DNA from: a virus
Strand: one strand, 5' to 3'
Virus record (IMG/VR): IMGVR_UViG_3300045988_154040
Length of the DNA: 64,000 nt
Shown here: positions 1 to 64,000 of the stretch, one piece after another
Layout: each line of letters begins with the position of its first letter
How positions within the stretch are numbered: position 1 is the stretch's first letter
Notes under the pieces: generated by a model
Databases searched by the model: none
What the model was told of the DNA's origin: nothing
Seen by the model: the letters and a program-made list of their open reading frames with translations, nothing else
Program-made: the position numbers and the translations under genes

Positions 1-272
1 GCTTTTACCTCATCTTCTGTTAATCTTATAAATCCCAAAGGTACTCTTGCGCCACTAGGCTTTTCTAAAGCTATCATATTTTCAAAAAGATTATCAATAA
101 TTTTATTTTTACTTATTGAAAAAAGTATTTCATTCATAGGCCAAATATATTTATCTGATTCTTTTAAAATTCTGTAATATTCTCCTTTGCGCCAAATTAC
201 TAAAGGGGCAAAATTAGCCCCTTTTTCATTTGGTATAGATGTTTCATTTAAACATTTAATATATTCTTTCAT
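1..272 (-). CDS. hypothetical protein, N-terminal part only (gene runs off window start)
   Basis: ATG at 272-270 sits directly after the stop (276-274) of the upstream helicase gene. The frame is open to position 1 (MKEYIKCLNETSIPNEKGANF...). It is absent from the ORF track because it is truncated. Confidence 0.45.
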   Translation of the reverse strand, partial: MKEYIKCLNETSIPNEKGANFAPLVIWRKGEYYRILKESDKYIWPMNEILFSISKNKIIDNLFENMIALEKPSGARVPLGFIRLTEDEVK

Positions 273-273
273 A

Positions 274-2583
274 TTAGTTTTCCTCTCTTTGTCTTATAAT
301 TTTTTCTCGTTTAGATTTTAATTCATAATCCATTATAATAAAATCTTTTAATTGAGTTTGTCTATTTTCGTTTCCATCAATAGAAATACAATTTTCTACA
401 GTACTTAAATCTCCAATTTGAATAGTTTCTTTAGAAGCTCTTGAAATACCTGTATAAAGAAGATTATTATTGAAGCTTCTCTCATGGCACTTCATAGTAA
501 GAAGAATAATATGAGGACATTGAGAGCCTTGATATTTATGGATGGTTCCAGCATAACCCAGTACAAGTGAGTTACAATCGCTTTCTTGGAACACTACCAT
601 ATTTTCATCAAACTGGATGATTAGAACGTTGTTAGCATCAATTTCCAGGATTTTACCTATATCTCCATTAAACACACCTACGGTTTCTTGAGCAAGGCTT
701 AAATCTACTTCTCCGGTTTGTTCTAAGATATTTTTATAAGATTCATAAGTAGGAACATGGTAATTGTTTTGAGTATTCATTACAATATCTCCCTTACGAA
801 AAGTGATAGTGCATTCTTTTACGTTTCTTTCTACAACTTTTTCGTTCTTTCTTGCCGGGTTAATAGCTGATTGAATGAGATTGTTGATTTTGTAAGTTCC
901 AAAATCTTTTACGTTCCATGGAGTAATAACAGCGATATCAATAGGTTTAATACCTTGATTTATTTTTTCCATATAAACGTCCAAAATTTGTTCTGTTGTT
1001 CCATTACTTTTTATAAAAGTATAATCTTTATTAGTTCCTAATACACATTTAATTCCATTTTCAAAATTAAGTTTTTCATGTATGGGAAGTTTATTGTAAA
1101 TATCATCAACAATTGCTGATAATCCACCTTCTTTATATCTAAATGTAATAGTAAGAGTAATAATTGGAATAATACCACTTTCTATAAAATCTCTCATAAT
1201 ACAACCCAAAGCAATTGATGGAAGCTGATGAATGTCTCCACTAAATACAAATCTTACATTAGGATTAGAACAAGCTTTAATTAACATCATCATATGTTCC
1301 AATCCATACATAGACCATTCATCACATATAATTACATCTGAATCTATACCGCCATCAGCTTGTGCTTGAGAACACCCTTTATGAACAGTTGAAGCTTTTC
1401 TATGGGTTTGTTCAGCTAATCTTTTAGCGGCTCTACCTGTAGGTGCGAACATAGAATATGTTTTTCCATTATCTTCTAACATATTAACCAATGCCATCAT
1501 AGAAGAACTTTTGCCGCGCCCCGCGCCAGCGTTAAGGATTACTATTCTATTTTTACATATCATATGAAGTAATTCGCTTTGTTCGTCCGTTAATGTACCA
1601 TCTTTGATTTCAGTATAATTCTTCCAATTAAAATCCCACACTTCATCTTGATTACATAAGATATCTGTAAAGTAATCGGCTATAGTAGATTCTGCTATAT
1701 AAGTATCTGCTTTAGCAATGCGTTTAGTATCATCGTCATACCAAATTTTTTGACTATCTATACAGATTTTTTTGATATACTGGATACAATCTTTATCTAT
1801 TTCAGCGCAAAAACCTGCCATTGTATTTGCATCCATATAGGTGTTATCATCTTCTTCATTAAGACTTAAAATATGAAGTGCAATGTGTTCGATACGATTA
1901 GAAGTTTCTTTTAATTCTGGTCGTATTTTCATAAGCAACTTATCTGTTCTTAAAAATTCTCTATGCAATATATCTATAAGAACTGAATAAGGTTCATTAT
2001 CAATAGCTTTCTCTACAGCTTCTACAGAGCCATATACATTGTCTAATTCCTGGCATTCCCCAATAGTTAAATCATAATTTTTATGATGAATTAAAATGTA
2101 GTAATATTTAAATCTTGTGTTAATTTCTCTGATATAACAGTTTAGTCTGTATTCTTTGATGTTTTTTAATTTCTTAACATCTATTTCATCAGTTTTTCCA
2201 TTTATTACCATGGAAATAAAGTTAGGATATTCTTTTAATAAAGTGTTGGCTTGAGTTTCAGTAGTAAATTTGGTAAGTATTTCTTTGGACTGTTCTACAC
2301 TTAATTCATCCAAGTCTTTTACTATTTCATAATCTTTTACTCTTTCTACCATGTACTGAATTCCATATCTTGGATGATTGACCTGTTTTAAATCTAATGT
2401 ATAAGATTCTCCATTCTTAAGATAAGATAAATCCCCTGATATAGTAAAATTTCCATACTTATTAAGAGTTATTTGGTTTTCATCTTTGGGATTATCTAAA
2501 AGACATGCAAAAGTTCTGTAATTATTAGATGAATATATTTCTCTAATAATAGTACATTTAATTCCTTCAATAAATCTATCCAT
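274..2583 (-). CDS. SF1 DNA helicase, RecD/Pif1-like (AAA_30 + UvrD_C type)
   Basis: 769 aa. Walker A NAGAGRGKSS, Walker B VIICDEWSM, motif III FSGDIHQLPSI, motif V/VI AGTIHKYQGSQ. Start overlaps the stop of the sigma gene (ATGA). Confidence 0.8.
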   Translation of the reverse strand: MDRFIEGIKCTIIREIYSSNNYRTFACLLDNPKDENQITLNKYGNFTISGDLSYLKNGESYTLDLKQVNHPRYGIQYMVERVKDYEIVKDLDELSVEQSKEILTKFTTETQANTLLKEYPNFISMVINGKTDEIDVKKLKNIKEYRLNCYIREINTRFKYYYILIHHKNYDLTIGECQELDNVYGSVEAVEKAIDNEPYSVLIDILHREFLRTDKLLMKIRPELKETSNRIEHIALHILSLNEEDDNTYMDANTMAGFCAEIDKDCIQYIKKICIDSQKIWYDDDTKRIAKADTYIAESTIADYFTDILCNQDEVWDFNWKNYTEIKDGTLTDEQSELLHMICKNRIVILNAGAGRGKSSSMMALVNMLEDNGKTYSMFAPTGRAAKRLAEQTHRKASTVHKGCSQAQADGGIDSDVIICDEWSMYGLEHMMMLIKACSNPNVRFVFSGDIHQLPSIALGCIMRDFIESGIIPIITLTITFRYKEGGLSAIVDDIYNKLPIHEKLNFENGIKCVLGTNKDYTFIKSNGTTEQILDVYMEKINQGIKPIDIAVITPWNVKDFGTYKINNLIQSAINPARKNEKVVERNVKECTITFRKGDIVMNTQNNYHVPTYESYKNILEQTGEVDLSLAQETVGVFNGDIGKILEIDANNVLIIQFDENMVVFQESDCNSLVLGYAGTIHKYQGSQCPHIILLTMKCHERSFNNNLLYTGISRASKETIQIGDLSTVENCISIDGNENRQTQLKDFIIMDYELKSKREKIIRQREEN

Positions 2584-3212
2584 TATTCTCCTTCTTTCTT
2601 TTTGTTACGTAATTTTTTTGTTAAATATTTACATTCATATCCATTCGCTTTCATATGATTTTTTAGTCGGGGAACTATCTGTCTGGCATAAATTCTATTT
2701 ACATCAATAGAAGTTAATTTTTCTTCTGTTATTCTTTCAGCTATTTCAGGGTTATTTAATCCTTCCATAACTCTTAAGTAAAATATTTTTTTCTGTATAG
2801 AATTTAAAGAAGGAATAAATGTTTTTAATATACTCATTAAATCTGTATACCCTTCTAATCCCTCCATATTATCATAACTGCCTAATGTATCAGCAATAGT
2901 TAAATTTTCTAAATCAGGAGAAGCATAGGCTGGTTGCTCTAAACTTAAAACAGATTTATCAAAGTTTTTTTGTTTTATCCTACGAATAGTTCTAATATAT
3001 TCACTATTCATAAGAAGATAAGCAATAGTACTTAATTTTCCTCTTTCTGGATTATGTGCTTTAACTGCTTTACATAATCCTATACAAGCTGGCCCATGAC
3101 CTTCCTCAAAAGGTATTTTATGACTTTGTAAATAACTAATCACTAATCCATAATTATTATTTACGATTTCTTTTTGTTCGGAACTAAGTTCCATATAATC
3201 TGCTGTTTCCAT
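2583..3212 (-). CDS. sigma-70 family RNA polymerase sigma factor (phage-encoded)
   Basis: 209 aa. Region-2-like GLVISYL..GPACIGLCKAVKAHNPERGKLSTIAYLLM and region-4 HTH-like QKKIFYLRVMEGLNNPEIAERI. A sigmaA-type promoter lies just upstream. Confidence 0.65.
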   Translation of the reverse strand: METADYMELSSEQKEIVNNNYGLVISYLQSHKIPFEEGHGPACIGLCKAVKAHNPERGKLSTIAYLLMNSEYIRTIRRIKQKNFDKSVLSLEQPAYASPDLENLTIADTLGSYDNMEGLEGYTDLMSILKTFIPSLNSIQKKIFYLRVMEGLNNPEIAERITEEKLTSIDVNRIYARQIVPRLKNHMKANGYECKYLTKKLRNKKKEGE

Positions 3213-3246
3213 TTTATACTCCTTTCATTCATAATACCTTAGTAAA

Positions 3247-3275
3247 ATAATAACATATTTATATATAAAAGTCAA
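3247..3275 (-). promoter_or_regulatory. sigmaA-type promoter (TTGACT-17-TATTAT)
   Basis: Minus strand reads TTGACT (3275-3270), a 17-nt spacer, then TATTAT (3252-3247), about 35 nt upstream of the sigma gene start. Confidence 0.55.
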
Positions 3276-3288
3276 TAGATTTTCCAAA

Positions 3289-3336
3289 TAAAAAACAGCT
3301 TCTTAAATCTATACTCTGATTAAGAGGCTGTTTTTT
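3289..3336. terminator. bidirectional intrinsic terminator
   Basis: 12-bp stem ACAGCTTCTTAA (3295-3306) / TTAAGAGGCTGT (3320-3331). It is flanked by an A-run on the left and a T-run on the right. Confidence 0.6.
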
Positions 3337-3376
3337 ATAATTATTTATTGCTTATTAATCGTTTAAATTTTCATAG

Positions 3377-3562
3377 CTAAACTTTCTTTCTCCATGCTTT
3401 TTTATTATTATTACTATATCTTTTGCATTGTTTGTGTTTATTTGCTTCTATAGTTTCAAAATTTACAATGCATATATCTTCGCCTGTTCTTTTGTCATGA
3501 ATACATTTATCACAATTGACACAACTCTCTGATGGAAACAAAATAATTTTATTTCTACCCAT
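3377..3562 (-). CDS. small Cys-rich hypothetical protein
   Basis: 61 aa with CVNCDKC...C...C. ATG overlaps the stop of the polymerase gene. Confidence 0.4.
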   Translation of the reverse strand: MGRNKIILFPSESCVNCDKCIHDKRTGEDICIVNFETIEANKHKQCKRYSNNNKKAWRKKV

Positions 3563-5057
3563 TAATTATCATCCTCCCTATCTACTCTTTCAAATTGTAA
3601 TGACAAACTTAAATCAGAATTTATATGACGAATCTTTATTACGCTATGAGTAAAAATAGAATTTTTATATTTTTTTGCTATAAATTCTTCTTCATCATCT
3701 TCACTTTTACGATATCCTGATATCATAAGTAATGTACCTTTTTTAAACCAGTTAGTATCTTCGTCAAATTCTTCTGTTTCGCTTATACTCTTTTTATAAT
3801 AAGCGTACTGTCCCTCATTAAATTTAACAGTAACTACATCATTATCTGGTGTAAGAAGATTAATGAAATGTTTATTATCATTACGACTTAATACTACCCC
3901 ACATATTCTGGAAAGGTCATATTGTCTCCAGGTTCTTTTTCCATTTTTACTACTTTTTTCTATAAATACAGGAGATGCAGGTAAATCTTTATAATGACTA
4001 ATGTTATATTCTTCAAAATCAATACCTGTAAGTTCATGTTTGTCAGGATAAAATGATATGGTTTCCATACTCCACTTAGGTATGTTTTCATATTTAACCA
4101 TATTCATATATTCCTGTTGCCAATATTTTTTATTGTATTCATCCACTAAAGTAGGATTATTAATATAAGAAACTAATTCATCTAATTCTGGTTTTAAAAC
4201 TTTGTCCAAAGATTTATCTATGACTATAAGCATATCATTTTCATAATAAAAATCTTTGCCTTCTTTGAGTTCTTCCATATAATGTTCTTCAAAGAAAGGT
4301 CTAGCAAATTTGTCCTCCAATATATAATCTTTTTTTGTTTTAAACTTTTCATTGTTACGATAAAAGAAATTAGGACTTTCTACATATTTCCTAAAATTAT
4401 ATACTTTAACTAAATGTTTTGGAAGAGTACAACCCAGTTCTATGCATTTGGGAAGATTAGCTAAAGTAAGTATTGTCTTAGCTGGATTCTCCCAGCATAT
4501 CAGCCATTTAAGCATTAATATCTTATCTTCACACAAAGAATCAAAACATCCTGCTTTAATTAAAGTTGCAAAAATACTTTTTGTAACCAAAGTTCTCCTA
4601 CAAATTTCTAATCCATCTTCGGAAAATTCCCCTGTAGGTACAAGTAAATTCTTCTGATAATCATAAAAATGTTTAAAAGAATTATAAGGTCTACCACTCA
4701 TAATATCTTTAGCTACATCTCTATTCATTTTAGTAATTCCACCCAATCCAAATAGAATTAAACTTTCATCAATTAAAGGAGTAAAAGATAAATCAGATTT
4801 ATTAATATCTGGTGGTAATGTATTAATATGATAATCTTTCATACGATAAATAGCTTTTGCCATTTTTTCATAATTAGTTCCAGTATTCTTTTTCTTTCTT
4901 TCTAAATCTTCATATTCATCTTCATCTTCTTCTGTAGACGAAGATTCTACAGTCAAACAAGCACAAGCCCAAAATACAGGAGGAAAGAAGTAATTTACAT
5001 TAAGTTCCTGTAATCCAATTACTGAGTAAGCGTATGAGTGTAACTGGGAAAACGAAT
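3562..5057 (-). CDS. dnaE: DNA polymerase III alpha subunit (DnaE-type), exon 3
   Basis: The frame is open upstream of the tracked ORF and reads (Y)SFSQLHSYAYSVIGLQELNVNYFFP, the GY-x-F-x-x-SH-x-x-AY motif of Pol III alpha. The exon start is ambiguous between 5057 and 5052. Confidence 0.7.
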
Positions 5058-5651
5058 CAGAATGTTTTAATTACATTTCTGTAACATATGTGCTTCATAA
5101 ACATATGAACATTCTTGGACTATATCTTTATAATAATTAAAAAATGAATGAATGATATTATAAAAAATAATAAAGGCAACAATTTATTTATTACGATTTA
5201 ATTTTCTTTTATACGGATTATTTCTAACTAATGTAGATTTAGTAATCCCTGTCATTTTAGCTACTTCATCATAAGTATGAGTTTTTAATAATTTTAATGC
5301 TTTACTCACTTTCTTTAATATTTTTCATAACAATCATTCATCCATCATCATTCATTTTTTAATATTATAGATTTGCACTTCCACTAACTTACCAATAGTT
5401 AGCGTACTTCCTTACGGAATAGTCTCTACATCTTCTTTAATATTACTATTAAAGCTTGACACGGTATTATCAGCTATCTATATATCTTAATATAGACCTT
5501 AGAATCTCTTAGTCAGTTGCTTCGTCTTTTTTTTATGCTGTAATCTAGTTGTAACTCTTATACAGCAGTCTTATTCAACTGATACCGTTAGCATTGCACT
5601 TCTATGCAACACACCCCTGGTAGGGTTCACAAATCATGACCATTTTTACAT
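5058..5651 (-). mobile_element. group I intron (intron B of dnaE)
   Basis: It separates ..ELFGMSFG(Y) from SFSQLHSYAYS. It contains GATATAGTC (5126-5118, minus) and a GTGAACC..GGGTGT element shared with the other introns. The candidate 3' terminal G is at 5058. Boundaries are uncertain by about 5 nt. Confidence 0.65.
5184..5309 (-). CDS. 41-aa helix-turn-helix ORF inside intron B (probable homing-endonuclease remnant)
   Basis: GTG start. Translation SKALKLLKTHTYDEVAKMTGITKSTLVRNNPYKRKLNRNK looks like the C-terminal HTH of phage homing endonucleases. No nuclease domain is present. Confidence 0.3.
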   Translation of the reverse strand: MSKALKLLKTHTYDEVAKMTGITKSTLVRNNPYKRKLNRNK

Positions 5652-6774
5652 AGCCGAAACTCATACCAAACAATTCATACCATATATAATTCGCAAATAA
5701 TTCCCGACATCCCTGTTTAGCACAATGTTCAAAGAACATAATTCTAGTTTCTTCTAACACTACGGGGTCTTTTTTAGCAATAGCTTTTCTTAATTTATTA
5801 GCCTGTTTAAGACTAAATCCTGCCACTCTTTTATCCATAGAGATAAGCATAACTTTCTCTTGAGATTCTGGAAGCATACGAGAATCAGAACAATATTGTC
5901 GTATAACATCCATTTCTTCTTCTGTTAATCCATAAGCATGACAGTCTTTTTCCCACTCTTTTATATCAGCATATCTAGCATATCTTTGTAAAGGTGTTTC
6001 TGTAGATTCTCCACTACCCATTAATCGTAAAATAGAATTAGTGGCTGATAATTCCATTAAATTTTTTGGTTGTACTACATTAATAGCATTTACTGATACA
6101 GGAGTATCAAACTGAAATAAAGAATAAATATCTTTAATAATACCCCACATTGCAGGATTATCATAATTAATAACGTCAGGATGTAAATATTTGTCATATG
6201 TGGCTTTCAAAGTTCCTTGCCATTCTAAATAATTATGCTCGATTAATAAATCCATTGTAGTTCTAAGTTTATCGCTGGCTTTTACAGTGAGCATATCTAC
6301 TTTAACAATTCCACAATCTTCACAATCTTGTAAATCATAACAAGTACATAAATCTCCGTTGGGTGCTCTCATACAAGAAATATAATTAGTATAAGGTTCA
6401 TTAGAGATAATTAATCCTGCGGCATGAAGTCCTCTACCAACAATAATACCCTCTAAGGCCAAAGCACATTCTTTAAGACCGGGGTATTTATTAATTTCAT
6501 TTATAAAATCTCTTACAGGTTTTCTTTCTTTTTTTGGATTTCCTTCTAAACAATCTTTAAGGCTCCATATCATACCTCTATCTACAGGTATTAAAGATTT
6601 AAGATACCCTGCTACATCATCAGAGATTCCTAAACCTTTACAAGATTTTTCTACTGCTGTTTTAGAAGTCATTTCAGAAAATGTAGCCACTTTTAAAACC
6701 TTATCAAATCCCCAGAATTTTGCAATGTTGTGTGCAATAATTTGCTTTTTTGTATTCTGAGAATCTAAATCAAT
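5652..6774 (-). CDS. dnaE: DNA polymerase III alpha subunit, exon 2
   Basis: In-frame extension upstream of the tracked ORF gives IDLDSQNTKKQIIAHNIAKFWGFDKVLKVATF. Further Pol III alpha motifs are GRGLHAAGLIIS and VKVDMLTVK. Confidence 0.75.
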
Positions 6775-7622
6775 CCTTTATACCCCTGGTTTCCCAGTAC
6801 TTTAACACATTTTATTTCAAATGTGGGAGTAGACTATATCTTCATCTTGTTTTATCAACAAGAGGATGGCACAGGATAAAAGGAATTTCACCTTTTACCA
6901 CTTAGTCGTTTGAGTTTCAGCGCAATGTAATAAGTTTGAAATTTCTACTATAACCCCTTCTCATTAACATAGAATGTGAAACATCTAAATTATGAGAATC
7001 AATATATTTCTTTACCTCAGTGTTACCTTTTAATTTTGGACTTTTATTACCATTAGGATAAACTATTATATAATATAAATAATTTCTTACTGCATTTATT
7101 CCTGATGTTTCATAACTTTTATTTATATTTTCTTTTTGAGTTACCCATTCTAAATTGGTGTAATGATTATTAAGTGTATTTGCATCTTTGTGATTTACTA
7201 CAGCCCCTTCAAACCATCCAGGAACAAATACCATAGCTACCAATTGATGAACCGCTTTTCTATACACTTTATTATCCTTACTTAAGTCCACATATTTGTA
7301 ACCGCCTTTATTAACAAATCCATTTAATACTTTGGGATTTTTATATTTATGGCTAATTACTTTTCCATCTTCTGTAACACTGTATTTTTCAAACTTATCA
7401 ATTATTTTTTCTATTCTTTTTTTAATTTCCTTTCTACATATTCTTATTACTTGCGCCGCTTACCACAGGATTACCATGCTTTTTAAAGTTTAGGCTTCCC
7501 CTGTTAGCACAATTCCTAATCATCATTTCCTATGATTCCTAAACGTGAATTGTACACCCTAGATTTCTAGGTTCACCATCTTATTTTCTATATGTCACCA
7601 TATAGCCAGACTATTGAAGTTA
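6775..7622 (-). mobile_element. group I intron (intron A of dnaE) carrying an HNH homing endonuclease
   Basis: Exon 1 ends ..GIEIPD (GAT at 7625-7623) followed by an in-frame TAA. Exon 2 starts ATT GAT TTA GAT at 6774 and is preceded by a G at 6775. The joined product reads PD|IDLD. It contains GATATAGTC (6840-6832, minus) and a core shared with the RNAP introns. Confidence 0.8.
6917..7291 (-). CDS. HNH homing endonuclease (HNH_3 type), intron-encoded
   Basis: VHQLVAMVF..VVNHKDANTLNNHYTNLEWVTQKENI. The frame stays open upstream to 7459 and encodes a conserved-looking N-terminal part, but there is no ATG/GTG/TTG before the GTG at 7291. Confidence 0.75.
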   Translation of the reverse strand: MDLSKDNKVYRKAVHQLVAMVFVPGWFEGAVVNHKDANTLNNHYTNLEWVTQKENINKSYETSGINAVRNYLYYIIVYPNGNKSPKLKGNTEVKKYIDSHNLDVSHSMLMRRGYSRNFKLITLR

Positions 7623-9026
7623 ATCTGGAATCTCAATACCTCTTTCTGTACTTAAATGTCTCCAATATGGAGCGTAGTCGCCCAGAGGTACAGGGTCAAT
7701 TTGTGTAATTTCTAATAAATAACATGTTAAATATCCAAAAGCTGAACCTCTGGACGGCATACAAAAACTATTTGATTCCCAAATTATTTCTACAATTCTG
7801 CTTACACTGGTATAATAAGCCGCCATATGAGATTTAAATATTTCACTTAATCCTTTTAATTCTTTTGCTTCTTTATTAATTCTATCAATATATGTTTCTA
7901 AATTCTTTTGTGGTTTACTTTCAATAAGTTTTTCTAATCCTTTTTCTATGCGATAGAAAAAATACTGGTCTTGAATATTATCAGAATAAGCATAATATTT
8001 AAAATACTCATATTTGTTATAATATTTTCTATATCTATGAGTAATTTTAAACTCTGGCAATTTATCTAATGGAATTTCTGGTATCATAGGCATATGTTTT
8101 AAATCATAAGTTCCCACTCTATCAGCTATTTCATTACTGTTATTAAAAATTTCATCAATTTCTTTATCTGTAAATGTGATTTGTAAGTATTCTCTTAATT
8201 CTTTAGGAGACATAAGATAAGTAGTTGCATAAAAAGAATCTACTTCTCTATCTCCTTCTTTAGAATTAAGCAAAGTTTTATGGTACAATGCTGATTCTTT
8301 ATTAAGATAATGAGTATCAGTAGTAGCTATAATTTTAAAGCCATATTGCTGAGAAAGTTCTTTCATAGTTTCATTTACTATAAGCTGGTCGGTATTATCG
8401 GCCTTACAAGGCTGAATTTCAAGGTAGAAATTGTCTGAGCCGAACACTTCTCCACACCATGTCATAAAACCGTCAATTCTCGCTTGTACTGCTTTATAAC
8501 CAGGTTCCTGTTTCTTCCATGTCAAGATAAGTCTATCCAGATAAGAATTGAGACAAGCAGAACTGGCAATAAGATGCCCCGTATTACCATTTATAACTTC
8601 TTCAATATCAGTGTAATAAGTAGGTCTACGCATAAGTCTACGAGAAGTGTATGCATGTTGCCATGCTCTACTACTTATTTCTCTTAATTGTTTATGTCCT
8701 TCCGTATCTAATGCAGTTAAAATAAAATGATAATAAGGAGTATATTCAGTTCCTTCTCTATTTGCTTTATCTTCTTTTTCGTTCATTAAATAAATTTCAT
8801 TACCTAATGCTAATTTAAAAGGTCTATCTTTCTCCATTTTTTCATAATATTTCAATGCTTGCATATGAGAAGATATTCCTTCATGTTCAGTAATGGATAT
8901 ACCAGATAATCCTTGGTCATATGCATACTGAATTAATTCATTAACTCTAGTAATTGCATCTGGGAAGCCTAATAAAGCACTACTATAACATGAATGATTA
9001 TGATTTCCAAAATATATATCAATCAA
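7623..9026 (-). CDS. dnaE: DNA polymerase III alpha subunit, exon 1 (PHP domain)
   Basis: TTG start with AAGGAGG 9 nt upstream. PHP motifs GNHNHSCYS, ISITEHEG and IATTDTHY. It ends at the PD of the PDxDxD active-site motif. Confidence 0.8.
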
Positions 9027-9047
9027 TTATTAATCCTCCTTTTTAGG

Positions 9048-9383
9048 CTACCACATAATTATATATTTGACAGGGTTATCAATCATAAATCTGTCTCCAT
9101 GCTGAGAAAAATAAGGTTTTTCTTTTGGAGCTTTAAACACTCCGTATCCTAAATTTTGCAATTTAATTCTTTCATCCAATGTTAAATAATCTTTTAATTC
9201 TAATTTAAAATGAGAAAACCCATCTTCATCAATAATCATTTTTGCTTCATTTTTTAATAATTCCATAATAGAATTCCAATGATTATTTGTTTTAATTTCT
9301 CTCATTTTTTCAGAATTTATTTCATAATTTCCTGTCATTAAAGCTAAATCAATTGGTTTTGTTGTTATCTCTTTTTTAATCAT
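9048..9383 (-). CDS. hypothetical protein
   Basis: The ORF was shortened to the ATG at 9383, which has AAAAGGAGAAAA upstream. The longer tracked ORF would overlap the HNH-AP2 gene. Confidence 0.45.
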   Translation of the reverse strand: MIKKEITTKPIDLALMTGNYEINSEKMREIKTNNHWNSIMELLKNEAKMIIDEDGFSHFKLELKDYLTLDERIKLQNLGYGVFKAPKEKPYFSQHGDRFMIDNPVKYIIMW

Positions 9384-9399
9384 GTTATATTTTCTCCTT

Positions 9400-9936
9400 T
9401 TAATTATATTCAATTCCATATTCTTTAAACAAATTTCTTTGTGGAGAATAATCTCCAAACCATTCAGCTTCGGCTTTTAATCTGGCTTTTATAGCATGTT
9501 CTTTTACACTATATTCTCCCAAATGCTTTTGTTTACCATCAATAACAATATAAGCTCTCCATTTATTAGATTTTTGTTTCCATGAAACTCCTATAATTCC
9601 AGAAGTATTATTAACGGCTTTACTTCTGTTTCTATTATTTTCTTGGAATGTGCATTTACGTAAATTGCATCTTCTGTTATCTGTTCTATCATTGTTAGCA
9701 TGGTCAACCAATAATTCTCCAATTAATAAATTATGCATATAAACATTTTTATTATTTATTTTTGTGGCTAAATATCCATTATGGTCTATTTTCCATGTAT
9801 ATTGTTCAATAATTTCTTTGTCTATTAAACTGCATTTAAAATATTTATCTTTAGTAATATAACCTTTATAGTAAGGATATGCATAATCTGAAATATATTC
9901 ATCTATGCATAGTTCCCATAATTTTATATTACCCAA
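9400..9936 (-). CDS. free-standing HNH endonuclease with AP2 DNA-binding domain
   Basis: HNH motif VDHANNDRTDNRRCNLRKCTFQENNRN. AP2-like SGIIGVSWKQKSNKWRAYIVIDGKQKHLGEY. Confidence 0.75.
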   Translation of the reverse strand: MGNIKLWELCIDEYISDYAYPYYKGYITKDKYFKCSLIDKEIIEQYTWKIDHNGYLATKINNKNVYMHNLLIGELLVDHANNDRTDNRRCNLRKCTFQENNRNRSKAVNNTSGIIGVSWKQKSNKWRAYIVIDGKQKHLGEYSVKEHAIKARLKAEAEWFGDYSPQRNLFKEYGIEYN

Positions 9937-9972
9937 TTAAATTATTACCTTTCTTTAAAATATCATATAAAT

Positions 9973-10001
9973 ATTATATCATATTTATATATTAAAGTCA
10001 A
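9973..10001 (-). promoter_or_regulatory. sigmaA-type promoter (TTGACT-17-TGATATAAT)
   Basis: Minus strand reads TTGACT (10001-9996), a 17-nt spacer ending in TGA, then TATAAT (9978-9973). Confidence 0.6.
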
Positions 10002-10072
10002 TGTTTTTGACCATTATTTAAATAAATTTTAAAAATCATCATAAAATAATTAATTATATGTTATATTTTTCA

Positions 10073-11878
10073 TTATCCAAATACATCCTCCCAAGTTAAA
10101 GGCTTACTATCTTCTTCTTTTATTTCATAATTTATTTCCATTATTTCTATAACCGCCTGTAAAGTAATTCTTCCATGCCACTCATTTGTAGTAAGATTAC
10201 AAATAGTATTTAATACTAAGTCTTTATCTTCATTTAAGAATAATTCTGCTTTTTCATCTTCTGTAACTTTAAACTTGATAAATTCTATACCATCTTTTTT
10301 AAACTTAATAGTATTTTTATCTTTACCCATAGTTTGTATATCTTTAGAATTAATACAAATAGAATCTATATTAAATACAGGTTTTACAAATTTATTATTC
10401 CATAAAAAATCCCATTCATCAGCAAATCCAAATAAAGATTTAGGTATATCATCCATAGAAAGCATATAAGTTTTAACAACAGGAATCTTAAATTTCTCTT
10501 GATTAATACATTCTTTTTGAAAATATTCTTTTATATTTTCTAATTTATCTTTTTGAAAAATAACTCCATGGGCCGCTTCATGTCCAGAAGCCAATTCAAA
10601 TAAACCGCTCTTTTGACATAATTCTAAAGTATTTATATCCGCTCTACAAGAACCAGTATATTTATTTATATCTTTAGATTCATGAATAACAAATATACTA
10701 CATTCATATTCTCTTTTGAGTTTATTAGCTATAAGACCTGTATACGAAAATGAATCAGGGTCAGTAAGAGTCATAATTCCTAACACTGGGATATCGCTAC
10801 AACTTCGTACAAGACAAATCTGACCGTTTTGAAGGGTTTTATCGACCATTTTATCCTGGTAAGCTTTTTCGTCCTTTAAACGCTCTAATAACGGCTCATA
10901 TTCCTCTATAGAATTATAAGGAACAAATGTTTCAATATAAATTTCACCAGATTCTATTCTTTTATATACATAGCCAACAAAAGCATAAAATAATTCTTTT
11001 TTTAATTGTTGATTATTTCCTCTGCAAACAGCATTGAGATAGGGGCAAATATTAAATCCAAATGTATATTGATTAAGAATTATTTCTCCATCATCATCTT
11101 TTTTCCATATCATATTTTCTGCAAGATAATTTAGAAAAGGGTTATTTATTTTATTGGTTCCAAATAAAAAGAAATCCCTATTTTCTTGGCTGGTCATATC
11201 ACAATTATCAGACACTAAACTTAGTGCCACTAAATCTGCATATTTAGCACTACATTTCATGTTTTCTTTTTCATCAATATACTTAAGAAATTTAGCTACT
11301 ACTCCGGTTCCGCTTAATGCTTTATTTTTTACCCATCCTTTTTGATTGCTAATGATTACAGTTTTATAATTGCTTTTATATTCCTGCATATATTTGGGAC
11401 GTGGCTCAATTACATGATGGTCAATAATAAGAACATCAATATTCAAGAAATTTAAATCCATATGTTGTACATAATCATTACTTCCTGCATCTGGAACTAT
11501 CAATAAAGATATTTGATTTTCTATAGCCCAAGAAATTGCATTTTCTGTAATTCCATGTTTTTTATCAGAATGAAAATAAATCTTTAATCGTTTTTGTTCT
11601 TCATCAGGTAATAAATCTAAAAGATATTTATACAAACAAGCACATGAACAAATTCCGTCCACATCACAATCTTGTATAAAACCTATGTTACCTTCCTTGT
11701 TTAAAGTATTAATAATAAGATTGTATCCTTCTTCCATTCCATCATAAACATTTGGAGATTCTACATATTTGAAAGTAGGATAAAGATATTCTTGTATATC
11801 TTTTATTCCATATACTTTTAAATATTGTTCAATCCATTTACTGATATCTAAATCAGGCACAAGTTCTTTTACTTCCAT
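10073..11878 (-). CDS. RecJ-like DHH-family single-strand DNA exonuclease
   Basis: DHH motifs DCDVDG, VPDAGSND and LIIDHHV. Start was moved to the ATG at 11878, preceded by GAGGAAA. Confidence 0.75.
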   Translation of the reverse strand: MEVKELVPDLDISKWIEQYLKVYGIKDIQEYLYPTFKYVESPNVYDGMEEGYNLIINTLNKEGNIGFIQDCDVDGICSCACLYKYLLDLLPDEEQKRLKIYFHSDKKHGITENAISWAIENQISLLIVPDAGSNDYVQHMDLNFLNIDVLIIDHHVIEPRPKYMQEYKSNYKTVIISNQKGWVKNKALSGTGVVAKFLKYIDEKENMKCSAKYADLVALSLVSDNCDMTSQENRDFFLFGTNKINNPFLNYLAENMIWKKDDDGEIILNQYTFGFNICPYLNAVCRGNNQQLKKELFYAFVGYVYKRIESGEIYIETFVPYNSIEEYEPLLERLKDEKAYQDKMVDKTLQNGQICLVRSCSDIPVLGIMTLTDPDSFSYTGLIANKLKREYECSIFVIHESKDINKYTGSCRADINTLELCQKSGLFELASGHEAAHGVIFQKDKLENIKEYFQKECINQEKFKIPVVKTYMLSMDDIPKSLFGFADEWDFLWNNKFVKPVFNIDSICINSKDIQTMGKDKNTIKFKKDGIEFIKFKVTEDEKAELFLNEDKDLVLNTICNLTTNEWHGRITLQAVIEIMEINYEIKEEDSKPLTWEDVFG

Positions 11879-11899
11879 TATTTTCCTCACTATATGACG

Positions 11900-11927
11900 A
11901 AAGGTACTCTGTGGTTAGAGTACCTTT
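11900..11927 (-). other. 11-bp perfect stem-loop between the SSB-like and recJ-like genes
   Basis: AAAGGTACTCT (11900-11910), loop GTGGTT, AGAGTACCTTT (11917-11927). There is no clear U-tract on either strand. Confidence 0.45.
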
Positions 11928-11952
11928 CTTATATCTGGTTACAACTTGGTAT

Positions 11953-12741
11953 TTACAGGTTAAAGCCGTCTGAATCGGTAGCCACGGTAACTTCTGCCTC
12001 TCCTACTTCTACATCCCCTATAACCTCGCTTAACGTGTTGATTGAAAGCTCATAAGCTACACGAGTTTCAAACTGGCGGTCATTGTTTACTTTCTTTTCA
12101 TTGCTGTCAGGCTGAACAAAAATTTCTTTGCGGTATTCCCGGCTCTGCATACGGCCCTTAACTGCAATCTTATCACTTACCTTTAAATAAGATGCATGGT
12201 CAGCTTCTTTGTTCCAGGCGATACAGGGAATATAGTAAGAAGTCTTAAGAGCCTTGTTATTGATTGCCAAAAGAATGTCAGTAATTCGACTTGGCTTTTT
12301 AATAATATTTCCTTTTTCATCAGTTTTTCCCGGTGTTGTACGATAGTTTACTTCTTTGCAAATATAGCCTCTTAAGCTAATCTCATTCACATGCTTAGTA
12401 TCTTTTGCCATTAAAGTTAAAGTCTTAACCTTGATGAAGATACGAAGCTTAATGCGCTCAGGAAGTCTTTCGTTAAAAGAAGATAATCTTCCTTTAATTT
12501 CCACTACAGCTCCTACAGGATTCTTAACAGTTTTCTTAAATTCTTTTACAACTTCCTTTGGAACCATAATGGGGAGAATATCTTCAACTCCACTATCTCG
12601 TCTTACCGCAATAACGGAACTGTACATTTTCATTCCTCTGCAAATATGATTGAAAGTAAAATCTTCTTTCAATTCTCCGATTAAATGAGCTACGTTGTTG
12701 GATGGAATTGTGGAAACTGTCTTGTTTTTGTTTGTGTTCAT
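11953..12741 (-). CDS. OB-fold single-stranded DNA-binding-like protein
   Basis: 262 aa. The C-terminal OB signature YIPCIAWNKEADHASYLKVSDKIAVKGRMQSREYRKE resembles the SSB pattern W..v.wg..A.....G..v.v.G.lq.r.y. Confidence 0.5.
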   Translation of the reverse strand: MNTNKNKTVSTIPSNNVAHLIGELKEDFTFNHICRGMKMYSSVIAVRRDSGVEDILPIMVPKEVVKEFKKTVKNPVGAVVEIKGRLSSFNERLPERIKLRIFIKVKTLTLMAKDTKHVNEISLRGYICKEVNYRTTPGKTDEKGNIIKKPSRITDILLAINNKALKTSYYIPCIAWNKEADHASYLKVSDKIAVKGRMQSREYRKEIFVQPDSNEKKVNNDRQFETRVAYELSINTLSEVIGDVEVGEAEVTVATDSDGFNL

Positions 12742-12781
12742 TTTTAAATCTCCTTTAGTTTTTTATTTTTAAAATTTATTT

Positions 12782-12970
12782 TTAAAACGATTCTTCAATC
12801 GTATTAAAAGCATCATCTGGATTTTCTTTATTATATTCTTCTAATGCTTTTTTACAATTCATTCCTTCGCAAGAAGGAGTGGGATATCCAGGCATTGGGC
12901 TTAACCCATATTCTGTACACTCACAATATTCACAAATTGGTGAAGGGTAATTATATTTCATTATATCCAT
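12782..12970 (-). CDS. small Cys-rich hypothetical protein
   Basis: 62 aa with CEYCEC...C..C. Tightly packed in the operon. Confidence 0.4.
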   Translation of the reverse strand: MDIMKYNYPSPICEYCECTEYGLSPMPGYPTPSCEGMNCKKALEEYNKENPDDAFNTIEESF

Positions 12971-13158
12971 CCTTTACTTTTCCAGCTTACATATAAATCA
13001 TAAGCTGAAATAGAATCGTTAAGTTTCAAAGTGTATTTTTCTGTTTTGTTCTGAATTCTTCCTTCATTATTTAAGATAACAATTTTATTGTTCTTAAAAA
13101 ATGGATATCCATAATAATCAAAAGTTTTCTTAACTGTACAATCAATTCTCTCAATCAT
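12961..13158 (-). CDS. hypothetical protein
   Basis: 65 aa. Overlaps both neighbours by a few nt (translational coupling pattern). Confidence 0.4.
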   Translation of the reverse strand: MIERIDCTVKKTFDYYGYPFFKNNKIVILNNEGRIQNKTEKYTLKLNDSISAYDLYVSWKSKGWI

Positions 13159-13843
13159 CTTCTTCTCCTTTATGGTCTTTAGGCTCCATAGTTAAATTAC
13201 AATCTTTACATAATATATTCAATCCTAATGGCCCTCTAACCGCTTCACCGCAACCAGGACATGTATATTTGGTCGTTTTTTTGCTAGGGTCTTTTGCAGA
13301 TGGAATTTTCACTGAAATTTTTCTAAAGAAATTAAAAAGTTCTTTTTTAACTTTTATACTTTCCACGAAACTTATAAATTCTTCTGTAGGTTCTGTTACT
13401 GACCAACCAATAGTAGGTGCTCTGTCAATATACAATCCTCTTAATTCAGCTTCCCTTTTAAATCTTTTGTTATGATAAACATTCCCATTTGATGTATCTT
13501 TAATATCATTTACATGACAATAAAGATGAATCATCTCATGTTGTAGTGTAGCGCATAAATGATAAATATTACGTTTTAAATGTTCTGCCGCAATATTTAT
13601 TTCATGATACTTTATTACTTCACCTTCGTTTTTAGCTACTTCTATTTCCTTATCAGGAATAATTTCATTTTCTTCCGCTTTATTTTTCCATCTATTACTA
13701 GAAAAATGTCCATATGCTTTAACCGAAGATTGAATAGTAATTACAACTCTTGGTAATTTGCTATCAAAATATTTTTCATTTAAAGCATCAAATATTCTGT
13801 ATAATTCATTAGTTGCGTTTAATATAAATCCTGCATCAGACAT
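13151..13843 (-). CDS. SprT-like zinc metalloprotease with C-terminal zinc ribbon
   Basis: HEMIHLYCH (HExxH) in SprT-like context (NKRFKREAELRGL). C-terminal CPGC...CKDC. Confidence 0.7.
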   Translation of the reverse strand: MSDAGFILNATNELYRIFDALNEKYFDSKLPRVVITIQSSVKAYGHFSSNRWKNKAEENEIIPDKEIEVAKNEGEVIKYHEINIAAEHLKRNIYHLCATLQHEMIHLYCHVNDIKDTSNGNVYHNKRFKREAELRGLYIDRAPTIGWSVTEPTEEFISFVESIKVKKELFNFFRKISVKIPSAKDPSKKTTKYTCPGCGEAVRGPLGLNILCKDCNLTMEPKDHKGEEDD

Positions 13844-13868
13844 AACATAGTTTCCTTTCTTTTTCTAT

Positions 13869-13897
13869 ATTATATCATACTTATTCTTTTAAGTCAA
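13869..13897 (-). promoter_or_regulatory. sigmaA-type promoter (TTGACT-17-TGATATAAT)
   Basis: Minus strand reads TTGACT (13897-13892), a 17-nt spacer ending in TGA, then TATAAT (13874-13869). Confidence 0.6.
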
Positions 13898-13936
13898 CAA
13901 AAATTTTCCCAATATTTATATTTTTTTCTATTATTT

Positions 13937-14053
13937 TTATAATGTTTTATTAATTTTTGTACGTCTTTTTCTCTTTTTTTCTTTTTCTATTCCGATTTCT
14001 TCATTGTTTTCTTCCTCTTCCCTTTCTAATTCTTTTGGTATAAATACTGCCAT
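13937..14053 (-). CDS. 38-aa highly charged hypothetical protein
   Basis: ATG at 14053 with AAAGGAGA upstream. Translation MAVFIPKELEREEEENNEEIGIEKEKKRKRRTKINKTL. Below the ORF-track size cutoff. Confidence 0.4.
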   Translation of the reverse strand: MAVFIPKELEREEEENNEEIGIEKEKKRKRRTKINKTL

Positions 14054-14065
14054 AATTTTTCTCCT

Positions 14066-14221
14066 TTACATAAAACAAATAGTGGCTCTAGCAATTTTTA
14101 AACAAAGAATATGAAAAATTTCTTTTAACTCTTTTATGTTAAGAGTATTTAATTGCTGATGATTAGTAGGATAAAATAATTCTAATTCTTTTATCTTTTT
14201 GATATATTCTTCTTTTGTCAT
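14066..14221 (-). CDS. 51-aa hypothetical protein
   Basis: ATG at 14221, weak SD. Fills an otherwise empty gap in a tightly packed operon. Confidence 0.3.
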   Translation of the reverse strand: MTKEEYIKKIKELELFYPTNHQQLNTLNIKELKEIFHILCLKIARATICFM

Positions 14222-14227
14222 TTTCTT

Positions 14228-14377
14228 TTATTCAACAATTTTATAATTGTTTTCAAACTCCTTTTTTCTTATCATGTGTACGATTCCTTCTTCATCTTCC
14301 ACTATATAGTCTCCTACATAAATAATTTCATTAATACGCATAAAACTATCTACATACTTGAAACTATTCTTTATCAT
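14228..14377 (-). CDS. 49-aa hypothetical protein
   Basis: ATG at 14377, no clear SD. Translation MIKNSFKYVDSFMRINEIIYVGDYIVEDEEGIVHMIRKKEFENNYKIVE. Confidence 0.25.
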   Translation of the reverse strand: MIKNSFKYVDSFMRINEIIYVGDYIVEDEEGIVHMIRKKEFENNYKIVE

Positions 14378-14491
14378 GAAAGTGTTACCAACAAAATATA
14401 ACACTTTACGTTTAAAAGCGTTTATAAAAAATTAGGCCGTTTTACTTCTACTGGAATATACATTCCTGTATACTGAAACACTTTATCTTTT

Positions 14492-14773
14492 TTAATCTCT
14501 TTCATTTTCATCTTTTCCTTTCTTAAAAAATTTTTTATATAAATATACAACTATATCACATATCTTGAATGTTATTATACTTACTAATAACAATGGAGAA
14601 ATAATAATAAGAGTTAAAGCTTCTGCTAAATATCTAGCCCTACTTACTCCTTCTCTTGTAAAAAATATTGGCATTAAAGCATCAATAATTTTTATCTCTA
14701 ATATATCTTTTAAATTAATTACTTCTTTCTTTATCCTTACAGTATCTTTTAAATTCTTCACTTTCTCTTTCAT
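14492..14773 (-). CDS. small membrane protein (hypothetical)
   Basis: 93 aa with one hydrophobic span (LTLIIISPLLLVSIITF). Its 5' end overlaps the primase 3' end, so the true start may be internal. Confidence 0.35.
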   Translation of the reverse strand: MKEKVKNLKDTVRIKKEVINLKDILEIKIIDALMPIFFTREGVSRARYLAEALTLIIISPLLLVSIITFKICDIVVYLYKKFFKKGKDENERD

Positions 14774-15908
14774 CTATACACTCCTTGTTTTTATATAGTA
14801 AATTCCAAATTTCCTCACCCTTATCCGATGGAGAATCTTTATAATCAAGTAAGGGAAAATCATCGTCTGCATCGTATATTACATTTACTTCTGCAAATCC
14901 TTTAAATTTATCAGCTATAGCTAATACTTTCTTTTTCCATAAAATAAATTTTTCTGTAAGCTCTCCATTTTCATCATATATAGTTTCATACTGTTTATCT
15001 AAAGCTATATTAACTTTATTCACTCCTAATTTTAATAACATATCTCTACGTTTGTTCTGTAAATTCATTCCAAACATTCCAACAGTATTATTAAGAAACA
15101 ATATATCATTCATCTGCATTACGCTTTTTGGAGCTTCAAATAAAGTAACTTCTCCTGTATACTCAATATTTGATTTAGTTAGATTTAATCCGTAAAGCAC
15201 ATTAGATGTATTAAAACGAAACTCTGTTCCATGGTTTCCTTTTTCATCAACTCCATTTACTAATTTTACAGGAAGATATTTATATCCTGCTTCAATTAAT
15301 TCTGGAATTAAGTTTCTTCCATGTAATCCTATAAGATTTCCATTTTCATCAAATACGGGAATTACTATTTGTTGCGCATAAGGATAAAAACATATTCCAA
15401 ACATTTCCATTGTTGGGATACTAATTCCATCATCTATAAAAGATTGATGATATATTTTTGGAAAAAAATCTAATATATTTTTATCATAAATTGGCAATAA
15501 AGATTCACCATTTTTTATTCTAATATATCTTCCTAAATCTTCTTCCCAATCATATATTTTAGTAGTTTGTTTATGAATACGTTCTATATTATCATAAGGA
15601 ATATGACATACATCACATACAAATTTTAAAGCATCAGGAAAGCTATACGTTTCTCCTAAAATTCTTTTTCTTTTTTGTACTAGGCTATAAGCCGTATAAG
15701 ATACACTACAATGATAACATAAAAAGAATTTTTTGTTTTTATAAAAATAAAGTTTATTCTTTAATCCATCTGGATTTTTTTCATGACAAATATTAGAAAA
15801 CAATATTTCTTTATCATTTTCATGGTCAATTGTCGCTCCTAATGCTAAAGCTATATCTCTATAATTATCTATAGTTAATTGTTTAGTTAATTTTTTAGCA
15901 TCAATCAT
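14715..15908 (-). CDS. DnaG-like DNA primase (zinc finger + TOPRIM)
   Basis: CHC2-type finger NICHEKN..FLCYHCS. TOPRIM-like VTLFEAPKSVMQ and IALDKQ / DADDD acidic motifs. Confidence 0.65.
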   Translation of the reverse strand: MIDAKKLTKQLTIDNYRDIALALGATIDHENDKEILFSNICHEKNPDGLKNKLYFYKNKKFFLCYHCSVSYTAYSLVQKRKRILGETYSFPDALKFVCDVCHIPYDNIERIHKQTTKIYDWEEDLGRYIRIKNGESLLPIYDKNILDFFPKIYHQSFIDDGISIPTMEMFGICFYPYAQQIVIPVFDENGNLIGLHGRNLIPELIEAGYKYLPVKLVNGVDEKGNHGTEFRFNTSNVLYGLNLTKSNIEYTGEVTLFEAPKSVMQMNDILFLNNTVGMFGMNLQNKRRDMLLKLGVNKVNIALDKQYETIYDENGELTEKFILWKKKVLAIADKFKGFAEVNVIYDADDDFPLLDYKDSPSDKGEEIWNLLYKNKECIDERESEEFKRYCKDKERSN

Positions 15909-15958
15909 TTATTCTGCTCTTTTCATCAAATACTTTTTTACTATAGTATTATATAAAT

Positions 15959-15987
15959 AATATACCATATTTAATATGTTTTGTCAA
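15959..15987 (-). promoter_or_regulatory. sigmaA-type promoter (TTGACA-17-TATATT)
   Basis: Minus strand reads TTGACA (15987-15982), a 17-nt spacer, then TATATT (15964-15959), upstream of the primase gene. Confidence 0.55.
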
Positions 15988-16021
15988 TTGTTTATTTTTT
16001 TATTCCTTCAATTCGTAAAAT

Positions 16022-16057
16022 AAAAAAATAAGCGTCCAACCGGGCGCTTATTTTTTT
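16022..16057. terminator. bidirectional intrinsic terminator
   Basis: Stem AAGCGTCC (16030-16037) / GGGCGCTT (16042-16049). A7 on the left and T7 on the right. Confidence 0.65.
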
Positions 16058-16266
16058 CAATTGTCAATATAGCTATTTGGGGAATGCACTACCATTCTAA
16101 AATTAAGATAGTTGAAATGATTTGTAATCACCCGGAATTATCGGATGAAAAAGTCAAAGCTATCACTGCTATAATGACACAAGAGCATAAATTTTTTTAA
16201 ATTTACTTTATAGAATATATTTACTATTTGACTTATATTGCCAAAGAAAAACTTATTACTGTTTAA

Positions 16267-16300
16267 AGAGCAACCACTGACCTGGTTGTTCTTTTTTGTT
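16267..16300 (+). terminator. plus-strand intrinsic terminator inside the minus-strand block
   Basis: 10-bp stem AGAGCAACCA (16267-16276) / TGGTTGTTCT (16283-16292) followed by TTTTTGTTTT. Confidence 0.6.
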
Positions 16301-16430
16301 TTAAATTTTACTTTGCGAATTGAAGTTTCTGTCTAATAATAAAGTTATTCAAGTTTTTAAAACAATCTTTAATCAAATCAATTATATTAAGAAGATTACC
16401 TATCAAGTTCCCGGCGCTGACACACCGGGT

Positions 16431-16712
16431 TTAATATTTAAGTTTTTCGTTAATAATTTTGGTCAACCGCTGATGTTCTTCTTTAATAATAATAATAGCT
16501 TCACTTAATTCATAAGTTTTTTTCTTAAGTTTACGTCTTGTAAGTTCTTCTACAGCCGCATGAATAGCCGCAGGAAGCGTACCATAATATCCCAAATCTC
16601 TCCATTTGACATATTCTCTAGTTTTCGTTTTGAGTTTAGTTCCTGTATCTTCTCTTAAGATATATTGACATGGGTCAACATCAATATATAAATTTTCATA
16701 AACATGAATCAT
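16431..16712 (-). CDS. hypothetical protein
   Basis: 93 aa, coding-like composition. A GC-rich hairpin CCCGG..CCGGG (16410-16429) lies at its 3' end. Confidence 0.45.
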   Translation of the reverse strand: MIHVYENLYIDVDPCQYILREDTGTKLKTKTREYVKWRDLGYYGTLPAAIHAAVEELTRRKLKKKTYELSEAIIIIKEEHQRLTKIINEKLKY

Positions 16713-16728
16713 TATTATTTCTCCTTTT

Positions 16729-17220
16729 TTATCTAATTAATAAGGAACTTGTTTTTCTTAAAGGCCCAACACCTTTAATTTTTTTTACTTTGGCATCAGC
16801 CAATAATTTTTTCCTATCTAATTTTAAAGTAGCAGGAACTTTTTCAAAATATTTTTTTGGCACGAGAGATTCATCCACTTCTCCTAACTGTTCTGCTCCA
16901 TTTTTTAAAGTGATAGTATAAATATCACCGCCGCATTTTTTTGTACCTGTAACTTCCATAGCTTCTTTAAGAGCTTTTTTTAAACGGTTCATAGCGTTTT
17001 CTACTGTTTTCTGCCTATCTTCCAATCTGACTTTTTCCTTTTTAATAGCTTCGATTTTACTTTCGTATTCCTTAATTACGTATACATATTTTTCTGCCTT
17101 ATCATCTAATTCGCCTCCCATTCCTTCTAAAGTATCTTTTAATACTTCTGAATCAGGTTCATCCTCCAACATAATCATAAGTTTGAGCATATCCCCCGTA
17201 ATTTCTCTTAAACTTCCCAT
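16729..17220 (-). CDS. Gp157-like coiled-coil protein (Sipho_Gp157 family-like)
   Basis: 163 aa. The N-terminal pattern ITGDMLKLMIMLEDEPDSEVLKDTLEGMGGELDDKAEKYVYVIKEYE plus a long coiled coil is typical of that family as I remember it. Confidence 0.45.
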   Translation of the reverse strand: MGSLREITGDMLKLMIMLEDEPDSEVLKDTLEGMGGELDDKAEKYVYVIKEYESKIEAIKKEKVRLEDRQKTVENAMNRLKKALKEAMEVTGTKKCGGDIYTITLKNGAEQLGEVDESLVPKKYFEKVPATLKLDRKKLLADAKVKKIKGVGPLRKTSSLLIR

Positions 17221-17237
17221 TCTTTATTCTCCTTTTT

Positions 17238-17483
17238 TTATTTATTTTTATTATACATTATTCCAAACAAGAATATATATATTCTAAAAAATCCACCCAT
17301 TTTTGAGTCATTTTCAGCAATATAACTATCAAACAAATTGCGCCCATTTTCACAAGTAGCCAATAATACTTCAACTTTGCCCCTAAAAATGATAAAAAAT
17401 CCTTTGCTAAGTTTAAGTTCTTCATTGTTCTTTTTTATTACTCCCTTCCTTAATTTCCATATATCAATCCATTTTTTATTCAT
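17238..17483 (-). CDS. hypothetical protein
   Basis: 81 aa. Overlaps the helicase stop by 8 nt. Confidence 0.35.
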   Translation of the reverse strand: MNKKWIDIWKLRKGVIKKNNEELKLSKGFFIIFRGKVEVLLATCENGRNLFDSYIAENDSKMGGFFRIYIFLFGIMYNKNK

Positions 17484-19947
17484 TATTTATAATTGTCCTT
17501 TCTACACTCAGTGGAGAATTGAATTGATTGGTACAAAATATATCTTCTGTTCTACCTGTACCCAAATCTACATATTGCCATACTTTAACACCTTGACCAT
17601 ACATAGAAAATCTAGTTTTATAATTATGAGTAATATGAGTAGGTCGTTTACACGTACCAAATCCTTTACGATTCAATAAAGTATCTACCAATTCCATTTC
17701 TTTGGGTCTTAATGGAAGTAAAATACCTCCATCATCTAATTTAGTTTTAATTTGTTTTGAACCAAAAATACAATTTTCGTCAATAATATCATTAACAGAT
17801 TCTTTACCATTAAGCTGAGTACCACTGTAAGTTCCTATATCATATTCTTCTGATAATGATTTAAGAACCTTTGCAATCTCAAATAATACCATATCTTGAC
17901 GAATAGGAGTACTAACTCTTTGCTTATATTCACTACCAAATTCTGAATTATCCCAAATATAATCAAAGAAACAATATTTGGCACCCCATAAAAAACATTG
18001 CCTATAAATATCTTTTAACTTTGGTGTGGTAAAATCTGGTTGATTAAAAATTTCAATATGAGACTCATATAAAATTTTTCCTGCTTCAATAAGTCTTTCT
18101 TTTTCAATCTTATTGTAATTTCCATTAAGTATTCTATGGTAAGGAATACCACTAATCCAAGAAATAAATTTAGGTTGAACTTCTGTCTTTTGTTGCATTT
18201 CTGTATGAATCATAAATCCATCACCAGCACGATTAGGATTATCTACATATTTTTCTTCTTTATAATCCCAATATTTAGTGGCGCATACATTACATAAATC
18301 TCCTATGGTTGTGGTTGTTTTACCAGAATTACCTGTAATAAAAATATTATTTTTTCTACGTAATACTAACATAGAACTAGGAACGGTAAAACAATATTTA
18401 AAACCATCTTTAGGAACTACTTTCTCTATGTTGTTTTTCTTTTCATTTGTTAAACTACATGTTTTATTAGAAGATATATTTACTTGATAATCTATAGTAT
18501 TAGTAACATATTCTTTGTTGTTAATCTTTCTAATTCTTCCTACTCTATTTTTTTCTTTTAAAGATGCTCTATAACCACAAGCACTAAAAGCAAATTGTAT
18601 AAAATTAGCTGTAGAAAGAAGTGTAGTAGAAAAACTTTTCCTATTTTGAGTAGTACATCCATCCCATTGTAAAATATTGTCACACACAATTTGTAACTGT
18701 TTTTGTGTACAATTATACCAATAAGATAAAAATTCTTTTTCTCTACGTGGTGCATAAATATAAAAATCTGTATAACCTTCTGCGGCAGATTCTTTTTCTC
18801 TCCATTGTAAATTAGATTCTTTAAAAAGATTACGAAGGCTATCTTTTTTTCTTTGTTTCTTTATATGAAATCTACATAATGTAGTATTATTCCGTGTAAA
18901 TGTTCCATCACATATAACAGCGCACATTATTTTGATTTCATTATCTGTTAAATCAATACCTTTTCCATCGTATTTAAATCCTGTAATAAATTTTCCTCTG
19001 AATCCTTTTACACTCTTTATATGATTTTCATATACTTCTTTCATTGATTTAACTTGTAAAGTATTATTTTTTGATAAATAAATTACTCGATGTTCTTCAC
19101 TTAAAGTTTGATTAAGTCCATACTTAGTTTCAAAATGATACATTTCATTACATGGCAATTTGACATAGCGCAAAGGCTTTACCAACTCTGCGGTTCCATC
19201 GGCATTATACTGTAATACTTTTTCTTTTGGGGTATACTGAGCAATAGATTTCCATTCTTTCCCATTAAAATATTCTGTTTCAGAATCTACGCAACCACTT
19301 CCACCAGACCTCAATAATAAATGTCCTTGTTGCCACCCTCGATAAAGAGTGTTCATATAAGGAGACTGTAACATAGCACCCATAACAGGATTACTTTCAA
19401 ATTCAAGTAACGTATTTTCCCAATCGGCACCAGCTCTCATTGTTTCTTTACATAATTCTGTATCATATTTCATATTAAGTTTATCTGTTTTCTCACTAAT
19501 TTTAGCAAGCATTTTCTTTATATCAAATAGATTCAGATTTTCTCTTTGGCTTTCTTCTGTTTTATCTTCATCATAAAATGAAGTAATATCAATTCCTAAA
19601 TCTTTAGCATCTCTTAATAAACTATATTTTCTTACAATATTATAATGGAGTTCATAATTATCTGGATTTACAAGCTGTTTCGCTGTTGCTATAAAATCTA
19701 AATAATTGTTATCCATACACACTTCTAATTGAGAAGGATAATTCTGTAAGAATTTATCTAATATTATTTCATCTATTTCTTCTGCCCCATTTTTAAATAA
19801 CCATGCTATAGATTTAAATAATATTTCATGAAATAGAATAGGTTTAAAATCGTCTGAACAAATAGGAAACTTTCTACTTGTAACTAAAGAAGGATTTTGA
19901 AACAATATTCCTAATACCATTGAACTGTCAGAAGCAGAATAAAGCAT
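17476..19947 (-). CDS. DnaB-like replicative helicase precursor containing an intein
   Basis: Start set to the ATG at 19947 (GGAGG 8 nt upstream; overlaps the upstream stop as TAATG). The N-terminal part is DnaB-like. Walker A is split as LLRSGGSG-[intein]-SGKTTTT. Confidence 0.75.
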   Translation of the reverse strand: MLYSASDSSMVLGILFQNPSLVTSRKFPICSDDFKPILFHEILFKSIAWLFKNGAEEIDEIILDKFLQNYPSQLEVCMDNNYLDFIATAKQLVNPDNYELHYNIVRKYSLLRDAKDLGIDITSFYDEDKTEESQRENLNLFDIKKMLAKISEKTDKLNMKYDTELCKETMRAGADWENTLLEFESNPVMGAMLQSPYMNTLYRGWQQGHLLLRSGGSGCVDSETEYFNGKEWKSIAQYTPKEKVLQYNADGTAELVKPLRYVKLPCNEMYHFETKYGLNQTLSEEHRVIYLSKNNTLQVKSMKEVYENHIKSVKGFRGKFITGFKYDGKGIDLTDNEIKIMCAVICDGTFTRNNTTLCRFHIKKQRKKDSLRNLFKESNLQWREKESAAEGYTDFYIYAPRREKEFLSYWYNCTQKQLQIVCDNILQWDGCTTQNRKSFSTTLLSTANFIQFAFSACGYRASLKEKNRVGRIRKINNKEYVTNTIDYQVNISSNKTCSLTNEKKNNIEKVVPKDGFKYCFTVPSSMLVLRRKNNIFITGNSGKTTTTIGDLCNVCATKYWDYKEEKYVDNPNRAGDGFMIHTEMQQKTEVQPKFISWISGIPYHRILNGNYNKIEKERLIEAGKILYESHIEIFNQPDFTTPKLKDIYRQCFLWGAKYCFFDYIWDNSEFGSEYKQRVSTPIRQDMVLFEIAKVLKSLSEEYDIGTYSGTQLNGKESVNDIIDENCIFGSKQIKTKLDDGGILLPLRPKEMELVDTLLNRKGFGTCKRPTHITHNYKTRFSMYGQGVKVWQYVDLGTGRTEDIFCTNQFNSPLSVERTIINNE
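18328..19293 (-). mobile_element. intein (322 aa) with LAGLIDADG-type endonuclease region, inserted in the helicase P-loop
   Basis: Starts at Cys (G-S-G|CVDSETEY). Block B-like TLSEEHRV. LAGLIDADG-like IKIMCAVICDGTF and FIQFAFSACGYRAS. Ends ..NNIFITGN|SGKT with a +1 Ser. Confidence 0.8.
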
Positions 19948-20609
19948 TATAAATCCTCCCATTTCTTTATTTCTTCTTTTACTGACTTATTTTTTCTAGG
20001 AATTTTTATTATTTTATCACCTTCTTCCATTTCATTTACTTTTTTCTGTATCTCTTGTTTTTCATAATAAAAATTTTTGGCTTCTTCATAATATTTAGGA
20101 AATATTTGTCCCAAACCATAATCAGAATTCCAAGAATTTTGTAAAGTTTCAAACCAGTATTGTAAGGTTAAAACCATTCCTGTCCATTTAAAATTATATT
20201 TATCATGATACATTCCTGCCTGTCTTTGTATAGAAGGATAATCACATTGCTTTACAGTAATATCAAAATAAACATAATCTAAAAATGTTTCTTCCCAATA
20301 AGCTTCACTTCCTTTATATTTACTTTCGTATTCTTGTTCAGAACAATAATAATATCTTTCCTTAATAGAAAAAGCTTGTTCTTTAATTATTTTTTTACCA
20401 CAGCAACGGCAAGTAACCATGCCATCCGCTACTGTACTATTTATTTTTCTCCCTTGATTTTTTTGTACTTCATTATTATAACATTCTTCGTTACAATAAT
20501 AATATCTAGGTTTAGTAGGATGTGGAAAAGCTTTTATTTTATTTACTTTTGTTCCACAATATCTACATTTTATTTGAGGCTCTTTTTTCTCTTTTAAATT
20601 ATTTACCAA
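19947..20609 (-). CDS. hypothetical protein with two zinc-ribbon-like repeats
   Basis: 220 aa. Repeated CRYCGTK..YYYCNEEC and CRCCGKK..YYYCSEQE modules. Confidence 0.45.
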   Translation of the reverse strand: MVNNLKEKKEPQIKCRYCGTKVNKIKAFPHPTKPRYYYCNEECYNNEVQKNQGRKINSTVADGMVTCRCCGKKIIKEQAFSIKERYYYCSEQEYESKYKGSEAYWEETFLDYVYFDITVKQCDYPSIQRQAGMYHDKYNFKWTGMVLTLQYWFETLQNSWNSDYGLGQIFPKYYEEAKNFYYEKQEIQKKVNEMEEGDKIIKIPRKNKSVKEEIKKWEDL

Positions 20610-20630
20610 TTTTCCACCTCCTTGATATTT

Positions 20631-20659
20631 ATTATATCATTCTATATATAAATTGTCAA
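20631..20659 (-). promoter_or_regulatory. sigmaA-type promoter (TTGACA-17-TGATATAAT)
   Basis: Minus strand reads TTGACA (20659-20654), a 17-nt spacer ending in TGA, then TATAAT (20636-20631). Confidence 0.6.
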
Positions 20660-20688
20660 CACAATTCACTAATTTTTTCAATTTAAAG

Positions 20689-20714
20689 TCCCGGTGAGAT
20701 ACACCGGGATTTTT
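20689..20714 (+). terminator. GC-rich hairpin with T-run on the plus strand
   Basis: TCCCGGTG (20689-20696) / CACCGGGA (20702-20709) followed by TTTTT on the plus strand. It is similar to the hairpin at 16410-16429. Confidence 0.45.
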
Positions 20715-20822
20715 ATATAAAGAATTAATGAATTCTTAACAAAATTATACCTGTTCCTTCCATTCCTTCTTTTCTACCGCTATCATTGCAAAAACTTCAT
20801 GTGCTATTATTTAAGTCTCTCC

Positions 20823-22094
20823 TTACTTTAATCGTATAAGAACAACACCAGAGCCTCCGGGGCCACCAGCCTTGGCAGTTCCATAAACGGCTCCGCCGCC
20901 TCCGCCTCCGCCTCCGCCAGTGTTGGCAGCACCTGCGTTGCCCGTGCCATTATGTGCCCCGCCTGCACCTCCTCCGCCTGCACCTCCAGCGCCAGGATTG
21001 CTGCGTGAAACTCCACCACCTCCTCCGCCTCCAGCATATAAAGTATTTCCAGCTTCTCCAAAGGCCCTTGTGGTATATCCCTGACTTCCAGTACCAGCAC
21101 CGTCTGCATATCCATTGTCGCCAGCCCTTATGACTGGTCTTGATTCCAGGTCATTATATCCTCCGTCCCCTCCCCTGGAGCCGCCATTTCCGCCATATCC
21201 TCCACTAGCCCCATCTCCGCCTTTTCCACCATTTGCCGTGCATAAGACAATGCCTCCTCTTGATACCGATGTTGTCCCACCCGTGCCACCTGGGCCGTTA
21301 ATAGCTGTGTTTCCCCCGCCTCCGTTTCCGATGACGCAATTCATTATCTGGCCAGCAGCCACGCCTATGTTAAGAGCTGTGGCGGTGTACCCACCTCCAC
21401 CGCCGCCTCCACCTTGCTCATAGGCATTACCCGTAAACCGGTATCCAGCACCCCCTCCGCCTCCTCCGCCTACACAGAAAATATCAATTGAATTGTATCC
21501 TGCGGGGATAGTGTAATTTTGTGTAAAATTAATACTAATAGTTTGAATAGTACCTGTTCTAACAGTAGCTTTTAATTGTTCACCTAATAATTCCCCATTA
21601 GAAGTCACACAATAAGAATAACAGATAAAATAATAAGTGGTATTTAAAGCTGGTAAAACTAAATTAACCTGAGATACAGCAGATGGGTTTTGGTTACTCC
21701 CTACTCCCTTGTACGCTTGTGTACCACTATTTATAGACGGATAAGAACCAGTCTGATATTTAATATACACTCCGCTATAAGGTCGACCTGTTTGTACTTG
21801 AGGATTAGTCCATTGAGCTACAATATTTCTTCCACCAGATAAAGTTAAAATAAAATTACTAATATTGTTGACTTCAAGTTTTCCAGCCTCTTTTTCTTTA
21901 GGGTTAGTAGTATAAAAAGTTTGATTTTTCAATACATGCTGACTATTAGCATTTCCAGTAAGTTTTAAAGTTCCTACTTCAATATCATCTTGAAGTGAAC
22001 CTATAAATTTAAATCCTTCTAATACTTCTGCTGGGGTTGTATTTAAATCATCAGGTATACCTCCCCCAGTTGGGAAACGGTTTAGTACTGCCAT
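20823..22094 (-). CDS. glycine-rich protein (N-terminal beta-rich domain plus ~220-aa poly-Gly/GGxGG domain)
   Basis: 423 aa. FCVGGGGGGGAGY...GGGGGGGGYTA...GGGGGGGGGAVYG..GSGVVLIRLK. Local GC is far above the genome background. It resembles Gly_rich (ALK/LTK-GRD-like) domains from memory. Confidence 0.55.
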   Translation of the reverse strand: MAVLNRFPTGGGIPDDLNTTPAEVLEGFKFIGSLQDDIEVGTLKLTGNANSQHVLKNQTFYTTNPKEKEAGKLEVNNISNFILTLSGGRNIVAQWTNPQVQTGRPYSGVYIKYQTGSYPSINSGTQAYKGVGSNQNPSAVSQVNLVLPALNTTYYFICYSYCVTSNGELLGEQLKATVRTGTIQTISINFTQNYTIPAGYNSIDIFCVGGGGGGGAGYRFTGNAYEQGGGGGGGGYTATALNIGVAAGQIMNCVIGNGGGGNTAINGPGGTGGTTSVSRGGIVLCTANGGKGGDGASGGYGGNGGSRGGDGGYNDLESRPVIRAGDNGYADGAGTGSQGYTTRAFGEAGNTLYAGGGGGGGVSRSNPGAGGAGGGGAGGAHNGTGNAGAANTGGGGGGGGGAVYGTAKAGGPGGSGVVLIRLK

Positions 22095-22143
22095 AATTTA
22101 ACCAATTCCTTTCTTTATTTTTTTGATTGACAAGTTACATTTT

Positions 22144-22179
22144 ATAAAAATAATCCCTCCACCAAACGGCAGAGGGATT
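22144..22179 (-). terminator. intrinsic terminator
   Basis: Stem AATCCCTC (22152-22159) / GAGGGATT (22172-22179). The minus-strand U-tract corresponds to plus ATAAAAAT 22144-22151. Confidence 0.6.
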
Positions 22180-22182
22180 CAT

Positions 22183-22515
22183 TTATCTCAACACCATTGG
22201 AGATATAATGTCAGGCGGAAATTCATCGAAGAAAGAAACTCCTATTATTCTGATATGCTCACACGTTTTAAGAATTAAAACATCGTCATAAGCATCCAAA
22301 TAATATTTAAACTTTTCCTCCATATTTTCTGCCATATTGATTATTATTTCAGGTTTTTTTAACCTATCATCTTTTATAATTACAGCAATAAATTTATAAT
22401 TATTCTCCATTGCTATTAAAAAATAATTAATAAAAGATTCTCTGCTGAGAAAAGAGGTCGAAGGTTCTGATTTCTTTTTTGGTTTACGATAAGGATAATA
22501 ACATTTTACTCCCAT
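22183..22515 (-). CDS. hypothetical protein
   Basis: 110 aa. Start overlaps the stop of the ATPase gene. Confidence 0.4.
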   Translation of the reverse strand: MGVKCYYPYRKPKKKSEPSTSFLSRESFINYFLIAMENNYKFIAVIIKDDRLKKPEIIINMAENMEEKFKYYLDAYDDVLILKTCEHIRIIGVSFFDEFPPDIISPMVLR

Positions 22516-23558
22516 TATTCATCCTCCACTATAATTCCTCTATCACAAGCAAAATCTGCTAAAGTATTATAAATACTTTCCAAACAAGAAATTTCTTCTT
22601 CTGTAGCAGATGTTACTGTACGGCCTTTTCCTAACTGTCCATAAACTGTTTCATTTACAAAATCAGGATAAGGTTTATATAATTTAGCCATATAAGGCTT
22701 AATTAAATTAATCCAATCTTCTTTTGTATGCACTTCATCAGTTATAGAAAATGTAGTCAAACCAATATTTTCATCTTCTGCTGATTTAGCAATGGCTTTT
22801 TCCATAGCTTCGCACATATTAGCCGCGGTAAAAGGGTCAATATAAGTCTGCATAGCATAACGGCTTCTTGCGAATACATGAGATGTTTCTTTACAAATTC
22901 CAGTAGACTTAATAGTCATATTTGTTTCTGGGTCAACACCATTTGCCTTTGTATAAATAGTGAAATCACAAATATCACGTATCATACGCATAGAAGATTT
23001 TTCATTTCCACTTCCTTTTGGCTGTAAATAAGGAATAATTTCACCTGTTAATTCATTGAAATGCTTTTCATCTAATTCCTCATGAGCTATAAAAATAATA
23101 AAATAACCCATAGACGTAAGTTTATTAATCTGTGTAGCGAACTGCCGTCTGGCTATTTTATAACCATTTGCTTTACCTTCAATTTCAGATAAATCTCTTA
23201 CTCCAAAAGTTTTACATACTGACTGTTCACAAAGGTCAACAAGATTTTCTGCTGTATCAATTACAATTGTAAAGAATTTTTCTGACATTTCCTGATAAGT
23301 GGAAAGATTAGTTAGCAAAGATACATAATTTATAAAATCAGCCCATGAATTAACTGGCTTTTTATACCCTCTAATTCCATTTCCACCAGATTCAGTCATT
23401 AAGAGTAAGGCTCTATCACACTTCATGGCCTGGAAGGTTTTGCCTGTAGAATTTTTGCCATAAATTAAAACTTTTTGTCCTGCTAACCCACCAACCATAT
23501 CCTCAATCTCTAAATCTAATAATGGATTTGATTTCTTTTTCTCGATTTTTTCTGACAT
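22515..23558 (-). CDS. AAA_24 / Sak4-like RecA-fold ATPase
   Basis: 347 aa. Walker A KVLIYGKNSTGKTF, Walker B-like FTIVIDTAE. Located in the recombination/replication module. Confidence 0.6.
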   Translation of the reverse strand: MSEKIEKKKSNPLLDLEIEDMVGGLAGQKVLIYGKNSTGKTFQAMKCDRALLLMTESGGNGIRGYKKPVNSWADFINYVSLLTNLSTYQEMSEKFFTIVIDTAENLVDLCEQSVCKTFGVRDLSEIEGKANGYKIARRQFATQINKLTSMGYFIIFIAHEELDEKHFNELTGEIIPYLQPKGSGNEKSSMRMIRDICDFTIYTKANGVDPETNMTIKSTGICKETSHVFARSRYAMQTYIDPFTAANMCEAMEKAIAKSAEDENIGLTTFSITDEVHTKEDWINLIKPYMAKLYKPYPDFVNETVYGQLGKGRTVTSATEEEISCLESIYNTLADFACDRGIIVEDE

Positions 23559-23607
23559 TTTATATTACCTTTCTTATTTTTATGATGATGAAGTTAAATT
23601 ATTAAAT

Positions 23608-23701
23608 GTTACAAGGCAGTAGAGAGGTTTTAAGTTAATAGGGTACCCAATTCCCCACCTCTTACATTAAAACCTCTCCTATACCCTTTGTAACGTTTTT
23701 T
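23608..23701. other. large imperfect stem-loop in the intergenic region (T-run on plus strand)
   Basis: GTTACAAGGCAGTAGAGAGGTTTT (23608-23631) pairs with AAAACCTCTCCTATACCCTTTGTAAC (23669-23694). That gives a 10-bp inner stem and a ~9-bp outer stem. The loop contains GGGTACCC, and GTTTTTT follows on the plus strand. Confidence 0.5.
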
Positions 23702-23710
23702 AGCCTATGC

Positions 23711-24736
23711 TTAGAATGGTGCACCCTCCATGCCAGACATTGGGACTACATTTGGCTTTCTGTTTCCTAATCCCTTAGACTTCCCGGCTTTAGAAGCAGG
23801 GGCTGCATTAGCAGTTGAACCGTCTTTTGCTTTATCTTCAAGAGCTTTAAGCTTCATTTCTCTTTCAACCATAAGAGATTTCATAATATCTGGCGTGAAA
23901 GGCTTTTTCTTTTCATCTTCTGTATCTTCATCATAGGCAGGTTCTCCACCTATAACAAGCAGTTCTAAAATCTCAAACCCTTCATTAGTATTGGCTTTTC
24001 TACCAAAGCCGCCTTTTTTCTGCTTCTGTCCTCCTATACGATGCATATTAAGTTCTACACCCAAACAGCACGTATCTCCTGGCGCATATCCTGGAACCTG
24101 TTCACCTGTAATTTCATCTACATAGCCATCGACAAATGCTTCGGCTAAATCTTCTGGAACAATCAAAGTGAAAGGTTCTGCTTCTCCACGGAAATTGATG
24201 GTAATAAATTCCACCATGTAGCGGCCTGTTTCTTCTGGTTCATCACTTTCATTTTTAGGAGGAATTGTTTCAGCCTTAATACTTCTGATTACTCCTTCTA
24301 ACTGGAAGTCTGTCTGAGATTCCTTATCTGCATTTTCACGGTTCACCTTAATGATTCTTACCTGTGGTGATGATACCATTTTGCCTGAGTTCTGATTGTA
24401 CCTGTCCCAGCAACCTAAGTTTACAGTTGCGCTTATAACATCAGGAGTTAAATCTTTGTTCTTTGCCGCATCTGCCGCTGAAACATAAGAATTATGCAAT
24501 GTTTCCATGTTCGCATAAAGTTTTGCTTTATCTCCTTTTCTGTTATATTCTGGCTGACTGATTCTTAAATTGTAATCTCCATTTTTTGTAGAAATTACAA
24601 TGTTGCCCTGTATAGCGTTACAAGTCATTTTTGTTTTATCTTCTTTTTCAATTTCTATCTGTTTAATCTCTGTAGATTTTTCAGACAGTGTGCCAATAAT
24701 AAGTCCATTATTGATTGTCGCTCTTACATTTTCCAT
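23711..24736 (-). CDS. putative phage ssDNA-binding protein
   Basis: 341 aa. N-terminus is OB-like (NNGLIIGTLSEK..). The low-complexity tail ends ..MSGMEGAPF, reminiscent of the SSB C-terminal ..PF tip. Sits next to the Sak4-like ATPase gene. Confidence 0.35.
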   Translation of the reverse strand: MENVRATINNGLIIGTLSEKSTEIKQIEIEKEDKTKMTCNAIQGNIVISTKNGDYNLRISQPEYNRKGDKAKLYANMETLHNSYVSAADAAKNKDLTPDVISATVNLGCWDRYNQNSGKMVSSPQVRIIKVNRENADKESQTDFQLEGVIRSIKAETIPPKNESDEPEETGRYMVEFITINFRGEAEPFTLIVPEDLAEAFVDGYVDEITGEQVPGYAPGDTCCLGVELNMHRIGGQKQKKGGFGRKANTNEGFEILELLVIGGEPAYDEDTEDEKKKPFTPDIMKSLMVEREMKLKALEDKAKDGSTANAAPASKAGKSKGLGNRKPNVVPMSGMEGAPF

Positions 24737-24766
24737 TTTTATTATCTCCTTATTTAAAAAATATTT

Positions 24767-25060
24767 TTAATTATTTTTACTGATTGGACTTTGGTCTTTA
24801 AGGTAAAGATTTTTAGTTCCCTGTTCCATCATTTCTTTTCTTTCCAATTCGGCTGAACAGAATGCATCTATATCTGTAATAGTTTTTCCTGCCGCAATCA
24901 AATCTTTTATAGTCTGAATGGCAGAATAGTAACTTGACAAAGCCGCATTGATAGCTATTGTTTTTTCACTTTCTTTAATTCCATTCATTATATAAGATTT
25001 CTTGGTTTTGAAAGCTTTACTGTTACGATTAAAAACTTTCTTTTTGGGTACTCCACCCAT
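24767..25060 (-). CDS. hypothetical protein
   Basis: 97 aa ORF in the operon. Confidence 0.4.
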   Translation of the reverse strand: MGGVPKKKVFNRNSKAFKTKKSYIMNGIKESEKTIAINAALSSYYSAIQTIKDLIAAGKTITDIDAFCSAELERKEMMEQGTKNLYLKDQSPISKNN

Positions 25061-25102
25061 TTACGAACCTCCTTTTCTAAATTAAATTGCTATTGTTTCT
25101 AT

Positions 25103-25131
25103 ATCATACAACAATTTAATTTATATGTCAA
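25103..25131 (-). promoter_or_regulatory. sigmaA-type promoter (TTGACA-17-TATGAT)
   Basis: Minus strand reads TTGACA (25131-25126), a 17-nt spacer, then TATGAT (25108-25103). It overlaps the 3' end of the HPr-like gene. Confidence 0.45.
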
Positions 25132-25357
25132 GAATATTCTGAAAATTTTTATAAAAATCTTTTTGATATTCTTCCGAACAATGAAATGTAACAACCAATT
25201 CTTTTGATAAATCTAAAGAAAAAATTCCCATAATAGATTTGGCATCCACAACATAATGATTTAGAGATATATCTATATCATAATTCTGCTGTGAAGCCAA
25301 TTCTACAAACTCTTTTACTTCTTCTGGGGTATGAAATTTAATTGGAAAACTTAACAT
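25121..25357 (-). CDS. HPr-like small protein
   Basis: 78 aa. VVDAKSIMGIFSLDLSKELVV resembles the HPr motif ..AKSIMGVMSLG... Confidence 0.4.
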   Translation of the reverse strand: MLSFPIKFHTPEEVKEFVELASQQNYDIDISLNHYVVDAKSIMGIFSLDLSKELVVTFHCSEEYQKDFYKNFQNILDI

Positions 25358-25369
25358 ATGATTCCTTTC

Positions 25370-25822
25370 TTACTTTATACTAAACCAGTGACCACCTAGC
25401 TTAGTAAAGTTATGACCATTTGACTTTCCTACAGAAAAATAAACATAATTAGTAGAGAGAATGGTTGGCCCATTTTCTATCACATAATTTACTGCTTCAT
25501 AATTTTCTTTATTAGGAGTAGTACCTTTAAGTTTACTTGCTGTAGAAAATTGTCTTTTTTCGTATATAACATCATAAACAGAATTTTTAAAATCGCTGTT
25601 TAAAATTCTATTAAAAACAACTTCTACTACTGCTTTTTGTCCATCCAGAGATTCACCTCTTGCTTCTTGATAAACCAGAGCGGCTAAGAGATTTATGTCG
25701 TCCTCAGAGACAGATATAGCTTCGTATGGGTTAGTAGTTTCAGCTTTAGCTATGTTTGTAAATAATGTAGACAATAAAGCACACATCATTAACAAACATA
25801 TACTTGTTTTTATTCCTTTCAT
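25370..25822 (-). CDS. SleB-like cell-wall hydrolase (Hydrolase_2) with signal peptide
   Basis: N-terminal signal MKGIKTSICLLMMCALLSTLFTNIAKA. LAALVYQEARGESLDGQKAVVEVVFNRI...RQFS matches the SleB/CwlJ family signature. Confidence 0.8.
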   Translation of the reverse strand: MKGIKTSICLLMMCALLSTLFTNIAKAETTNPYEAISVSEDDINLLAALVYQEARGESLDGQKAVVEVVFNRILNSDFKNSVYDVIYEKRQFSTASKLKGTTPNKENYEAVNYVIENGPTILSTNYVYFSVGKSNGHNFTKLGGHWFSIK

Positions 25823-25891
25823 TTATACCTCCGTATATTTTTATTTTAACTTAACACATTCAATTTAACCACCTCCTTTAATTTCTTCAAT

Positions 25892-26446
25892 TTAAAACAT
25901 TCTTTTCTGAATTAATAAACCAATTGTATCTATCAATGTTTCTTTTGCTAATGCTACTTTAGAATGATTTGCTTTAATAGCGGCAGTATATCCTTCTGCT
26001 ATTTCTTGTAATTGATTAATTTTAAATCTATACTCATTAATTTGCCTATTAGTATCTTGAATTATCTGAGTATATTCATCAATTTCTTTCTTGGTTTCTT
26101 CTTCAATTTCTTTTACATTCCCATTAGCCTCTTTTATTTTATTCATTAACTTATTCATATAAGTTAAATTAAGTTCTTCACCACATCCTAATTCTACCTT
26201 ATACAAAGTAATTACATTTTCAGTTTTAGAATCCAATAATACCACCCATAAATCATTAACATAAATCTCTATAGCAGTATTATTTTTCTCGTTCCAACGT
26301 TGTGGCCCTTTATATACCAAAGTACCATATTCTACCATGGCAGAAATATCTTTATCTATTTTAGCTTCATTTTCAATAACATAACGAGCCATGTCTAATT
26401 TATCATTTTTTTTCTTTAACTCTTTCTGCATACCTCTCTCTAGCAT
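25892..26446 (-). CDS. hypothetical coiled-coil protein
   Basis: 184 aa. The C-terminal half has a heptad-like charged pattern. Confidence 0.4.
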   Translation of the reverse strand: MLERGMQKELKKKNDKLDMARYVIENEAKIDKDISAMVEYGTLVYKGPQRWNEKNNTAIEIYVNDLWVVLLDSKTENVITLYKVELGCGEELNLTYMNKLMNKIKEANGNVKEIEEETKKEIDEYTQIIQDTNRQINEYRFKINQLQEIAEGYTAAIKANHSKVALAKETLIDTIGLLIQKRMF

Positions 26447-26472
26447 GTTTACTAACTCTTATTTCTTTCATA

Positions 26473-26673
26473 TTATTTATTTCCTTTCTCATTTTTATTT
26501 GTAAATAATCCTGGTTCATATTGTCTAGCACATCTCATAGCCATTACATACTGACATTTATGAATTCCTTCCATAAAATCTTTTTGTTCATCAGGATGTT
26601 GAGAATCTAATTCTAAAAATACATTCCAACATCTAGTTAATAAGGACATTATCATCACTTCTTTTATTTTCAT
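26473..26673 (-). CDS. hypothetical protein
   Basis: 66 aa ORF. Confidence 0.35.
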   Translation of the reverse strand: MKIKEVMIMSLLTRCWNVFLELDSQHPDEQKDFMEGIHKCQYVMAMRCARQYEPGLFTNKNEKGNK

Positions 26674-26684
26674 TTTTTCTCCTT

Positions 26685-27503
26685 TTAAGCTAACTGTACA
26701 TTAAGCATTACATTTTTTACAGTATCTTCTGTATTATGAGCATATCTTTGTGTGGTGGAAATATCAGAATGGCATATAACATCTTTTGCTACATTAATAC
26801 CATATTCATTACATATTTCACTAACATAAGTATGTCTTAAGGTATGATTGCTAATATGCTCTTCAATATTAGCTTTACCAGCTACTTTACGCAACATTTT
26901 AGAAATACAATCCCTTCTCATGGGAGTTCCTTGATTACTAATAAATAAATTAGGAATATCAGAATCTTTACGTACTGCTATATAAGCATCTACTATTTTT
27001 CTACATTCTTCATTGAAATATATCTTTCTTTCTCTATTCCCTTTAATTTTAATAATTATTGTTTGGGAATAATACTGTTCCAAAGTTAAATTAATAAGTT
27101 CACTAACTCGCATACCAGTAGAAAGATAAATAGCTATAATAGCTTTATCTCTAGGATTAGTAGCTTCTTTTAATAAATTTTTAGCTTTTTCCATAGGTAC
27201 ATAATCTTTTTTCTTATTTTTGATACTTGGAGATTTTACTGACATAGCCGGGTTAAGAGATATAATACCAATTTCACAAAGAAAATCATAATAGCTTTTT
27301 ATTGCTGTAAGCTTTCTAGCTATTGTAGCACTTGCATACCCTCTTTTAACCATTTCAGATTTCCAGTCGTATATTTCTCCGTATGTAATTTTTGTTTCTT
27401 CTATATTAGTAAATTCAAAAAACTGATTAAGGTCATTTTCATAAGAAATTCTGGTATCTGCACTTTCAAAACCACCTAAAAATCTTTTAATATTTTTATT
27501 CAT
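26685..27503 (-). CDS. tyrosine recombinase / phage integrase family (XerC/D-like)
   Basis: Start moved to the ATG at 27503 (AAGGAGG upstream). Catalytic signature GMRVSEL (R), HTLRHTY (HxxR), STTQRYAH (Y). Confidence 0.8.
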   Translation of the reverse strand: MNKNIKRFLGGFESADTRISYENDLNQFFEFTNIEETKITYGEIYDWKSEMVKRGYASATIARKLTAIKSYYDFLCEIGIISLNPAMSVKSPSIKNKKKDYVPMEKAKNLLKEATNPRDKAIIAIYLSTGMRVSELINLTLEQYYSQTIIIKIKGNRERKIYFNEECRKIVDAYIAVRKDSDIPNLFISNQGTPMRRDCISKMLRKVAGKANIEEHISNHTLRHTYVSEICNEYGINVAKDVICHSDISTTQRYAHNTEDTVKNVMLNVQLA

Positions 27504-27531
27504 AAGTAATACCTCCTTAATTAATATACTT

Positions 27532-27560
27532 ATATTATCATATATTGAAAAGAAAGTCAA
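27532..27560 (-). promoter_or_regulatory. sigmaA-type promoter (TTGACT-17-TGATAATAT)
   Basis: Minus strand reads TTGACT (27560-27555), a 17-nt spacer ending in TGA, then TAATAT (27537-27532). It lies inside the over-long tracked ORF, upstream of the real recombinase start. Confidence 0.55.
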
Positions 27561-27579
27561 TACTTTTTGCGATATTTTT

Positions 27580-27607
27580 TTAAAAAGCACCTCTTATGAA
27601 GTGCTTT
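27580..27607 (-). terminator. weak hairpin at the 3' end of the upstream gene
   Basis: AAAGCAC (27584-27590) / GTGCTTT (27601-27607). Only a short U-run follows on the minus strand. Confidence 0.3.
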
Positions 27608-27920
27608 CTTTTTCTGCCTGTATCATACATTTATTTTTAAATTCTACATAATCTATTACTTCCACATTTTCATCTTTATCAGTAGAATATTGTGTTTTGG
27701 GTATTTCCATGCGACATTTCATAGGAGTATTTTCATTCCCAATTTCTAATATTAATTGATTAAATGTTCTTTTTAAAATATTTTCGCTACCTTGTTTTTG
27801 TTCTCTAAAAACAATAGCATTTCCACTCCACACAATAAATTCTACTTTGTATAAACTTGCAAAAAAATTAGCATTCCACAAATTTTTTAACATTTCTTCC
27901 ATGCTTATATTATCAAACAT
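27594..27920 (-). CDS. hypothetical protein
   Basis: 108 aa ORF. Confidence 0.4.
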   Translation of the reverse strand: MFDNISMEEMLKNLWNANFFASLYKVEFIVWSGNAIVFREQKQGSENILKRTFNQLILEIGNENTPMKCRMEIPKTQYSTDKDENVEVIDYVEFKNKCMIQAEKESTS

Positions 27921-27930
27921 ATTTTTGCCT

Positions 27931-28359
27931 CTACATTTCTAAATAATTTTCCCAGTAATACTCTAAATAATCATCTTGATATACTTCGGCAACTTCTCTT
28001 GTAGTATAGTTGTAACTAAAATTTACAAAGTTATTATTTTTCTTTTGAAGCCAATAAACCTCTACAATATTTCTGATTTTAGGTCTATCTATTTCAAAAA
28101 ATTTAGCCATCATATCAAAAATTTGTTCAGCTTCATATTGTGTTTCTGCCGCAATTATACAATGTTTTTTATTTTTAGTTCTATGTCCGCATTCTATATA
28201 CGTATAATAAAATGTATATAAATTAAAGCTAGGATTTTCCTCATTGTCTTTTTCATCTATTATTTCTCTTTGTCTTTGTTTCCACCTTTCATATTCATCT
28301 GAACTACCAAAATTCAAAGGCTTTTTTCTTATATAACTTTTTCTTGATTTACCGCTCAT
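27931..28359 (-). CDS. hypothetical protein
   Basis: Start moved to the ATG at 28359 (AAAGGAGAAAAAT upstream). 142 aa. Confidence 0.45.
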   Translation of the reverse strand: MSGKSRKSYIRKKPLNFGSSDEYERWKQRQREIIDEKDNEENPSFNLYTFYYTYIECGHRTKNKKHCIIAAETQYEAEQIFDMMAKFFEIDRPKIRNIVEVYWLQKKNNNFVNFSYNYTTREVAEVYQDDYLEYYWENYLEM

Positions 28360-28560
28360 ATTTTTCTCCTTTCTTATTATGTAAACAAAGAGGATACTCA
28401 CACGGCAAGCACCCCCTCCATTTTAGCATATATAACCAAATCCCTTATTGGGCGATTTGTTTTTCAACAATTGATTTTACATTCGACTACGCTGTCGATT
28501 AGCGGCTAAAAAATATATATTTTATTATTTATCATAAGGGCTTATCACGAATATCCTAAA

Positions 28561-28704
28561 TTAATGAATCAATAATGCACACACTGCAAAGAATCCAATC
28601 GCTACTCCACCGCCAATCATCGCGCCAGCCCAGACCATATTGATTGCATCACACACTATTTTTTTAATGTTTCCACAAAATGAACAAGACTTCAATTCTT
28701 CCAT
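28561..28704 (-). CDS. 47-aa small membrane protein
   Basis: ATG at 28704 with GGAGGAAAGGGAG upstream. MEELKSCSFCGNIKKIVCDAINMVWAGAMIGGGVAIGFFAVCALLIH has a C-terminal TM helix. Confidence 0.45.
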   Translation of the reverse strand: MEELKSCSFCGNIKKIVCDAINMVWAGAMIGGGVAIGFFAVCALLIH

Positions 28705-28764
28705 TTCGGCTCCCTTTCCTCCGGCTCTCTCGGAAATTTTAATTTTGTATCTCTTACAATAAAG

Positions 28765-28793
28765 AGTATATCATATACTTTATTATCTGTCAA
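28765..28793 (-). promoter_or_regulatory. sigmaA-type promoter (TTGACA-17-TGATATACT)
   Basis: Minus strand reads TTGACA (28793-28788), a 17-nt spacer ending in TGA, then TATACT (28770-28765). Confidence 0.55.
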
Positions 28794-28837
28794 TCACTTT
28801 TTCAAAAATTTTTAAATTTATTTTTTAAAATCCGGAA

Positions 28838-29425
28838 TTACTTTATATCTAATTCTTTTCTCAACTTTTGTAATAAATCTTTTATAATTCTATTAACATT
28901 AGATTGAGTTTGATTAATTTCCTCTGCAATTTCTCTTTGTTTGTATCCACTTATATGCATATAAAATATTTTTTTGTGATTGGGATTTTTGATATTTTCT
29001 ACAAAATTTTCTATAACTGTTTTTATAACAGTTTCATTTTCTATATCACAATTTTTATCTGGCAAGCAATCTAAAAAAATAATTTTTCCATCTTCGCTAT
29101 TATTCTTTATATTTTGATTATAAGAAACAAGATACTTTTGCGTCTCTCTATGTTGTGCACTATTTTTTCTCCATTCATTTTTTATTTCATTCCACATAAC
29201 AAAATAAGCATAACTAGAAAATTTATTACCTTTTTCTTCTTGGAAAGTTTGTGCCGCTCTTACTAATCCAATAGCCGCAATATCATAATAATCTTCTATA
29301 TTTAAATTATGTTGTCTTAAAAAAGAATATATAAGATTATGATTTTGCGTAATAAAATAATCTAGTTCATTTTTATATATAGGGGGTACTTTCAACGTTT
29401 CATTTCCTTTCTGAGTTTTAGACAA
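28838..29425 (-). CDS. second sigma-70 family sigma factor (phage-encoded)
   Basis: 195 aa. Region 2-like YDIAAIGLVRAAQTFQEEKGNKFSSYAYFVMWNEI and region 4 HTH-like ISGYKQREIAEEINQTQSNVNRII. The TTG start lacks an SD, so the start is uncertain. Confidence 0.65.
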   Translation of the reverse strand: MSKTQKGNETLKVPPIYKNELDYFITQNHNLIYSFLRQHNLNIEDYYDIAAIGLVRAAQTFQEEKGNKFSSYAYFVMWNEIKNEWRKNSAQHRETQKYLVSYNQNIKNNSEDGKIIFLDCLPDKNCDIENETVIKTVIENFVENIKNPNHKKIFYMHISGYKQREIAEEINQTQSNVNRIIKDLLQKLRKELDIK

Positions 29426-29480
29426 TCAAAAACGATTTGAATTTTATATGTCTAAAAACCGATTTAAATTTTCTGATATC

Positions 29481-29774
29481 TTATATATCAACAATTATTT
29501 TAAATCCTATTATGCCATTTTCCATATAATAAGGAATAATAGAATTATATTCTGTAGTACATATTACTCTTAACATACATTCGGCATAATCTTTTCCTGT
29601 CATATCACAAATTCTTCCTTTGTATAAAGTTTCACCTCCACACAAATTAAGAAGATGAAGTCCTTTTATGTTAGAAACTTCTAAATTAGGTGAATAACTT
29701 TTATTCTTACAAATAAATACATAAGTAGTATTATCCAACTTATTTAATATATCTACTAAAAATATATTCTCCAT
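29481..29774 (-). CDS. hypothetical protein
   Basis: 97 aa. AAAGAAAGGAAAA upstream of the ATG. Confidence 0.4.
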   Translation of the reverse strand: MENIFLVDILNKLDNTTYVFICKNKSYSPNLEVSNIKGLHLLNLCGGETLYKGRICDMTGKDYAECMLRVICTTEYNSIIPYYMENGIIGFKIIVDI

Positions 29775-29792
29775 AAAATTTTCCTTTCTTTA

Positions 29793-29970
29793 TTATTCTT
29801 TGTTTACTTTTCTAATTTTTATATCTTTTAAAAAAACAATAAAATTTTTATAATATTCAGATGCTTCTTTAAACCAAATAATATATCTAGCTTTAGGTAT
29901 TGATTCAGCCTCTACAAAATTTTTTTTGCTGATGCTCTACTGATTTTGATTCATAATAATAAATATTCAT
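29793..29970 (-). pseudogene. small ORF interrupted by a frameshift at an A8 run
   Basis: ATG at 29970 with AAAGGAGG upstream. The frame stops after 21 codons just past the A8 run (plus T8, 29920-29927). The +1 frame continues ..FVEAESIPKARYIIWFKEASEYYKNFIVFLKDIKIRKVNKE to 29793. Confidence 0.35.
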
Positions 29971-30054
29971 TTGCCTCCTTTCATACTTTCATAAAATCAT
30001 AAAAAATATTTTTTTGATATCATAATTAAAAATCCTGCTTATAAACTTTATTAT

Positions 30055-30083
30055 ACTATAACATAAAATAATAAAAATGTAAA
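30055..30083 (-). promoter_or_regulatory. sigmaA-type promoter (TTTACA-17-TATAGT)
   Basis: Minus strand reads TTTACA (30083-30078), a 17-nt spacer, then TATAGT (30060-30055). It heads the operon that ends with the second sigma gene. Confidence 0.45.
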
Positions 30084-30110
30084 GCAAAAAAATAAAAAAT
30101 AGAAAAACGG

Positions 30111-30198
30111 CTGGGATTTTTTTATTATCGCCATTACCTTTTTTCTATTTTTGTATATTTTCCCTGGAAATTTTTATTATCGCCATTCTGGGATTTTT
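30111..30198. repeat. direct repeats just upstream of the 30055-30083 promoter
   Basis: CTGGGATTTTTTTATTATCGCCATT (30111-30135) and CTGGAAATTTTTATTATCGCCATT (30164-30187), followed by a third CTGGGATTTTT (30188-30198). Confidence 0.6.
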
Positions 30199-30505
30199 AA
30201 CTTGTTCCCAATTTATACAAAGATTATATATGTATTATTTTTTACAAAAATATTTTTTATTTTTAAATTATCAGAATTTTCTGATTTTTTTAAAATTCAA
30301 AAATGTAATTTCTTTTTAAAGCTGTAACCTCTCATTTATATATATCCCGGTATAACAACGTATAAACGATTTGTAGCCGTTTAAACACATCCAATTAATA
30401 CTTTATCCATCAAGAACTTAAAGCGGCTTATTTTGCCTTGTACGGCCTTATAATCATTGGCCATTAACAAATTTTATTTCCATTAACGTTATTGCCTCCT
30501 AATTT

Positions 30506-31246
30506 TTATATCCATGCGTAACTGGATTTATTACGTGGTAAATCATATAACCATTGTAAAATTTCTTTTGGTACATCTTCTTTTATCCAGCCATGACCAT
30601 ATTTACACCCACATACAGGACAAGATTTACCTAATAATCCTAATTCATTTTCTGAGTAATTTATCCATCCTCTGGTTTTATGGTCTGTATTAGAGTGGCC
30701 TAAACAATTTTTCTCTGTATATTCATAACATTCACTGTCTGAAAATTCACTGCCATTATAAGATTTTTTCTCAAATGGTAAATTGTAAATTTTTGTTTCT
30801 TCCAAAGTAGGAAAAAATGGCTCATGATTTGCTAAACATTTTAAAGCACGATTTTTTGCTTCGTTTTGTTTTTCTCTGGTTTCTCTAGTAAGTTTATAAG
30901 TTTTTATTTCAACTTTTTCACTTGCCATTTTGTCCCATCCTAATTTTTTCATATGGCTACAATAGGGGCGCATATCGTTTAAATGCCATTCATCCCATAT
31001 GTCACAAAACTTCTGTAACATTTCAGGAGTCCATTCTTTTGTTGGTACTCCTTTTCTTATTTCATCTACACACTGACCGCAACTTCCCCAAGAATCTCCA
31101 TTTGATTTAGGACCAATTACACCGGTAATAGACAATCGTCCATCTTGATATTCGATTTTACAAAACGAATTTACAGGCCGTTCTTTGCCATTGTAAATAT
31201 ATACTTCGTTAGTACATGGGTTAATAACTCTCTTAAAATTTTTCAT
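30506..31246 (-). CDS. hypothetical protein (Cys/His-rich)
   Basis: 246 aa. No family recognised. CGQC and CPVCGC motifs. Confidence 0.45.
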   Translation of the reverse strand: MKNFKRVINPCTNEVYIYNGKERPVNSFCKIEYQDGRLSITGVIGPKSNGDSWGSCGQCVDEIRKGVPTKEWTPEMLQKFCDIWDEWHLNDMRPYCSHMKKLGWDKMASEKVEIKTYKLTRETREKQNEAKNRALKCLANHEPFFPTLEETKIYNLPFEKKSYNGSEFSDSECYEYTEKNCLGHSNTDHKTRGWINYSENELGLLGKSCPVCGCKYGHGWIKEDVPKEILQWLYDLPRNKSSYAWI

Positions 31247-31392
31247 TTTGATTTTCTCCTTTTCATATATGCGTTTATACGCTTTCTTTTCTCAATGCTA
31301 GAAGATATGACTTTACTTCGATATTCAGTTTTGAATTAGATTTTTTAGAATGTTGCTTTAGAACTTTGTGTTACTTTGTTGTTGATAAATAC

Positions 31393-31421
31393 ATGATATC
31401 ATATACATTTCTATATGTCAA
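31393..31421 (-). promoter_or_regulatory. sigmaA-type promoter (TTGACA-17-TGATATCAT)
   Basis: Minus strand reads TTGACA (31421-31416), a 17-nt spacer ending in TGA, then TATCAT (31398-31393). Confidence 0.55.
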
Positions 31422-31457
31422 TACTTTTTTTAAAATTTATTTTTAAAATTTTTGAGT

Positions 31458-31518
31458 AAAAGAAAAGGGCTAAATATCAGCCCCTTCCACGAAAAAAGGT
31501 GGTACACATGCACCACCT
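31458..31518 (-). terminator. tandem intrinsic terminators
   Basis: On the minus strand, AGGTGGTGCATGTGTACCACC+TTTTTT (about 31492-31518) is followed by AAGGGGCTGATATTTAGCCCTT+TTCTTTT (about 31458-31486). Both lie just downstream of the 31529 stop. Confidence 0.6.
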
Positions 31519-31528
31519 ATAAAATTGA

Positions 31529-31816
31529 TTATTGTACGTTGCTGATTACATCCATGACAATATCATCTGCCGTATTGTCGGGAGTATAATTGTCATGCAT
31601 TTTTAAGGTGACAGGCTCTCCCGGCAAAAAGTAACAGTTGTCCACTGTTACCGTGTCGCCGTCCGCCGTCTGAAACGTGCATACAAGGTCACTATTGCAA
31701 TCCAAGCAAACCGCCTGTAAAGTATAGCCTTGCGCCCATGTCTCCATCAATCCTGTTATAATCATGAATCCACCAACAATTCCCAAATTTACCATAAATT
31801 TTCTGAATTTTCTCAT
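31529..31816 (-). CDS. membrane-anchored or secreted small protein
   Basis: 95 aa. N-terminal TM/signal segment MVNLGIVGGFMIITGLM. The coding region is GC-richer than its neighbours. Confidence 0.45.
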   Translation of the reverse strand: MRKFRKFMVNLGIVGGFMIITGLMETWAQGYTLQAVCLDCNSDLVCTFQTADGDTVTVDNCYFLPGEPVTLKMHDNYTPDNTADDIVMDVISNVQ

Positions 31817-31819
31817 TAC

Positions 31820-32149
31820 TTATTCCTCACTTTCATCTTTTACATTTATTGCATTTATATATGCAATATTGGCAGTCTCTAAACTTCGTTGTGCAATCTC
31901 ATTCAACAATTTTCTGTTTTTTAGTGAAATTAAATGTAAATCTAACAATAAGTTAGATATCACATTAAAATTTTGGATATAAGGTTTACATTTTCCATAA
32001 ATAGTATGTTTATCCTCACCAATTTTCCTGCCATTTTGAGATACAATACAAATTACTCTCAAATCTTTTCTGATTTCTGCCAAAAGGCGTTTCTGTAACC
32101 AATTGGCAGAAATATTGACATTTTTTCTTTTCATGTTGATTTTTTTCAT
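31820..32149 (-). CDS. hypothetical protein
   Basis: 109 aa ORF. Confidence 0.4.
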   Translation of the reverse strand: MKKINMKRKNVNISANWLQKRLLAEIRKDLRVICIVSQNGRKIGEDKHTIYGKCKPYIQNFNVISNLLLDLHLISLKNRKLLNEIAQRSLETANIAYINAINVKDESEE

Positions 32150-32162
32150 TATTTATCCTCCA

Positions 32163-32345
32163 TCAATACCCCAACCATGAATATATACTATCTTTTTCTC
32201 CATTTATGAATACCTCACCGCCAACAACGGTGATAGTATCATAATTATCAGAAAACGCATAGTGATAAGCTTTAATCGTATCATTTTTACAATCAAATGA
32301 TACACCATGTCGAATTAACAGAAAACTTAACTCTTTTATAGACAT
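32163..32345 (-). CDS. hypothetical protein
   Basis: 60 aa ORF. Confidence 0.35.
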   Translation of the reverse strand: MSIKELSFLLIRHGVSFDCKNDTIKAYHYAFSDNYDTITVVGGEVFINGEKDSIYSWLGY

Positions 32346-32372
32346 TTTCTGAAACCTCCTTTGTCCTCCTTT

Positions 32373-32666
32373 TTATATACCTTTCCACACTATTAAACAG
32401 TCGTCCAATGATACCCGCTTACCATATGATATAAAATAATAATTGCCTGTTATGGTAGTTTTAAGCAACGACTTATGATAGGTTGTAACCTGTTTAAACT
32501 CTGGATATCCGTTGTTATTTGTGTCCCACAATGTAACTTCATGGGATTCTGACCAGTAGATATAATCCTCTATTCCAGATTCAATTCCGTGGATAGATAT
32601 ACCGCTTAAGCCTGTACTGTAAACGGCTTTTACATCATGTGTGGTGCAATACTCTTTTTTTGTCAT
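32373..32666 (-). CDS. hypothetical protein
   Basis: 97 aa. First gene of the minus operon that restarts after the ORF-poor island. Confidence 0.4.
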   Translation of the reverse strand: MTKKEYCTTHDVKAVYSTGLSGISIHGIESGIEDYIYWSESHEVTLWDTNNNGYPEFKQVTTYHKSLLKTTITGNYYFISYGKRVSLDDCLIVWKGI

Positions 32667-32798
32667 TGTGCTAACCTCCTATATCCTTTTTTTATATTTA
32701 GGATACGACAGAACGTCTATACCCTTTTGTATCTGATAGCGATACTTGACTTGCATATGTACTTGTGTTTTTTGTTGTGTCGTGCTGACCACGGTTAT

Positions 32799-32827
32799 AC
32801 AATATCATTTACACAATTTCCCGTCAA
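32799..32827 (-). promoter_or_regulatory. sigmaA-type promoter (TTGACG-17-TGATATTGT)
   Basis: Minus strand reads TTGACG (32827-32822), a 17-nt spacer ending in TGA, then TATTGT (32804-32799). Confidence 0.4.
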
Positions 32828-33344
32828 TATGTAAAAATAACCAAATTACAATTAATTTATTATACATAATCGCCAAAAATAAATAGTCCAAATGTTGCAA
32901 AAATCACGGTTAGTAATGACTACTATTACATTTGTATAAATTAGCACCCACACAATTTCAATTTATTATATATAATCACGTATCAAAAAATGCGCCTAAA
33001 AGTTATGCAATATGTATAATTACATATGACTAACCATGATTATGCACAAAAAACAGCGTCAAACAAATATAACTTATGTCTATTATTTATATTAGGAACT
33101 TGAAAAAGTAATCTGAAAAATCCCTATAAAATCAGAATTGATTAAATAGTGTCTCGTCCTTATTGCATAATTTAATTCATTTCCCCAAATAGATTTAATA
33201 TGGCCCAAATCTCGCTACTTTTTAAAAGAATTATCTGATAACTTATTGGGCCACTATACAATTCATTTTAAATCGTGTATGAAATTTGAAAAAATGTATA
33301 TAATTATAAACACAAAACTTAATATTTAAGGAGGAATAATATTT

Positions 33345-33641
33345 ATGAGTAACAAATATCAGACTATTAGAGAAATTTACATTGACCTTTACATCCGTAA
33401 TAAAGCTATTGTAAGGGCCAATAAAAAAGAAAAACCAGAGGACTTTCCTATTATTAAGGTAAACGGGAAACGGCTTATGCAGTTGTCCAGATTAAATTTT
33501 TTAAGGAGGAAAGAAATAGATAATGATTTTTCTAATGGTTTGCTAACTGATAAGGGATATGTGGAAGAAATGACTATTTGCCAATATATCAGTTATCAGA
33601 TAACAAATACGGAACATTCACAAAAAATTTTATTTGTTTAG
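33345..33641 (+). CDS. hypothetical protein (lone plus-strand gene in the island)
   Basis: 98 aa. AAGGAGGAATAATATTT precedes the ATG. Confidence 0.5.
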   Translation: MSNKYQTIREIYIDLYIRNKAIVRANKKEKPEDFPIIKVNGKRLMQLSRLNFLRRKEIDNDFSNGLLTDKGYVEEMTICQYISYQITNTEHSQKILFV

Positions 33642-33716
33642 TAATTTTTTACTAATAAAATCACGTCTTTCAGATTTTTTGTCTGTCTAGTTTTTTCTTA
33701 ATGTTTTATTATCTGT

Positions 33717-33801
33717 AAATTGTGTTTAGTGCTTCCCAAAACGTGCAGTATTTAAAAACAGATTTAGTACTGTACGATTACACAAGCACTAAACACAATT
33801 T
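33717..33801. other. 18-bp perfect inverted repeat with a 49-nt loop
   Basis: AAATTGTGTTTAGTGCTT (33717-33734) / AAGCACTAAACACAATTT (33784-33801). The loop holds an inner 7/8-bp stem GTGCAGTA..TACTGTAC. Confidence 0.7.
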
Positions 33802-34319
33802 GCCCCTACAATTTTTATAGTAATTTGTAATGGTTCAACTGTATATGCATTTAAGATAAAAGCATAATAAAAACCGCCAATGTCTGACAATTATGTAGTA
33901 TAGAATACTATGTTTAGTAGTTTCGATAGTGATAATATAGACTAAAAGGCCGGGAAAGGGCCTTTAAATGCGTTACAAGGCATGTTGACATAACATTGGC
34001 AGAGGTTCAATGGCCTATATATAATAATAGATTATAAATAAAAGGATGTGATAATGTGTGAGGTTATGTAAACCAATTATTAGCACTATCAATGGGTGAG
34101 TGCCAAAAGGTAAACAAATGATAACAATAAATAGATATGGATTATGGACAGTGATTTACATTTTGAGATTGGCGATTGTAAATATAGATTCATAATTCAT
34201 AATAGATGATAGTAAGCAAGTGCTGACTATATGGAGAGGGCAGAGGTACATATAATATAATATTATATAATATATAATATGAAAATGAAAATAGGAATTA
34301 TTATCGTTATGTTTCATGT

Positions 34320-35330
34320 GAAATATGCATGAATGTGTGATTGGTGGGAGAGCAAGAGAACGTGAGAATATGGATACGAGAGCGTACAACGTGGTTAGCA
34401 GAGTGTGTGTGGGTGGATGTGGGAAAACGTGTGGCAGAGGGTGTAAGGTCGGTGTATATGGATTGTACGTGATTGTAAGATGGATGGAGAGGGAAGGAAG
34501 GAGTGGGAGAGAGGATAGACGGAATGTGCAGCGAGGGTGGGAAATATGGGAAAAGGATTGAGAGGTGAGGAGAAATGGGGAAAATGGAAATGAATGGATA
34601 GGGATATTGGGGATGTGGTGAGGGAATGTGAGGGGAAAGAGTAGGGATATGGTGAGAGTGAGAGGATGAAATGGGAGGTGAGAGAACATATATATCGAGG
34701 GTTCGCCATTACCCTTATCAATATTTATATATATAATGTGACGCATTTGGTTACGAGTGGAACCGGTATCATTCGTATAAAAACCATTAGTATATCTCGA
34801 TTTTTGAGGTATTTTCATAGGTAAAAATGACAAAAGCGTCTATAATACATATTATGCACACTTTTTATTCTGATTTCCCGACACTGCGACATGTGGCTTT
34901 CCCCCCAGTTTTGGCAATTGTCAGATAATTCACTCAAACCCGGGGGTACTTTCAGACAATTCGGATATACGATTTTTGAAAAAGGCCATTAGCTGACCAA
35001 TCACGAACTCTCCAACCATCACCCTCCCCATCCCTCTTACTATTTATTCATCTATCTCCATCCCTCCCTCCATCTCCCTTATATATATTATATAATATAT
35101 CTCTACCCTCCACCCATCCCTCCCAATCTCCCCTATCTCCCTCCCCTATACTTTCCCCTACATTCTCAATTTCCCTCCCCAAACCATCATTTTCTCCTAT
35201 ACTTTCGCACCTTCTTCACCTCAACTTTTCCCGTCTCGATTGATAACATTCCGAATTTCTCACAATCCCCATTTCATCCCTTTATTTTTAGCCATGCACC
35301 TTTCCTAATCTCAACTATTTAATTGACCTT
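34320..35330. other. strand-asymmetric element: C-depleted arm, ~320-bp spacer, G-depleted arm
   Basis: No C occurs at 34533-34686 (154 nt) and C is sparse from about 34320. No G occurs at 35006-35206 (201 nt) and G is sparse to about 35330. The two arms share reverse-complementary blocks. Confidence 0.85.
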
Positions 35331-35560
35331 TCAGCAACCCCAAAAATCAGAAAAAATCTCAAAAAAATTTTTCACACCATCCAAAATTTTAGCTCGCTAC
35401 ACCCCATTCTGATTTGAGCAGATTGTGCCTGAAATACACCCTGTTACAACCTCATATACGGCATATCTGACCGTTTTCTGTCTTATCGTGACCAATCCTC
35501 CATTTCTCATATTTGAACGCTTCTACTCTCTTGTACTCGTTCATATTTTTTAAAAATTAA

Positions 35561-35597
35561 ATTTAAAAAAGAGAACCGCTGATTTCGATTCTCTTTT
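35561..35597 (-). terminator. intrinsic terminator ending the 43.6-35.66 kb minus-strand gene run
   Basis: Stem AAAAGAGAA (35567-35575) / TTCTCTTTT (35589-35597). A T-rich tail follows on the minus strand. Confidence 0.5.
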
Positions 35598-35658
35598 AAG
35601 AAGAAATAGTTATAAAAAATGGTAAGGTATACTATCATTTTTCTTTGAATCTTTTCTA

Positions 35659-36216
35659 TTATAATTTATCAGTAGAAGTGTAACCGTTTTCTCTGTCCCA
35701 CACTTTTGTGTAGTGGTTGAACACGCCGATATATGCCGCACAATTGGTAGTATAGATTGCATCAATATCAAAACTATCATCTTCATCTTCATTATCTCGA
35801 CAAGTCAAATCACTTTTGTAGGTGTTTAAATCCATCCATCCATAACTATTTAATCTTCCGTTTATTCCAATGCGCCGTAGCACATTAGTACTGGAAATTG
35901 GGGTATTTTTCATATCTGTATTAAGCATTACTAAATACATACTTTCGCTTTTTGTCTCCACAATCATTCCTGACTTGAGGAAATCTTTGGGGGTGATATC
36001 TTCTTCTTTTTCTTTTGGAGGGGCTGTATCTGTGAACTGAATATGCTCTACTCTGGGGATTATCATTTTTCCGCTGGGGAGTTTTACCAAGGCAACAGGA
36101 TATTGGCCCAATGAATCTTCATCATAATTGGTGCTAAAGCCGCAAAACTCGCCGTCTTTGAAAAGTACGTATCCTAATTTTTCATCCCAATATTTACCAC
36201 AACATTTACCTTCCAT
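35659..36216 (-). CDS. hypothetical protein (paralog of 37634..38050)
   Basis: 185 aa. The C-terminal part (GMIVETKSESMYLVML...YTKVWDRE) parallels TGMFVKITDGRIYFVL...YVKIWDRD. Confidence 0.45.
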   Translation of the reverse strand: MEGKCCGKYWDEKLGYVLFKDGEFCGFSTNYDEDSLGQYPVALVKLPSGKMIIPRVEHIQFTDTAPPKEKEEDITPKDFLKSGMIVETKSESMYLVMLNTDMKNTPISSTNVLRRIGINGRLNSYGWMDLNTYKSDLTCRDNEDEDDSFDIDAIYTTNCAAYIGVFNHYTKVWDRENGYTSTDKL

Positions 36217-36227
36217 ATCTTTCCTCC

Positions 36228-36572
36228 TTAAAATGAAAATGGGTCTTTATTTTCCAAGGATTCCACTTCTTCCCATGCATCTTCATTTTCTGGTGGGATT
36301 GATGGGATTTTCTTATTAGGGTTCTTTGATTTTTGGGGAGTTGGGACTTCATAGCGGTCAGCATAAATAACCAATTCATTGATTACTTCTTTTCTGCCAT
36401 CTACAGTGAAACCAACTATATTTAGCAATTCTGCCGCCAATTCATCATGGCGCACAGGATAATCTGCAAATACCACTTTCAGATTTTTTCCTTTGATTGC
36501 ATCATCATTAAGTATGTTTCTTAAAACATTTGTTGTTAAAAACACTTTCTTAGGTTGGGAATTTTTCATCAT
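36228..36572 (-). CDS. hypothetical protein (paralog of 38316..38639), acidic tail ending DPFSF
   Basis: 114 aa. MMKNSQPKKVFLTTNVLRNILNDD.. aligns with MMKNPQPQPNKAFLTTDVLRSILNDD... Confidence 0.45.
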   Translation of the reverse strand: MMKNSQPKKVFLTTNVLRNILNDDAIKGKNLKVVFADYPVRHDELAAELLNIVGFTVDGRKEVINELVIYADRYEVPTPQKSKNPNKKIPSIPPENEDAWEEVESLENKDPFSF

Positions 36573-36672
36573 GAATTTTTCTCCTTCTTGCGAAATTTGT
36601 GATTGATAGTTATGGCCCTCATATACTGGCTGAATATCTCTAATTCATCTGCTGCTTGTAATTCCTTTTAAA

Positions 36673-36957
36673 TTAATTTTTACTTGCTAACCCAATTTTT
36701 TTCATTTTTTTCATAAATAACTTCATTTCATAATACGTAAGTCCAACACAGGTATTGCCAATTTTCTTATTATCCATCAAATTTTTATCATATGACTGAA
36801 TAATATGTTTACCTGATTTTTTATATGATAAATCAACACATTGTGTATACTTATATTTTTTATCATCTCTTTCGTAAGAAGCTCCGTATTCATTTTCTGA
36901 TACTTTTGTAAATCCAATTTCTTTTAACCTATCATCAATACTCTTAAATAATTTCAT
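36673..36957 (-). CDS. hypothetical protein
   Basis: 94 aa ORF. Confidence 0.4.
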   Translation of the reverse strand: MKLFKSIDDRLKEIGFTKVSENEYGASYERDDKKYKYTQCVDLSYKKSGKHIIQSYDKNLMDNKKIGNTCVGLTYYEMKLFMKKMKKIGLASKN

Positions 36958-37178
36958 TATATATTCCTCTTTCTTTCTCTAATTATAAAATTCTTCAAAA
37001 TTACTCTTTAAATACTTCTTTTGCTGTCTATAAAATCGTTATGGGAAATATAAATTGAAACTGGAAGAACTTTGCCATTTTCACCCAAAAATCCATATCC
37101 CAAAGTCGCTCTTATCGCATCAGTTTTTTTATAAAAATCCCAAAGTTGTTAAATATAAAAAATAAATAAAGGAGAACT

Positions 37179-37325
37179 ATGAATAATTATCAGTACGTAA
37201 ACATTATAATAAATATAAATTGTAAGGAAGGGTGTAAACGTACTGCTAAAGAGGGTATAAATCCTTTATCTATTTTAATAAATATGGCTGTTGGCATTAT
37301 AACAATAGTTAAATTTATTAGATAA
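37179..37325 (+). CDS. 48-aa small protein with hydrophobic C-terminus
   Basis: ATG at 37179 with AAAGGAGAA upstream. MNNYQYVNIIININCKEGCKRTAKEGINPLSILINMAVGIITIVKFIR. Followed by a plus-strand terminator. Confidence 0.35.
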   Translation: MNNYQYVNIIININCKEGCKRTAKEGINPLSILINMAVGIITIVKFIR

Positions 37326-37346
37326 AGTATAACCATTATTTTTTTC

Positions 37347-37380
37347 AAGTCCCCTGTGTGTCATCACCGGAGACTTTTTA
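37347..37380 (+). terminator. plus-strand intrinsic terminator
   Basis: AGTCCCC (37348-37354) pairs with GGAGACT (37369-37375) with one bulge, followed by TTTTT. Confidence 0.45.
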
Positions 37381-37409
37381 TATTATGTCCACATCAATTA
37401 TTTATTATT

Positions 37410-37598
37410 TTATGTTAATATAAATATCCATAAAATAATTATGGTTATTATCCAAATTATTTTCATTTCTTTTTTATAAGTATCATTTTTATTAAATATT
37501 ATCCATATAGATGTAAATATACAAATAATAGTAGCAATTAATTGAAGCATAAATAAAAATATTGTCATAAATTTCCTTTCTAATATTTCTATATGCAT
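37410..37598 (-). CDS. small two-TM membrane protein
   Basis: 62 aa. Two hydrophobic helices (IFLFMLQLIATIICIFTSIWIIF and IIWIITIIILWIFIL). Confidence 0.4.
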   Translation of the reverse strand: MHIEILERKFMTIFLFMLQLIATIICIFTSIWIIFNKNDTYKKEMKIIWIITIIILWIFILT

Positions 37599-37633
37599 TC
37601 CCCTAAATTATATTGGGGGGGATTAAAATATTT

Positions 37634-38050
37634 TTATAAACGGCGGCGAGATATACTATAATCTCTAAAATTTCCGTGTTCATCAATAATATGTTTCTTT
37701 AATAATTGTTTTTTTACTATTTCGTTTTTGGTTTTATCTCTATCCCATATTTTTACATATGCATCAATATCACCAATTTCTACTGCAAATACAGCACGAT
37801 ACACTTCTTCGATGTTAAAAATATTTTCGGAGCTATATTGAGTATGAAATGTTAAATCTTCATTATAATTAGCTAAGCTTAACCACTCATGTGTTCCTGA
37901 TAAGCCATCATACTTTATATTTGTAAAATTTATTAATATATCTTTAGCAGTAGTAGTTGTTTCATTCATTCCTGTATCACGAAGTACAAAATAAATTCTA
38001 CCATCTGTAATTTTTACAAACATACCTGTTTTTAAATCATTCTTCGTCAT
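37634..38050 (-). CDS. hypothetical protein (paralog of 35659..36216)
   Basis: 138 aa. See the paralog note at 35659..36216. Confidence 0.45.
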   Translation of the reverse strand: MTKNDLKTGMFVKITDGRIYFVLRDTGMNETTTTAKDILINFTNIKYDGLSGTHEWLSLANYNEDLTFHTQYSSENIFNIEEVYRAVFAVEIGDIDAYVKIWDRDKTKNEIVKKQLLKKHIIDEHGNFRDYSISRRRL

Positions 38051-38297
38051 TGTTCTTTCTCCAATTTTCTGTGTTCCAACATATATTACATGGAATTTCT
38101 TGTTCTACACAATCATTTATTTTTTCTAAAATTATAGAAAATTCGTCAGGGCAATATGCATTGATGATTATATTCTTTTGTTCTTCTTCTGTTAAAGAAT
38201 TCCAGTTTTCTTCATTCCTAACATTTAGCATTTTATTTTTTTCAAGTATAGTCTCTTTACAATTTTGTAACACATAATCTATAACTTTAATTTCCAT
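38037..38297 (-). CDS. hypothetical protein
   Basis: 86 aa ORF with no counterpart in the paralogous cassette. Confidence 0.4.
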   Translation of the reverse strand: MEIKVIDYVLQNCKETILEKNKMLNVRNEENWNSLTEEEQKNIIINAYCPDEFSIILEKINDCVEQEIPCNICWNTENWRKNNDEE

Positions 38298-38315
38298 ATT
38301 TTATTCTCCTTTAAA

Positions 38316-38639
38316 TTAAAATAAAAATGGGTCTTTAAAAGGGTCTTTATTTTCTTGTGATTCTGTTTCTTCGTCCAAAATATCATTTGTTTTCTGTAAA
38401 GTTGGAGTTTCATAACAATTAGTATAGATAACTAATTCTTTAATTTCTTCTTTCTTACCTTCTACAGTAAAACCAGTTATATTTAATAATTCTACTGCTA
38501 ATTCATCATGATATACAGGATAATTAACAAATACTACTTTGTAATTATTTTCTTTAACTGTATCATCATTAAGTATACTCCTGAGAACATCTGTTGTTAA
38601 AAATGCTTTATTAGGCTGAGGCTGAGGATTTTTCATCAT
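38316..38639 (-). CDS. hypothetical protein (paralog of 36228..36572), tail ending DPFKDPFLF
   Basis: 107 aa. See the paralog note at 36228..36572. Confidence 0.45.
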   Translation of the reverse strand: MMKNPQPQPNKAFLTTDVLRSILNDDTVKENNYKVVFVNYPVYHDELAVELLNITGFTVEGKKEEIKELVIYTNCYETPTLQKTNDILDEETESQENKDPFKDPFLF

Positions 38640-38650
38640 GATTTTTCTCC

Positions 38651-38839
38651 TTAATGATTAGCAAAACATGCATTACGCTGAGCATTGTTAAGTTTAAAGT
38701 AAATACATTTAGGTTCACTTTTAAAATTCATAGCATATGCTTTTGTAATAATAGAATTAATTTCTTTTGTAAATTTTTCAAAATCATCTCTATAAGCACA
38801 AACATTTCTATGAACACAATTTTCACAAGCGTCACTCAT
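38651..38839 (-). CDS. small Cys-rich hypothetical protein
   Basis: 62 aa. CENCVHRNVC...C. Confidence 0.35.
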   Translation of the reverse strand: MSDACENCVHRNVCAYRDDFEKFTKEINSIITKAYAMNFKSEPKCIYFKLNNAQRNACFANH

Positions 38840-38853
38840 AACCGTTCCTCCTT

Positions 38854-39090
38854 TTAAGCTGTTGTATAACTGTTGTACAGCTTTATAGCATCTTTTAATT
38901 TAATGAATGGGGTTTCAACCACTTTTAAGGGGCCGTTCTCCACAAAAGATTCTTTAATGACCACATAAGAAATCTTGTCGAAATTGGGAATCTGAGGATT
39001 GATACAGCCAAACAACATTACCCTCATTTCACTATCCTTGTACTCACTCATGATAAACCTCTTAAATAATTCTTCTCTTACTTTATTCAT
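38854..39090 (-). CDS. hypothetical protein
   Basis: 78 aa ORF. Confidence 0.4.
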   Translation of the reverse strand: MNKVREELFKRFIMSEYKDSEMRVMLFGCINPQIPNFDKISYVVIKESFVENGPLKVVETPFIKLKDAIKLYNSYTTA

Positions 39091-39104
39091 TTCTCATTCT
39101 CCTT

Positions 39105-39389
39105 TTATAATATTTTTATTATTTTTATGTTGTAATGAGAATCTAAATAATCTTTAAGAATATTTAAATCATCATTTTCATTTTCTCCACTTATCCTAAA
39201 TTCTATTGTATCTTTTAATAATTCAGTGTTGCAGTTAAATTCAGTAATGCCTAATAAACTTTTGGCGTTTACTTCTTTTCTTATAGTTTTATTAACCAAT
39301 CTTACATCACTGTTTAAAGTACAGGTGCAAGAAACAACAGATGGAAAATTATGGGGATAACTTTTAAAACAAAATGAAAATATTTTCAT
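39105..39389 (-). CDS. hypothetical protein
   Basis: 94 aa ORF. Confidence 0.35.
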   Translation of the reverse strand: MKIFSFCFKSYPHNFPSVVSCTCTLNSDVRLVNKTIRKEVNAKSLLGITEFNCNTELLKDTIEFRISGENENDDLNILKDYLDSHYNIKIIKIL

Positions 39390-39407
39390 AATATTTTTCT
39401 TCTTTCT

Positions 39408-39689
39408 TTACAAGAACAGCCAGGAGTACAGGGAGAAAAATGGATATAGGATAACCCTGACGATTGATAGGATACAAGTTAGTACAAACAAGAACAAGAG
39501 ACTTAACACGTCAAAGGGTAACATCCACCAATTTGTATAAACATTTACCTTGTGCTTTGTTTTACTATGCCACCAGCATTTTAAATCGAATAACTGATAA
39601 ATAAATAGCTGATTAAACCAATTTCCTTTCACCGCTAATTCTTTATTACAGATTTTACAAACTCCTTGTCTTTTCTTTATCATTTCCAT
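39408..39689 (-). CDS. hypothetical membrane protein
   Basis: 93 aa. CKIC near the N-terminus and a C-terminal hydrophobic helix. Confidence 0.35.
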   Translation of the reverse strand: MEMIKKRQGVCKICNKELAVKGNWFNQLFIYQLFDLKCWWHSKTKHKVNVYTNWWMLPFDVLSLLFLFVLTCILSIVRVILYPFFSLYSWLFL

Positions 39690-39916
39690 ATATTTTCTTT
39701 TTTCTCCTTTTCTTTATCTTCTTTATATCGTTTATAGAATATTTCCATTTGTTTCTCAATTTCTGGGTCGTTTAATTCTTCTTCTGGCATTTGAGCACGA
39801 CTTCCACCTACAGCACAAGGAGATATTTTATATATTTCATGAAATAAATTGTAATCTGACATAACTGTACAATCTCCCATAGAATCTTCAAATCTACAAC
39901 CAGAACCGTAGCACAT
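39680..39916 (-). CDS. hypothetical protein
   Basis: 78 aa ORF directly downstream of a sigmaA-type promoter. Confidence 0.35.
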   Translation of the reverse strand: MCYGSGCRFEDSMGDCTVMSDYNLFHEIYKISPCAVGGSRAQMPEEELNDPEIEKQMEIFYKRYKEDKEKEKKENIWK

Positions 39917-39995
39917 AATTTCTCCTTTGCTTTATATGTACTTTGCCGATATATCAAATCAATTATAAATATATCGGTAAGTTGATGTTACATAG

Positions 39996-40024
39996 ACTAT
40001 ATCATATAAAATAATATATGTCAA
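39996..40024 (-). promoter_or_regulatory. sigmaA-type promoter (TTGACA-17-TGATATAGT)
   Basis: Minus strand reads TTGACA (40024-40019), a 17-nt spacer ending in TGA, then TATAGT (40001-39996). Confidence 0.55.
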
Positions 40025-40149
40025 TAGTTTTTGCAATTATTTTTTTATATATATTTTTGTATCACAAACTGGACAAATAATACATTCTGTAGATTCGTAC
40101 ATACTACATTGAACAGTTTTTAATCTTCCAAATTTTAATATTGCTTATG

Positions 40150-40668
40150 TCAGTTTTGATTATCTGGTAATGGCATCCAGGCAATTGGGTTATAAGTATC
40201 CCATCCATCAAAAAATATTTTCTGTCCTGATGATGTACTGATATAAAACGATACCGTCCTCATACCATCAGGCAATAAAATCAAGAGTTTTTCATCCTCC
40301 CGCATAGCCCCACTGGTTTTTGGTGTCCGCTCATCTACCGGAATCCATCTATAGTTATCCATTGCCTCAAGCGCTTCTATTGCCATGATATTACGCTCTA
40401 CAGTTCCATCTTCTTTTCCTGTCAAAAGCGCATTATCTATCTCAAATCCTTCAATTGCATCTCTGACCGTCATAATCTTTCCTTCCTCCGGTTCTCCCGG
40501 AAATGCTAATTTCCTGTTTCTGAATAACTGTTCGCATTCTACTGGTGTTAATTTGCACTGACAACATTGGCAACTCTTACCTGTTGCCCCACACCTATAA
40601 TCCTCGTCATACTCGTTCCCGCTACGAAATGGGATAACTACAACATAAGGACAGTTATAAAAATCCAT
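40150..40668 (-). CDS. DUF551-like protein with Cys-rich N-terminal part
   Basis: 172 aa. The C-terminus RWIPVDERTPK....IAWMPLPDN fits the DUF551 pattern (W.pv.e.lP ... W.PLP) as I remember it. Confidence 0.4.
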   Translation of the reverse strand: MDFYNCPYVVVIPFRSGNEYDEDYRCGATGKSCQCCQCKLTPVECEQLFRNRKLAFPGEPEEGKIMTVRDAIEGFEIDNALLTGKEDGTVERNIMAIEALEAMDNYRWIPVDERTPKTSGAMREDEKLLILLPDGMRTVSFYISTSSGQKIFFDGWDTYNPIAWMPLPDNQN

Positions 40669-40698
40669 GCATTACCTTCTTTCTTAATTGTCAGTTCG

Positions 40699-40947
40699 TT
40701 ACTTTCTTTTCCAATATTTACAAACTGATTTTCCAGTGATACTTTTTATTTGCTCTCTGAAATCTCCTCCAAAAGGCAAATCATAATCATCTTCTAATTC
40801 TGAAGAGTGTTTACATACAGGATAAACATATGATGGTAGTTCACATCTTCCATATTCACCATATTGTCCATTAAAACAATCCCATTCTTTAAACAATTTA
40901 CATGATTCACAATTTTTATTGCATTTCTTTTTCTGTCTACTATTCAT
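40699..40947 (-). CDS. small Cys-rich hypothetical protein
   Basis: 82 aa with eight Cys. Confidence 0.35.
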   Translation of the reverse strand: MNSRQKKKCNKNCESCKLFKEWDCFNGQYGEYGRCELPSYVYPVCKHSSELEDDYDLPFGGDFREQIKSITGKSVCKYWKRK

Positions 40948-40966
40948 TCTCCATCTTCTCCAAACC

Positions 40967-41125
40967 TTAATTTACTGGTTCCCAATACCAGTCAACCCGT
41001 TGCATGACAATTTCTTTAATATCCTCTTCTATTTCTTCGTCTGTCGCCCCGTCCGGATATTCCAGCTCATCCTCTACATCAGTACCAGCATATCCATAAT
41101 TAGCTTTATATTTTACTTTTCTCAT
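40967..41125 (-). CDS. 52-aa acidic hypothetical protein
   Basis: ATG at 41125 with GGAGA upstream. MRKVKYKANYGYAGTDVEDELEYPDGATDEEIEEDIKEIVMQRVDWYWEPVN. Below the ORF-track cutoff. Confidence 0.45.
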   Translation of the reverse strand: MRKVKYKANYGYAGTDVEDELEYPDGATDEEIEEDIKEIVMQRVDWYWEPVN

Positions 41126-41145
41126 TTTTCATCTCCATTAAAATA

Positions 41146-41310
41146 CTAATTTTCCTCATTATGCGATGTGCAGTATTCGCACCATTTGCAAGCCTCTATT
41201 GGCTCATCATCACCGGCACGACTAAATCCCATACATTTACCATTACTGTCCCGTCCCGGCTCCCCGCATCGCCTAATATACTTACAGTTGTCTGGTGTCC
41301 TCTTTGGCAT
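41146..41310 (-). CDS. 54-aa Cys-rich hypothetical protein
   Basis: ATG at 41310 with GGAGG upstream. MPKRTPDNCKYIRRCGEPGRDSNGKCMGFSRAGDDEPIEACKWCEYCTSHNEEN. GC-richer than its surroundings. Confidence 0.45.
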   Translation of the reverse strand: MPKRTPDNCKYIRRCGEPGRDSNGKCMGFSRAGDDEPIEACKWCEYCTSHNEEN

Positions 41311-41429
41311 TTTACACCTCCAAAATTCCTAAATAATATTGAAAATAAAATTATCTATCAATGTTGAAATATTATTGCAAAAATTGTAAAAACAAATTAT
41401 AATAATGCAATTTTTAATTACATATTTTA

Positions 41430-42146
41430 TTATTTACTTTCAATTGTTATAAAATCACTTATTTCCTGTGCGTTTGGTAAATGTGCAAAAAAATTAGCTA
41501 AATCTCTTAATTCTTTTTGTTTATGATTACGTCTGGCAAAATAGTAAGCTCTGGCAGTTTGAGCAGAACAAGTATAAGTGGCAGTAAAATTAAAACTTTG
41601 AGGTAAATCTTGTATAATTTGTCTAAATATATTTTCTTTTTCTTCTGAATCAGCAGGTAAAGAATTATATTTTAGAATAAGATTGTTTAAATGTAAAATA
41701 GTTGCATCACGAAACGGATTATTAATTATTTTTCCATTTTTATCATCATAACTAAAATCATTTATAGTTAAAGGTCTACTTGTAATTTTGTGCATACGAC
41801 TGGAAGAATTTTTTACAGTAGCTACTTTATAGGTATCAATATCCCACCATGCCGTCATAGGAGCTGTAAGTAAAAAAGAAAGTTGTATTTGTCTAAACCA
41901 TTTTCCATGGTCAGTTCCAGCTAATATTAAATTCTCTGCTAATTTTTTATCTTTAGGGCCTATGATGATTCTTAATATTTTATTATGACTATTAAAATCA
42001 TTAAGCGGAATTGTAAATATTTCTCCATTATCATAATTGTAAGTTAAACAATAAGAATCTGATAAAAGATTACTATTTTTAGGTAATCTCATACCATATA
42101 AAGCATTTGCTAATCCTGAAATTTCCATTTTTTCAATTTTTATCAT
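41430..42146 (-). CDS. ThyX-like (flavin-dependent thymidylate synthase fold) protein lacking the canonical RHR motif
   Basis: 238 aa. DHGKWFRQIQLSFLLTAPMTAWWDIDTYKVATVKNSSSRMH parallels H..FEH..f.i.a....q..RHR..S..e.S.RY. The C-terminal LPQSFNFTATYTCSAQTARAYYFARRNHKQKELRDLA parallels LP....t...mn.r...hf...R....AQ.EIR.la. Confidence 0.4.
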   Translation of the reverse strand: MIKIEKMEISGLANALYGMRLPKNSNLLSDSYCLTYNYDNGEIFTIPLNDFNSHNKILRIIIGPKDKKLAENLILAGTDHGKWFRQIQLSFLLTAPMTAWWDIDTYKVATVKNSSSRMHKITSRPLTINDFSYDDKNGKIINNPFRDATILHLNNLILKYNSLPADSEEKENIFRQIIQDLPQSFNFTATYTCSAQTARAYYFARRNHKQKELRDLANFFAHLPNAQEISDFITIESK

Positions 42147-42148
42147 TA

Positions 42149-43063
42149 TTATTCCTCCAATTTTCCCATTAATTTTAAATTTTCTTTAATACGAAATGGA
42201 CATGAAAGATTAATTGTAGCGTCAATAATCTTTTTAAGTTCTGTTACTTGGGATAACATTTCACTTCGTAATAATTTAGATTGTATCCTATAGTTTAATT
42301 CTTTATATATATTTTCTTTATTGGTGGATAGCCCACTTTTATTTAAAGTTAGATGATAAACTTTATAATAACCTTCCCACCCAGGGAAATTTTCTCTTAA
42401 TTTTTGTGAAGCAATTTTTTTAAATAAATAAATACGATTTTCATTTCTGTAAATTTCACTCATTTTAGTGAATCCTAATTCTTTTAAAGTTTCTTCTTCA
42501 AGTCTAATAATTTTGGATTCTTCTAGTGATTCCATAGGAATTGTATAGGTATCTGTATAAGTATTATAGCTTTTATAAATTCTATACCCTTGACGGCATT
42601 TAATCAAAGATTTAGATTCTAAACTCTTTAGTATATCTTTTACAAGTCTGCTTAAAAGATTATAAGATTTAATCATATAGTCTTTTAATTCCATGGGGTC
42701 ACTATTCAAAATACTAGAAGAATCATCAATGTTATAACGACAATAGCCATAGTCACTATTTACAATTCCACATGACGTAAGAATTTCCATCATGGAAAGA
42801 CATTGATTATGTCCTTCTTGTTGAGATAATAGATTGCTTAATATGGCTTCTAGGAGTTTTTGATACATTCCTCTTAATTCTTTTTCGTTTTTTTCATCTT
42901 CTGTATATTGTTTTTTAAAATTATAGAATCCATTTTTGACAGTAAATTCATAATCTTTTTTTAATATATTTATTTGGCTTCGCTGTTTTGAACCACTACA
43001 AGGAACCCAATTAAAGATAGCACAAATATCACGATAACGATAATTTTTGCCATACTCAATCAT
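42149..43063 (-). CDS. hypothetical protein
   Basis: 304 aa. No family recognised. Confidence 0.45.
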   Translation of the reverse strand: MIEYGKNYRYRDICAIFNWVPCSGSKQRSQINILKKDYEFTVKNGFYNFKKQYTEDEKNEKELRGMYQKLLEAILSNLLSQQEGHNQCLSMMEILTSCGIVNSDYGYCRYNIDDSSSILNSDPMELKDYMIKSYNLLSRLVKDILKSLESKSLIKCRQGYRIYKSYNTYTDTYTIPMESLEESKIIRLEEETLKELGFTKMSEIYRNENRIYLFKKIASQKLRENFPGWEGYYKVYHLTLNKSGLSTNKENIYKELNYRIQSKLLRSEMLSQVTELKKIIDATINLSCPFRIKENLKLMGKLEE

Positions 43064-43652
43064 AAATATATTTACCTATCTGCTGTTCAAACAAATGATG
43101 ATAAAATAATTTTGCTTTATCCTCTAAAGATTCAAGGTCTTTGTTATTGTATACTACAAAATCATAGCGATAATTCTCTACGTCTTTATCGGCATGATTA
43201 GAGGTAACAGTGGGAACATTGGGATTTTTTACAAGTAAAGTATGACAAGTATTAGAACCAAAATAATTTACATATCTTTGAATTTCTTTTGGTTCGCGTG
43301 AATGAACAAAAATAAGTCCATCACCATTATTAAAATCATTAATATTTTTTATTGCCGTATTAATGTTTTTTATAGTTTCTTTGTAAGGTACATCATCCCA
43401 GCTAGAAAGTAAATCTTTTAAATCACTTAAAAATTTACGATTACTTTCAATTTTTGAACCATCCCATCCAGCTATAATAGCTAGACTTTTAACTAAATTA
43501 ACAGAATCAATATTACACATAATTCGTAGGGAAATAAGGGTATTTTCATCTATTGCTGAATTATTTGAATCATATGCTAATTTTAAACATAATTTAGCAA
43601 AAGTATCTTTACCTTTTCCTCCACTACCATTGATGATGATAACATGATACAT
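43056..43652 (-). CDS. P-loop kinase-like protein (phage dNMP-kinase-like)
   Basis: 198 aa. N-terminal P-loop IIINGSGGKGKDTFAK. Size and pattern resemble phage deoxynucleoside-monophosphate kinases. Confidence 0.4.
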   Translation of the reverse strand: MYHVIIINGSGGKGKDTFAKLCLKLAYDSNNSAIDENTLISLRIMCNIDSVNLVKSLAIIAGWDGSKIESNRKFLSDLKDLLSSWDDVPYKETIKNINTAIKNINDFNNGDGLIFVHSREPKEIQRYVNYFGSNTCHTLLVKNPNVPTVTSNHADKDVENYRYDFVVYNNKDLESLEDKAKLFYHHLFEQQIGKYIYD

Positions 43653-43683
43653 ATTTAACCTCCTTTTAGTCTATTTTATTTTA

Positions 43684-43712
43684 ATAATAACAGAATATAA
43701 TATAAATGTCAA
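43684..43712 (-). promoter_or_regulatory. sigmaA-type promoter (TTGACA-17-TATTAT), first promoter of the minus block
   Basis: Minus strand reads TTGACA (43712-43707), a 17-nt spacer, then TATTAT (43689-43684). Confidence 0.55.
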
Positions 43713-43926
43713 TATGTAATTTTTTATTATATATTTTATATTATATGTATATTAATTAAATATATGTATAATAATTATATAATATTATAAAATATATAAA
43801 TATAATATAATTAATAATAATTTATATTTAATTAATATTGTTATTACTAATTCCCCAAAATATTTGTATTGTTATTTTAGTTTTTTTGCAAGCAAAAAAA
43901 CCAAATAACGAAAACAAATATTTTTT

Positions 43927-44154
43927 CAATTGATATAATTAATATTTTTTATAAACATAAATTCACAAATTTCTTGGTTTTATATATAATAATAGTTATC
44001 TATAAACAATTACTAATATAAATTTATATAACTCTTTCCACTTCGTTACAAGAGTTATATAAATTTCTAAAGTAATTGTAATTATATCTAATTATTATTA
44101 TATATAAAACAGAAATTTATAAATTTATATAAAAAATATTAATTATATCAATTG
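43927..44154. repeat. ~230-bp AT-rich imperfect palindrome
   Basis: Outer arms are 27/27 bp perfect: CAATTGATATAATTAATATTTTTTATA (43927-43953) / TATAAAAAATATTAATTATATCAATTG (44128-44154). Inner arms are 17/17: AAATTTATATAACTCTT (44020-44036) / AAGAGTTATATAAATTT (44050-44066). Arms between them are largely complementary. The centre loop is 44037-44049. Confidence 0.85.
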
Positions 44155-44402
44155 GATAGGGGTATTTTTTATATAATAATTATATAATTAATAATATATA
44201 ATATATATTATTTATATTATTAAATATATTATATATTATTATATTTTATAATAATATTTATATATTATATTTTATATATAGTATATAGTATTACCTCCGA
44301 ATTTTTTCTTATACCGTTATTTTTTAAAAAATTTTTTATGTAATAAAAACAATTAATAAAATTAGTATAAAATGTCTTTATTTTTTAATATTAAAATATA
44401 TC

Positions 44403-44431
44403 TTGACAAAATTGTATATATAATATATAAT
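44403..44431 (+). promoter_or_regulatory. consensus sigmaA-type promoter (TTGACA-17-TATAAT) for the RNAP gene
   Basis: TTGACA at 44403-44408, a 17-nt spacer, TATAAT at 44426-44431, 36 nt upstream of the ATG at 44468. Confidence 0.65.
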
Positions 44432-44467
44432 ACAATCATCACAAAAAAATATTAAGAAAGGGACAAT

Positions 44468-45970
44468 ATGCAAAATAGTAGAAGAAAAATATTTAAGATT
44501 TCTACAGAGAGATTAGCTTCTAACAATTGGGATATTAAGTTAGACCAAAAATTAGCTGTAAGGTTAGATGAATTAGTAGATTTATTTGATAATCAGTCTT
44601 TTAGGTTGTTGGATATTATTTCCAAAGCTTACAAATCCAATCTTACAGATAAAGTGCTGGCAGTAGAAATATCTAAGAAAAAAGATTATGCCAGGGCTAC
44701 TTCTCCAAAAGGCATTTATGTAAATGGTTTTAATTTCCAATGGTTTGTAGGAACTACAGGAGGATTGAAAAATGAAACTATTTTATTTGTTCGTTCTGAC
44801 CTTTTAGAAGAATTAGATAAAAGATGTGAATGCGGCAGAAAAAAAGATTATAAACTGGTTCCTGCAAAGTACGAAGCTTATAAATCTCTTACTTGTTCTG
44901 CATCTTTAGAAATTGTGGAACCTAGAGATGTACTTGTGGTTTCTGATTGTTTTGTTGATTTTTATGACAATGTAATCAATATAGATGATACAAACAATGA
45001 CGAACCAGAAGTAACAATATTGGAAAATATTTTACTTGAAAACAATGGTAGTGATGGTTTAAATTTATGTACACCAGAATATATGCAGAGAGTAGCAGAA
45101 AAACTTAATTTAGATTATATTCCTGCTGGTGGCTGTTTAAGAAATGCTTGGCTTAAGGGAATGTTGTATGTGTTTGATATTCTTGATTTTGCCGAGAAAA
45201 TAGCTCAAACTTACGAAGTGAAAGATATTTGGGGACATATTCATGATATTCGCAATGTGGATATGATTATTACAGAATCCAGTTTAAAGATTTGGGATAA
45301 TTATGATAGTTGGGAAGATTATCATAGCAATTATATAAAAAATGGCTATCGTTTCGCCATGACTAAAGTTACACCTAAAGTTTTGGATGATGTAAGAGAA
45401 ATAAATTATCAGTACTTACAATCTTACGAATTGACAGATGAAGATATTAAAGAGTTGGCTAAACCTACTGTTGATTGGCTTAAGCAATCTTTGACTGGCG
45501 ATTATGAACAAACTTTAAAATTTCTGGGAATAAGTGAAAAAACAAAGAGTAATGATTATGCACAAGCATTATATCTTAATCCAGAAATGATGAAAGACCC
45601 TTATGTAATTGACAGAATTAATAAAATGATAAAGAAAAAAATCAATAATGCTAAGATTGGTAAATTATTGGTTAATGGAAATTATCAGCTTGTAAGTGGC
45701 GACCCTTATGCTTTAATGCAACATGTTTTTGGGTTAGAAGTTACAGGTCTTTTAGAAGCAAAAGAAGTTTATTCCAAATATTGGAATGATAAAGAAGATG
45801 CAGAAGAATTAGTATGTTTTCGTAGTCCTATGACAAGTCATAACAATATTCGTAAAATGAAAAGAATTAATAATGATACTGTGAATTATTGGTATCGTCA
45901 TATGGATACTATATTTATTATTAACAACAAAGATACGTTTTGTATGGCTATGAACGGATGCGATTTTGAT
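44468..45970 (+). CDS. single-subunit YonO-like (two-barrel) RNA polymerase, exon 1
   Basis: 501 aa ending ..FCMAMNGCDFD, followed by an in-frame TAG. Joining to exon 2 restores NGCDFDGD (compare the universal beta-prime NADFDGD motif). Confidence 0.7.
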
Positions 45971-46403
45971 TAGTAATATAGTCCTTTGTTTTTTAACAAA
46001 GCAAGTGGTGAACCATCAGAGTATGGGTGTATAGACTACTTTTTATTTATAAAAAAGGAATTGTAGGAAATGACAATTTGAGTCTGTGCTAACAGGGAAA
46101 GCCTAAACTTAATTGTAGATAAGCATGGTAATCCTGTGGGAAATAAAATAAAAATGTTTGCTTGTTGTAAAACAGAAAACAAACAAAAATATTTTTATTG
46201 GAAACCTTAAACGACTATCCCTTGGTCTGGTCGCAATATAAATACAGACAATAGGAGTAGGGCCATAGCGATATGGTGAGTGAAAACCTCTTAAATCGAA
46301 GTGCCACTGAACAAATATTGCAATTTAATATTTGTGAAAGATATAGTCTATTCCCTCCAAGCAATATTGGAGTTAAAGTACTGGGAAACCAGGGGTATTA
46401 AAG
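45971..46403 (+). mobile_element. group I intron 1 of the RNAP gene (no ORF)
   Basis: The 5' exon ends in T of GAT and the intron begins TAG. The intron ends ..GTATTAAAG with a terminal G at 46403. Contains GGTGAACC..GGGTGT (46007-46030), GCTAACAGGGAAAGCCTAAAC, TAAACGACTATCC (46208-46220) and AGATATAGTC (46339-46348). Confidence 0.8.
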
Positions 46404-46685
46404 GGAGATGCAATTTATTCTACAAATAATTCAGTATTGTTAAGAAAATATAAGGAACTATTGGCTATTCAGTGTGTACAAAGAAAAGCAGAAAAACAAA
46501 TTGTTACTAGGTCTATGATAAAAAAGAGCAATTACAAAGGATTGGGAAATGGGGTTGGTAAAATTACCAACGATGTATCCAGTATGATTGATATTCTCTT
46601 TGGGTTACAAAAGGGTACAATTGAGTACGAGACACTTTACAAACGTATTCTATGTGGTCAGCTATTTCAGCAAAATGAATTGGAT
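46404..46685 (+). CDS. YonO-like RNA polymerase, exon 2
   Basis: In-frame extension upstream of the tracked ORF gives GDAIYSTNNSVLLRKYKELLAIQ.. (94 codons). It ends ..QQNELD followed by TAA. Confidence 0.7.
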
Positions 46686-47165
46686 TAACCTAAAAAATTG
46701 AGTCCAATTAAAAATCGGTGAACCTAGAAATCTAGGGTGTTTATTCTACGTGCAGGAGCGGAATTGTAGTAAATGACAATTTGAGAATAAGCTAACAGGG
46801 AAAATCTTAATAATAAAAATATTAATATAAAATAATAAAAAAAGAGGTGAAAAATAAATGAAAAGAAAAGATTTAACAAATAATATTTATGGATGTTTAA
46901 AAGTATTATCTATAAATGAAGAAGAAACAAAACAGCAATTTAAAAAAATTATTATTAAGACAATCCTGTGCCAAGCTTAAAGAGAAATCTTTTTGAAGGT
47001 TAAACGACTAAGACATACGACCTAAGTTTTATAAAAAATATGGTTATGAAGTCTGTAGCTTTAAGGTGAAATTCCTTATTGCGAAGCGCCGATTGCCATT
47101 AGAATATTAATGGTAATGATATAGTCTATTCTCTATGGTGACATAGAGTAGTAAAGAAATTAAAG
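46686..47165 (+). mobile_element. group I intron 2 of the RNAP gene (with truncated ORF)
   Basis: Same family as intron 1. GGTGAACCTAGAAATCTAGGGTGT (46717-46740), TTAAACGACTAAG (47000-47012), GATATAGTC (47118-47126). Ends ..AATTAAAG with a terminal G at 47165. Confidence 0.8.
46858..46980 (+). pseudogene. 40-aa remnant of an intron-encoded homing endonuclease
   Basis: A strong SD (AAAGAGGTGAAAAATAA) precedes the ATG. MKRKDLTNNIYGCLKVLSINEEE.. resembles the N-termini of phage HNH/NUMOD endonucleases. The ORF then runs into the ribozyme core and stops. Confidence 0.4.
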
Positions 47166-47882
47166 GGTATTATTGCTAAAGATATGCCAAAGAATTGGTA
47201 TATGAGGAATCATTGTAAAACAGAAATTGATAAAAAAATAGTTGCTGATAAAAAACCATATTATTTCATGTATAATTATCCTACTATAAAAAAAGATTAT
47301 GATAATTATATTAAACATAGTAATAATAAATGTTTGATGTTATATGGATGTACCGTAGAAGAATTAGAAGCAAAATATTTGGAGAATCCAGAAATTTTTT
47401 CTGAGAACTGTAAAGAGTTTTTATATTGGTATCATGCACAAATGCCAGTTAATTGTTCTCCATCTACAATGAATCGTTTATGTTGGTATATTGAATCTGA
47501 GTTTAATGGATATGTCACTCAATTAAAGAATCAAAATTTTGACTATACTTTTTTAAAGAATAATAAAGTTGTTCGATATCCAAAAGCAAAAAAAGAAGAA
47601 ATTGAAAAATTAGAAAAAGAATATGTACGCAGAATTAAAAACTTTAAAATAATTGCCAAAGAAAATAATTTATCTGCTGAAGAAGCTAATAAAAAGACAG
47701 AAGCATTACAACAAGAATTTAGAGATGAAGCAATAAAAATTTGTTCTAATAAATGGCAATTGATGAATATAGTATTAGATTTATGCTATGGAAAGAATAA
47801 GAACAAATATTTTTGTTGGGCTGTTATTGGAGATTTAATAATTGAAAAATTAAAAGAAGATGGAGAGAAAGAAAATGAATAA
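47166..47882 (+). CDS. YonO-like RNA polymerase, exon 3
   Basis: In-frame GIIAKD precedes the tracked MPKNWY... 238 codons. The spliced product totals 833 aa. Confidence 0.65.
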   Translation, partial: GIIAKDMPKNWYMRNHCKTEIDKKIVADKKPYYFMYNYPTIKKDYDNYIKHSNNKCLMLYGCTVEELEAKYLENPEIFSENCKEFLYWYHAQMPVNCSPSTMNRLCWYIESEFNGYVTQLKNQNFDYTFLKNNKVVRYPKAKKEEIEKLEKEYVRRIKNFKIIAKENNLSAEEANKKTEALQQEFRDEAIKICSNKWQLMNIVLDLCYGKNKNKYFCWAVIGDLIIEKLKEDGEKENE

Positions 47883-48612
47883 AATAGTAGTAAATGAAAA
47901 AAAATATGTATTAGATGCTTTGAATGGCACTGAAAAACCTGATATTGGGTTTTATTCTTTTCTTAATTTGATATCTAAATATTATGCGGCTCAATGTGAT
48001 ACAGCAGAAGAAACAATTTACAATGTAGACGAACAGATGAAGAAACTTTATAAAGAAGAATATTTAAAAGAAAAATGGTATGTGTATATTTCTGGAATAT
48101 TCAAAAAGGTAAAAGAAGGAATTACCGGAATTAATGATAGAGAAGATGTAGTGGTTTACACATGGGATATGTGTCAAGTGTTTAAAGGAGAAACCGACCA
48201 GGAGCGTAAGCTATTGTTTTCAGCCTATGTTATAGCGCATTACATGGGGTGTAACGGCTGGTTAAATACTAAGACTAGTAAAAGTATCGCTAACTGGTTT
48301 GAAATAGCTAATGTGGCTTGTACTGGTTCAGATAGATTTCTTCTTTTAGGAGAAATGAAAAAGAAAGGATTAATAGAAACTACAAAAAAGTGTGATAACT
48401 TAAATATAAGAGTAAATATGCTTTCTGAGTATTTTGGAGAAACCCCGGTATTTAGAATTACTGAGTTAGAAAATCTAGGTAACTTATTAATAGCCACATA
48501 TAAGGATGGATATAAGCAGTGTAAGTGTGGCAGATTAATAAAAATTAATTCAAATAGACAGACGATGTGTAGATTTTGTGCTTCAAAAATTGACCAAAAA
48601 AGAGAGGGGTAG
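47875..48612 (+). CDS. hypothetical protein with C-terminal zinc ribbon
   Basis: Start set to the ATG at 47875 (GGAGAG upstream; overlaps the RNAP stop). C-terminal CKCGR...CRFC. Confidence 0.45.
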   Translation: MNKIVVNEKKYVLDALNGTEKPDIGFYSFLNLISKYYAAQCDTAEETIYNVDEQMKKLYKEEYLKEKWYVYISGIFKKVKEGITGINDREDVVVYTWDMCQVFKGETDQERKLLFSAYVIAHYMGCNGWLNTKTSKSIANWFEIANVACTGSDRFLLLGEMKKKGLIETTKKCDNLNIRVNMLSEYFGETPVFRITELENLGNLLIATYKDGYKQCKCGRLIKINSNRQTMCRFCASKIDQKREG

Positions 48613-48815
48613 AAGAAATAAGTACGAAAAAATAGGAATTAGAGGGTGTTAAAAAAGATAATAAAAACTATTGAAAAAATAGTCATAAAAATTCAAATGA
48701 CTTTGATTTGTTATAAGGGAGTAACAAAGAAACCAAAAGTAAATTGAGGATGTAAACTCGATAAAGAGTTGCAATCCTTAACAGAATAAAAAGAATTTAA
48801 AGGAGAATTAAAATT

Positions 48816-49169
48816 ATGGCAAAGAAAGTAATCAAGGTAACTGACATGACTTCCGCAGAACTGGTAAAGGCTATTGCGGCAAAATCTGGTGCATCTCAGG
48901 TGCAGACAAAGGCGGTTCTGAGCGCTATGGGCGAAGTTTGTAGAGAGTGTGCCGCCGCAGGTAAGAAGTTCAATCTGTTTGGCCTGGGAAAGATGGGATT
49001 TGCTCAGATTAATGGTAAGCCAGAGAGAAATGGTGTTATCAATCCTAGAACCGGAGAGAAGGGCCTGCTTCCTGAAACTCCTTCTTATACCAAGCCTGTA
49101 TTTAAGGTTTCTAAGAGTTTAGTGGATGAAATTAAGGAATCTACCAAGGGCCGCCCATTTGTAAAGTAA
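48816..49169 (+). CDS. HU/IHF-family DNA-binding protein
   Basis: 117 aa. KFNLFGLGKMGFAQINGKPERNGVINPRTGEKGLLPETPSYTKPVFKVSKSL matches the HU beta-arm pattern (GFG.F.v..r.ar.GrNP.TGe.i.i.....p.Fk). Confidence 0.75.
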   Translation: MAKKVIKVTDMTSAELVKAIAAKSGASQVQTKAVLSAMGEVCRECAAAGKKFNLFGLGKMGFAQINGKPERNGVINPRTGEKGLLPETPSYTKPVFKVSKSLVDEIKESTKGRPFVK

Positions 49170-49228
49170 GTTTCAACATTTTTTTAAAAATAAATTTTAA
49201 TTAATGTTGTGAGATTGGAGATTACCTT

Positions 49229-49729
49229 ATGGCAAGGACAGGAGCATCCAAAGCGAATGCGTTGACTTTGAGAGAAATCTCTGACCTTATAGCCGTTTCA
49301 GTAAAAAAACAGGGAAAAACTGTTACTGCTGAAACGGCTAAACTTTGCTATTTGGCTTTAATTGAAATTATAGCTGACGAACTTAAACGTAATGGAAAGT
49401 TCGTTATCACTAACATAGGTAGTTTGGAAACATATATGTTTGGTGGATTTATGCGAAACAGTTATAATGTTCAGACTAAAGAACATAAATTAGAAAAAGT
49501 GCCAGAAACAGTTGTAGTAAAGTTTAATCCGTCTGATTATATAAAGGCATATCTCAATAATAGAGAAATACCTTTAGGAATGAGGCGGAGAAGCAAAGAA
49601 GTTGAAAAAAAGGCCAGAGTAAGCAAAACAAAAAAAGAATTACTTAAAAAAGAAATGGCTGTAAAAAAGAAGAAAAAATACGAAAAAATTGTTCAACCTA
49701 TAGAAATTGATGTGGAAGAGGAAGATTAA
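49229..49729 (+). CDS. second HU-like protein with Lys-rich C-terminal extension
   Basis: 166 aa. The N-terminal two-thirds are HU-like (LIEIIADELKRNGKFVITNIGSLE..VVVKFNPS). The C-terminal tail reads KKARVSKTKKELLKKEMAVKKKKKYEK. Confidence 0.5.
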   Translation: MARTGASKANALTLREISDLIAVSVKKQGKTVTAETAKLCYLALIEIIADELKRNGKFVITNIGSLETYMFGGFMRNSYNVQTKEHKLEKVPETVVVKFNPSDYIKAYLNNREIPLGMRRRSKEVEKKARVSKTKKELLKKEMAVKKKKKYEKIVQPIEIDVEEED

Positions 49730-49751
49730 TTTAGTAGTATAAACATAAAAG

Positions 49752-49854
49752 TGAAGGTAAAATTAAGTTTGATAATCGAGTGTGGGTATAATGAAGATTC
49801 CGTTAGGAAAAGAGCCACTTTAAGATTACAAACTTAATTTTACCTTCATTTTTT
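49752..49854 (+). terminator. 20-bp perfect stem with 57-nt loop and T-run
   Basis: TGAAGGTAAAATTAAGTTTG (49752-49771) / CAAACTTAATTTTACCTTCA (49829-49848) followed by TTTTTT. Confidence 0.55.
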
Positions 49855-49887
49855 GACATTTTAATTTTAATACATAAATAAAAAAGA

Positions 49888-50796
49888 ATGGAAGTGATTG
49901 CGATGGCCACAGTTGTTAAAAAAATTCGTCCCATAACTGATTCTTATTGTATTAGGTGCAATAGACAGTATCCAATAGAAAATTTTTACAAAAGTGATAA
50001 TATTCATCACACTACAGGAGTAATGCCTTATTGTAAAAATTGTACTAAGGAAATGTATCAGGACAATTTAAAAAGATTTAAAGATATAAGAAGTGCTTTA
50101 TGGGTGACATGCAGTGAAGTTGGAATACCCTTTATGGAAAAAGTCTATGATAATCTTATGGAAAAAGTTAAAAAAGCTCGTGATGAAAAAGTTTTAACCA
50201 GTACATATAACTATTGGGGAAATTTTATTTCTAGTTATATGGGATTAAAGAAAAAAACAGATAAATGGGATAGTTTTGGAGTAACAGATGTAGATAAATC
50301 CGAAGCTATTTTAGATATTAGTCAAGAAAAATTAAGAAAAGAAAAACTCAAACAGTTTATTTTAGACTGGGGAGAACAAGATGAAGATGATTATGCGTAT
50401 CTTGAATATCGGTGGGATTTTTATACAGAAGATATAAACCTTACTCCTGCTCAGGAGAGTTTGTATAGAAAATTATGTATTTCAGAGTTAGATTATCGTA
50501 AAGCAAAAGAAAATGAAGAAAGCGGAAAAGAACAGCAAGAATCTATTCTTAAGCTTATGAAAACATTAAAAATTGATAATTTTACTCAAAAGAAAGAAAA
50601 AACTCTTACAGAACAAATGCTGGAAAAACAGATTTGGGAGATTGAGAACACCACTCCGGCTGAATGTGAAGATTTGAATAAATACAAAGATTTTTGTAAT
50701 ATTGAATCTGATTGGTTTAAGTATATTGTTTCTGCTGTTAAGAATTTGATTGCAGGAACGAAAGAATATCCTCTAATTCCCAGAAAACGTGATTAG
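49888..50796 (+). CDS. hypothetical protein, positional candidate for small terminase
   Basis: 302 aa directly upstream of terL. N-terminal CxxC..CxxC and a charged coiled-coil C-terminus. The call rests on position only. Confidence 0.3.
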   Translation: MEVIAMATVVKKIRPITDSYCIRCNRQYPIENFYKSDNIHHTTGVMPYCKNCTKEMYQDNLKRFKDIRSALWVTCSEVGIPFMEKVYDNLMEKVKKARDEKVLTSTYNYWGNFISSYMGLKKKTDKWDSFGVTDVDKSEAILDISQEKLRKEKLKQFILDWGEQDEDDYAYLEYRWDFYTEDINLTPAQESLYRKLCISELDYRKAKENEESGKEQQESILKLMKTLKIDNFTQKKEKTLTEQMLEKQIWEIENTTPAECEDLNKYKDFCNIESDWFKYIVSAVKNLIAGTKEYPLIPRKRD

Positions 50797-50810
50797 TAGG
50801 AGGATAAATT

Positions 50811-51362
50811 ATGAATGAAAATGAAGAAATAGAATTTAAACAACCTACTATAACAGAATTAATTGAAGAACGTAAAAGAAAAAATGAAGCAAAGAAAAAG
50901 AAAAATAAAAAAATACCTTATGAACAAAGAAGAAAAAATATTATAGAATGGACTACTTTTTATAGACGTAATTGGAATCTTTATGCAGTGCATAGATTAA
51001 TGTTGTCTCTATACCCTTTTCAGCATATTATGCTTTATTTAATGGGTATAAGTAGTACATTTTTTGCTATATGTAGTCGAGGTTTATCAAAAACCTTTAT
51101 TGTGGCATTAGGTGCGTTAATTCATGGATTGCTTTATCCTTATGCAGAAGTGGTTATTACTTCTTCTACTATTCCACAGGCCAAGAAAATGGTAGATAAG
51201 AAAATGGAGAATGAATTGTGTAAAAAACTTTCTCCATTGTTACAATATTATTATGAACATGAAGATATTAAATTTTCATATAGTGATAATGAGATAAAAG
51301 TTGAAATTAAACCAACAAATTCAACTATTTTAGTACTTCCTTGTTTGGACAGTGCTAGAGGT
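50811..51362 (+). CDS. terL: terminase large subunit, exon 1
   Basis: Walker A-like FAICSRGLSKTF. The exon ends ..CLDSARG (GGT at 51360-51362). The tracked ORF then reads 30 more codons into the intron. Confidence 0.7.
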
Positions 51363-51640
51363 GGAAACATTAAGTTGCACAACTCGCCTCTCTGGTTGGT
51401 GACAATCAGTAAAAATAAATTGGGAAAGAAACCTGGAAACCTGAAATGGTAATCAGAATGGAAGGATACGTGTAATAGCGTATTCACATGCAGAGCGTAG
51501 ACATTGAACCTGTTTGAATCAGAATATAATATGTCCAAGAGTTCCCAACCCTTTAAATATAAAGGTGAAAAGGTACGCCGACCTTGCTAGAAATACAATA
51601 GCAAGAACTATGGGATAAAAAGCCCATAGGATAACATTTG
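51363..51640 (+). mobile_element. small ORF-less intron in terL (group I-like, different subtype)
   Basis: 278 nt. Joining T51362 to G51641 (preceded by G51640) gives ..DSARG|ERATFLIYEE, restoring the usual spacing before Walker B (LIYEE). It lacks the GATATAGTC core of the other five introns. Confidence 0.55.
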
Positions 51641-52393
51641 GAACGTGCAACTTTTCTTATATATGAAGAATGTAGACTTTTGAAAAAGACTATTATAGAT
51701 AGTGTTTTTCAGAAAATGGCCCATCCACGTCAAGCTAAATTTTTAACTTTATCAGAATATCAAGATGAAGATGGAAAACCTTTATCTCGATGGTTAGAGG
51801 AATGTAAATCTGTTTATATTACTTCTGCTAGATTCAAGATAGAATGGTTTTGGACGGAATTTAAAAAAGTAGTTCAACAATGTATGATATCTAATAAGCA
51901 TAAATATAATTTCTTTGCAGGAAATATATTTTTAGCAATATTATATGGTTTAAAAACATGGCAAGATTATTTTCATGCCAAAGAATTTGATAGTGATATA
52001 GACCATAGAACAGAGGATTTAAATGAAATGATAGGGGAAGCAGATGGAGCTTTCTTTTCTATGGAATCTTTTAAAAAGAACCAAATTATACGTAATGCTT
52101 TTAAACCTCCTACTATATTGGATTTATATTCTAATGTAGATTTAGGAAACAGACCCAAGAAAGATGGAGAAAAACGATTAATATTCATTGACTATGCTTT
52201 TGCGAATACTACATCAAATTCTAAAAATGATAACAGTGTTATTGGCTGTATGTCTGTTATTTTTAGAGATGATGGGAAAACCTTAAGGGAAGTAGATTAT
52301 ATAGGTACTCACCCCGCAGGAGACAGTATAGGATTTAACTTGAAAATTAGAGAATTTTTCTTTGATTATCAAGCTGACTATATTGTATTGGAT
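51641..52393 (+). CDS. terL: terminase large subunit, exon 2
   Basis: ERATFLIYEECRLL (Walker B). First nuclease acidic motif RLIFIDYAFANT. Ends ..DYIVLD followed by TAA. Confidence 0.7.
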
Positions 52394-53670
52394 TAATTCT
52401 GAGGTCCACTTTTATGGTGACATAAAATGAATAAATGTGTTGAATTGCTGGAAACCCCTAAAGCCACATGAACCACAACGTAAGTATGAAATAAGACTAA
52501 GCGTGATGGTGACGAAAGTAGAAAAAATCATGTGGATGGCATAAGGTTAAATCCTAAGTGCTTTAAAATGGGCAATCAGCCGCCAAGCTCTGAATAGGAG
52601 AAGGTTCAACGACTATCCCGCAAGGGAGTACACTGCAAGCGATTGGCAGTGGAAGTGGCACACATCTTATGAAATTAAGATGAAGATATAGTCTGCTCTA
52701 TATGGAAACATATAGTATCTAACGTGTAGCGGCGTTTTCTTAACTTATAAAAAGTAAATAAGACAGAGGGTAGCTCCCTTTTCTTGTACTGCAATACAGG
52801 ATTATTATTTACTTTTTATCATATCTTTTTGCAGAAAGGTTTAAGGTAGAAATTATGAAAATTTGGGAAGTAAATTCTAGTAAGCGTTTTAATTTTGGTT
52901 GTATTTATTTATGGACTAATCTTATTAATGGTAAACATTATGTTGGACAGACAGTTAATTTTTATCAACGTATTCAACGATATAAGAAAGGTTTAATTAA
53001 TTCTTATATGAAAGAAGATATTGATAAATATGGTATGGAAAATTTTAAAGTTGAAATATTGGAAAGGATAGAAGATATTTCAAATGAAGATTTCCTTACT
53101 GAAAGAGAGCAATATTGGATGGATTATTATCAGTCTTATGATTTAGAAAAAGGCTATAATATATTTGATGTTGCTGGCAATGTCTGTTATTTAAAACGTA
53201 GTGATACTATTAAAGAAAGATTTTGTGGAGAAGGAAATGGAATGTATGGTAAACATCATTCTGATGAATGGAAACAAAATCATTCTGATTGCGTAAAAGG
53301 TTTGTGGAAAAAAGAAGAATATAGAAAAGTTCAGACAGAAAGGATGCAAGGAGAAAATAATCCTATGTATGGGGTATCTTTAGATGGTGAGAAAAATGGA
53401 ATGTATGGTAAACATCATTCTGATGAAACCAAAAGAAAGATAGCTGAAAGTAAAATAGGGAAAACTCATGCACCTACTCATTTTAAAAGAGTGAGATGTG
53501 TTGAAACTGGAAAAATCTATAATAGTCAGAGTGAAGCCGCACAAGAGTATGGCATAACTCCGGCCGCAATCAGTTTAGTTTGTAAAGGTAAAAATAAGAC
53601 AGCCAAGAAAATGCATTGGGAATTTGTAGACTAATCTCAAAAATAGTAATAGAAACAATACAAGACTCAG
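52394..53670 (+). mobile_element. group I intron in terL carrying a GIY-YIG homing endonuclease
   Basis: Begins TAA after a GAT codon, like the RNAP and dnaE-A introns. Core TTCAACGACTATCCC and GATATAGTC (52685-52693). The 3' boundary is unresolved within about 53630-53680. Confidence 0.7.
52855..53634 (+). CDS. GIY-YIG homing endonuclease (I-TevI/Seg-like) with NUMOD3 repeats and C-terminal HTH
   Basis: GCIYLWTNLINGKHYVGQT, EREQYWMDYY, repeated NGMYGKHHSDE(W/T)K, C-terminal IYNSQSEAAQEYGITPAAISLVCKGK. Confidence 0.85.
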   Translation: MKIWEVNSSKRFNFGCIYLWTNLINGKHYVGQTVNFYQRIQRYKKGLINSYMKEDIDKYGMENFKVEILERIEDISNEDFLTEREQYWMDYYQSYDLEKGYNIFDVAGNVCYLKRSDTIKERFCGEGNGMYGKHHSDEWKQNHSDCVKGLWKKEEYRKVQTERMQGENNPMYGVSLDGEKNGMYGKHHSDETKRKIAESKIGKTHAPTHFKRVRCVETGKIYNSQSEAAQEYGITPAAISLVCKGKNKTAKKMHWEFVD

Positions 53671-54253
53671 AAATGGCGGTGAAGTAAATTTTAATGACCT
53701 TACTACAATTCTTGAACATCCTCAAAGAGATGAAAAACATTGGAATAGTCATGGATTTACTGTTTGTCATGAAAACAAATTGCATGTACTTCCAAAAGCT
53801 AAGATTGAAGATTTGAAAAGTAGGGCTGTTGACCAACAAGCAATTCCTGCTATTATTCCTATTCAGGGTACAGAGGAATTAAACAGTAATATGTGGTTAG
53901 ACTTACAAAAAGCTCTTAAAGGTGAATATATTCATTTCTTAATTGATGAACTTAATTTGGAAACTTTGATGGAAGAAGATTTAAGTTATTTTGATTTAAG
54001 TAGCGAAGAAAAAGCAATTATTAAATTGCCTTATGTTCATACTCTGGAAATGATAGGTGAAGCTATAAGTCTTAATCAAACCTGGAACGGAGGTAAGGTT
54101 AAACTTCATGAACCTACCACAACAGATGCTACAAAGGATAAAATAGTAGCAGTTAGTTATTGTAACTATATAGCTACTTTACTGGAAAATAAATATGCTA
54201 TACAAAATCAAAATGATACTAGTATGATTGATATAGAACAATTGGTATTTTAA
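53671..54253 (+). CDS. terL: terminase large subunit, exon 3 (start approximate)
   Basis: The frame is open from 53630 and reads ..RNGGEVNFNDLTTILEHPQRDEKHWNSHGFTVC.. before the tracked TTG start. It continues the nuclease domain after ..DYIVLD. Confidence 0.6.
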
Positions 54254-54260
54254 CAAATTT

Positions 54261-54283
54261 GGGCTATTTTTTATAGCCCTTTA
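54261..54283 (+). terminator. weak hairpin after terL
   Basis: GGGCTA (54261-54266) / TAGCCC (54274-54279) followed by TTT. Confidence 0.35.
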
Positions 54284-54323
54284 CATATATAAATTTATAA
54301 AGAAAGGAGAAAGCTAAATATAA

Positions 54324-55949
54324 ATGAAAAATAGTCCAAGGATAATTCCTAACCAACAGCAGAATAATATTTCTGTTTCTGATTCTGTTATGTTATCAGA
54401 ACAAGAAGCATACGATGTAATAAAATTTGCAAATAATTTATACGGCTATGAAAGTTTTGGTGTATATACCCCATGGCTTTCTAATGAAAATTTAATCAAT
54501 CTTAATAATAATTCACGCATTCCTACTAATGTGGAATCTATTATTAAAGCATTAAAGGATTATAAAAGAGAAGCTAATAATTTGCAAGCTTACAGTGAGT
54601 TTATGGAAGTATTTGATATGCTTTATAATCGAACTGTTGAATATTATACAAATCTTCTTTCTTTTGATTTACAAATTACATGTAAAAATGTAAAAAATCC
54701 CAAAGAGGATTATACTTCGTCCAGATATTTAGAAGATAAAGCAAGAGTATATAAGTTTCTTGATAATTTTGACTATAAAGCAGAATTTAGAAGAGTTGTA
54801 AAACAGTTGTTGCGCCATGAAACTCATTATGTGAGTTTTAGAAATAACATGAATAAAAATGACCCTAAATATACATTGCAAACATTACCACAGGACAGAT
54901 GTTTATTAACAGGATATTTTGAAAGTGGTTTATTGTTTGATTTTGATATGATGTATTTTATTGGTACACCGGGGGTAGACATAAATTGTTATGACCCTAT
55001 TTTCAAAAAATACTTAAGTGAAGTATGGGCTACTCAAGGATTAATGGATTATATTCCTTCTAGTCCTTTAAGTAACAGAGATGGAACATTTACACTTTTT
55101 CATCAGACCAGCCCTATGGATAATTTCTGGGCTTTTAAATTTGATATGTCCAATTTTTCTTCTGTACCTTTCTTATCTCCATTTTTGAAGAATGTTTTTA
55201 ACAATACAGAAATAGCAAAGTTGCAGAAAAATAAAGATATTGCTTCGGCTTTTGGTTTGCTGTACGGAGAAATGAGAATGCAGGAAAGTGCTAAATCTGG
55301 GGAAGTTCCTGATAGATTTGCATTAAATCCAGGAACATTAGGTAAATTTATGAGACTGGTATCCGCAGGATTAAAAAGTTCTATGACTTCTGATTCTGTA
55401 ATTAAATCTGTGGCACTACCTTTGGAAGAAGCAGAATTTAAACAGTTTGAAGATAAAAATACAGGAATGGCTATAGATGCCGCTAAAGATACTGTAGCTA
55501 ACGGGGCCTCTGCCAGTAGACTTTTATATACTACGGATAGAATGTCTAATGAAGAATTTATAGCGGCAGTAACAGCAGATTATGAAATTGTAGCAAAACT
55601 TTATTCACAGTTTAATAATTTCTTAGAATTTTATGTTAATCAGAAAACTAAACAGTATAAATTTAAATTTACTTTTGATGGATGTACTCAACCATTTTGG
55701 AGAAAACGTAAACAAGATTCTGTAATGAAACTTGCTGATGTTGGATTAGTTCTTAATTCAAGTGCATACGCGGCGGCATTTGGATATAAGCCCACAGATT
55801 TTGATAGACTGTTAGAAGAAGGACATAATGGAGGAATGTTAGATAACCTTTCTCAGTTACTTTCTATTCATAATATGTCTAATCCAGGGGGGCGACCTCC
55901 TTCTGATGAACCTTTGTCAGATAGTGGAGAGAGAAGCCGTAACCAATAG
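54324..55949 (+). CDS. probable portal protein
   Basis: 541 aa ORF immediately downstream of terL with a good SD (AAAGGAGAAAG). The call rests on size and position; no motif was recognised. Confidence 0.45.
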   Translation: MKNSPRIIPNQQQNNISVSDSVMLSEQEAYDVIKFANNLYGYESFGVYTPWLSNENLINLNNNSRIPTNVESIIKALKDYKREANNLQAYSEFMEVFDMLYNRTVEYYTNLLSFDLQITCKNVKNPKEDYTSSRYLEDKARVYKFLDNFDYKAEFRRVVKQLLRHETHYVSFRNNMNKNDPKYTLQTLPQDRCLLTGYFESGLLFDFDMMYFIGTPGVDINCYDPIFKKYLSEVWATQGLMDYIPSSPLSNRDGTFTLFHQTSPMDNFWAFKFDMSNFSSVPFLSPFLKNVFNNTEIAKLQKNKDIASAFGLLYGEMRMQESAKSGEVPDRFALNPGTLGKFMRLVSAGLKSSMTSDSVIKSVALPLEEAEFKQFEDKNTGMAIDAAKDTVANGASASRLLYTTDRMSNEEFIAAVTADYEIVAKLYSQFNNFLEFYVNQKTKQYKFKFTFDGCTQPFWRKRKQDSVMKLADVGLVLNSSAYAAAFGYKPTDFDRLLEEGHNGGMLDNLSQLLSIHNMSNPGGRPPSDEPLSDSGERSRNQ

Positions 55950-56081
55950 GTGGTTACAAGGTGGTACAAGTGATTAGAGCCGTTTTTTAGTCTGAACATG
56001 ATAAAGTGTTCCAGATAGCGGTTTTTTGAATCTGTACTATCTTGTACCAATTTATAAAAAAAGAGGGGTGAAATGTAATAT

Positions 56082-56588
56082 ATGTTAATTTCTCAAGAAA
56101 CAAGTGAAGCTTTGGATATTTTAGTAGGTAAAATGTTTGACCTTAATCGAAGTTTTGATAGAGCAGTATCTTGGATGCAGAATGTGTTTAGTATGCCACA
56201 AGCCTCAGATATTGTTCATCATAATTTAGCACATTTATTTCCTTTATTGGCAGATTCATTAACGGAAATAAAAGACAGATACAATATTCCTTCTGTATAT
56301 CCAGAAACACATAAAGATGACAGAGAATATGAGAATCTTTTTGTTATGTTCACAACACTTTTAAAAGAATGTTCAGACGGTTATGAAATGATTGTAAAAG
56401 TGGAGGATATAGCTATTTCTCATAAAGATAAGAATGTATTAGCTGATATGGTTGATTTTATGCAGAAATATAATGAACTTATGGGGCAGGTAATTACGTT
56501 AAGAGATAAGGCTCAACAGCTTCCTACTGCTTATGATGAATTTGATAGGCATATTAAATCTTGGAAGATTGATGGGGTGAAATTGTAA
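56082..56588 (+). CDS. hypothetical head-module protein
   Basis: 168 aa. SD AGAGGGGTGAAA upstream. Confidence 0.45.
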   Translation: MLISQETSEALDILVGKMFDLNRSFDRAVSWMQNVFSMPQASDIVHHNLAHLFPLLADSLTEIKDRYNIPSVYPETHKDDREYENLFVMFTTLLKECSDGYEMIVKVEDIAISHKDKNVLADMVDFMQKYNELMGQVITLRDKAQQLPTAYDEFDRHIKSWKIDGVKL

Positions 56589-56827
56589 TGGTAGAAAGAT
56601 GTACCCCAAGTGATATTACTTCGTATTGGGTTGTAGAAGATACGCAAGAAAATATCATATTACAGAAAAATGAATTATATCCTCGTTATATGGATGAAAA
56701 ATACTGTTATTATGAATTAAATAAACATTTTGTCGATGTTTATTTAAAATTAATAAATGAAGATATTTTGTTAAAAAGAATTAATGAATTTAATACCGTA
56801 GTAAGAAAGGGGAAGAATAGTGAGTGA
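56588..56827 (+). CDS. hypothetical protein
   Basis: 79 aa. ATG overlaps the upstream stop (TAATG). Confidence 0.4.
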   Translation: MVERCTPSDITSYWVVEDTQENIILQKNELYPRYMDEKYCYYELNKHFVDVYLKLINEDILLKRINEFNTVVRKGKNSE

Positions 56828-58620
56828 AAAAGATAGAGGATAATAAAACATTAACAGGCACAATTCATAATTTCTCTATTGATTTAATTGAGAATTTCAT
56901 TGAAGATTCTGACCCAGAATTTGCATACGGCACAATGGTATTTTTATCTACAAAGCCAAATTCTCATAAATTGGATATAAGTGAAGATGTTTTACGTGAA
57001 TGCGCTTCAAGTATATTGGGTAAATGGGTAGTATGTAGGGTGAATCCTTATACAAAAGAAGCAGAAGGTCATTCTCCCTTAGAAGTTATTGTAGGGCAAG
57101 TTCCTAAAGACCAGGAAATAAAGTTCAGTTATGATAAAGACGGTTATTTATTGGCAAGCGCCGATTTTATTTTATCTAAAATTTACGCTGTAGATACTTA
57201 TAATTTGTTTAAAAATGGTAACTTTAGAAATGTTTCTGTTGAAATGTTGACTAGCGGAACCATAATGGCAGATGGTAGAGAAGATGAAAAAGATGTTTCT
57301 CATTTAAGTATTTGTGGAGTTACTATTTTAGGAAAAAGAATTAATGGAAGTTGCCCCAGTGCAAACGCTCAGTTAGTTCAGTTTGAAGAAAAAGTAACAG
57401 AATTTTATGAAAATCATCATATTAACGAACTAGAAGCGCTGAAAAAGTTTGCCGAAGAAGGGAGAAAAGCAATGGCAGATAAGATGTATAAAGTAGATAA
57501 ATCAAAAGATGCAATGTCAGATACTCCATGGGGAGATATAAACAAAGAAGAATTAAGGAAAAAGATTATGGAAGCTAGTAATAAAGCTTCTTTAGTTAAG
57601 GATGTTTATATGGTAGTAGAAGATGGTTGGGAAGAAGCTCCATCTGAAAAGCTTAAATATCCTGTTATGCAGTTTAAAGGCGATACTTTAGTGTATAACA
57701 AAGGTGGTTTGAGTTCTGCTTTAGGTTATGCAAAAGCAGAAAATGATTCATCAGTAGTTGATAAAGTAGAAAAAATCCGTAAGGATTTAGACATTGAAGA
57801 TGAAGAAAATAAAGATAATAAGAGTAAAGAAGGGAAGGAGCGTAAAATGGCGGCAGAAAAATTTGAAATTGAAGGTCGTGAAGCTTGGGGTGAAATAATT
57901 AAAAAGGTTCAGTCCCATGAAGGTCAGGGTGTTTACGTTGACAGCGTAGAGAAAGACCACATCATTTTTACCAAAGATGATATTCGTTACAAAGTAGAAG
58001 CGGATGTAAAAGTGGGAAAAGACGATAAAACCGTTGATGCGGAAATTCATTGGGATACAAAGAAAAAGGATAAGGTTCAGAAAATGTCTAAAAAGTCCAA
58101 GTTAGATGATGACGATGACGACAATGACGATGAAGGAGATAATAATGAAGATAAAGAGCACAGAGCTAATCTTCGTAAATGTGCTAAATTTATTGAAAAG
58201 TTATCTTCTGATGCAAATGTAGATGCTTCTGCATATATGGAAATGTTAGAGAAAGAAGCTGAAAGAAATAAAATTTTAGCTGAAAAACTGGCAGAAAAAG
58301 ACCATATCATTATGGAACATACTACAGAGCTTGAAAAGTTAAGAAAATTCAAGGAAGATAAAGACAAGGAAAGAGTTGAAATGGAAGTTTCCAAAACCTT
58401 GGAAGAAGTAAAAGAGTTTGTGGATAAGGAATGTTTTGAAACTCTTAAGACAGAAGGAATGGCTTGTAAGATGGAATCCATTGATGGTTGGAAGAATAAA
58501 GCAAAAAGTATGGCTTTTGAAAAGAGCCATGGCAAGTCACAGAAATTTAGTTCTAATGGTTTGTGGAGAATGGGTGCGCCTGTAGAAATAAAGAAAAATG
58601 GCGGCCTGTGGGAAGATTAA
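56824..58620 (+). CDS. possible prohead protease / scaffold fusion
   Basis: 598 aa with a GTG start overlapping the upstream stop. The N-terminal ~190 aa are globular (..EGHSPLEVIVGQV..). The C-terminal ~350 aa are highly charged coiled coil with a DDDDDDNDDEGDNNED tract. The call rests on position before the capsid candidate. Confidence 0.35.
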   Translation: MKKIEDNKTLTGTIHNFSIDLIENFIEDSDPEFAYGTMVFLSTKPNSHKLDISEDVLRECASSILGKWVVCRVNPYTKEAEGHSPLEVIVGQVPKDQEIKFSYDKDGYLLASADFILSKIYAVDTYNLFKNGNFRNVSVEMLTSGTIMADGREDEKDVSHLSICGVTILGKRINGSCPSANAQLVQFEEKVTEFYENHHINELEALKKFAEEGRKAMADKMYKVDKSKDAMSDTPWGDINKEELRKKIMEASNKASLVKDVYMVVEDGWEEAPSEKLKYPVMQFKGDTLVYNKGGLSSALGYAKAENDSSVVDKVEKIRKDLDIEDEENKDNKSKEGKERKMAAEKFEIEGREAWGEIIKKVQSHEGQGVYVDSVEKDHIIFTKDDIRYKVEADVKVGKDDKTVDAEIHWDTKKKDKVQKMSKKSKLDDDDDDNDDEGDNNEDKEHRANLRKCAKFIEKLSSDANVDASAYMEMLEKEAERNKILAEKLAEKDHIIMEHTTELEKLRKFKEDKDKERVEMEVSKTLEEVKEFVDKECFETLKTEGMACKMESIDGWKNKAKSMAFEKSHGKSQKFSSNGLWRMGAPVEIKKNGGLWED

Positions 58621-58641
58621 TAAAAAAGGAGAGAAATTAAT

Positions 58642-59190
58642 ATGGCTAACACGATTTTAGTTTTAACAAGGATTGCGGCTGATAATGTAGATGCTTATAA
58701 CAGAAGTGCTATTGCAACTACTAATACAATGAATGGAACACTGCTTACTTTGGAAACTGGGTTAAGTACGACACCTGGAAAGTCTTTCGTATTTAATGCT
58801 ACACCTTTAACAGACGCAGATGCGCATAAGCAGTACTGGATGGCTTGCTCACCAGAAGTAAATGTTTTAGGGGATGGTACTCTGCTTTATAAGGGTATTA
58901 ACAATGACCCCAGAAGTTTCTTTAATCCTGCCAATGTGGAATTTGATGTATTTGCTGTTCAGATTGGTGATATTGTTCAGGTAAGTGCACCTTTCTTTGC
59001 AGAGAATTTTGACCCAGGAACTGTTACTGGTGCAAAAGTAGTGGAGTATGATGCCGCCAATAAGGGAATGACTGCTAAGACCACTCCTACGGTTGATTAT
59101 ACTGGTATTCAGTTTGAAATCATCAAGAATTTTAACTTTGTTGTAGGCAGTGATAGCGTTCCAGGCTGGCTGTTGATGCGTGTAAACTAA
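58642..59190 (+). CDS. hypothetical head protein
   Basis: 182 aa. SD AAAGGAGAGAAA. Lies between the scaffold-like and capsid-like genes. Confidence 0.4.
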   Translation: MANTILVLTRIAADNVDAYNRSAIATTNTMNGTLLTLETGLSTTPGKSFVFNATPLTDADAHKQYWMACSPEVNVLGDGTLLYKGINNDPRSFFNPANVEFDVFAVQIGDIVQVSAPFFAENFDPGTVTGAKVVEYDAANKGMTAKTTPTVDYTGIQFEIIKNFNFVVGSDSVPGWLLMRVN

Positions 59191-59220
59191 TTAAAAAATA
59201 AATAAGGAGAGTATAATTTT

Positions 59221-60324
59221 ATGAGAGACTTAAGTATTGTAAAGTTTGCCAATGGTAACGATACTACTCTGAAATTCGCTGAAAGATTCAGAGACTATTA
59301 TTTCCATTTTATGTCAGAAGTTGCTAAGAAGAATTTAGGAACTTTTGATTCTTCTGTGTCTTTACAGGCTAAAGAAGATAGAATCAACAAAGATTTTATG
59401 ACGGAAGTGCAGAGGTTTGCAAATTTCCAGATTCCTGAGAATCTTGAACCCGCTCATATCGTTACCCATCCTACTATTGGTTGGGCCGCTTTTGCTATTG
59501 TGGATATGCTTATCCAGGCAGTTTTACCAGAGACAATTATAAACTCTATCGGAACTTATACCGATATTCGTAATATTGGCTGGGGCGATTCCGCACAGTT
59601 TGAGATTAAGCCAAGAGCGCTTATGACTATTTCTACGGCTGGCCATGGTCAGAGGACTACTTTCAGGCAGAAAGAATTCAGTTCCAATAAAACTCTTTTG
59701 CCTGTAAATCACGATATTACTGTATACGCATCTTTATATAAGGTGCTGGCAGGAAAAGAAACTCTTGCCGATTATGTCCGTAAAGCAATTCTGTCTATGG
59801 ATACAGAAATGACCCGTGATGCTTATAACGCTTTCCATGCTGGCTTTAACGCCGCAGATTATCCTTCTGCCCTGGTTAAAACAGGGTACACCCAGGATAC
59901 GCTTTTAAATCTGTGTCAGGTTGTTACTGCTTATAATCAGGGCGATAAAGCGGTTATTGTAGGTACTACTGCCGCTCTGTCTAAGGTTCTTCCTGATGCC
60001 GCCGCAGGATACAGAATTGTTACTAATTCAGAAGCTATTGGAATCCAGCTTATTCGTAACTTCTTTGATTACGATATTCTGGTACTTCCACAGGTGGCTA
60101 CTGCTAATTACCAGGATTACAGCTTACTTCTGGATGATAAGAAGATTCATGTTATTTCTCCATCCACTGATAAGCTGGTTAAGGGTGTTATTGAAGGTGT
60201 TACTTTAAACAATAGTAACAACTATTATGACAATGCTAACTTAACTTCCAACTCTACTATCAACAAGAGCTGGGCTTTTGAGTTTGTTTCTAATGCTACT
60301 GCTGGTCTTTTGAAGTTAGCATAA
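59221..60324 (+). CDS. probable major capsid protein
   Basis: 367 aa. SD AAGGAGAG. Higher GC and codon quality than neighbours. Followed by the strongest terminator of the block. The call rests on position and size. Confidence 0.45.
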   Translation: MRDLSIVKFANGNDTTLKFAERFRDYYFHFMSEVAKKNLGTFDSSVSLQAKEDRINKDFMTEVQRFANFQIPENLEPAHIVTHPTIGWAAFAIVDMLIQAVLPETIINSIGTYTDIRNIGWGDSAQFEIKPRALMTISTAGHGQRTTFRQKEFSSNKTLLPVNHDITVYASLYKVLAGKETLADYVRKAILSMDTEMTRDAYNAFHAGFNAADYPSALVKTGYTQDTLLNLCQVVTAYNQGDKAVIVGTTAALSKVLPDAAAGYRIVTNSEAIGIQLIRNFFDYDILVLPQVATANYQDYSLLLDDKKIHVISPSTDKLVKGVIEGVTLNNSNNYYDNANLTSNSTINKSWAFEFVSNATAGLLKLA

Positions 60325-60344
60325 GCATAAACCATTACTATTTT

Positions 60345-60381
60345 AACGCTGGGAGAAGTTATTTTCTTCCAGCGTTTTTTT
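60345..60381 (+). terminator. intrinsic terminator after the capsid candidate
   Basis: AACGCTGGGAG (60345-60355) pairs with CTTCCAGCGTT (60366-60376), followed by TTTTT. Confidence 0.65.
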
Positions 60382-60407
60382 AATTTGAAAGAAAGGAATA
60401 AAAGGAT

Positions 60408-61109
60408 ATGGCAAAAACAAGTACAAGTACATCTGCAACAAAAACTACTACTGTTAAGAAAACAGGAACTTCTATTGAGCCTACAGAAGTAGAAGTAAAT
60501 GAAATGGAGGAAAATATGGAAAGTAAAACAGTTCCATCTAACGATGCAATTTTAAGAGAAGAATATGAGAAGCTTTTAGCACAGGTGCAACAGCTTACTC
60601 AGTTAGTGAATACAAACATGACCCATACTGAATCAGCTCCCTATACAAATTCAATGGAAAAAGAAGTTGTTGTAGTGAATATGTGTATGGGAGAATTAAA
60701 TTTAGCTACAGAAGGAAATGGTAAGGGAACCATTTATAATTTTAAGCATTTTAATCAGGCTTTAGATATTCCTTTTGGAGATTTAAAGGATATTGTAAGA
60801 AATAATGCTCGTTTTGTAGATGAAGGATATTTCTATATTGCGGATGCAGAAGCCGTTAAGAGATTAAGAAAGGCTTATAATTACAAGAAAATTTTGGAGC
60901 CAGCTACAATAGCTAATATTTTTGATTATGATTCTAGCACTATTGTTTCTATGTATAAGGACGCACCCAGAGGACAGCAGGAGCTTATTGTTCAGATGAT
61001 TCGGGATAAGAGATTAAATGCTGAAAAAGTGGATGCTAATGTTATGATGGAATTAGGAGAATTAACAGGAATTGATTTTCTGGGAATGGAACCTATAGCT
61101 CATAACTAA
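60408..61109 (+). CDS. hypothetical protein
   Basis: 233 aa with a Thr/Ser-rich N-terminus. Confidence 0.45.
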   Translation: MAKTSTSTSATKTTTVKKTGTSIEPTEVEVNEMEENMESKTVPSNDAILREEYEKLLAQVQQLTQLVNTNMTHTESAPYTNSMEKEVVVVNMCMGELNLATEGNGKGTIYNFKHFNQALDIPFGDLKDIVRNNARFVDEGYFYIADAEAVKRLRKAYNYKKILEPATIANIFDYDSSTIVSMYKDAPRGQQELIVQMIRDKRLNAEKVDANVMMELGELTGIDFLGMEPIAHN

Positions 61110-61133
61110 TTAAAAAATAGGAGGTATACTTTT

Positions 61134-61583
61134 ATGGCAACTTCCTTTGATGTGATAAAAGATTCTGCTCTTATTATTATCAGAGATTACAAATTGGATA
61201 AATTATATCAGACTAATCAAGAGAAGTTTCAAGAGTATACTGACGGTATCTTGATTAGAGCGATACCAAAATTTATTGAATGCGTCCACCCTTTGGATTA
61301 TAATATAGCTAACAGAGAATTTATAGGAGATTTAACCATACACGAACAAAGCATTTTGGCTGATTGGTTTGTGTATATATGGTTAGAAACTAAAATAAAT
61401 GATGTAACACAATTTCAACTTCATCTTACTAATACAGATTTTAAACATTACGCAGAAGCTAATAACTTACAACAAAAGTCTGAATATTTAGACAGAATAA
61501 GAGAAAAGATTAAACAGGATTCAGTTGATTATCAAGTTTTATATGTAAATCGACTTGAATACTTTAAGGAAATGGTTTATTAA
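61134..61583 (+). CDS. hypothetical head-completion / connector-region protein
   Basis: 149 aa. SD TAGGAGGT. The call rests on position only. Confidence 0.4.
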   Translation: MATSFDVIKDSALIIIRDYKLDKLYQTNQEKFQEYTDGILIRAIPKFIECVHPLDYNIANREFIGDLTIHEQSILADWFVYIWLETKINDVTQFQLHLTNTDFKHYAEANNLQQKSEYLDRIREKIKQDSVDYQVLYVNRLEYFKEMVY

Positions 61584-61825
61584 TGGACAGAAAATCTATT
61601 ATAAACAAAATATTTAAAACCCTATATATTTATGAAGATTCTGTAGAGAAATATTCTAAGTATATAGGGAAGTTATTAGTGTTTTTATCTGGATTAGAAA
61701 ATGATGAAATTGATAAGGAAGCAATAACCATGGTAAAGGGATTGAAAGCTTTAGGAACAGAAGTTGACCACGATATGGTTAAATCTACTGTTTTTAAAGT
61801 AATCAATATGGTTAAGCTAAAATAA
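61583..61825 (+). CDS. hypothetical protein
   Basis: 80 aa. ATG overlaps the upstream stop. Confidence 0.4.
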   Translation: MDRKSIINKIFKTLYIYEDSVEKYSKYIGKLLVFLSGLENDEIDKEAITMVKGLKALGTEVDHDMVKSTVFKVINMVKLK

Positions 61826-61835
61826 AAAGGGGGAT

Positions 61836-63113
61836 ATGGTTATGGCTTTGAAATATTATGTAGATTACATTGACAATTTGGCTATGTCTCCTGATAATGA
61901 ATACAGAAGTAGTATGCAAGCATTGGTAGATGCTCAATGGGGTAATACCACTACAAGATATACTATTCAAGAAGAAACAAATATAGGAACTTCTGTTTAT
62001 GAAGATATTGAAGTTTATATCAATCATGTAATTAATGAATCTTCTACAGGTCGTAAAAATGGTGATGATTTCAGAAAACTTATTTTTAAAGAAATTATTC
62101 AGAGTGGACAAAAGTCATTTAGAAATGCAAGAGGTCATATGTACAAATTTGATAATAACTATTGGATTACTACATTTACAGATAACTATAATGGGGATTC
62201 TGTTTCTGTAGTAGTACGTAGGTGTAATAATATAGCTAAATATATAGATAAAGAAACAGGAGATATTATAGAAGTTCCGTGTGTATTGGATTATACTGCT
62301 ACTTCTCCCTCTCCTAAATACAGTGAAGATATAGTTACTCCTGACAATCATGTTGTTCTTATTGTACAAGGAAATAATAATACAAAATGGTGGAAACAGA
62401 ATCAAAGGTTTATTTTTAATGGTAGACCTTTTAAGATTACGGGTTTTAACAATTATTTACAAAATAATTATGTAACCCAAAATACTACAATACTATATTT
62501 TGATTTATACCTTGATGAAATTCAGCCGGGGGATGATATTGAAAATAGTGTAGCTAATCGTTATGATTATGTTTATTCTGTAAATATTTTACAGGGTAAT
62601 TTTAGTGCTATGAAAGGTGATTCAGGCACATTAACAGCCGAAGTAAGATTGAATAATGAGGTAGTTAATCGACCTATCATATGGAATTGTATACCTCCTA
62701 CGGGAGCCAATATTGATTCCGAGGGTAATTACACTATACTGGGTAATCCTGGAACAGAAATGCAATTTACAGCCAGTATAAGTCAGTACGAACAAGTACT
62801 AGGTAGTGTAACATGTCAAGTGGTGGAATCCTTGCCTAAGATTAAGAAGCTTGTAATCGACCCTGTACTTGCTTCTATACCACAGGGGCAGAGCAAAACT
62901 TTCAGTGTAAATCTTTATATTGATGGTATTAAACAAACAGATATTGTAGATTATTCAATTAAGGGATTGGCTTCAAGTTATTATGACTTGAAAAGAAACG
63001 GCAATAATTTTACTGTTTCCGCTTTAAGAGCGTCTACAATTCCATTGATTTTCACTTTTTCTATTGGCGACATAAGTGAAACATTGGAAATTAAGTTAAA
63101 ATCGGCATTCTAA
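61836..63113 (+). CDS. hypothetical structural protein with C-terminal Ig-like (Big_2-like) repeats
   Basis: 425 aa. The C-terminal ~170 aa show two Ig-like modules (..GDSGTLTAEVRLNNEVV.. and ..IPQGQSKTFSVNLYIDG..). Confidence 0.4.
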   Translation: MVMALKYYVDYIDNLAMSPDNEYRSSMQALVDAQWGNTTTRYTIQEETNIGTSVYEDIEVYINHVINESSTGRKNGDDFRKLIFKEIIQSGQKSFRNARGHMYKFDNNYWITTFTDNYNGDSVSVVVRRCNNIAKYIDKETGDIIEVPCVLDYTATSPSPKYSEDIVTPDNHVVLIVQGNNNTKWWKQNQRFIFNGRPFKITGFNNYLQNNYVTQNTTILYFDLYLDEIQPGDDIENSVANRYDYVYSVNILQGNFSAMKGDSGTLTAEVRLNNEVVNRPIIWNCIPPTGANIDSEGNYTILGNPGTEMQFTASISQYEQVLGSVTCQVVESLPKIKKLVIDPVLASIPQGQSKTFSVNLYIDGIKQTDIVDYSIKGLASSYYDLKRNGNNFTVSALRASTIPLIFTFSIGDISETLEIKLKSAF

Positions 63114-63124
63114 GGAGGGACGTT

Positions 63125-63694
63125 ATGTTTAACAATTTTGCAATGTTGCCATCCGTCCCTTATAACATTATAATGACGTTGGCACAAAATAATGAAAATA
63201 TCTTTAAAATGCTAAAGTATAATACTTATGATTGTTTATCCCAGCCTAATTTAACATTTGAAGAAAAAATGGAAATGATTTATAAAAATCAAGACCAGCA
63301 ACAAGACTATAGGATTTTTCTTAATCCTTTAGTTGAGAATATGCAATATGATGCTACTACAATTTTAAAATGTTTTCGCTATGATAATTGGCCTAAAAAT
63401 CATTTGATTGCTGTAGTGGTATATGAGTTTGACATTCTTTTTGGTGATAAGATAGCCATGGTAGAATACAATGGAATCCCTTGTAATAGAGCAGACGTTA
63501 TGGAAATGGAAATAATGAAAACTCTTAATGGGGCTGATATTGGTGGTATTGGACAATTTCAGTTTAATGCTGATTTATCTCAGTATTGTCGTTCAAGAAT
63601 GGCTTTAAATAACACAAGAAATTATAACGGATGTACTATTTTTATGGCAGTACAAATTGGTTCTATAGGTGAAAGTGGGTGTTTTAATGTTTGA
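63125..63694 (+). CDS. hypothetical protein
   Basis: 189 aa. SD AAGGAGGGA. Confidence 0.45.
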   Translation: MFNNFAMLPSVPYNIIMTLAQNNENIFKMLKYNTYDCLSQPNLTFEEKMEMIYKNQDQQQDYRIFLNPLVENMQYDATTILKCFRYDNWPKNHLIAVVVYEFDILFGDKIAMVEYNGIPCNRADVMEMEIMKTLNGADIGGIGQFQFNADLSQYCRSRMALNNTRNYNGCTIFMAVQIGSIGESGCFNV

Positions 63695-64000
63695 TATAAG
63701 TCCTTATCAGAATTATATTGAAATTGATTCACCCATTCCTTATGCAACTAGAAAAAAAGAAACTATAATGTTATATCCTGTTTTCACAAAAGATGCTAAT
63801 AAATTTGTTCCTTCTTATGATATTTTAAGAATTGATAAGAATAAAATTGGAGATATTAATATTATCCAAAGTTCTTATTTGCAATTTTTATTACAGGTTG
63901 TTTTGTACGATGATTTATTTGGGGGAGCAGATGGGGTTAAAGCACCTCATACAATTTTTTATTGGAAATTTATACGAATTTTGGAACTATGTTTTCAATT
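63687..64000 (+). CDS. hypothetical protein, N-terminal part only (runs off window end)
   Basis: ATG at 63687 overlaps the upstream stop region. The frame is open to the window end (MFDISPYQNYIEIDSPIPYATRKKE...). Confidence 0.45.
   Translation, partial: MFDISPYQNYIEIDSPIPYATRKKETIMLYPVFTKDANKFVPSYDILRIDKNKIGDINIIQSSYLQFLLQVVLYDDLFGGADGVKAPHTIFYWKFIRILELCFQ

What the first reader, a model, noticed from the sequence alone, without database searches (positions are those of the whole stretch)
34320..35330. Unexplained element: a C-free tract and a G-free tract on the same strand, sharing reverse-complementary blocks in non-hairpin order
Seen in the sequence:
- The plus strand has no C at 34533-34686 (154 nt), and C is very sparse from about 34320.
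- After a ~320-bp mixed spacer, it has no G at 35006-35206 (201 nt), and G is sparse to about 35330. G-richness therefore switches strand.
- GC content is far above the rest of the genome.
- Block pair 1: GGATGAAATGGG (34664-34675) is the exact reverse complement of CCCATTTCATCC (35268-35279), with similar flanks.
- Block pair 2: GAATGTGAGGGGAAAGAGTAGGGA (34624-34647) matches the reverse complement of TCCCCTATACTTTCCCCTACATTC (35142-35165) at about 20/24.
- The order is 1-2...1'-2', which is pseudoknot-like or parallel. It is not the 1-2...2'-1' order of a simple hairpin.
- The G-rich strands contain textbook G-quadruplex motifs, for example the minus-strand GGGAGGGATGGGTGGAGGG at 35124-35106.
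- All ORFs called here are low-complexity artefacts.
- The element lies in a transcriptionally insulated island.

Inference only: it could be a structured non-coding RNA, a G4 or H-DNA-forming replication, packaging or recombination site, or a template with deliberately skewed nucleotide demand. I know of no described phage element with this architecture.
Basis: seen in the sequence. Interest (0 to 1): 0.75.

Follow-up and report, generated by a model that had tools for sequence, protein, structure and literature searches.

The report
Skew-switch element at phage packaging site
A conserved, non-coding 1.1-kb element of a gut-bacterium phage has a G-rich arm with no C and a C-rich arm with no G, either side of a fixed 319-bp core; in a sequenced relative the only fixed end of the virion DNA lies at the edge of that core, so it is most likely an unusual DNA-packaging start site.

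Summary
The compositional observation is real and far beyond chance. C is absent at 34533-34686 and G at 35006-35206, the longest such runs in the window. GC is 45-48% against 30% for the window.

The window is a ~100-kb virulent Enterocloster bolteae siphophage. The same architecture occurs in 23 other isolates and gut metagenome contigs. In 12 complete close copies the arms drift in sequence: at least 165 and 155 substitutions, none to the excluded base. The core stays 318-321 bp. A distant clade (RNA polymerase 64-66% identical) keeps the skew switch, with 4-6% of the excluded base.

Canonical G4 motifs are not conserved. No Rfam family matches, and no reading frame is conserved.

The key external fact concerns phage PMBT24. 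Its published PhageTerm "pac site", a single-strand peak from TruSeq reads of CsCl-purified virions, was made the start of its record. That position maps 2-10 nt from the inner end of its C-free arm (window about 34678-34689).

Best reading (0.45): this is the packaging-initiation region, with arms selected for composition. Rivals are an R-loop or helicase-loading origin, a transcriptional insulator or ncRNA locus, and a recombination site. The architecture is undescribed.

The parts
33966..34246 (.). Left outer conserved non-coding block. It includes TTGACATAA, TATAATAGATTATAAATA and the hairpin TTAGCACT-N11-AGTGCCAA at 34080-34106.
   Evidence: Many invariant columns across 6 phages. Between-clade identity is 0.70, higher than in the arms. 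Only weak sub-threshold Rfam hits.
34247..34290 (.). Left AT-only island of overlapping TATAAT-like repeats (palindromic).
   Evidence: It is similar to the AT island inside the right arm (I1, I4, I12 and D5).
34309..34326 (.). Near-palindrome ATGTTTCATGTGAAATAT. It is a perfect ATGTTTCACGTGAAACAT in the clade C contig L057.
   Evidence: ATGTTTCA is present in all 11 clade A/B homologues tested, 373-387 nt from the core in 10 of them (324 in L020). In the clade C contig L057 it lies only about 70 nt from the core.
34320..34686 (+). Left arm, with the G-rich strand as the + strand. It is C-sparse at 34320-34532 and C-free at 34533-34686.
   Evidence: C-free runs of 153-227 nt in 12 homologues. 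At least 165 substitutions, none to C.
34637..34652 (+). Sequence-conserved island inside the left arm, AAGAGTAGGGATATGG. It is related in inverted orientation to the island at 35142-35161.
   Evidence: Invariant AAGnGTAGGGATATGG across 6 phages. Single copy in the window.
34678..34689 (.). Position equivalent to the PhageTerm pac terminus of PMBT24 (record versions 1 and 2), at the left-arm/core junction.
   Evidence: PMC11035940. The record ends 2 nt after its C-free run. The paper's supplementary coordinates follow p = 99953 - r. Ungapped alignment of the junction.
34687..35005 (.). Central core (spacer) of mixed composition, 319 bp.
   Evidence: 318-321 bp in 12 complete homologues and about 315 bp in clade C. 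Within-clade identity is 0.95 against 0.83-0.89 for the arms.
34703..34715 (+). Invariant TCGCCATTACCCT, 15-17 nt inside the junction. It is preceded by the CATATATAT boundary motif at 34687-34695.
   Evidence: Invariant in 9-11 sequences. Unique in the window and in the PMBT24 genome. Hairpin pairs are not compensated.
34832..34866 (.). 34-nt imperfect palindrome AAAAGCGTCTATAATA-CA-TATTATGCACACTTTT, which carries two opposed TATAAT-like hexamers.
   Evidence: Conserved in all three clades, with one C-G to U-A covarying pair. The promoter-like match at 34827-34855 (+) overlaps it.
34909..34972 (+). Invariant blocks TTTTGGCAATTG, CAGAnAATTCAC and GGGGGTACTTTCAGACAATTCGGATATACGA. They contain two direct TCAGAnAATTC copies about 31-33 bp apart.
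   Evidence: TTTCAGRCAATTCGTATATACGA is also kept in clade C.
35006..35330 (-). Right arm, with the G-rich strand as the - strand. On the + strand it is G-free at 35006-35206 and G-sparse to 35330. It contains an AT island at 35078-35105 and a conserved island TCCCCTATACTTTCCCCTAC at 35142-35161.
   Evidence: G-free runs of 175-238 nt in 12 homologues. At least 155 substitutions, none to G. The AT island is deleted in CB457P2.
35338..35392 (.). Three or four A-tracts phased at about 10 bp (CCCCAAAAATCAGAAAAAATCTCAAAAAAATTTTT...), predicted to form a static bend at the outer edge of the right arm.
   Evidence: A-tract starts at +4, +13/14 and +23/24 in all 12 homologues of both clades.
35396..35560 (.). 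Right outer conserved non-coding block.
   Evidence: Conserved across the clade A phages and CB457P1.
35567..35597 (-). Intrinsic terminator (12-bp stem plus T-run) that ends the leftward early operon before the element.
   Evidence: CB457P2 has a different hairpin plus T-run at the same place.
33947..33965 (.). Weak GGCC-N7-GGCC hairpin at the left border, downstream of the small + ORF at 33345-33641.
   Evidence: Read. It is not reported by the terminator scan.

Best explanation
The element is the cis-acting packaging-initiation (pac) region of a roughly 100-kb, virulent, headful-packaging Enterocloster siphophage.

Architecture: a sequence-conserved 319-bp core is flanked by two arms of about 330-370 bp. 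The G-rich strand of each arm always runs 5' to 3' toward the core.

What is shown:
1. The architecture is unique in the genome. It is conserved in 23 relatives and maintained by selection on composition rather than on sequence.
2. In the homologue PMBT24, the only sequence-specific virion DNA end reported by the authors lies at the left-arm/core junction.
3. The terminase genes are conserved between these phages.

What is inferred: terminase (a TerL of the T4-like Terminase_6 type, plus the adjacent 302-aa protein, perhaps helped by the two HU-like proteins encoded next to it) recognises the invariant core blocks and the bent right flank. It makes the first concatemer cut next to CATAT..TCGCCATTACCCT and then packages by headfuls.

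What the arms do is not shown. My preferred inference is that they give the DNA on both sides of the cut special strand properties. The duplex is a stiff purine-rich/pyrimidine-rich tract with no G/C-containing palindromes, so it carries no sites for palindrome-recognising restriction or methylation enzymes. Each strand cannot form G-C hairpins on its own. After a cut or resection in the core, the 3'-ending strand on either side is G-rich, a polarity like that of telomeres or Chi sites, which would suit end protection or RecA-mediated recombination.
For: Composition:
- The base-free runs are the longest in the window.
- The arms are the only windows with skew of 0.8 or more and GC of 0.35 or more in the whole PMBT24 genome and in this window.

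Conservation:
- Twelve complete homologues have a 153-227 nt C-free run, a 318-321 nt core and a 175-238 nt G-free run.
- Arm identity between clades is 0.56-0.57. There are at least 165 and 155 substitutions with none to the excluded base, against 26% to C and 20% to G in the core.
- A distant clade keeps the skew switch around the same core motifs.

Terminus:
- PMC11035940 states that PhageTerm found one significant peak, on the reverse strand only, and that this pac site was made the start of the map.
- The library was TruSeq, from CsCl-purified virions, at 416x coverage.
- The record's ORF order matches the paper's numbering.
- The record ends 2 nt after the 215-nt C-free run. The earlier coordinate system starts 10 nt away.
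- A random position would fall this close to the junction with probability of about 2e-4 (my arithmetic). A one-strand peak argues against a shearing hot spot.

Terminase and context:
- The window's TerL and putative TerS are 90-93% identical to those of PMBT24.
- TerL hits Terminase_6N.
- The element is bracketed by terminators and has a conserved phased A-tract bend.
- The core motifs are single-copy.
Against: - The terminus evidence is one published analysis in one relative. I could not see the reads, the value of tau or the packaging direction.
- The element lies about 15 kb from the terminase genes. Classical pac sites (P22, SPP1, P1, Sf6) lie in or next to terS (my knowledge).
- The two-fold compositional symmetry is not expected for a unidirectional pac signal.
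- I found no helical periodicity or repeated TerS-type motif array in the arms.
- Ends of metagenome contigs near the element are scattered rather than stacked at the junction.
- The CB phage records and many IMG/VR contigs break instead at the AT-only region upstream of the RNA polymerase gene.
- Nothing in a duplex-recognition model explains near-absolute exclusion of one base per strand.
Confidence: 0.45

Rival explanations
1. Replication origin or priming zone. One version: transcripts entering each arm toward the core are G-rich and C-free, and form stable R-loops on the C-rich template that prime DNA synthesis into the core. A second version: the AT islands melt and the phage DnaB-type helicase and primase move outward on the G-free, C-rich, hairpin-free strands.
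For: - The compositional two-fold symmetry fits a bidirectional process.
- The arms are 44-48% G on the non-template strand for inward transcription.
- TATAAT-rich AT islands sit upstream of the left arm and inside the right arm.
- The phage encodes DnaB, primase, a Pol III alpha subunit, SSB, RecA, its own YonO-like RNA polymerase and a sigma factor.
- R-loop or G4 origins are known in ColE1, T4, mitochondrial DNA and herpesvirus oriLyt (my knowledge; titles).
Against: - The genome-wide cumulative GC skew of PMBT24 turns at 9189 (the AT-only divergent region) and at 51859. The element gives only a local blip.
- The right AT island is deleted in CB457P2.
- Promoter-like matches are no more frequent than in shuffles.
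- No iterons were found.
- An origin does not by itself explain a one-strand end in virion DNA.
Confidence: 0.2
2. Transcription-level element. It could be a bidirectional insulator in which any RNA leaving the core is G-free, C-rich and free of start codons, making it an extreme Rho-loading (rut) tract. Alternatively it could be a locus for non-coding RNA(s) whose two arms pair into a long hairpin of about 200 bp.
For: - Outward RNAs would have 35-44% C, no G and no ATG, GTG or TTG for 175-238 nt.
- rut sites are defined by composition rather than sequence (my knowledge), which matches the pattern of conservation.
- If the whole element were a single strand, the minimum-energy fold pairs the left arm with the right arm (160-230 pairs) in all four homologues tested, on both strands.
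- The core palindrome carries opposed -10-like hexamers.
- Terminators bracket the island.
Against: - No promoter is conserved across the clades.
- Folding energy is not better than in shuffles, z about -1.
- Arm-to-arm pairing is no better than for shuffled arms.
- Core covariation collapses with a third clade.
- No Rfam family matches.
- The presence of Rho in the host was not checked.
- This reading does not explain the virion DNA end.
Confidence: 0.15
3. Site for recombination or end processing rather than terminase recognition. Possibilities are a target for the phage XerD-like tyrosine recombinase (as loxP lies near pac in P1), a strand-specific nick site as in T5, or a cluster of Chi-like signals that protects ends.
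For: - The core contains conserved inverted repeats.
- PMBT24 encodes a XerD-like recombinase, RecA, an ExoV-like nuclease and Gam.
- A peak on one strand only is also what a nick might give (inference).
- G-rich strands point 3' toward the core on both sides.
Against: - No recombinase-type site (two 11-13-bp arms around a 6-8-bp spacer) stands out; I did not run a formal scan.
- The known Chi sequences of Firmicutes contain C (my knowledge), and the arms have none.
- No experiment bears on this reading.
Confidence: 0.12

Closest known systems
Headful pac regions of tailed phages (SPP1 pacL-pacC-pacR, P1 pac, P22 pac)
   Same: - A cis region where terminase makes the first, sequence-directed cut, giving one fixed end in a fraction of virions of a permuted genome, as reported for PMBT24.
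- Binding regions flank the cut.
- Bent DNA lies at one side. The SPP1 and P1 details are from my knowledge.
   Different: - About 10 times larger.
- 15 kb from the terminase genes.
- The arms are conserved in base composition only and have opposite strand skew, a feature not described for any pac site I know of or found.
Herpesvirus pac1/pac2 packaging signals in the 'a' sequence
   Same: A cleavage/packaging signal in which G-rich runs flank an A/T-rich element and can form G-quadruplexes (PMC13595911). Herpesvirus terminase is related to phage terminases.
   Different: - pac1 is tens of bp long with short G runs on one strand. Here the arms are 330-370 bp with a strand switch around a 319-bp core.
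- Canonical G4 motifs are not conserved here.
R-loop or G-rich-primed origins (ColE1 RNA II, T4 ori(uvsY) and ori(34), mitochondrial CSB II, herpesvirus oriLyt)
   Same: A G-rich non-template strand lies downstream of AT-rich, promoter-like DNA. This composition favours persistent RNA:DNA hybrids (my knowledge; papers listed).
   Different: - No demonstrated promoter.
- The global GC skew does not turn here.
- The paired, convergent arrangement with base exclusion has no described counterpart.
Rho utilisation (rut) sites
   Same: Defined by C-rich, G-poor, unstructured RNA rather than by a consensus sequence (my knowledge). Outward transcripts of both arms fit this in the extreme.
   Different: - Known rut sites are about 60-90 nt and tolerate G. 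Here the runs are 150-240 nt with zero G, and they are paired in mirror orientation.
- No evidence of transcription.

Membership tests
Phage headful pac site | A sequence-specific terminase cut that yields a unique DNA end in part of the virion population of a circularly permuted genome. | not testable with these tools
   Reported for the homologue PMBT24 by PhageTerm (PMC11035940). I only mapped that position onto the element. No reads are available for the window's phage.
Phage headful pac site | Located within or adjacent to the small-terminase gene (P22, SPP1, P1, Sf6 type). | tested here: not met
   Putative TerS is at 49888-50793 and TerL starts at 50844, about 15 kb from the element. 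In PMBT24 the genes are at 14112-16930 and the site is at position 1.
Phage headful pac site | Repeated or phased protein-binding motifs flanking the cut. | tested here: inconclusive
   One conserved island sits in each arm, in inverted orientation. Two TCAGAnAATTC copies lie in the core, and there are phased A-tracts. There is no consistent periodicity in the arms.
Herpesvirus pac1-like G4 packaging signal | A conserved G-quadruplex motif next to a T-rich element. | tested here: not met
   The number of canonical motifs per arm varies from 0 to 3 among homologues. L012, L008 and CB457P1 have none in the right arm, even with loops up to 12 nt.
R-loop-primed or bidirectional replication origin | A promoter feeding a G-rich non-template strand, and a genome-wide skew or orientation switch at the site. 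| tested here: inconclusive
   The G-rich strands and AT islands are present. Promoter matches are at chance level. The right AT island is dispensable. The cumulative GC-skew extremes lie at 9189 and 51859, not at the element.
Rho-dependent terminator (rut) | A C-rich, G-poor, untranslated RNA segment of about 80 nt or more, downstream of a promoter. | tested here: inconclusive
   The composition criterion is met for outward transcripts. Transcription, and Rho in the host, were not tested.
H-DNA or intramolecular triplex | A homopurine/homopyrimidine mirror repeat. | tested here: not met
   The purine-rich strand carries 17-22% T throughout. No mirror repeat was apparent. The repeat tool reports direct and inverted repeats only.
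Known structured RNA (Rfam 15) | A match at the family gathering score. | tested here: not met
   No hit in 33700-35700, even at E of 5 or less, apart from four weak sub-threshold matches.
Protein-coding gene | A conserved reading frame. | tested here: not met
   Frames shift between close relatives. Arm lengths differ by amounts that are not multiples of 3. There are no start codons on the G-free strands and no family hits.

The most novel reading that the evidence does not exclude
The arms are a composition-coded cis signal rather than a sequence-coded one. By excluding one base from each strand, and switching strand at the core, the phage ensures two things. Any single-stranded or cut form of this locus exposes hairpin-free strands. 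The 3'-ending strand on both sides of the core is G-rich. On this reading the element would be a phage "telomere/Chi-like" module that couples the terminase cut to end protection, to RecA-driven recombination-dependent replication, or to R-loop priming. That would be a new class of element recognised through strand composition.
Probability: 0.2. Interest if true: 0.8.

Novelty: new variant of a known kind. Interest (0 to 1): 0.6.

Why it matters
- If the element is the pac region, it shows that a packaging start signal can be built largely from strand composition. Hundreds of base pairs are kept free of one base while the sequence drifts. This type of constraint is invisible to motif- or alignment-based searches.
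- It gives an experimentally tractable case, since the phages (PMBT24 and the CB phages) and their host are cultivable. One can ask what terminase, recombination or replication proteins read in such DNA.
- It is a practical marker for orienting and delimiting genomes of this family of gut phages.
- It also warns annotators that the ORFs called inside it are artefacts.

Tried and rejected
- **Rfam.** Searches at gathering score and at E of 5 or less found nothing relevant.
- **tRNA.** None found.
- **Coding potential.** Rejected.
- **Reverse-complement blocks and arm pairing.** Not above composition-matched shuffles.
- **Whole-element fold.** The topology is a giant hairpin, but the energy is not unusual.
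- **Helical periodicity of G or A in the arms.** None is consistent.
- **G4 motifs.** Not conserved.
- **Core RNA structure.**
  - Two-clade covariation looked promising, more so on the minus strand.
  - It rests on a single split, and most of it vanished with clade C.
  - A 7-bp helix in the outer left arm with one compensatory change remains unexplained.
- **Iterons and tandem repeats.** None in the element, and none in the gap near the helicase genes of PMBT24.
- **Genome-wide GC skew.** It points to the AT-only divergent region, not to this element.
- **ORF98 (33345-33641) as a partner protein.** It is absent from PMBT24 and several others.
- **Host or prophage origin.** No match in 185,579 species genomes.
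- **Wider distribution.**
  - Extra motif scans of IMG/VR gave only chance hits.
  - The clade C element finds nothing among phage isolates.
  - The more distant YonO-type phage TR-TP1 has no such element in its last 30 kb.
- **Contig ends in metagenomes.** They are scattered, so uninformative about termini.
Full report
**1. The observation**

- The + strand has no C at 34533-34686 (154 nt: G 72, A 55, T 27) and only 15 C in the 213 nt before that.
- After a 319-nt stretch of mixed composition (34687-35005), the + strand has no G at 35006-35206 (201 nt: C 88, T 70, A 43) and only 8 G in the next 124 nt.
- These are the longest C-free and G-free runs in the window. The other long runs are AT-only tracts near 43.7-44.3 kb.
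- GC is 0.45-0.485 against 0.302 for the window, and GC skew swings from +0.90 to -0.98.
- At the window's base frequencies, such runs are expected about 1e-7 times or less per window.

The compositional observation is therefore solid.

**2. Parts of the observation that do not hold up**

*Reverse-complement blocks.*
- Block pair 1 is an exact 12-mer reverse complement. Block pair 2 is only 16/24 without a gap.
- Because one arm is made of G, A and T and the other of C, T and A, such matches are expected. The best ungapped reverse-complement match and the longest exact match are reached in 13% and 15% of composition-preserving shuffles.
- The best arm-to-arm duplex energy (about -93 to -111 kcal/mol for 150 x 150 nt) equals that of shuffled arms, z from -1.5 to +0.4.
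- Block 1 is not conserved even in CB473P1.
- Block 2 does coincide with a short conserved island in each arm: AAGnGTAGGGATATGG on the left and TCCCCTATACnTT on the right, in inverted orientation.

*G4 potential.*
- G4Hunter signal is the highest in the window.
- Canonical G4 motifs are few: one with loops of 7 or less, on the minus strand.
- Their number varies from 0 to 3 per arm among homologues. They are not the conserved feature.

*Coding and RNA families.*
- The ORFs called here are artefacts. They have no family hits, frames shift between close relatives, and the G-free strands contain no ATG, GTG or TTG.
- No Rfam family matches.

**3. What the window is**

The region matches six Enterocloster bolteae phages: CB473P1, CB473P2, CB473P3, CB457P1, CB457P2 and PMBT24.

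PMBT24 is a published virulent siphovirus of 99,962 bp (PMC11035940). Its genome map has this layout:
- A leftward block of small early genes runs toward the element.
- A rightward late block starts with a YonO-like single-subunit RNA polymerase. It is annotated "RNA-dependent RNA polymerase", and SPbeta yonO is a 25% identical relative. HU-like proteins, terminase, portal and capsid genes follow.
- A long leftward block of replication and recombination genes follows: Pol III alpha, DnaB, primase, SSB, RecA, ExoV-like nuclease, Gam and a XerD-like recombinase.

The element lies inside a non-coding island of about 2.9 kb between the end of the early block and the start of the replication block.

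On the right it is bounded by a good intrinsic terminator for the early operon at 35567-35597 on the minus strand. CB457P2 has a different hairpin plus T-run at the same place. A weak hairpin lies at 33947-33965 on the left.

**4. Conservation**

*How the copies were found.* Motif scans and walks through neighbouring genes found the same architecture in:
- three IMG/VR contigs;
- eight human-gut metagenome contigs;
- six contigs of a more distant clade, whose RNA polymerase is only 64-66% identical.

Nothing was found in 185,579 bacterial and archaeal species genomes.

*The twelve complete close copies*:
- The C-free run is 153-227 nt.
- The core is 318-321 nt.
- The G-free run is 175-238 nt.

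*The left arm as a whole.* It is about 373-387 nt long in 10 of 11 copies.

*Rates of change.*
- The arms evolve faster than the core. Within-clade identity is 0.83 and 0.89 for the arms against 0.95 for the core. Between clades the arms are 0.56-0.57 identical.
- A minimum of 165 substitutions in the left run includes none to C. A minimum of 155 in the right run includes none to G. In the adjacent core, 26% of minor states are C and 20% are G.
- Defining the runs by absence of a base biases this count somewhat. Even so, run lengths of 150-240 nt in every copy cannot arise by drift.
- What is maintained is therefore composition, not sequence.

*The distant clade.* The arms are strongly skewed but not base-free: 28-34% G with 4-6% C, and the mirror image on the other side. 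The skew profile around the shared core motif is the same as in the close copies. Strong strand asymmetry is thus the family-wide trait. Absolute exclusion is its extreme form in the PMBT24/CB group.

*Uniqueness.* The two arms are the only windows with GC of 0.35 or more and absolute skew of 0.8 or more in the whole PMBT24 genome and in this window.

**5. The core**

The core carries invariant, single-copy blocks:
- CATATATAT at the left junction;
- TCGCCATTACCCT;
- a 34-nt palindrome with opposed TATAAT-like hexamers;
- TTTTGGCAATTG;
- two TCAGAnAATTC copies about three helical turns apart;
- GGGGGTACTTTCAGACAATTCGGATATACGA;
- TAGCTG and CGAACT.

The palindrome and the TTTCAGRCAATTCGTATATACGA block persist in the distant clade.

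RNAalifold on two clades suggested a fold with compensated helices, more so on the minus strand. That support comes from a single phylogenetic split, and most of it disappears when the third clade is added. I do not claim a structured RNA.

Outside the right arm, three A-tracts phased at about 10 bp are conserved in both close clades, which predicts a static bend.

**6. The decisive external fact**

*What the paper says.*
- PhageTerm found a significant peak on the reverse strand only.
- The authors called the phage pac-type, with a circularly permuted genome.
- The DNA came from CsCl-purified virions. The library was TruSeq (shearing plus ligation), at 416x coverage.

*How it maps onto the element.*
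- The GenBank record's ORF order matches the paper's numbering, for example TerL = ORF36.
- Joining the record's end to its start shows that it ends 2 nt after a 215-nt C-free run and begins CATATTTTGAGGGTTCGCCATTACCC.
- The paper's supplementary tables use a reverse-complemented coordinate system, p = 99953 - r, whose origin is 10 nt away.
- Both origins map to window 34678-34689, at the left-arm/core junction.

*What it implies.*
- By my arithmetic, a position chosen independently of the element would fall this close to the junction with probability of about 2e-4.
- A shearing hot spot should give peaks on both strands.
- So a real, one-sided DNA end, or less likely a strand-specific nick, is associated with this junction.

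*Terminase.* The paper remarks that other TerL proteins show little similarity. That is explained by gene interruption. The window's TerL is 90-92% identical to PMBT24's but is split by two insertions. The adjacent 302-aa putative TerS is 93% identical.

**7. Mechanism**

My best-supported explanation (confidence 0.45) is that this is the packaging-initiation region. Terminase recognises the conserved core and bent flank, cuts at the left junction and packages by headfuls.

The steps stand as follows:
- Shown: the architecture, its conservation, its uniqueness and its coincidence with the published terminus.
- Inferred: which proteins bind, the direction of packaging and the role of the arms.

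The arms' symmetry means that on both sides the G-rich strand runs 5' to 3' toward the core. This has several consequences:
- A cut or resection in the core leaves G-rich 3' strands on both sides, a polarity like that of telomeres or Chi sites.
- Outward-moving helicases, or outward transcripts, would travel on or consist of G-free, C-rich, hairpin-free strands.
- Inward transcripts would be C-free and G-rich, which favours R-loops.
- A single-stranded copy of the whole element folds, in any register, into an arm-to-arm hairpin of about 200 bp with the core at its tip, although this fold is no more stable than chance.

Each of these would select for composition rather than sequence. I cannot tell them apart with sequence data.

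**8. Rivals**

*Replication origin (0.20).* It fits the symmetry and the AT islands, but three results count against it:
- The genome-wide cumulative skew of PMBT24 turns at the AT-only divergent region (9189) and at 51859.
- The right AT island is deleted in CB457P2.
- Promoter-like matches are at chance level.

*Transcriptional insulator, Rho-loading tract or ncRNA locus (0.15).* It fits the composition-only conservation, but it has no conserved promoter and does not explain the DNA end.

*Recombination, nick or end-protection site (0.12).* It is possible, but nothing tested here bears on it.

**9. Against the pac reading**
- The element is 15 kb from the terminase genes.
- The terminus evidence is a single analysis in one relative.
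- The arms show no periodic binding motifs.
- Metagenome contig ends near the element are scattered.
- Many assemblies break at the AT-only region upstream of the RNA polymerase gene instead. That is probably an assembly effect, but fixed ends there cannot be excluded.

**10. Novelty**

The PMBT24 paper marks only a "pac-site" at the top of its map and does not describe the arms. Literature searches found G-rich packaging signals only in herpesviruses (pac1; PMC13595911), and G-rich R-loop origins in plasmids, mitochondria and herpesviruses.

I know of no pac, cos or ori region built from paired, strand-switched, base-excluding arms around a fixed-length core. I rate it a new variant of a known kind (a packaging start region), with a 0.2 chance that it represents a new, composition-coded class of element. 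Interest: 0.6.

Noticed in passing
window 50844-54250: The large terminase gene is in three pieces (50844-51362, 51641-52393, 53666-54250) that together match the intact PMBT24 TerL at 90-92% identity. The second insertion starts with a group I intron (52385-52715, Rfam RF00028, 96 bits). The first insertion, about 280 nt, has no Rfam hit. This probably explains why the PMBT24 paper found 'no similarity' to the TerL of the CB phages.
   Followed up: partly
window 44468-47879: The YonO-like single-subunit RNA polymerase gene is also split into three pieces (44468-45970, 46398-46685, 47151-47879). The two insertions, about 430 and 465 nt, are absent from PMBT24 and have no Rfam match at E of 0.1 or less. 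They may be unrecognised introns.
   Followed up: partly
window 43711-43846 and 44150-44293: Arrays made almost only of A and T (118 nt with neither G nor C) lie at the divergent point between the leftward early genes and the RNA polymerase gene. The equivalent point in PMBT24 (9189) is the genome-wide minimum of cumulative GC skew. Five CB phage records and at least six IMG/VR contigs begin or end within a few hundred nt of it. It could be an origin or unwinding region, or an early promoter region, and it acts as an assembly breakpoint.
   Followed up: partly
window 48816-49166 and 49229-49720: Two HU/IHF-type DNA-binding protein genes (Pfam Bac_DNA_binding for the second) sit just upstream of the putative small and large terminase genes. 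They are possible accessory factors for packaging-site recognition.
   Followed up: no
window 33345-33641 (+): This is the only plus-strand ORF of the island (98 aa, no family match). It is 94-99% conserved in CB473P1, CB473P3, CB457P1 and L015. It was not detected in the stretches held for PMBT24, CB457P2 and the other contigs searched, so it is not an obligatory partner of the element.
   Followed up: yes
window 34383-34391 with 34464-34472: An inverted repeat, CGTACAA ... TTGTACG, lies in the C-sparse outer left arm. One compensatory change is seen between clades (C-G to A-T), and a second 3-bp helix lies outside it. It hints at a base-paired structure in RNA or single-stranded DNA, but this is unexplained.
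   Followed up: partly
window 20823-22094 (-): The second-strongest C-rich G4Hunter signal in the window (20.9-21.5 kb, CCGCCT-type repeats) is simply the coding strand complement of a 423-aa glycine-rich protein gene.
   Followed up: yes
window 36909-37022: A 114-nt G-free run lies in an AT-rich stretch (GC 0.22-0.25) that overlaps the end of a small minus-strand ORF and the following intergenic DNA. It is the third-longest G-free run in the window.
   Followed up: no
L052 529-1635 (-), IMG/VR contig 3300045988_130590: In the distant clade, a 368-aa ORF sits among the early genes about 9 kb upstream of the RNA polymerase gene. By eye it looks like a transposon-type (TnpB-like) gene. I did not check it.
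   Followed up: no

What the first reader, a model, noticed from the sequence alone, without database searches (positions are those of the whole stretch)
44468..47882. YonO-like single-subunit RNA polymerase in three exons, with the first intron splitting the catalytic DFDGD motif
Seen in the sequence:
- ORF 1 ends ..AMNGCDFD then TAG.
- 433 nt later the same frame resumes with GDAIYS.., so splicing T45970 to G46404 rebuilds NGCDFDGD.
- A second intron (46686-47165) joins ..QQNELD to GIIAKDMPKNWY.
- The spliced product is 833 aa.

Established knowledge: NADFDGD is the invariant Mg-binding motif of the beta-prime double-psi beta-barrel. YonO of B. subtilis prophage SPbeta is a single-polypeptide RNAP of this two-barrel family, and its gene lies next to an HU-like gene, as here.

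Inference: this phage needs two self-splicing events before it can make its own, presumably late, RNAP. Splicing could therefore act as a timer or checkpoint. The gene also has a perfect host sigmaA promoter (44403-44431). I am not aware of a described intron-split YonO-type RNAP.
Basis: partly seen in the sequence, partly recalled or inferred. Interest (0 to 1): 0.8.

Follow-up and report, generated by a model that had tools for sequence, protein, structure and literature searches.

The report
Two self-splicing introns in phage RNA polymerase
A gut-bacterium phage carries its own small YonO-type RNA polymerase gene cut into three pieces by two selfish group I introns, one sitting inside the enzyme's catalytic motif; this is a classic kind of mobile-intron invasion seen here in a gene type where it had not been described.

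Summary
Window 44468-47882 is 99.9% identical to Enterocloster phage CB473P3. It encodes a YonO-family single-chain two-barrel RNA polymerase in three exons.

- **Intron 1 (45971-46403, 433 nt):**
- **Intron 2 (46686-47156, 471 nt):** Intron-less alleles read NELD|KLKGII, so the product is 836 aa, not 833.

An uninterrupted allele in sibling phage PMBT24 fixes both junctions to the base. Both insertions:
- follow a U that pairs with a G of an internal guide sequence, and end in G;
- carry the group I core elements;
- show many compensatory base-pair changes.

They score below Rfam's threshold.

Occupancy of the two sites varies among near-identical phages (0, 1 or 2 introns). 74 of 80 related viral contigs have none. 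Fuller copies of intron 2 carry an HNH endonuclease gene, of which the window keeps only a 40-aa remnant. The same D|G site is also occupied in Clostridium phage c-st, whose protein is 38% identical.

These are therefore selfish homing introns. No evidence supports the proposed timer or checkpoint role. This is a new member of a known kind, of moderate interest.

The parts
44403..44431 (+). Sigma-70/sigmaA-type promoter, TTGACA-17 nt-TATAAT, 37 nt upstream of the ATG
   Evidence: It is the only 12/12 match in 43600-49900. TTGACA-17-TATAAT is also present upstream of the gene in PMBT24, the CB phages and the 78%-identity clade, the latter with a different spacer sequence. Its function is inferred, not shown.
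44455..44463 (+). Likely ribosome-binding site (AGAAAGGGA)
   Evidence: Read directly from the sequence. The motif is conserved in relatives. Inference only.
44468..45970 (+). Exon 1 (aa 1-501). It holds the beta-like barrel, the RSP motif and the first two catalytic Asp residues (..NGCDFD). Its last base is U45970.
   Evidence: It is 98.3% identical to nt 1-1503 of the intron-less PMBT24 allele. The same 501-aa fragment is on record on 79 contigs (P0023).
45971..46403 (+). Intron 1, a 433-nt group I intron with no endonuclease ORF, ending in G46403
   Evidence: It is absent from PMBT24 at exactly this point. RF00028 gives a full-length alignment at 39 bits, E 4e-8, below the gathering score of 50. 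Core strands: P4 46092-46097 with 46132-46137, and P7 GACTA 46213-46217 with TAGTC 46344-46348. Hairpins covary among relatives.
45979..45983 (+). Internal guide sequence of intron 1 (UAGUC). G45981 pairs with the splice-site U45970. P1 is GAU|UA with UAGUC, 5 bp.
   Evidence: Sequence. GUCC is conserved in all site-1 introns, and the pairing is longer in relatives whose exon ends GGAU.
46404..46685 (+). Exon 2 (aa 502-595), GDAIYS...QQNELD. Its last base is U46685.
   Evidence: Aligns to PMBT24 nt 1504-1785 at 91.8% identity.
46686..47156 (+). Intron 2, a 471-nt group I intron ending in G47156, with a degenerate endonuclease ORF in the P5 loop
   Evidence: The boundaries come from three other alleles. 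RF00028 matches only the P7-P9 part (27 bits, E 1.4e-4). The 5' core is homologous to intron 1 (blastn E 1e-12). In the site-2 alignment 95% of cells are paired and 22 pairs changed on both sides, against 0-3 in slid controls. P3 is 46714-46720 with 47087-47093. P7 is 47006-47010 with 47122-47126.
46702..46709 (+). Internal guide sequence of intron 2 (GUCCAAUU). It pairs with exon bases 46678-46685 (AAUUGGAU), giving 8 bp with a U46685-G46702 wobble.
   Evidence: Sequence. The splice-site U-G pair is invariant in 5 of 5 sequences. The exon -7 position covaries with the guide: A-U here, C-G in L078.
46858..46980 (+). 40-aa ORF, the N-terminal remnant of the intron-encoded HNH homing endonuclease
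   Evidence: 60% identity over 30 aa to the start of the 250-aa ORF in intron 2 of CB473P1. That ORF has HNH_3 (weak, precomputed) and AP2 hits. The alignment shows about 650 nt deleted in the window.
47157..47882 (+). Exon 3 (aa 596-836 plus the TAA stop), starting KLKGIIAKDMPKNWY
   Evidence: PMBT24 nt 1786-2496 aligns from 47157. The KxKG motif is conserved in the family.
48816..49729 (+). Two HU-family genes (48816-49169 and 49229-49729) downstream. This matches the yonO-yonN order in SPbeta.
   Evidence: Pfam PF00216 at E 2.9e-14 and 1.4e-7. SPbeta yonN also hits PF00216, E 1.7e-36.

Best explanation
The locus is one gene for a YonO-family single-polypeptide, two-barrel DNA-dependent RNA polymerase of 836 aa. 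Two mobile group I introns interrupt it.

Inferred expression route:
1. Host RNA polymerase transcribes the gene from the consensus promoter at 44403-44431.
2. Each intron RNA folds, pairs the last exon bases with its internal guide sequence (a U-G wobble at the splice site), and is excised by the standard two-step guanosine-initiated transesterification.
3. The ligated mRNA reads ...NGCDFD-GDAIYS... and ...QQNELD-KLKGII....

By analogy with SPbeta YonO, the resulting polymerase would transcribe the late (structural) genes that lie downstream on the same strand.

The introns are selfish homing elements:
- They sit at two of the most conserved coding motifs, the DxD|GD Mg-binding loop and QQNELD|KxKG.
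- Their presence varies among near-identical phages.
- Intron 2 in relatives carries an HNH endonuclease gene, which has decayed in this phage.

Shown: gene identity, exact insertion boundaries, group I hallmarks, covariation, polymorphic occupancy, and purifying selection on the downstream exons.

Inferred: actual self-splicing, promoter use, the late-gene role, and homing by the HNH enzyme.
For: Protein identity:
- tblastn and BLASTP hit SPbeta YonO (E 4e-17 and 5e-30). DFDGD aligns with DNDGD, FRSPM with LRSPH, and AKIGKLLV with AKSGKLLV.
- D499, D501, D503, R452, P454, K396 and K399 are invariant in 41 homologues.
- The AF2 model has pLDDT 90.8 and pTM 0.85. Foldseek's best matches are RDR2 and QDE-1 (E 4e-16 to 1e-11, TM about 0.5), followed by RNAP beta'.
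- The HU neighbour is present, as in SPbeta.

Introns:
- The intron-less PMBT24 allele defines the junctions at 45970/46404 and 46685/47157.
- Each upstream exon ends in U and each intron ends in G.
- RF00028 hits are 39 bits (E 4e-8) and 27 bits (E 1.4e-4).
- P1 in intron 2 is 8 bp, with a compensatory change in L078.
- 22 of 75 pairs have changes on both sides and 95.4% of cells are paired, against 0-3 pairs and 31-46% paired in slid controls.
- Covarying hairpins are also found in the intron-1 family.

Selfish behaviour:
- Occupancy is 0, 1 or 2 among sibling phages.
- 74 of 80 IMG/VR loci are uninterrupted, and all six interrupted ones break at aa 501|502 or 595|596.
- Site 1 is also occupied in the 78%-identity clade and in Clostridium phage c-st at 38% identity. 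The c-st insert hits RF00028 at 25 bits, E 1.4e-4.
- The intron-2 ORF is HNH/AP2-like, is intact in some relatives, frameshifted in L015, and deleted in the window.

Evidence that the exons are expressed:
- Exons 2 and 3 have no stop codons in any intron-bearing allele, and dN/dS is 0.13-0.23.
- The window is 99.9% identical to a cultured lytic isolate.
Against: - No RNA data are available, so splicing has not been observed.
- All RF00028 scores are below the gathering score of 50.
- The exon side of P1 in intron 1 is only 3 bp (GAU/GUC) in this phage. Its guide sequence GUCC would fit a GGAU exon better.
- The fold differs from the canonical layout, with two hairpins between the P3 5' strand and P4. 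Activity therefore cannot be assumed from the textbook model.
- The covariation test rests on 5 sequences from about 3 lineages, and the structure was derived from those same sequences. One helix of that test (helix 4) mixes misaligned columns.
- The late-gene role is borrowed from SPbeta (PMC5467207).
- This phage family also encodes a sigma factor (PMC11035940), so the polymerase's importance here is untested.
Confidence: 0.85

Rival explanations
1. Regulatory timer or checkpoint. The two splicing events are slow or conditional, and so set when the phage polymerase appears and late transcription starts.
For: - The gene must be spliced twice before an active enzyme can be made, and intron 1 cuts the catalytic loop.
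- P1 of intron 1 is weak in this phage, which could slow the first step.
- The structural genes lie directly downstream.
Against: - Near-identical phages on the same host species lack one or both introns, and 74 of 80 relatives have none. No conserved requirement therefore exists.
- The introns carry, or have lost, homing-endonuclease genes.
- They coexist with further introns in the DnaE and terminase genes, which is typical of parasitic spread.
- No sequence feature points to regulated splicing.
Confidence: 0.06
2. Dead gene. One or both introns no longer splice, so the polymerase is not made. The phage survives on host RNA polymerase plus its own sigma factor.
For: - Rfam scores are below threshold.
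- P1 of intron 1 is short.
- The endonuclease ORFs are decayed.
- The phage family encodes a SigK-like sigma factor (PMC11035940).
Against: - Exons 2 and 3 are intact and under purifying selection (dN/dS 0.13-0.23) between intron-bearing alleles. This holds even for c-st, where the exon after the site-1 intron is 37% identical and has no stop codon.
- The intron helices keep pairing through compensatory changes.
- The promoter and RBS are conserved.
Confidence: 0.06
3. Split enzyme. The three ORFs are translated separately and assemble non-covalently, like the split beta and beta' subunits of jumbo phages.
For: Gene callers annotate separate ORFs in CB473P3. Split RNAP subunits do exist in jumbo phages (PMC2919709, PMC7824862).
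Against: - The break falls inside the five-residue Mg-binding loop DFD|GD.
- Exon 2 has no start codon at its beginning, only an internal TTG or ATG.
- The gaps have group I structure, and sibling phages have a single uninterrupted ORF.
Confidence: 0.02

Closest known systems
YonO of Bacillus subtilis prophage SPbeta (single-chain two-barrel RNAP; Forrest et al. 2017, PMC5467207)
   Same: - About 840 aa, with 25% identity over 562 aa (E 5e-30).
- The Asp triad, the RSP motif and the K-rich motif all align.
- An HU-family gene lies just downstream.
- A YonG_N-family gene lies further downstream in relatives.
   Different: - SPbeta yonO is uninterrupted.
- The motif is DNDGD there and DFDGD here.
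- The C-terminal third is barely alignable.
- The host phage here is a virulent Enterocloster siphovirus-type phage, not a Bacillus prophage.
PhiPA3 gp210 intron in the virion RNAP beta-like gene gp211/209 (Birkholz et al. 2024, PMC11620839), and the 201phi2-1 gp273/274 'mobile intron' (PMC2919709)
   Same: A group I intron, carrying an HNH endonuclease in PhiPA3, is inserted next to conserved Asp codons of an essential phage two-barrel RNAP gene. Occupancy is polymorphic among related phages.
   Different: - Those genes encode multisubunit (beta-like) polymerases of jumbo phages. Here the gene is a single-chain YonO type.
- The split here is in the beta'-type DxDGD triad.
- There are two introns 282 nt apart.
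- The endonuclease is lost from both introns in this phage.
- Splicing and homing were not tested here.
Intron-rich Firmicute phages such as Twort and SPO1, and T4 td/nrdB group I introns (own knowledge; Landthaler and Shub 1999 is cited in PMC11620839)
   Same: - Several group I introns per genome, sitting in essential genes at conserved sites.
- More than one intron in a single gene.
- P7.1/P7.2-type insertions between P7 and P3'.
- Endonuclease ORFs located in peripheral loops.
   Different: - These introns score under the RF00028 threshold.
- They appear to have two extra hairpins between the P3 5' strand and P4.
- The host gene class is new.
Eukaryotic RNA-dependent RNA polymerases QDE-1 and RDR2
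   Same: They are the best structural matches to the predicted fold (E 4e-16 to 1e-11, TM about 0.5). Some homologues carry faint Pfam RdRP hits (PF05183).
   Different: - Only 11-13% sequence identity.
- The GenBank label 'RNA-dependent RNA polymerase' on PMBT24 is an annotation transfer. The characterised phage relative YonO is DNA-dependent (PMC5467207).

Membership tests
YonO-like single-chain two-barrel RNAP | Significant sequence similarity to YonO along the catalytic region | tested here: met
   BLASTP E 5e-30, 25% identity over 562 aa. tblastn hits yonO in SPbeta-like phages at E 1e-17.
YonO-like single-chain two-barrel RNAP | Catalytic Asp triad DxDGD in the beta'-like double-psi beta-barrel | tested here: met
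   D499, D501 and D503 (DFDGD) appear only after removing intron 1. They are invariant in 41 homologues and align with YonO's DNDGD.
YonO-like single-chain two-barrel RNAP | The other invariant residues of two-barrel RNAPs: R-x-P before the triad, and two Lys plus one Asp in the beta-like barrel (PMC2919709) | tested here: inconclusive
   - R452-S-P454 is invariant and aligned with YonO's RSP.
- K396 and K399 are invariant in AKIGKLLV.
- I did not make a residue-level structural superposition, so the equivalence of the Lys and Asp residues to Rpb2 K979, K987 and D837 is not shown.
YonO-like single-chain two-barrel RNAP | Two-barrel fold in one polypeptide | tested here: met
   AF2 model with pLDDT 90.8. 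The top 21 PDB matches are all QDE-1 or RDR2 (probability 1.00), followed by RNAP beta' chains. PDB sequence searches found nothing significant (best E 0.62 for the single sequence, no match for the profile).
YonO-like single-chain two-barrel RNAP | DNA-templated RNA synthesis and transcription of phage late genes | not testable with these tools
   Known for SPbeta YonO only (PMC5467207). Here it is an inference from homology and gene order.
Group I intron (RF00028) | Rfam covariance-model score at or above the gathering score (50 bits) | tested here: not met
   - Intron 1 scores 39 bits (E 4e-8, full-length alignment).
- Intron 2 scores 27 bits over the P7-P9 part only (E 1.4e-4).
- Both are missed in whole-window scans.
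- This is an operational cut-off of one model, not a defining property of the class. The third intron in the window scores 96 bits.
Group I intron (RF00028) | The 5' exon ends in U, paired with a G of an internal guide sequence (P1). The intron ends in G. | tested here: met
   - U45970 pairs with G45981, and U46685 with G46702.
- The terminal G residues are G46403 and G47156.
- P1 of intron 2 is 8 bp, the U-G pair is invariant, and one position covaries.
Group I intron (RF00028) | Conserved core: the P4/P6 domain, the P3-P8 domain, and the P7 pseudoknot (R and S elements) | tested here: met
   - Both introns have R (AACGACTA) and S (GATATAGTCT) elements with a 5-bp P7.
- P3, P4, P6, P8 and P9 are kept, with 22 pairs changed on both sides, and hairpins covary in the intron-1 family.
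- Caveats: few sequences, and a non-canonical spacing between P3 and P4.
Group I intron (RF00028) | Precise excision restores a reading frame co-linear with intron-less alleles | tested here: met
   PMBT24, L011, L012, L014 and 70 further loci are uninterrupted. The junctions match to the base.
Group I intron (RF00028) | Guanosine-dependent self-splicing | not testable with these tools
   Needs in vitro transcription and splicing, or RNA from infected cells.
Mobile (homing) intron with HNH endonuclease | Intron-encoded endonuclease ORF | tested here: not met
   - The window's intron 1 has no ORF longer than 42 aa. Its intron 2 keeps only a 40-aa N-terminal remnant.
- Relatives of intron 2 (CB473P1, L007, L086) carry 250-256-aa ORFs with HNH_3 (weak) and AP2 hits.
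- The window's copies are therefore descendants of a mobile intron, but are not autonomously mobile.
Mobile (homing) intron with HNH endonuclease | Patchy presence at a fixed site among closely related genomes | tested here: met
   Sites aa 501|502 and 595|596 are occupied in some, but not all, alleles of 98%, 78%, 65% and 38% identity.

The most novel reading that the evidence does not exclude
The introns may be more than passive passengers. The HNH-bearing form of intron 2 could cut intron-less YonO-type alleles of co-infecting phages at or near the catalytic-site codons. Intron 1, only 282 nt away and lacking its own enzyme, could hitch-hike on the resulting co-conversion. Intron-bearing phages would then gain an interference-competition advantage, as shown for PhiPA3 gp210. 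The recurrence of the D|G site in polymerases only 38% identical would then reflect repeated targeting of an immutable sequence.
Probability: 0.2. Interest if true: 0.6.

Novelty: new member of a known kind. Interest (0 to 1): 0.4.

Why it matters
- **Annotation.** In GenBank CB473P3 the gene is listed as five 'hypothetical proteins', and in c-st as 'N-ter only' and 'C-ter only' fragments. The phage's own RNA polymerase is therefore invisible to annotation-based surveys. The introns also fall under Rfam's threshold, so similar cases are probably being missed in gut-phage genomes.
- **Biology.** Mobile introns at conserved sites are already known in jumbo-phage multisubunit RNAP genes. This case extends that habit to the minimal YonO branch of two-barrel polymerases, here in the catalytic Asp triad itself.
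- **Experimental system.** Near-isogenic phages with 0, 1 or 2 introns give a natural set for testing homing, interference competition and any cost of splicing.
- It does not change what is known about how group I introns or YonO enzymes work.

Tried and rejected
- **Rfam, whole window.** At the gathering threshold and at E <= 0.1, the scan finds only the unrelated intron at 52385-52715. The two introns appear only in a narrow-region scan.
- **Rfam, multiple loci.** A combined scan of L003, L004 and L006 at E <= 0.01 found nothing. Narrow scans later gave 25 bits for c-st and 16 bits for L078.
- **Protein databases.** Pfam finds no family for the joined protein, and PHROGs gives only 'unknown function' families. 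PDB sequence and profile searches found nothing significant: the single sequence gave only E 0.62 matches to CCA-adding enzymes and the profile gave none. Only structure comparison identified the fold.
- **P3 from the Rfam alignment (CUGUG.UA with UG.CACUG).** I rejected it. That 5' segment forms a local, covarying stem with an upstream strand. The 3' strand instead pairs with a distal covarying 7-mer.
- **Helix 4.** It mixes columns, because MAFFT placed L078's true P4 strand against a look-alike (GUGCAGGA) in the other rows. By hand, the true P4 (ACAGGG/UCCUGU versus ACGGUG/UAUCGU) still keeps pairing, with two changes on both sides.
- **Custom covariance model.** Not built, because the introns exceed the 400-column and calibration-time limits.
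- **Other readings considered and rejected.**
  - Intein: there are in-frame stops, and the inserts have RNA-level features.
  - Frameshift or readthrough: the insert is 433 nt, contains many stops, and changes frame.
  - Assembly artefact: the same arrangement occurs in six isolates and many metagenome contigs.
- **Literature.** Searches for YonO plus intron returned only author-name noise or nothing relevant.

Full report
**What is in the sequence**

The + strand between 44468 and 47882 holds three open pieces:
- 44468-45973 ends ...AMNGCDFD followed by TAG.
- A piece starting GGA GAT GCA (GDAIYS...) at 46404 runs to ...QQNELD followed by TAA at 46686.
- A third piece runs to the TAA at 47880-47882.

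Joining 45970 to 46404 restores NGCDFDGD. The first gap is 433 nt, which is not a multiple of three. Exons 1 and 2 are therefore in different genomic frames, and only exact removal joins them.

The region 44300-48000 is 99.9% identical, in one piece, to Enterocloster phage CB473P3 (OP172757.1). This is a lytic isolate from sewage grown on E. bolteae DA473. In that record the gene is annotated as five separate 'hypothetical proteins'.

**An intron-less allele fixes the boundaries**

The related phage PMBT24 (OQ326496.2) has a single 831-aa CDS, labelled 'RNA-dependent RNA polymerase'. blastn of that CDS against the window gives three blocks:

| PMBT24 nt | Window |
|---|---|
| 1-1503 | 44468-45970 |
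| 1504-1785 | 46404-46685 |
| 1786-2496 | 47157-47882 |

Intron 2 is 46686-47156 (471 nt), not 46686-47165.

The nine bases AAA TTA AAG (KLK) belong to exon 3. PMBT24 reads NELD-KLK-GII, and CB473P1 and CB457P1 align the same way. In a 41-sequence alignment of the family D595 and K598 are invariant and K596 nearly so. The product is 836 aa.

**The protein is a YonO-type polymerase**

- tblastn finds yonO of SPbeta-like phages (E about 1e-17).
- BLASTP against SPbeta YonO gives E 5e-30 and 25% identity over 562 aa. DFDGD aligns with YonO's DNDGD, FRSPM with LRSPH, and AKIGKLLV with AKSGKLLV.
- Forrest et al. showed that the YonO Asp triad is catalytic and that YonO transcribes SPbeta late genes (PMC5467207).
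- Pfam and PDB sequence searches are uninformative: Pfam finds no family and the PDB searches give nothing significant.
- An AlphaFold model built on 41 homologues is confident (pLDDT 90.8, pTM 0.85).
- Its 21 best PDB matches are all QDE-1 or RDR2 (E 4e-16 to 1e-11, TM about 0.5). Bacterial and archaeal RNAP large subunits follow.
- As in SPbeta, where yonO is followed by the HU gene yonN, HU-family genes follow here.
- The family is large: 1,489 proteins at E <= 1e-5 among the candidates scored.

**The insertions are group I introns**

- Each is preceded by a U and ends in G.
- Each has an internal guide sequence.
  - In intron 2, GUCCAAUU (46702-46709) pairs with exon AAUUGGAU (46678-46685). 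This gives 8 bp, with the U-G wobble at the splice site.
  - In the 65%-identity clade the exon changes at -7 (A to C) and the guide changes with it (U to G).
  - In intron 1 the pairing is GAU|UA with UAGUC, only 3 bp on the exon side. Relatives whose exon ends GGAU pair better with the conserved GUCC.
- Both carry the R (AACGACUA) and S (GAUAUAGUCU) elements that form P7.
- Rfam RF00028 aligns intron 1 end to end at 39 bits (E 4e-8). It aligns the P7-P9 part of intron 2 at 27 bits (E 1.4e-4). Both are below the 50-bit gathering score.
- The two introns share core blocks (blastn E 1e-12 and 5e-5).
- On five site-2 introns from three lineages, 95.4% of cells in the proposed helices are paired and 22 of 75 pairs changed on both sides. 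With the partner slid by 1-3 columns the figures are 0-3 pairs and 31-46% paired.
- Caveats on that test: the structure was derived from the same sequences, and one helix (P4) was partly misaligned.
- The site-1 family shows further covarying hairpins, for example AAUUGU/ACAAUU, AAUCAU/AUGAUU and AGCUAU/AUAGUU.

**They behave as selfish homing elements**

Occupancy differs among sibling phages:
- PMBT24 has none.
- CB473P1, CB473P2 and CB457P2 have only site 2. In CB473P1, the allele examined directly, the insert is 1131 nt and holds a 250-aa ORF.
- CB457P1 and the window have both.

Of 80 related IMG/VR loci, 74 are uninterrupted. The six interrupted loci break at aa 501|502 or 595|596 and nowhere else.

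Other lineages show the same two sites:
- A 78%-identity clade has both sites filled.
- A 65%-identity clade has site 2 filled, with inserts of 316 or 1112 nt.
- Clostridium phage c-st, only 38% identical, has a 317-nt group I intron (RF00028 25 bits, E 1.4e-4) at exactly NGMDMD|GD.

The intron-2 ORF is HNH/AP2-like. It sits in the P5 loop and is frameshifted in L015. In the window it is reduced to a 40-aa remnant at 46858-46980.

Both sites lie in invariant protein motifs, which is the usual habit of homing introns (PMC2814812).

The window also has other interrupted genes:
- A 96-bit group I intron with a GIY-YIG ORF sits in a split terminase gene.
- A DnaE gene is interrupted by an HNH ORF and a weak RF00028 hit.

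**Evidence that the exons are still used**

- Exons 2 and 3 are free of stop codons in every intron-bearing allele.
- dN/dS between such alleles is 0.13-0.23.
- The promoter TTGACA-17-TATAAT at 44403-44431 is the only 12/12 match in the region. It is kept in relatives, even with a different spacer.
- Splicing itself remains inferred.

The 'timer or checkpoint' idea has no support. The introns are dispensable at the population level and carry the marks of parasitic elements.

**Comparison with what is known**

- Group I introns in phage RNAP genes are known for jumbo phages. Examples are PhiPA3 gp211/209 with HNH gp210, which also gives a competitive advantage (PMC11620839), and 201phi2-1 gp273/274 (PMC2919709).
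- I found no paper describing an intron in a YonO-type gene.
- Iyer et al. list the c-st protein as YonO-like without mentioning its split (PMC7824862).
- This is therefore a new member of a known kind. It is useful mainly for annotation and as an experimental system.

Noticed in passing
window 50811-54253 (+): The terminase large-subunit gene looks split into ORFs 50811-51452 (weak Terminase_6N hit), 51638-52396 and 53780-54253. A canonical group I intron lies at 52385-52715 (RF00028, 96 bits), followed by a GIY-YIG/NUMOD3 endonuclease ORF at 52855-53634. There may be a second intervening sequence around 51400-51640.
   Followed up: partly
window 3562-9026 (-): The DNA polymerase III alpha (DnaE-type) gene is in pieces: 7620-9026 (PHP plus the start of the NTPase domain), 5602-6690 (the rest of that domain plus the fingers) and 3562-4956 (HHH_6). 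An HNH_3 ORF at 6917-7291 and a weak RF00028 hit at 6942-6807 (20.9 bits, E 0.009) lie in the first gap. This suggests at least one more group I intron.
   Followed up: partly
window 46004-46097 and 46714-46811; alignments A4 and A5: Both RNAP introns seem to have a non-canonical layout. The covarying helix whose 3' strand abuts P8 (P3: AGUGGUG/UGCCACU in intron 1, AUCGGUG/CGCCGAU in intron 2) has its 5' strand 80-90 nt upstream of P4. In intron 2 that strand follows P1 closely; in intron 1 a further hairpin (CUUUGUU/AACAAAG) lies between P1 and it. Two covarying hairpins are inserted between the P3 5' strand and P4. This may explain the sub-threshold Rfam scores. I did not check it against the group I subgroup literature.
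   Followed up: partly
L006 (Clostridium phage c-st NC_007581) 4154-4470: The c-st YonO homologue, annotated as separate 'N-ter only' and other ORFs, is interrupted at the same D|G codon boundary by a 317-nt group I intron. Only its 3' part (P7'-P9.1) resembles the window's intron 1. The rest looks more canonical, which hints at independent or chimeric introns using one site.
   Followed up: partly
window 45971-46403 versus exon 45965-45970: The guide sequence of intron 1 (GUCC) would pair with an exon ending GGAU, as in DWDGD or DMDGD alleles. The exon here ends UGAU (DFDGD). This suggests the intron arrived from an allele with a different middle codon. Exon identity to PMBT24 drops from 98.3% upstream of the introns to 91.8% and 87.9% downstream, which is consistent with co-conversion tracts.
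   Followed up: no
window 45970 / 47157: The two introns are 282 nt (94 codons) apart. Both upstream exons end in GAU and both guide sequences contain GUCC. Exon skipping (joining exon 1 to exon 3) would stay in frame and give a catalytically dead protein. Such skipping is known for phage Twort. It was not tested here.
   Followed up: no
L015 1581-2712 and L004 1745-2275: The endonuclease ORFs are at different stages of decay. The HNH ORF of intron 2 is frameshifted in L015. Intron 1 of CB457P1 has about 100 extra nt in P6 with an RBS-like AAGGGAG followed by GTG, possibly the stump of a lost ORF. No site-1 intron with an intact endonuclease was seen.
   Followed up: no
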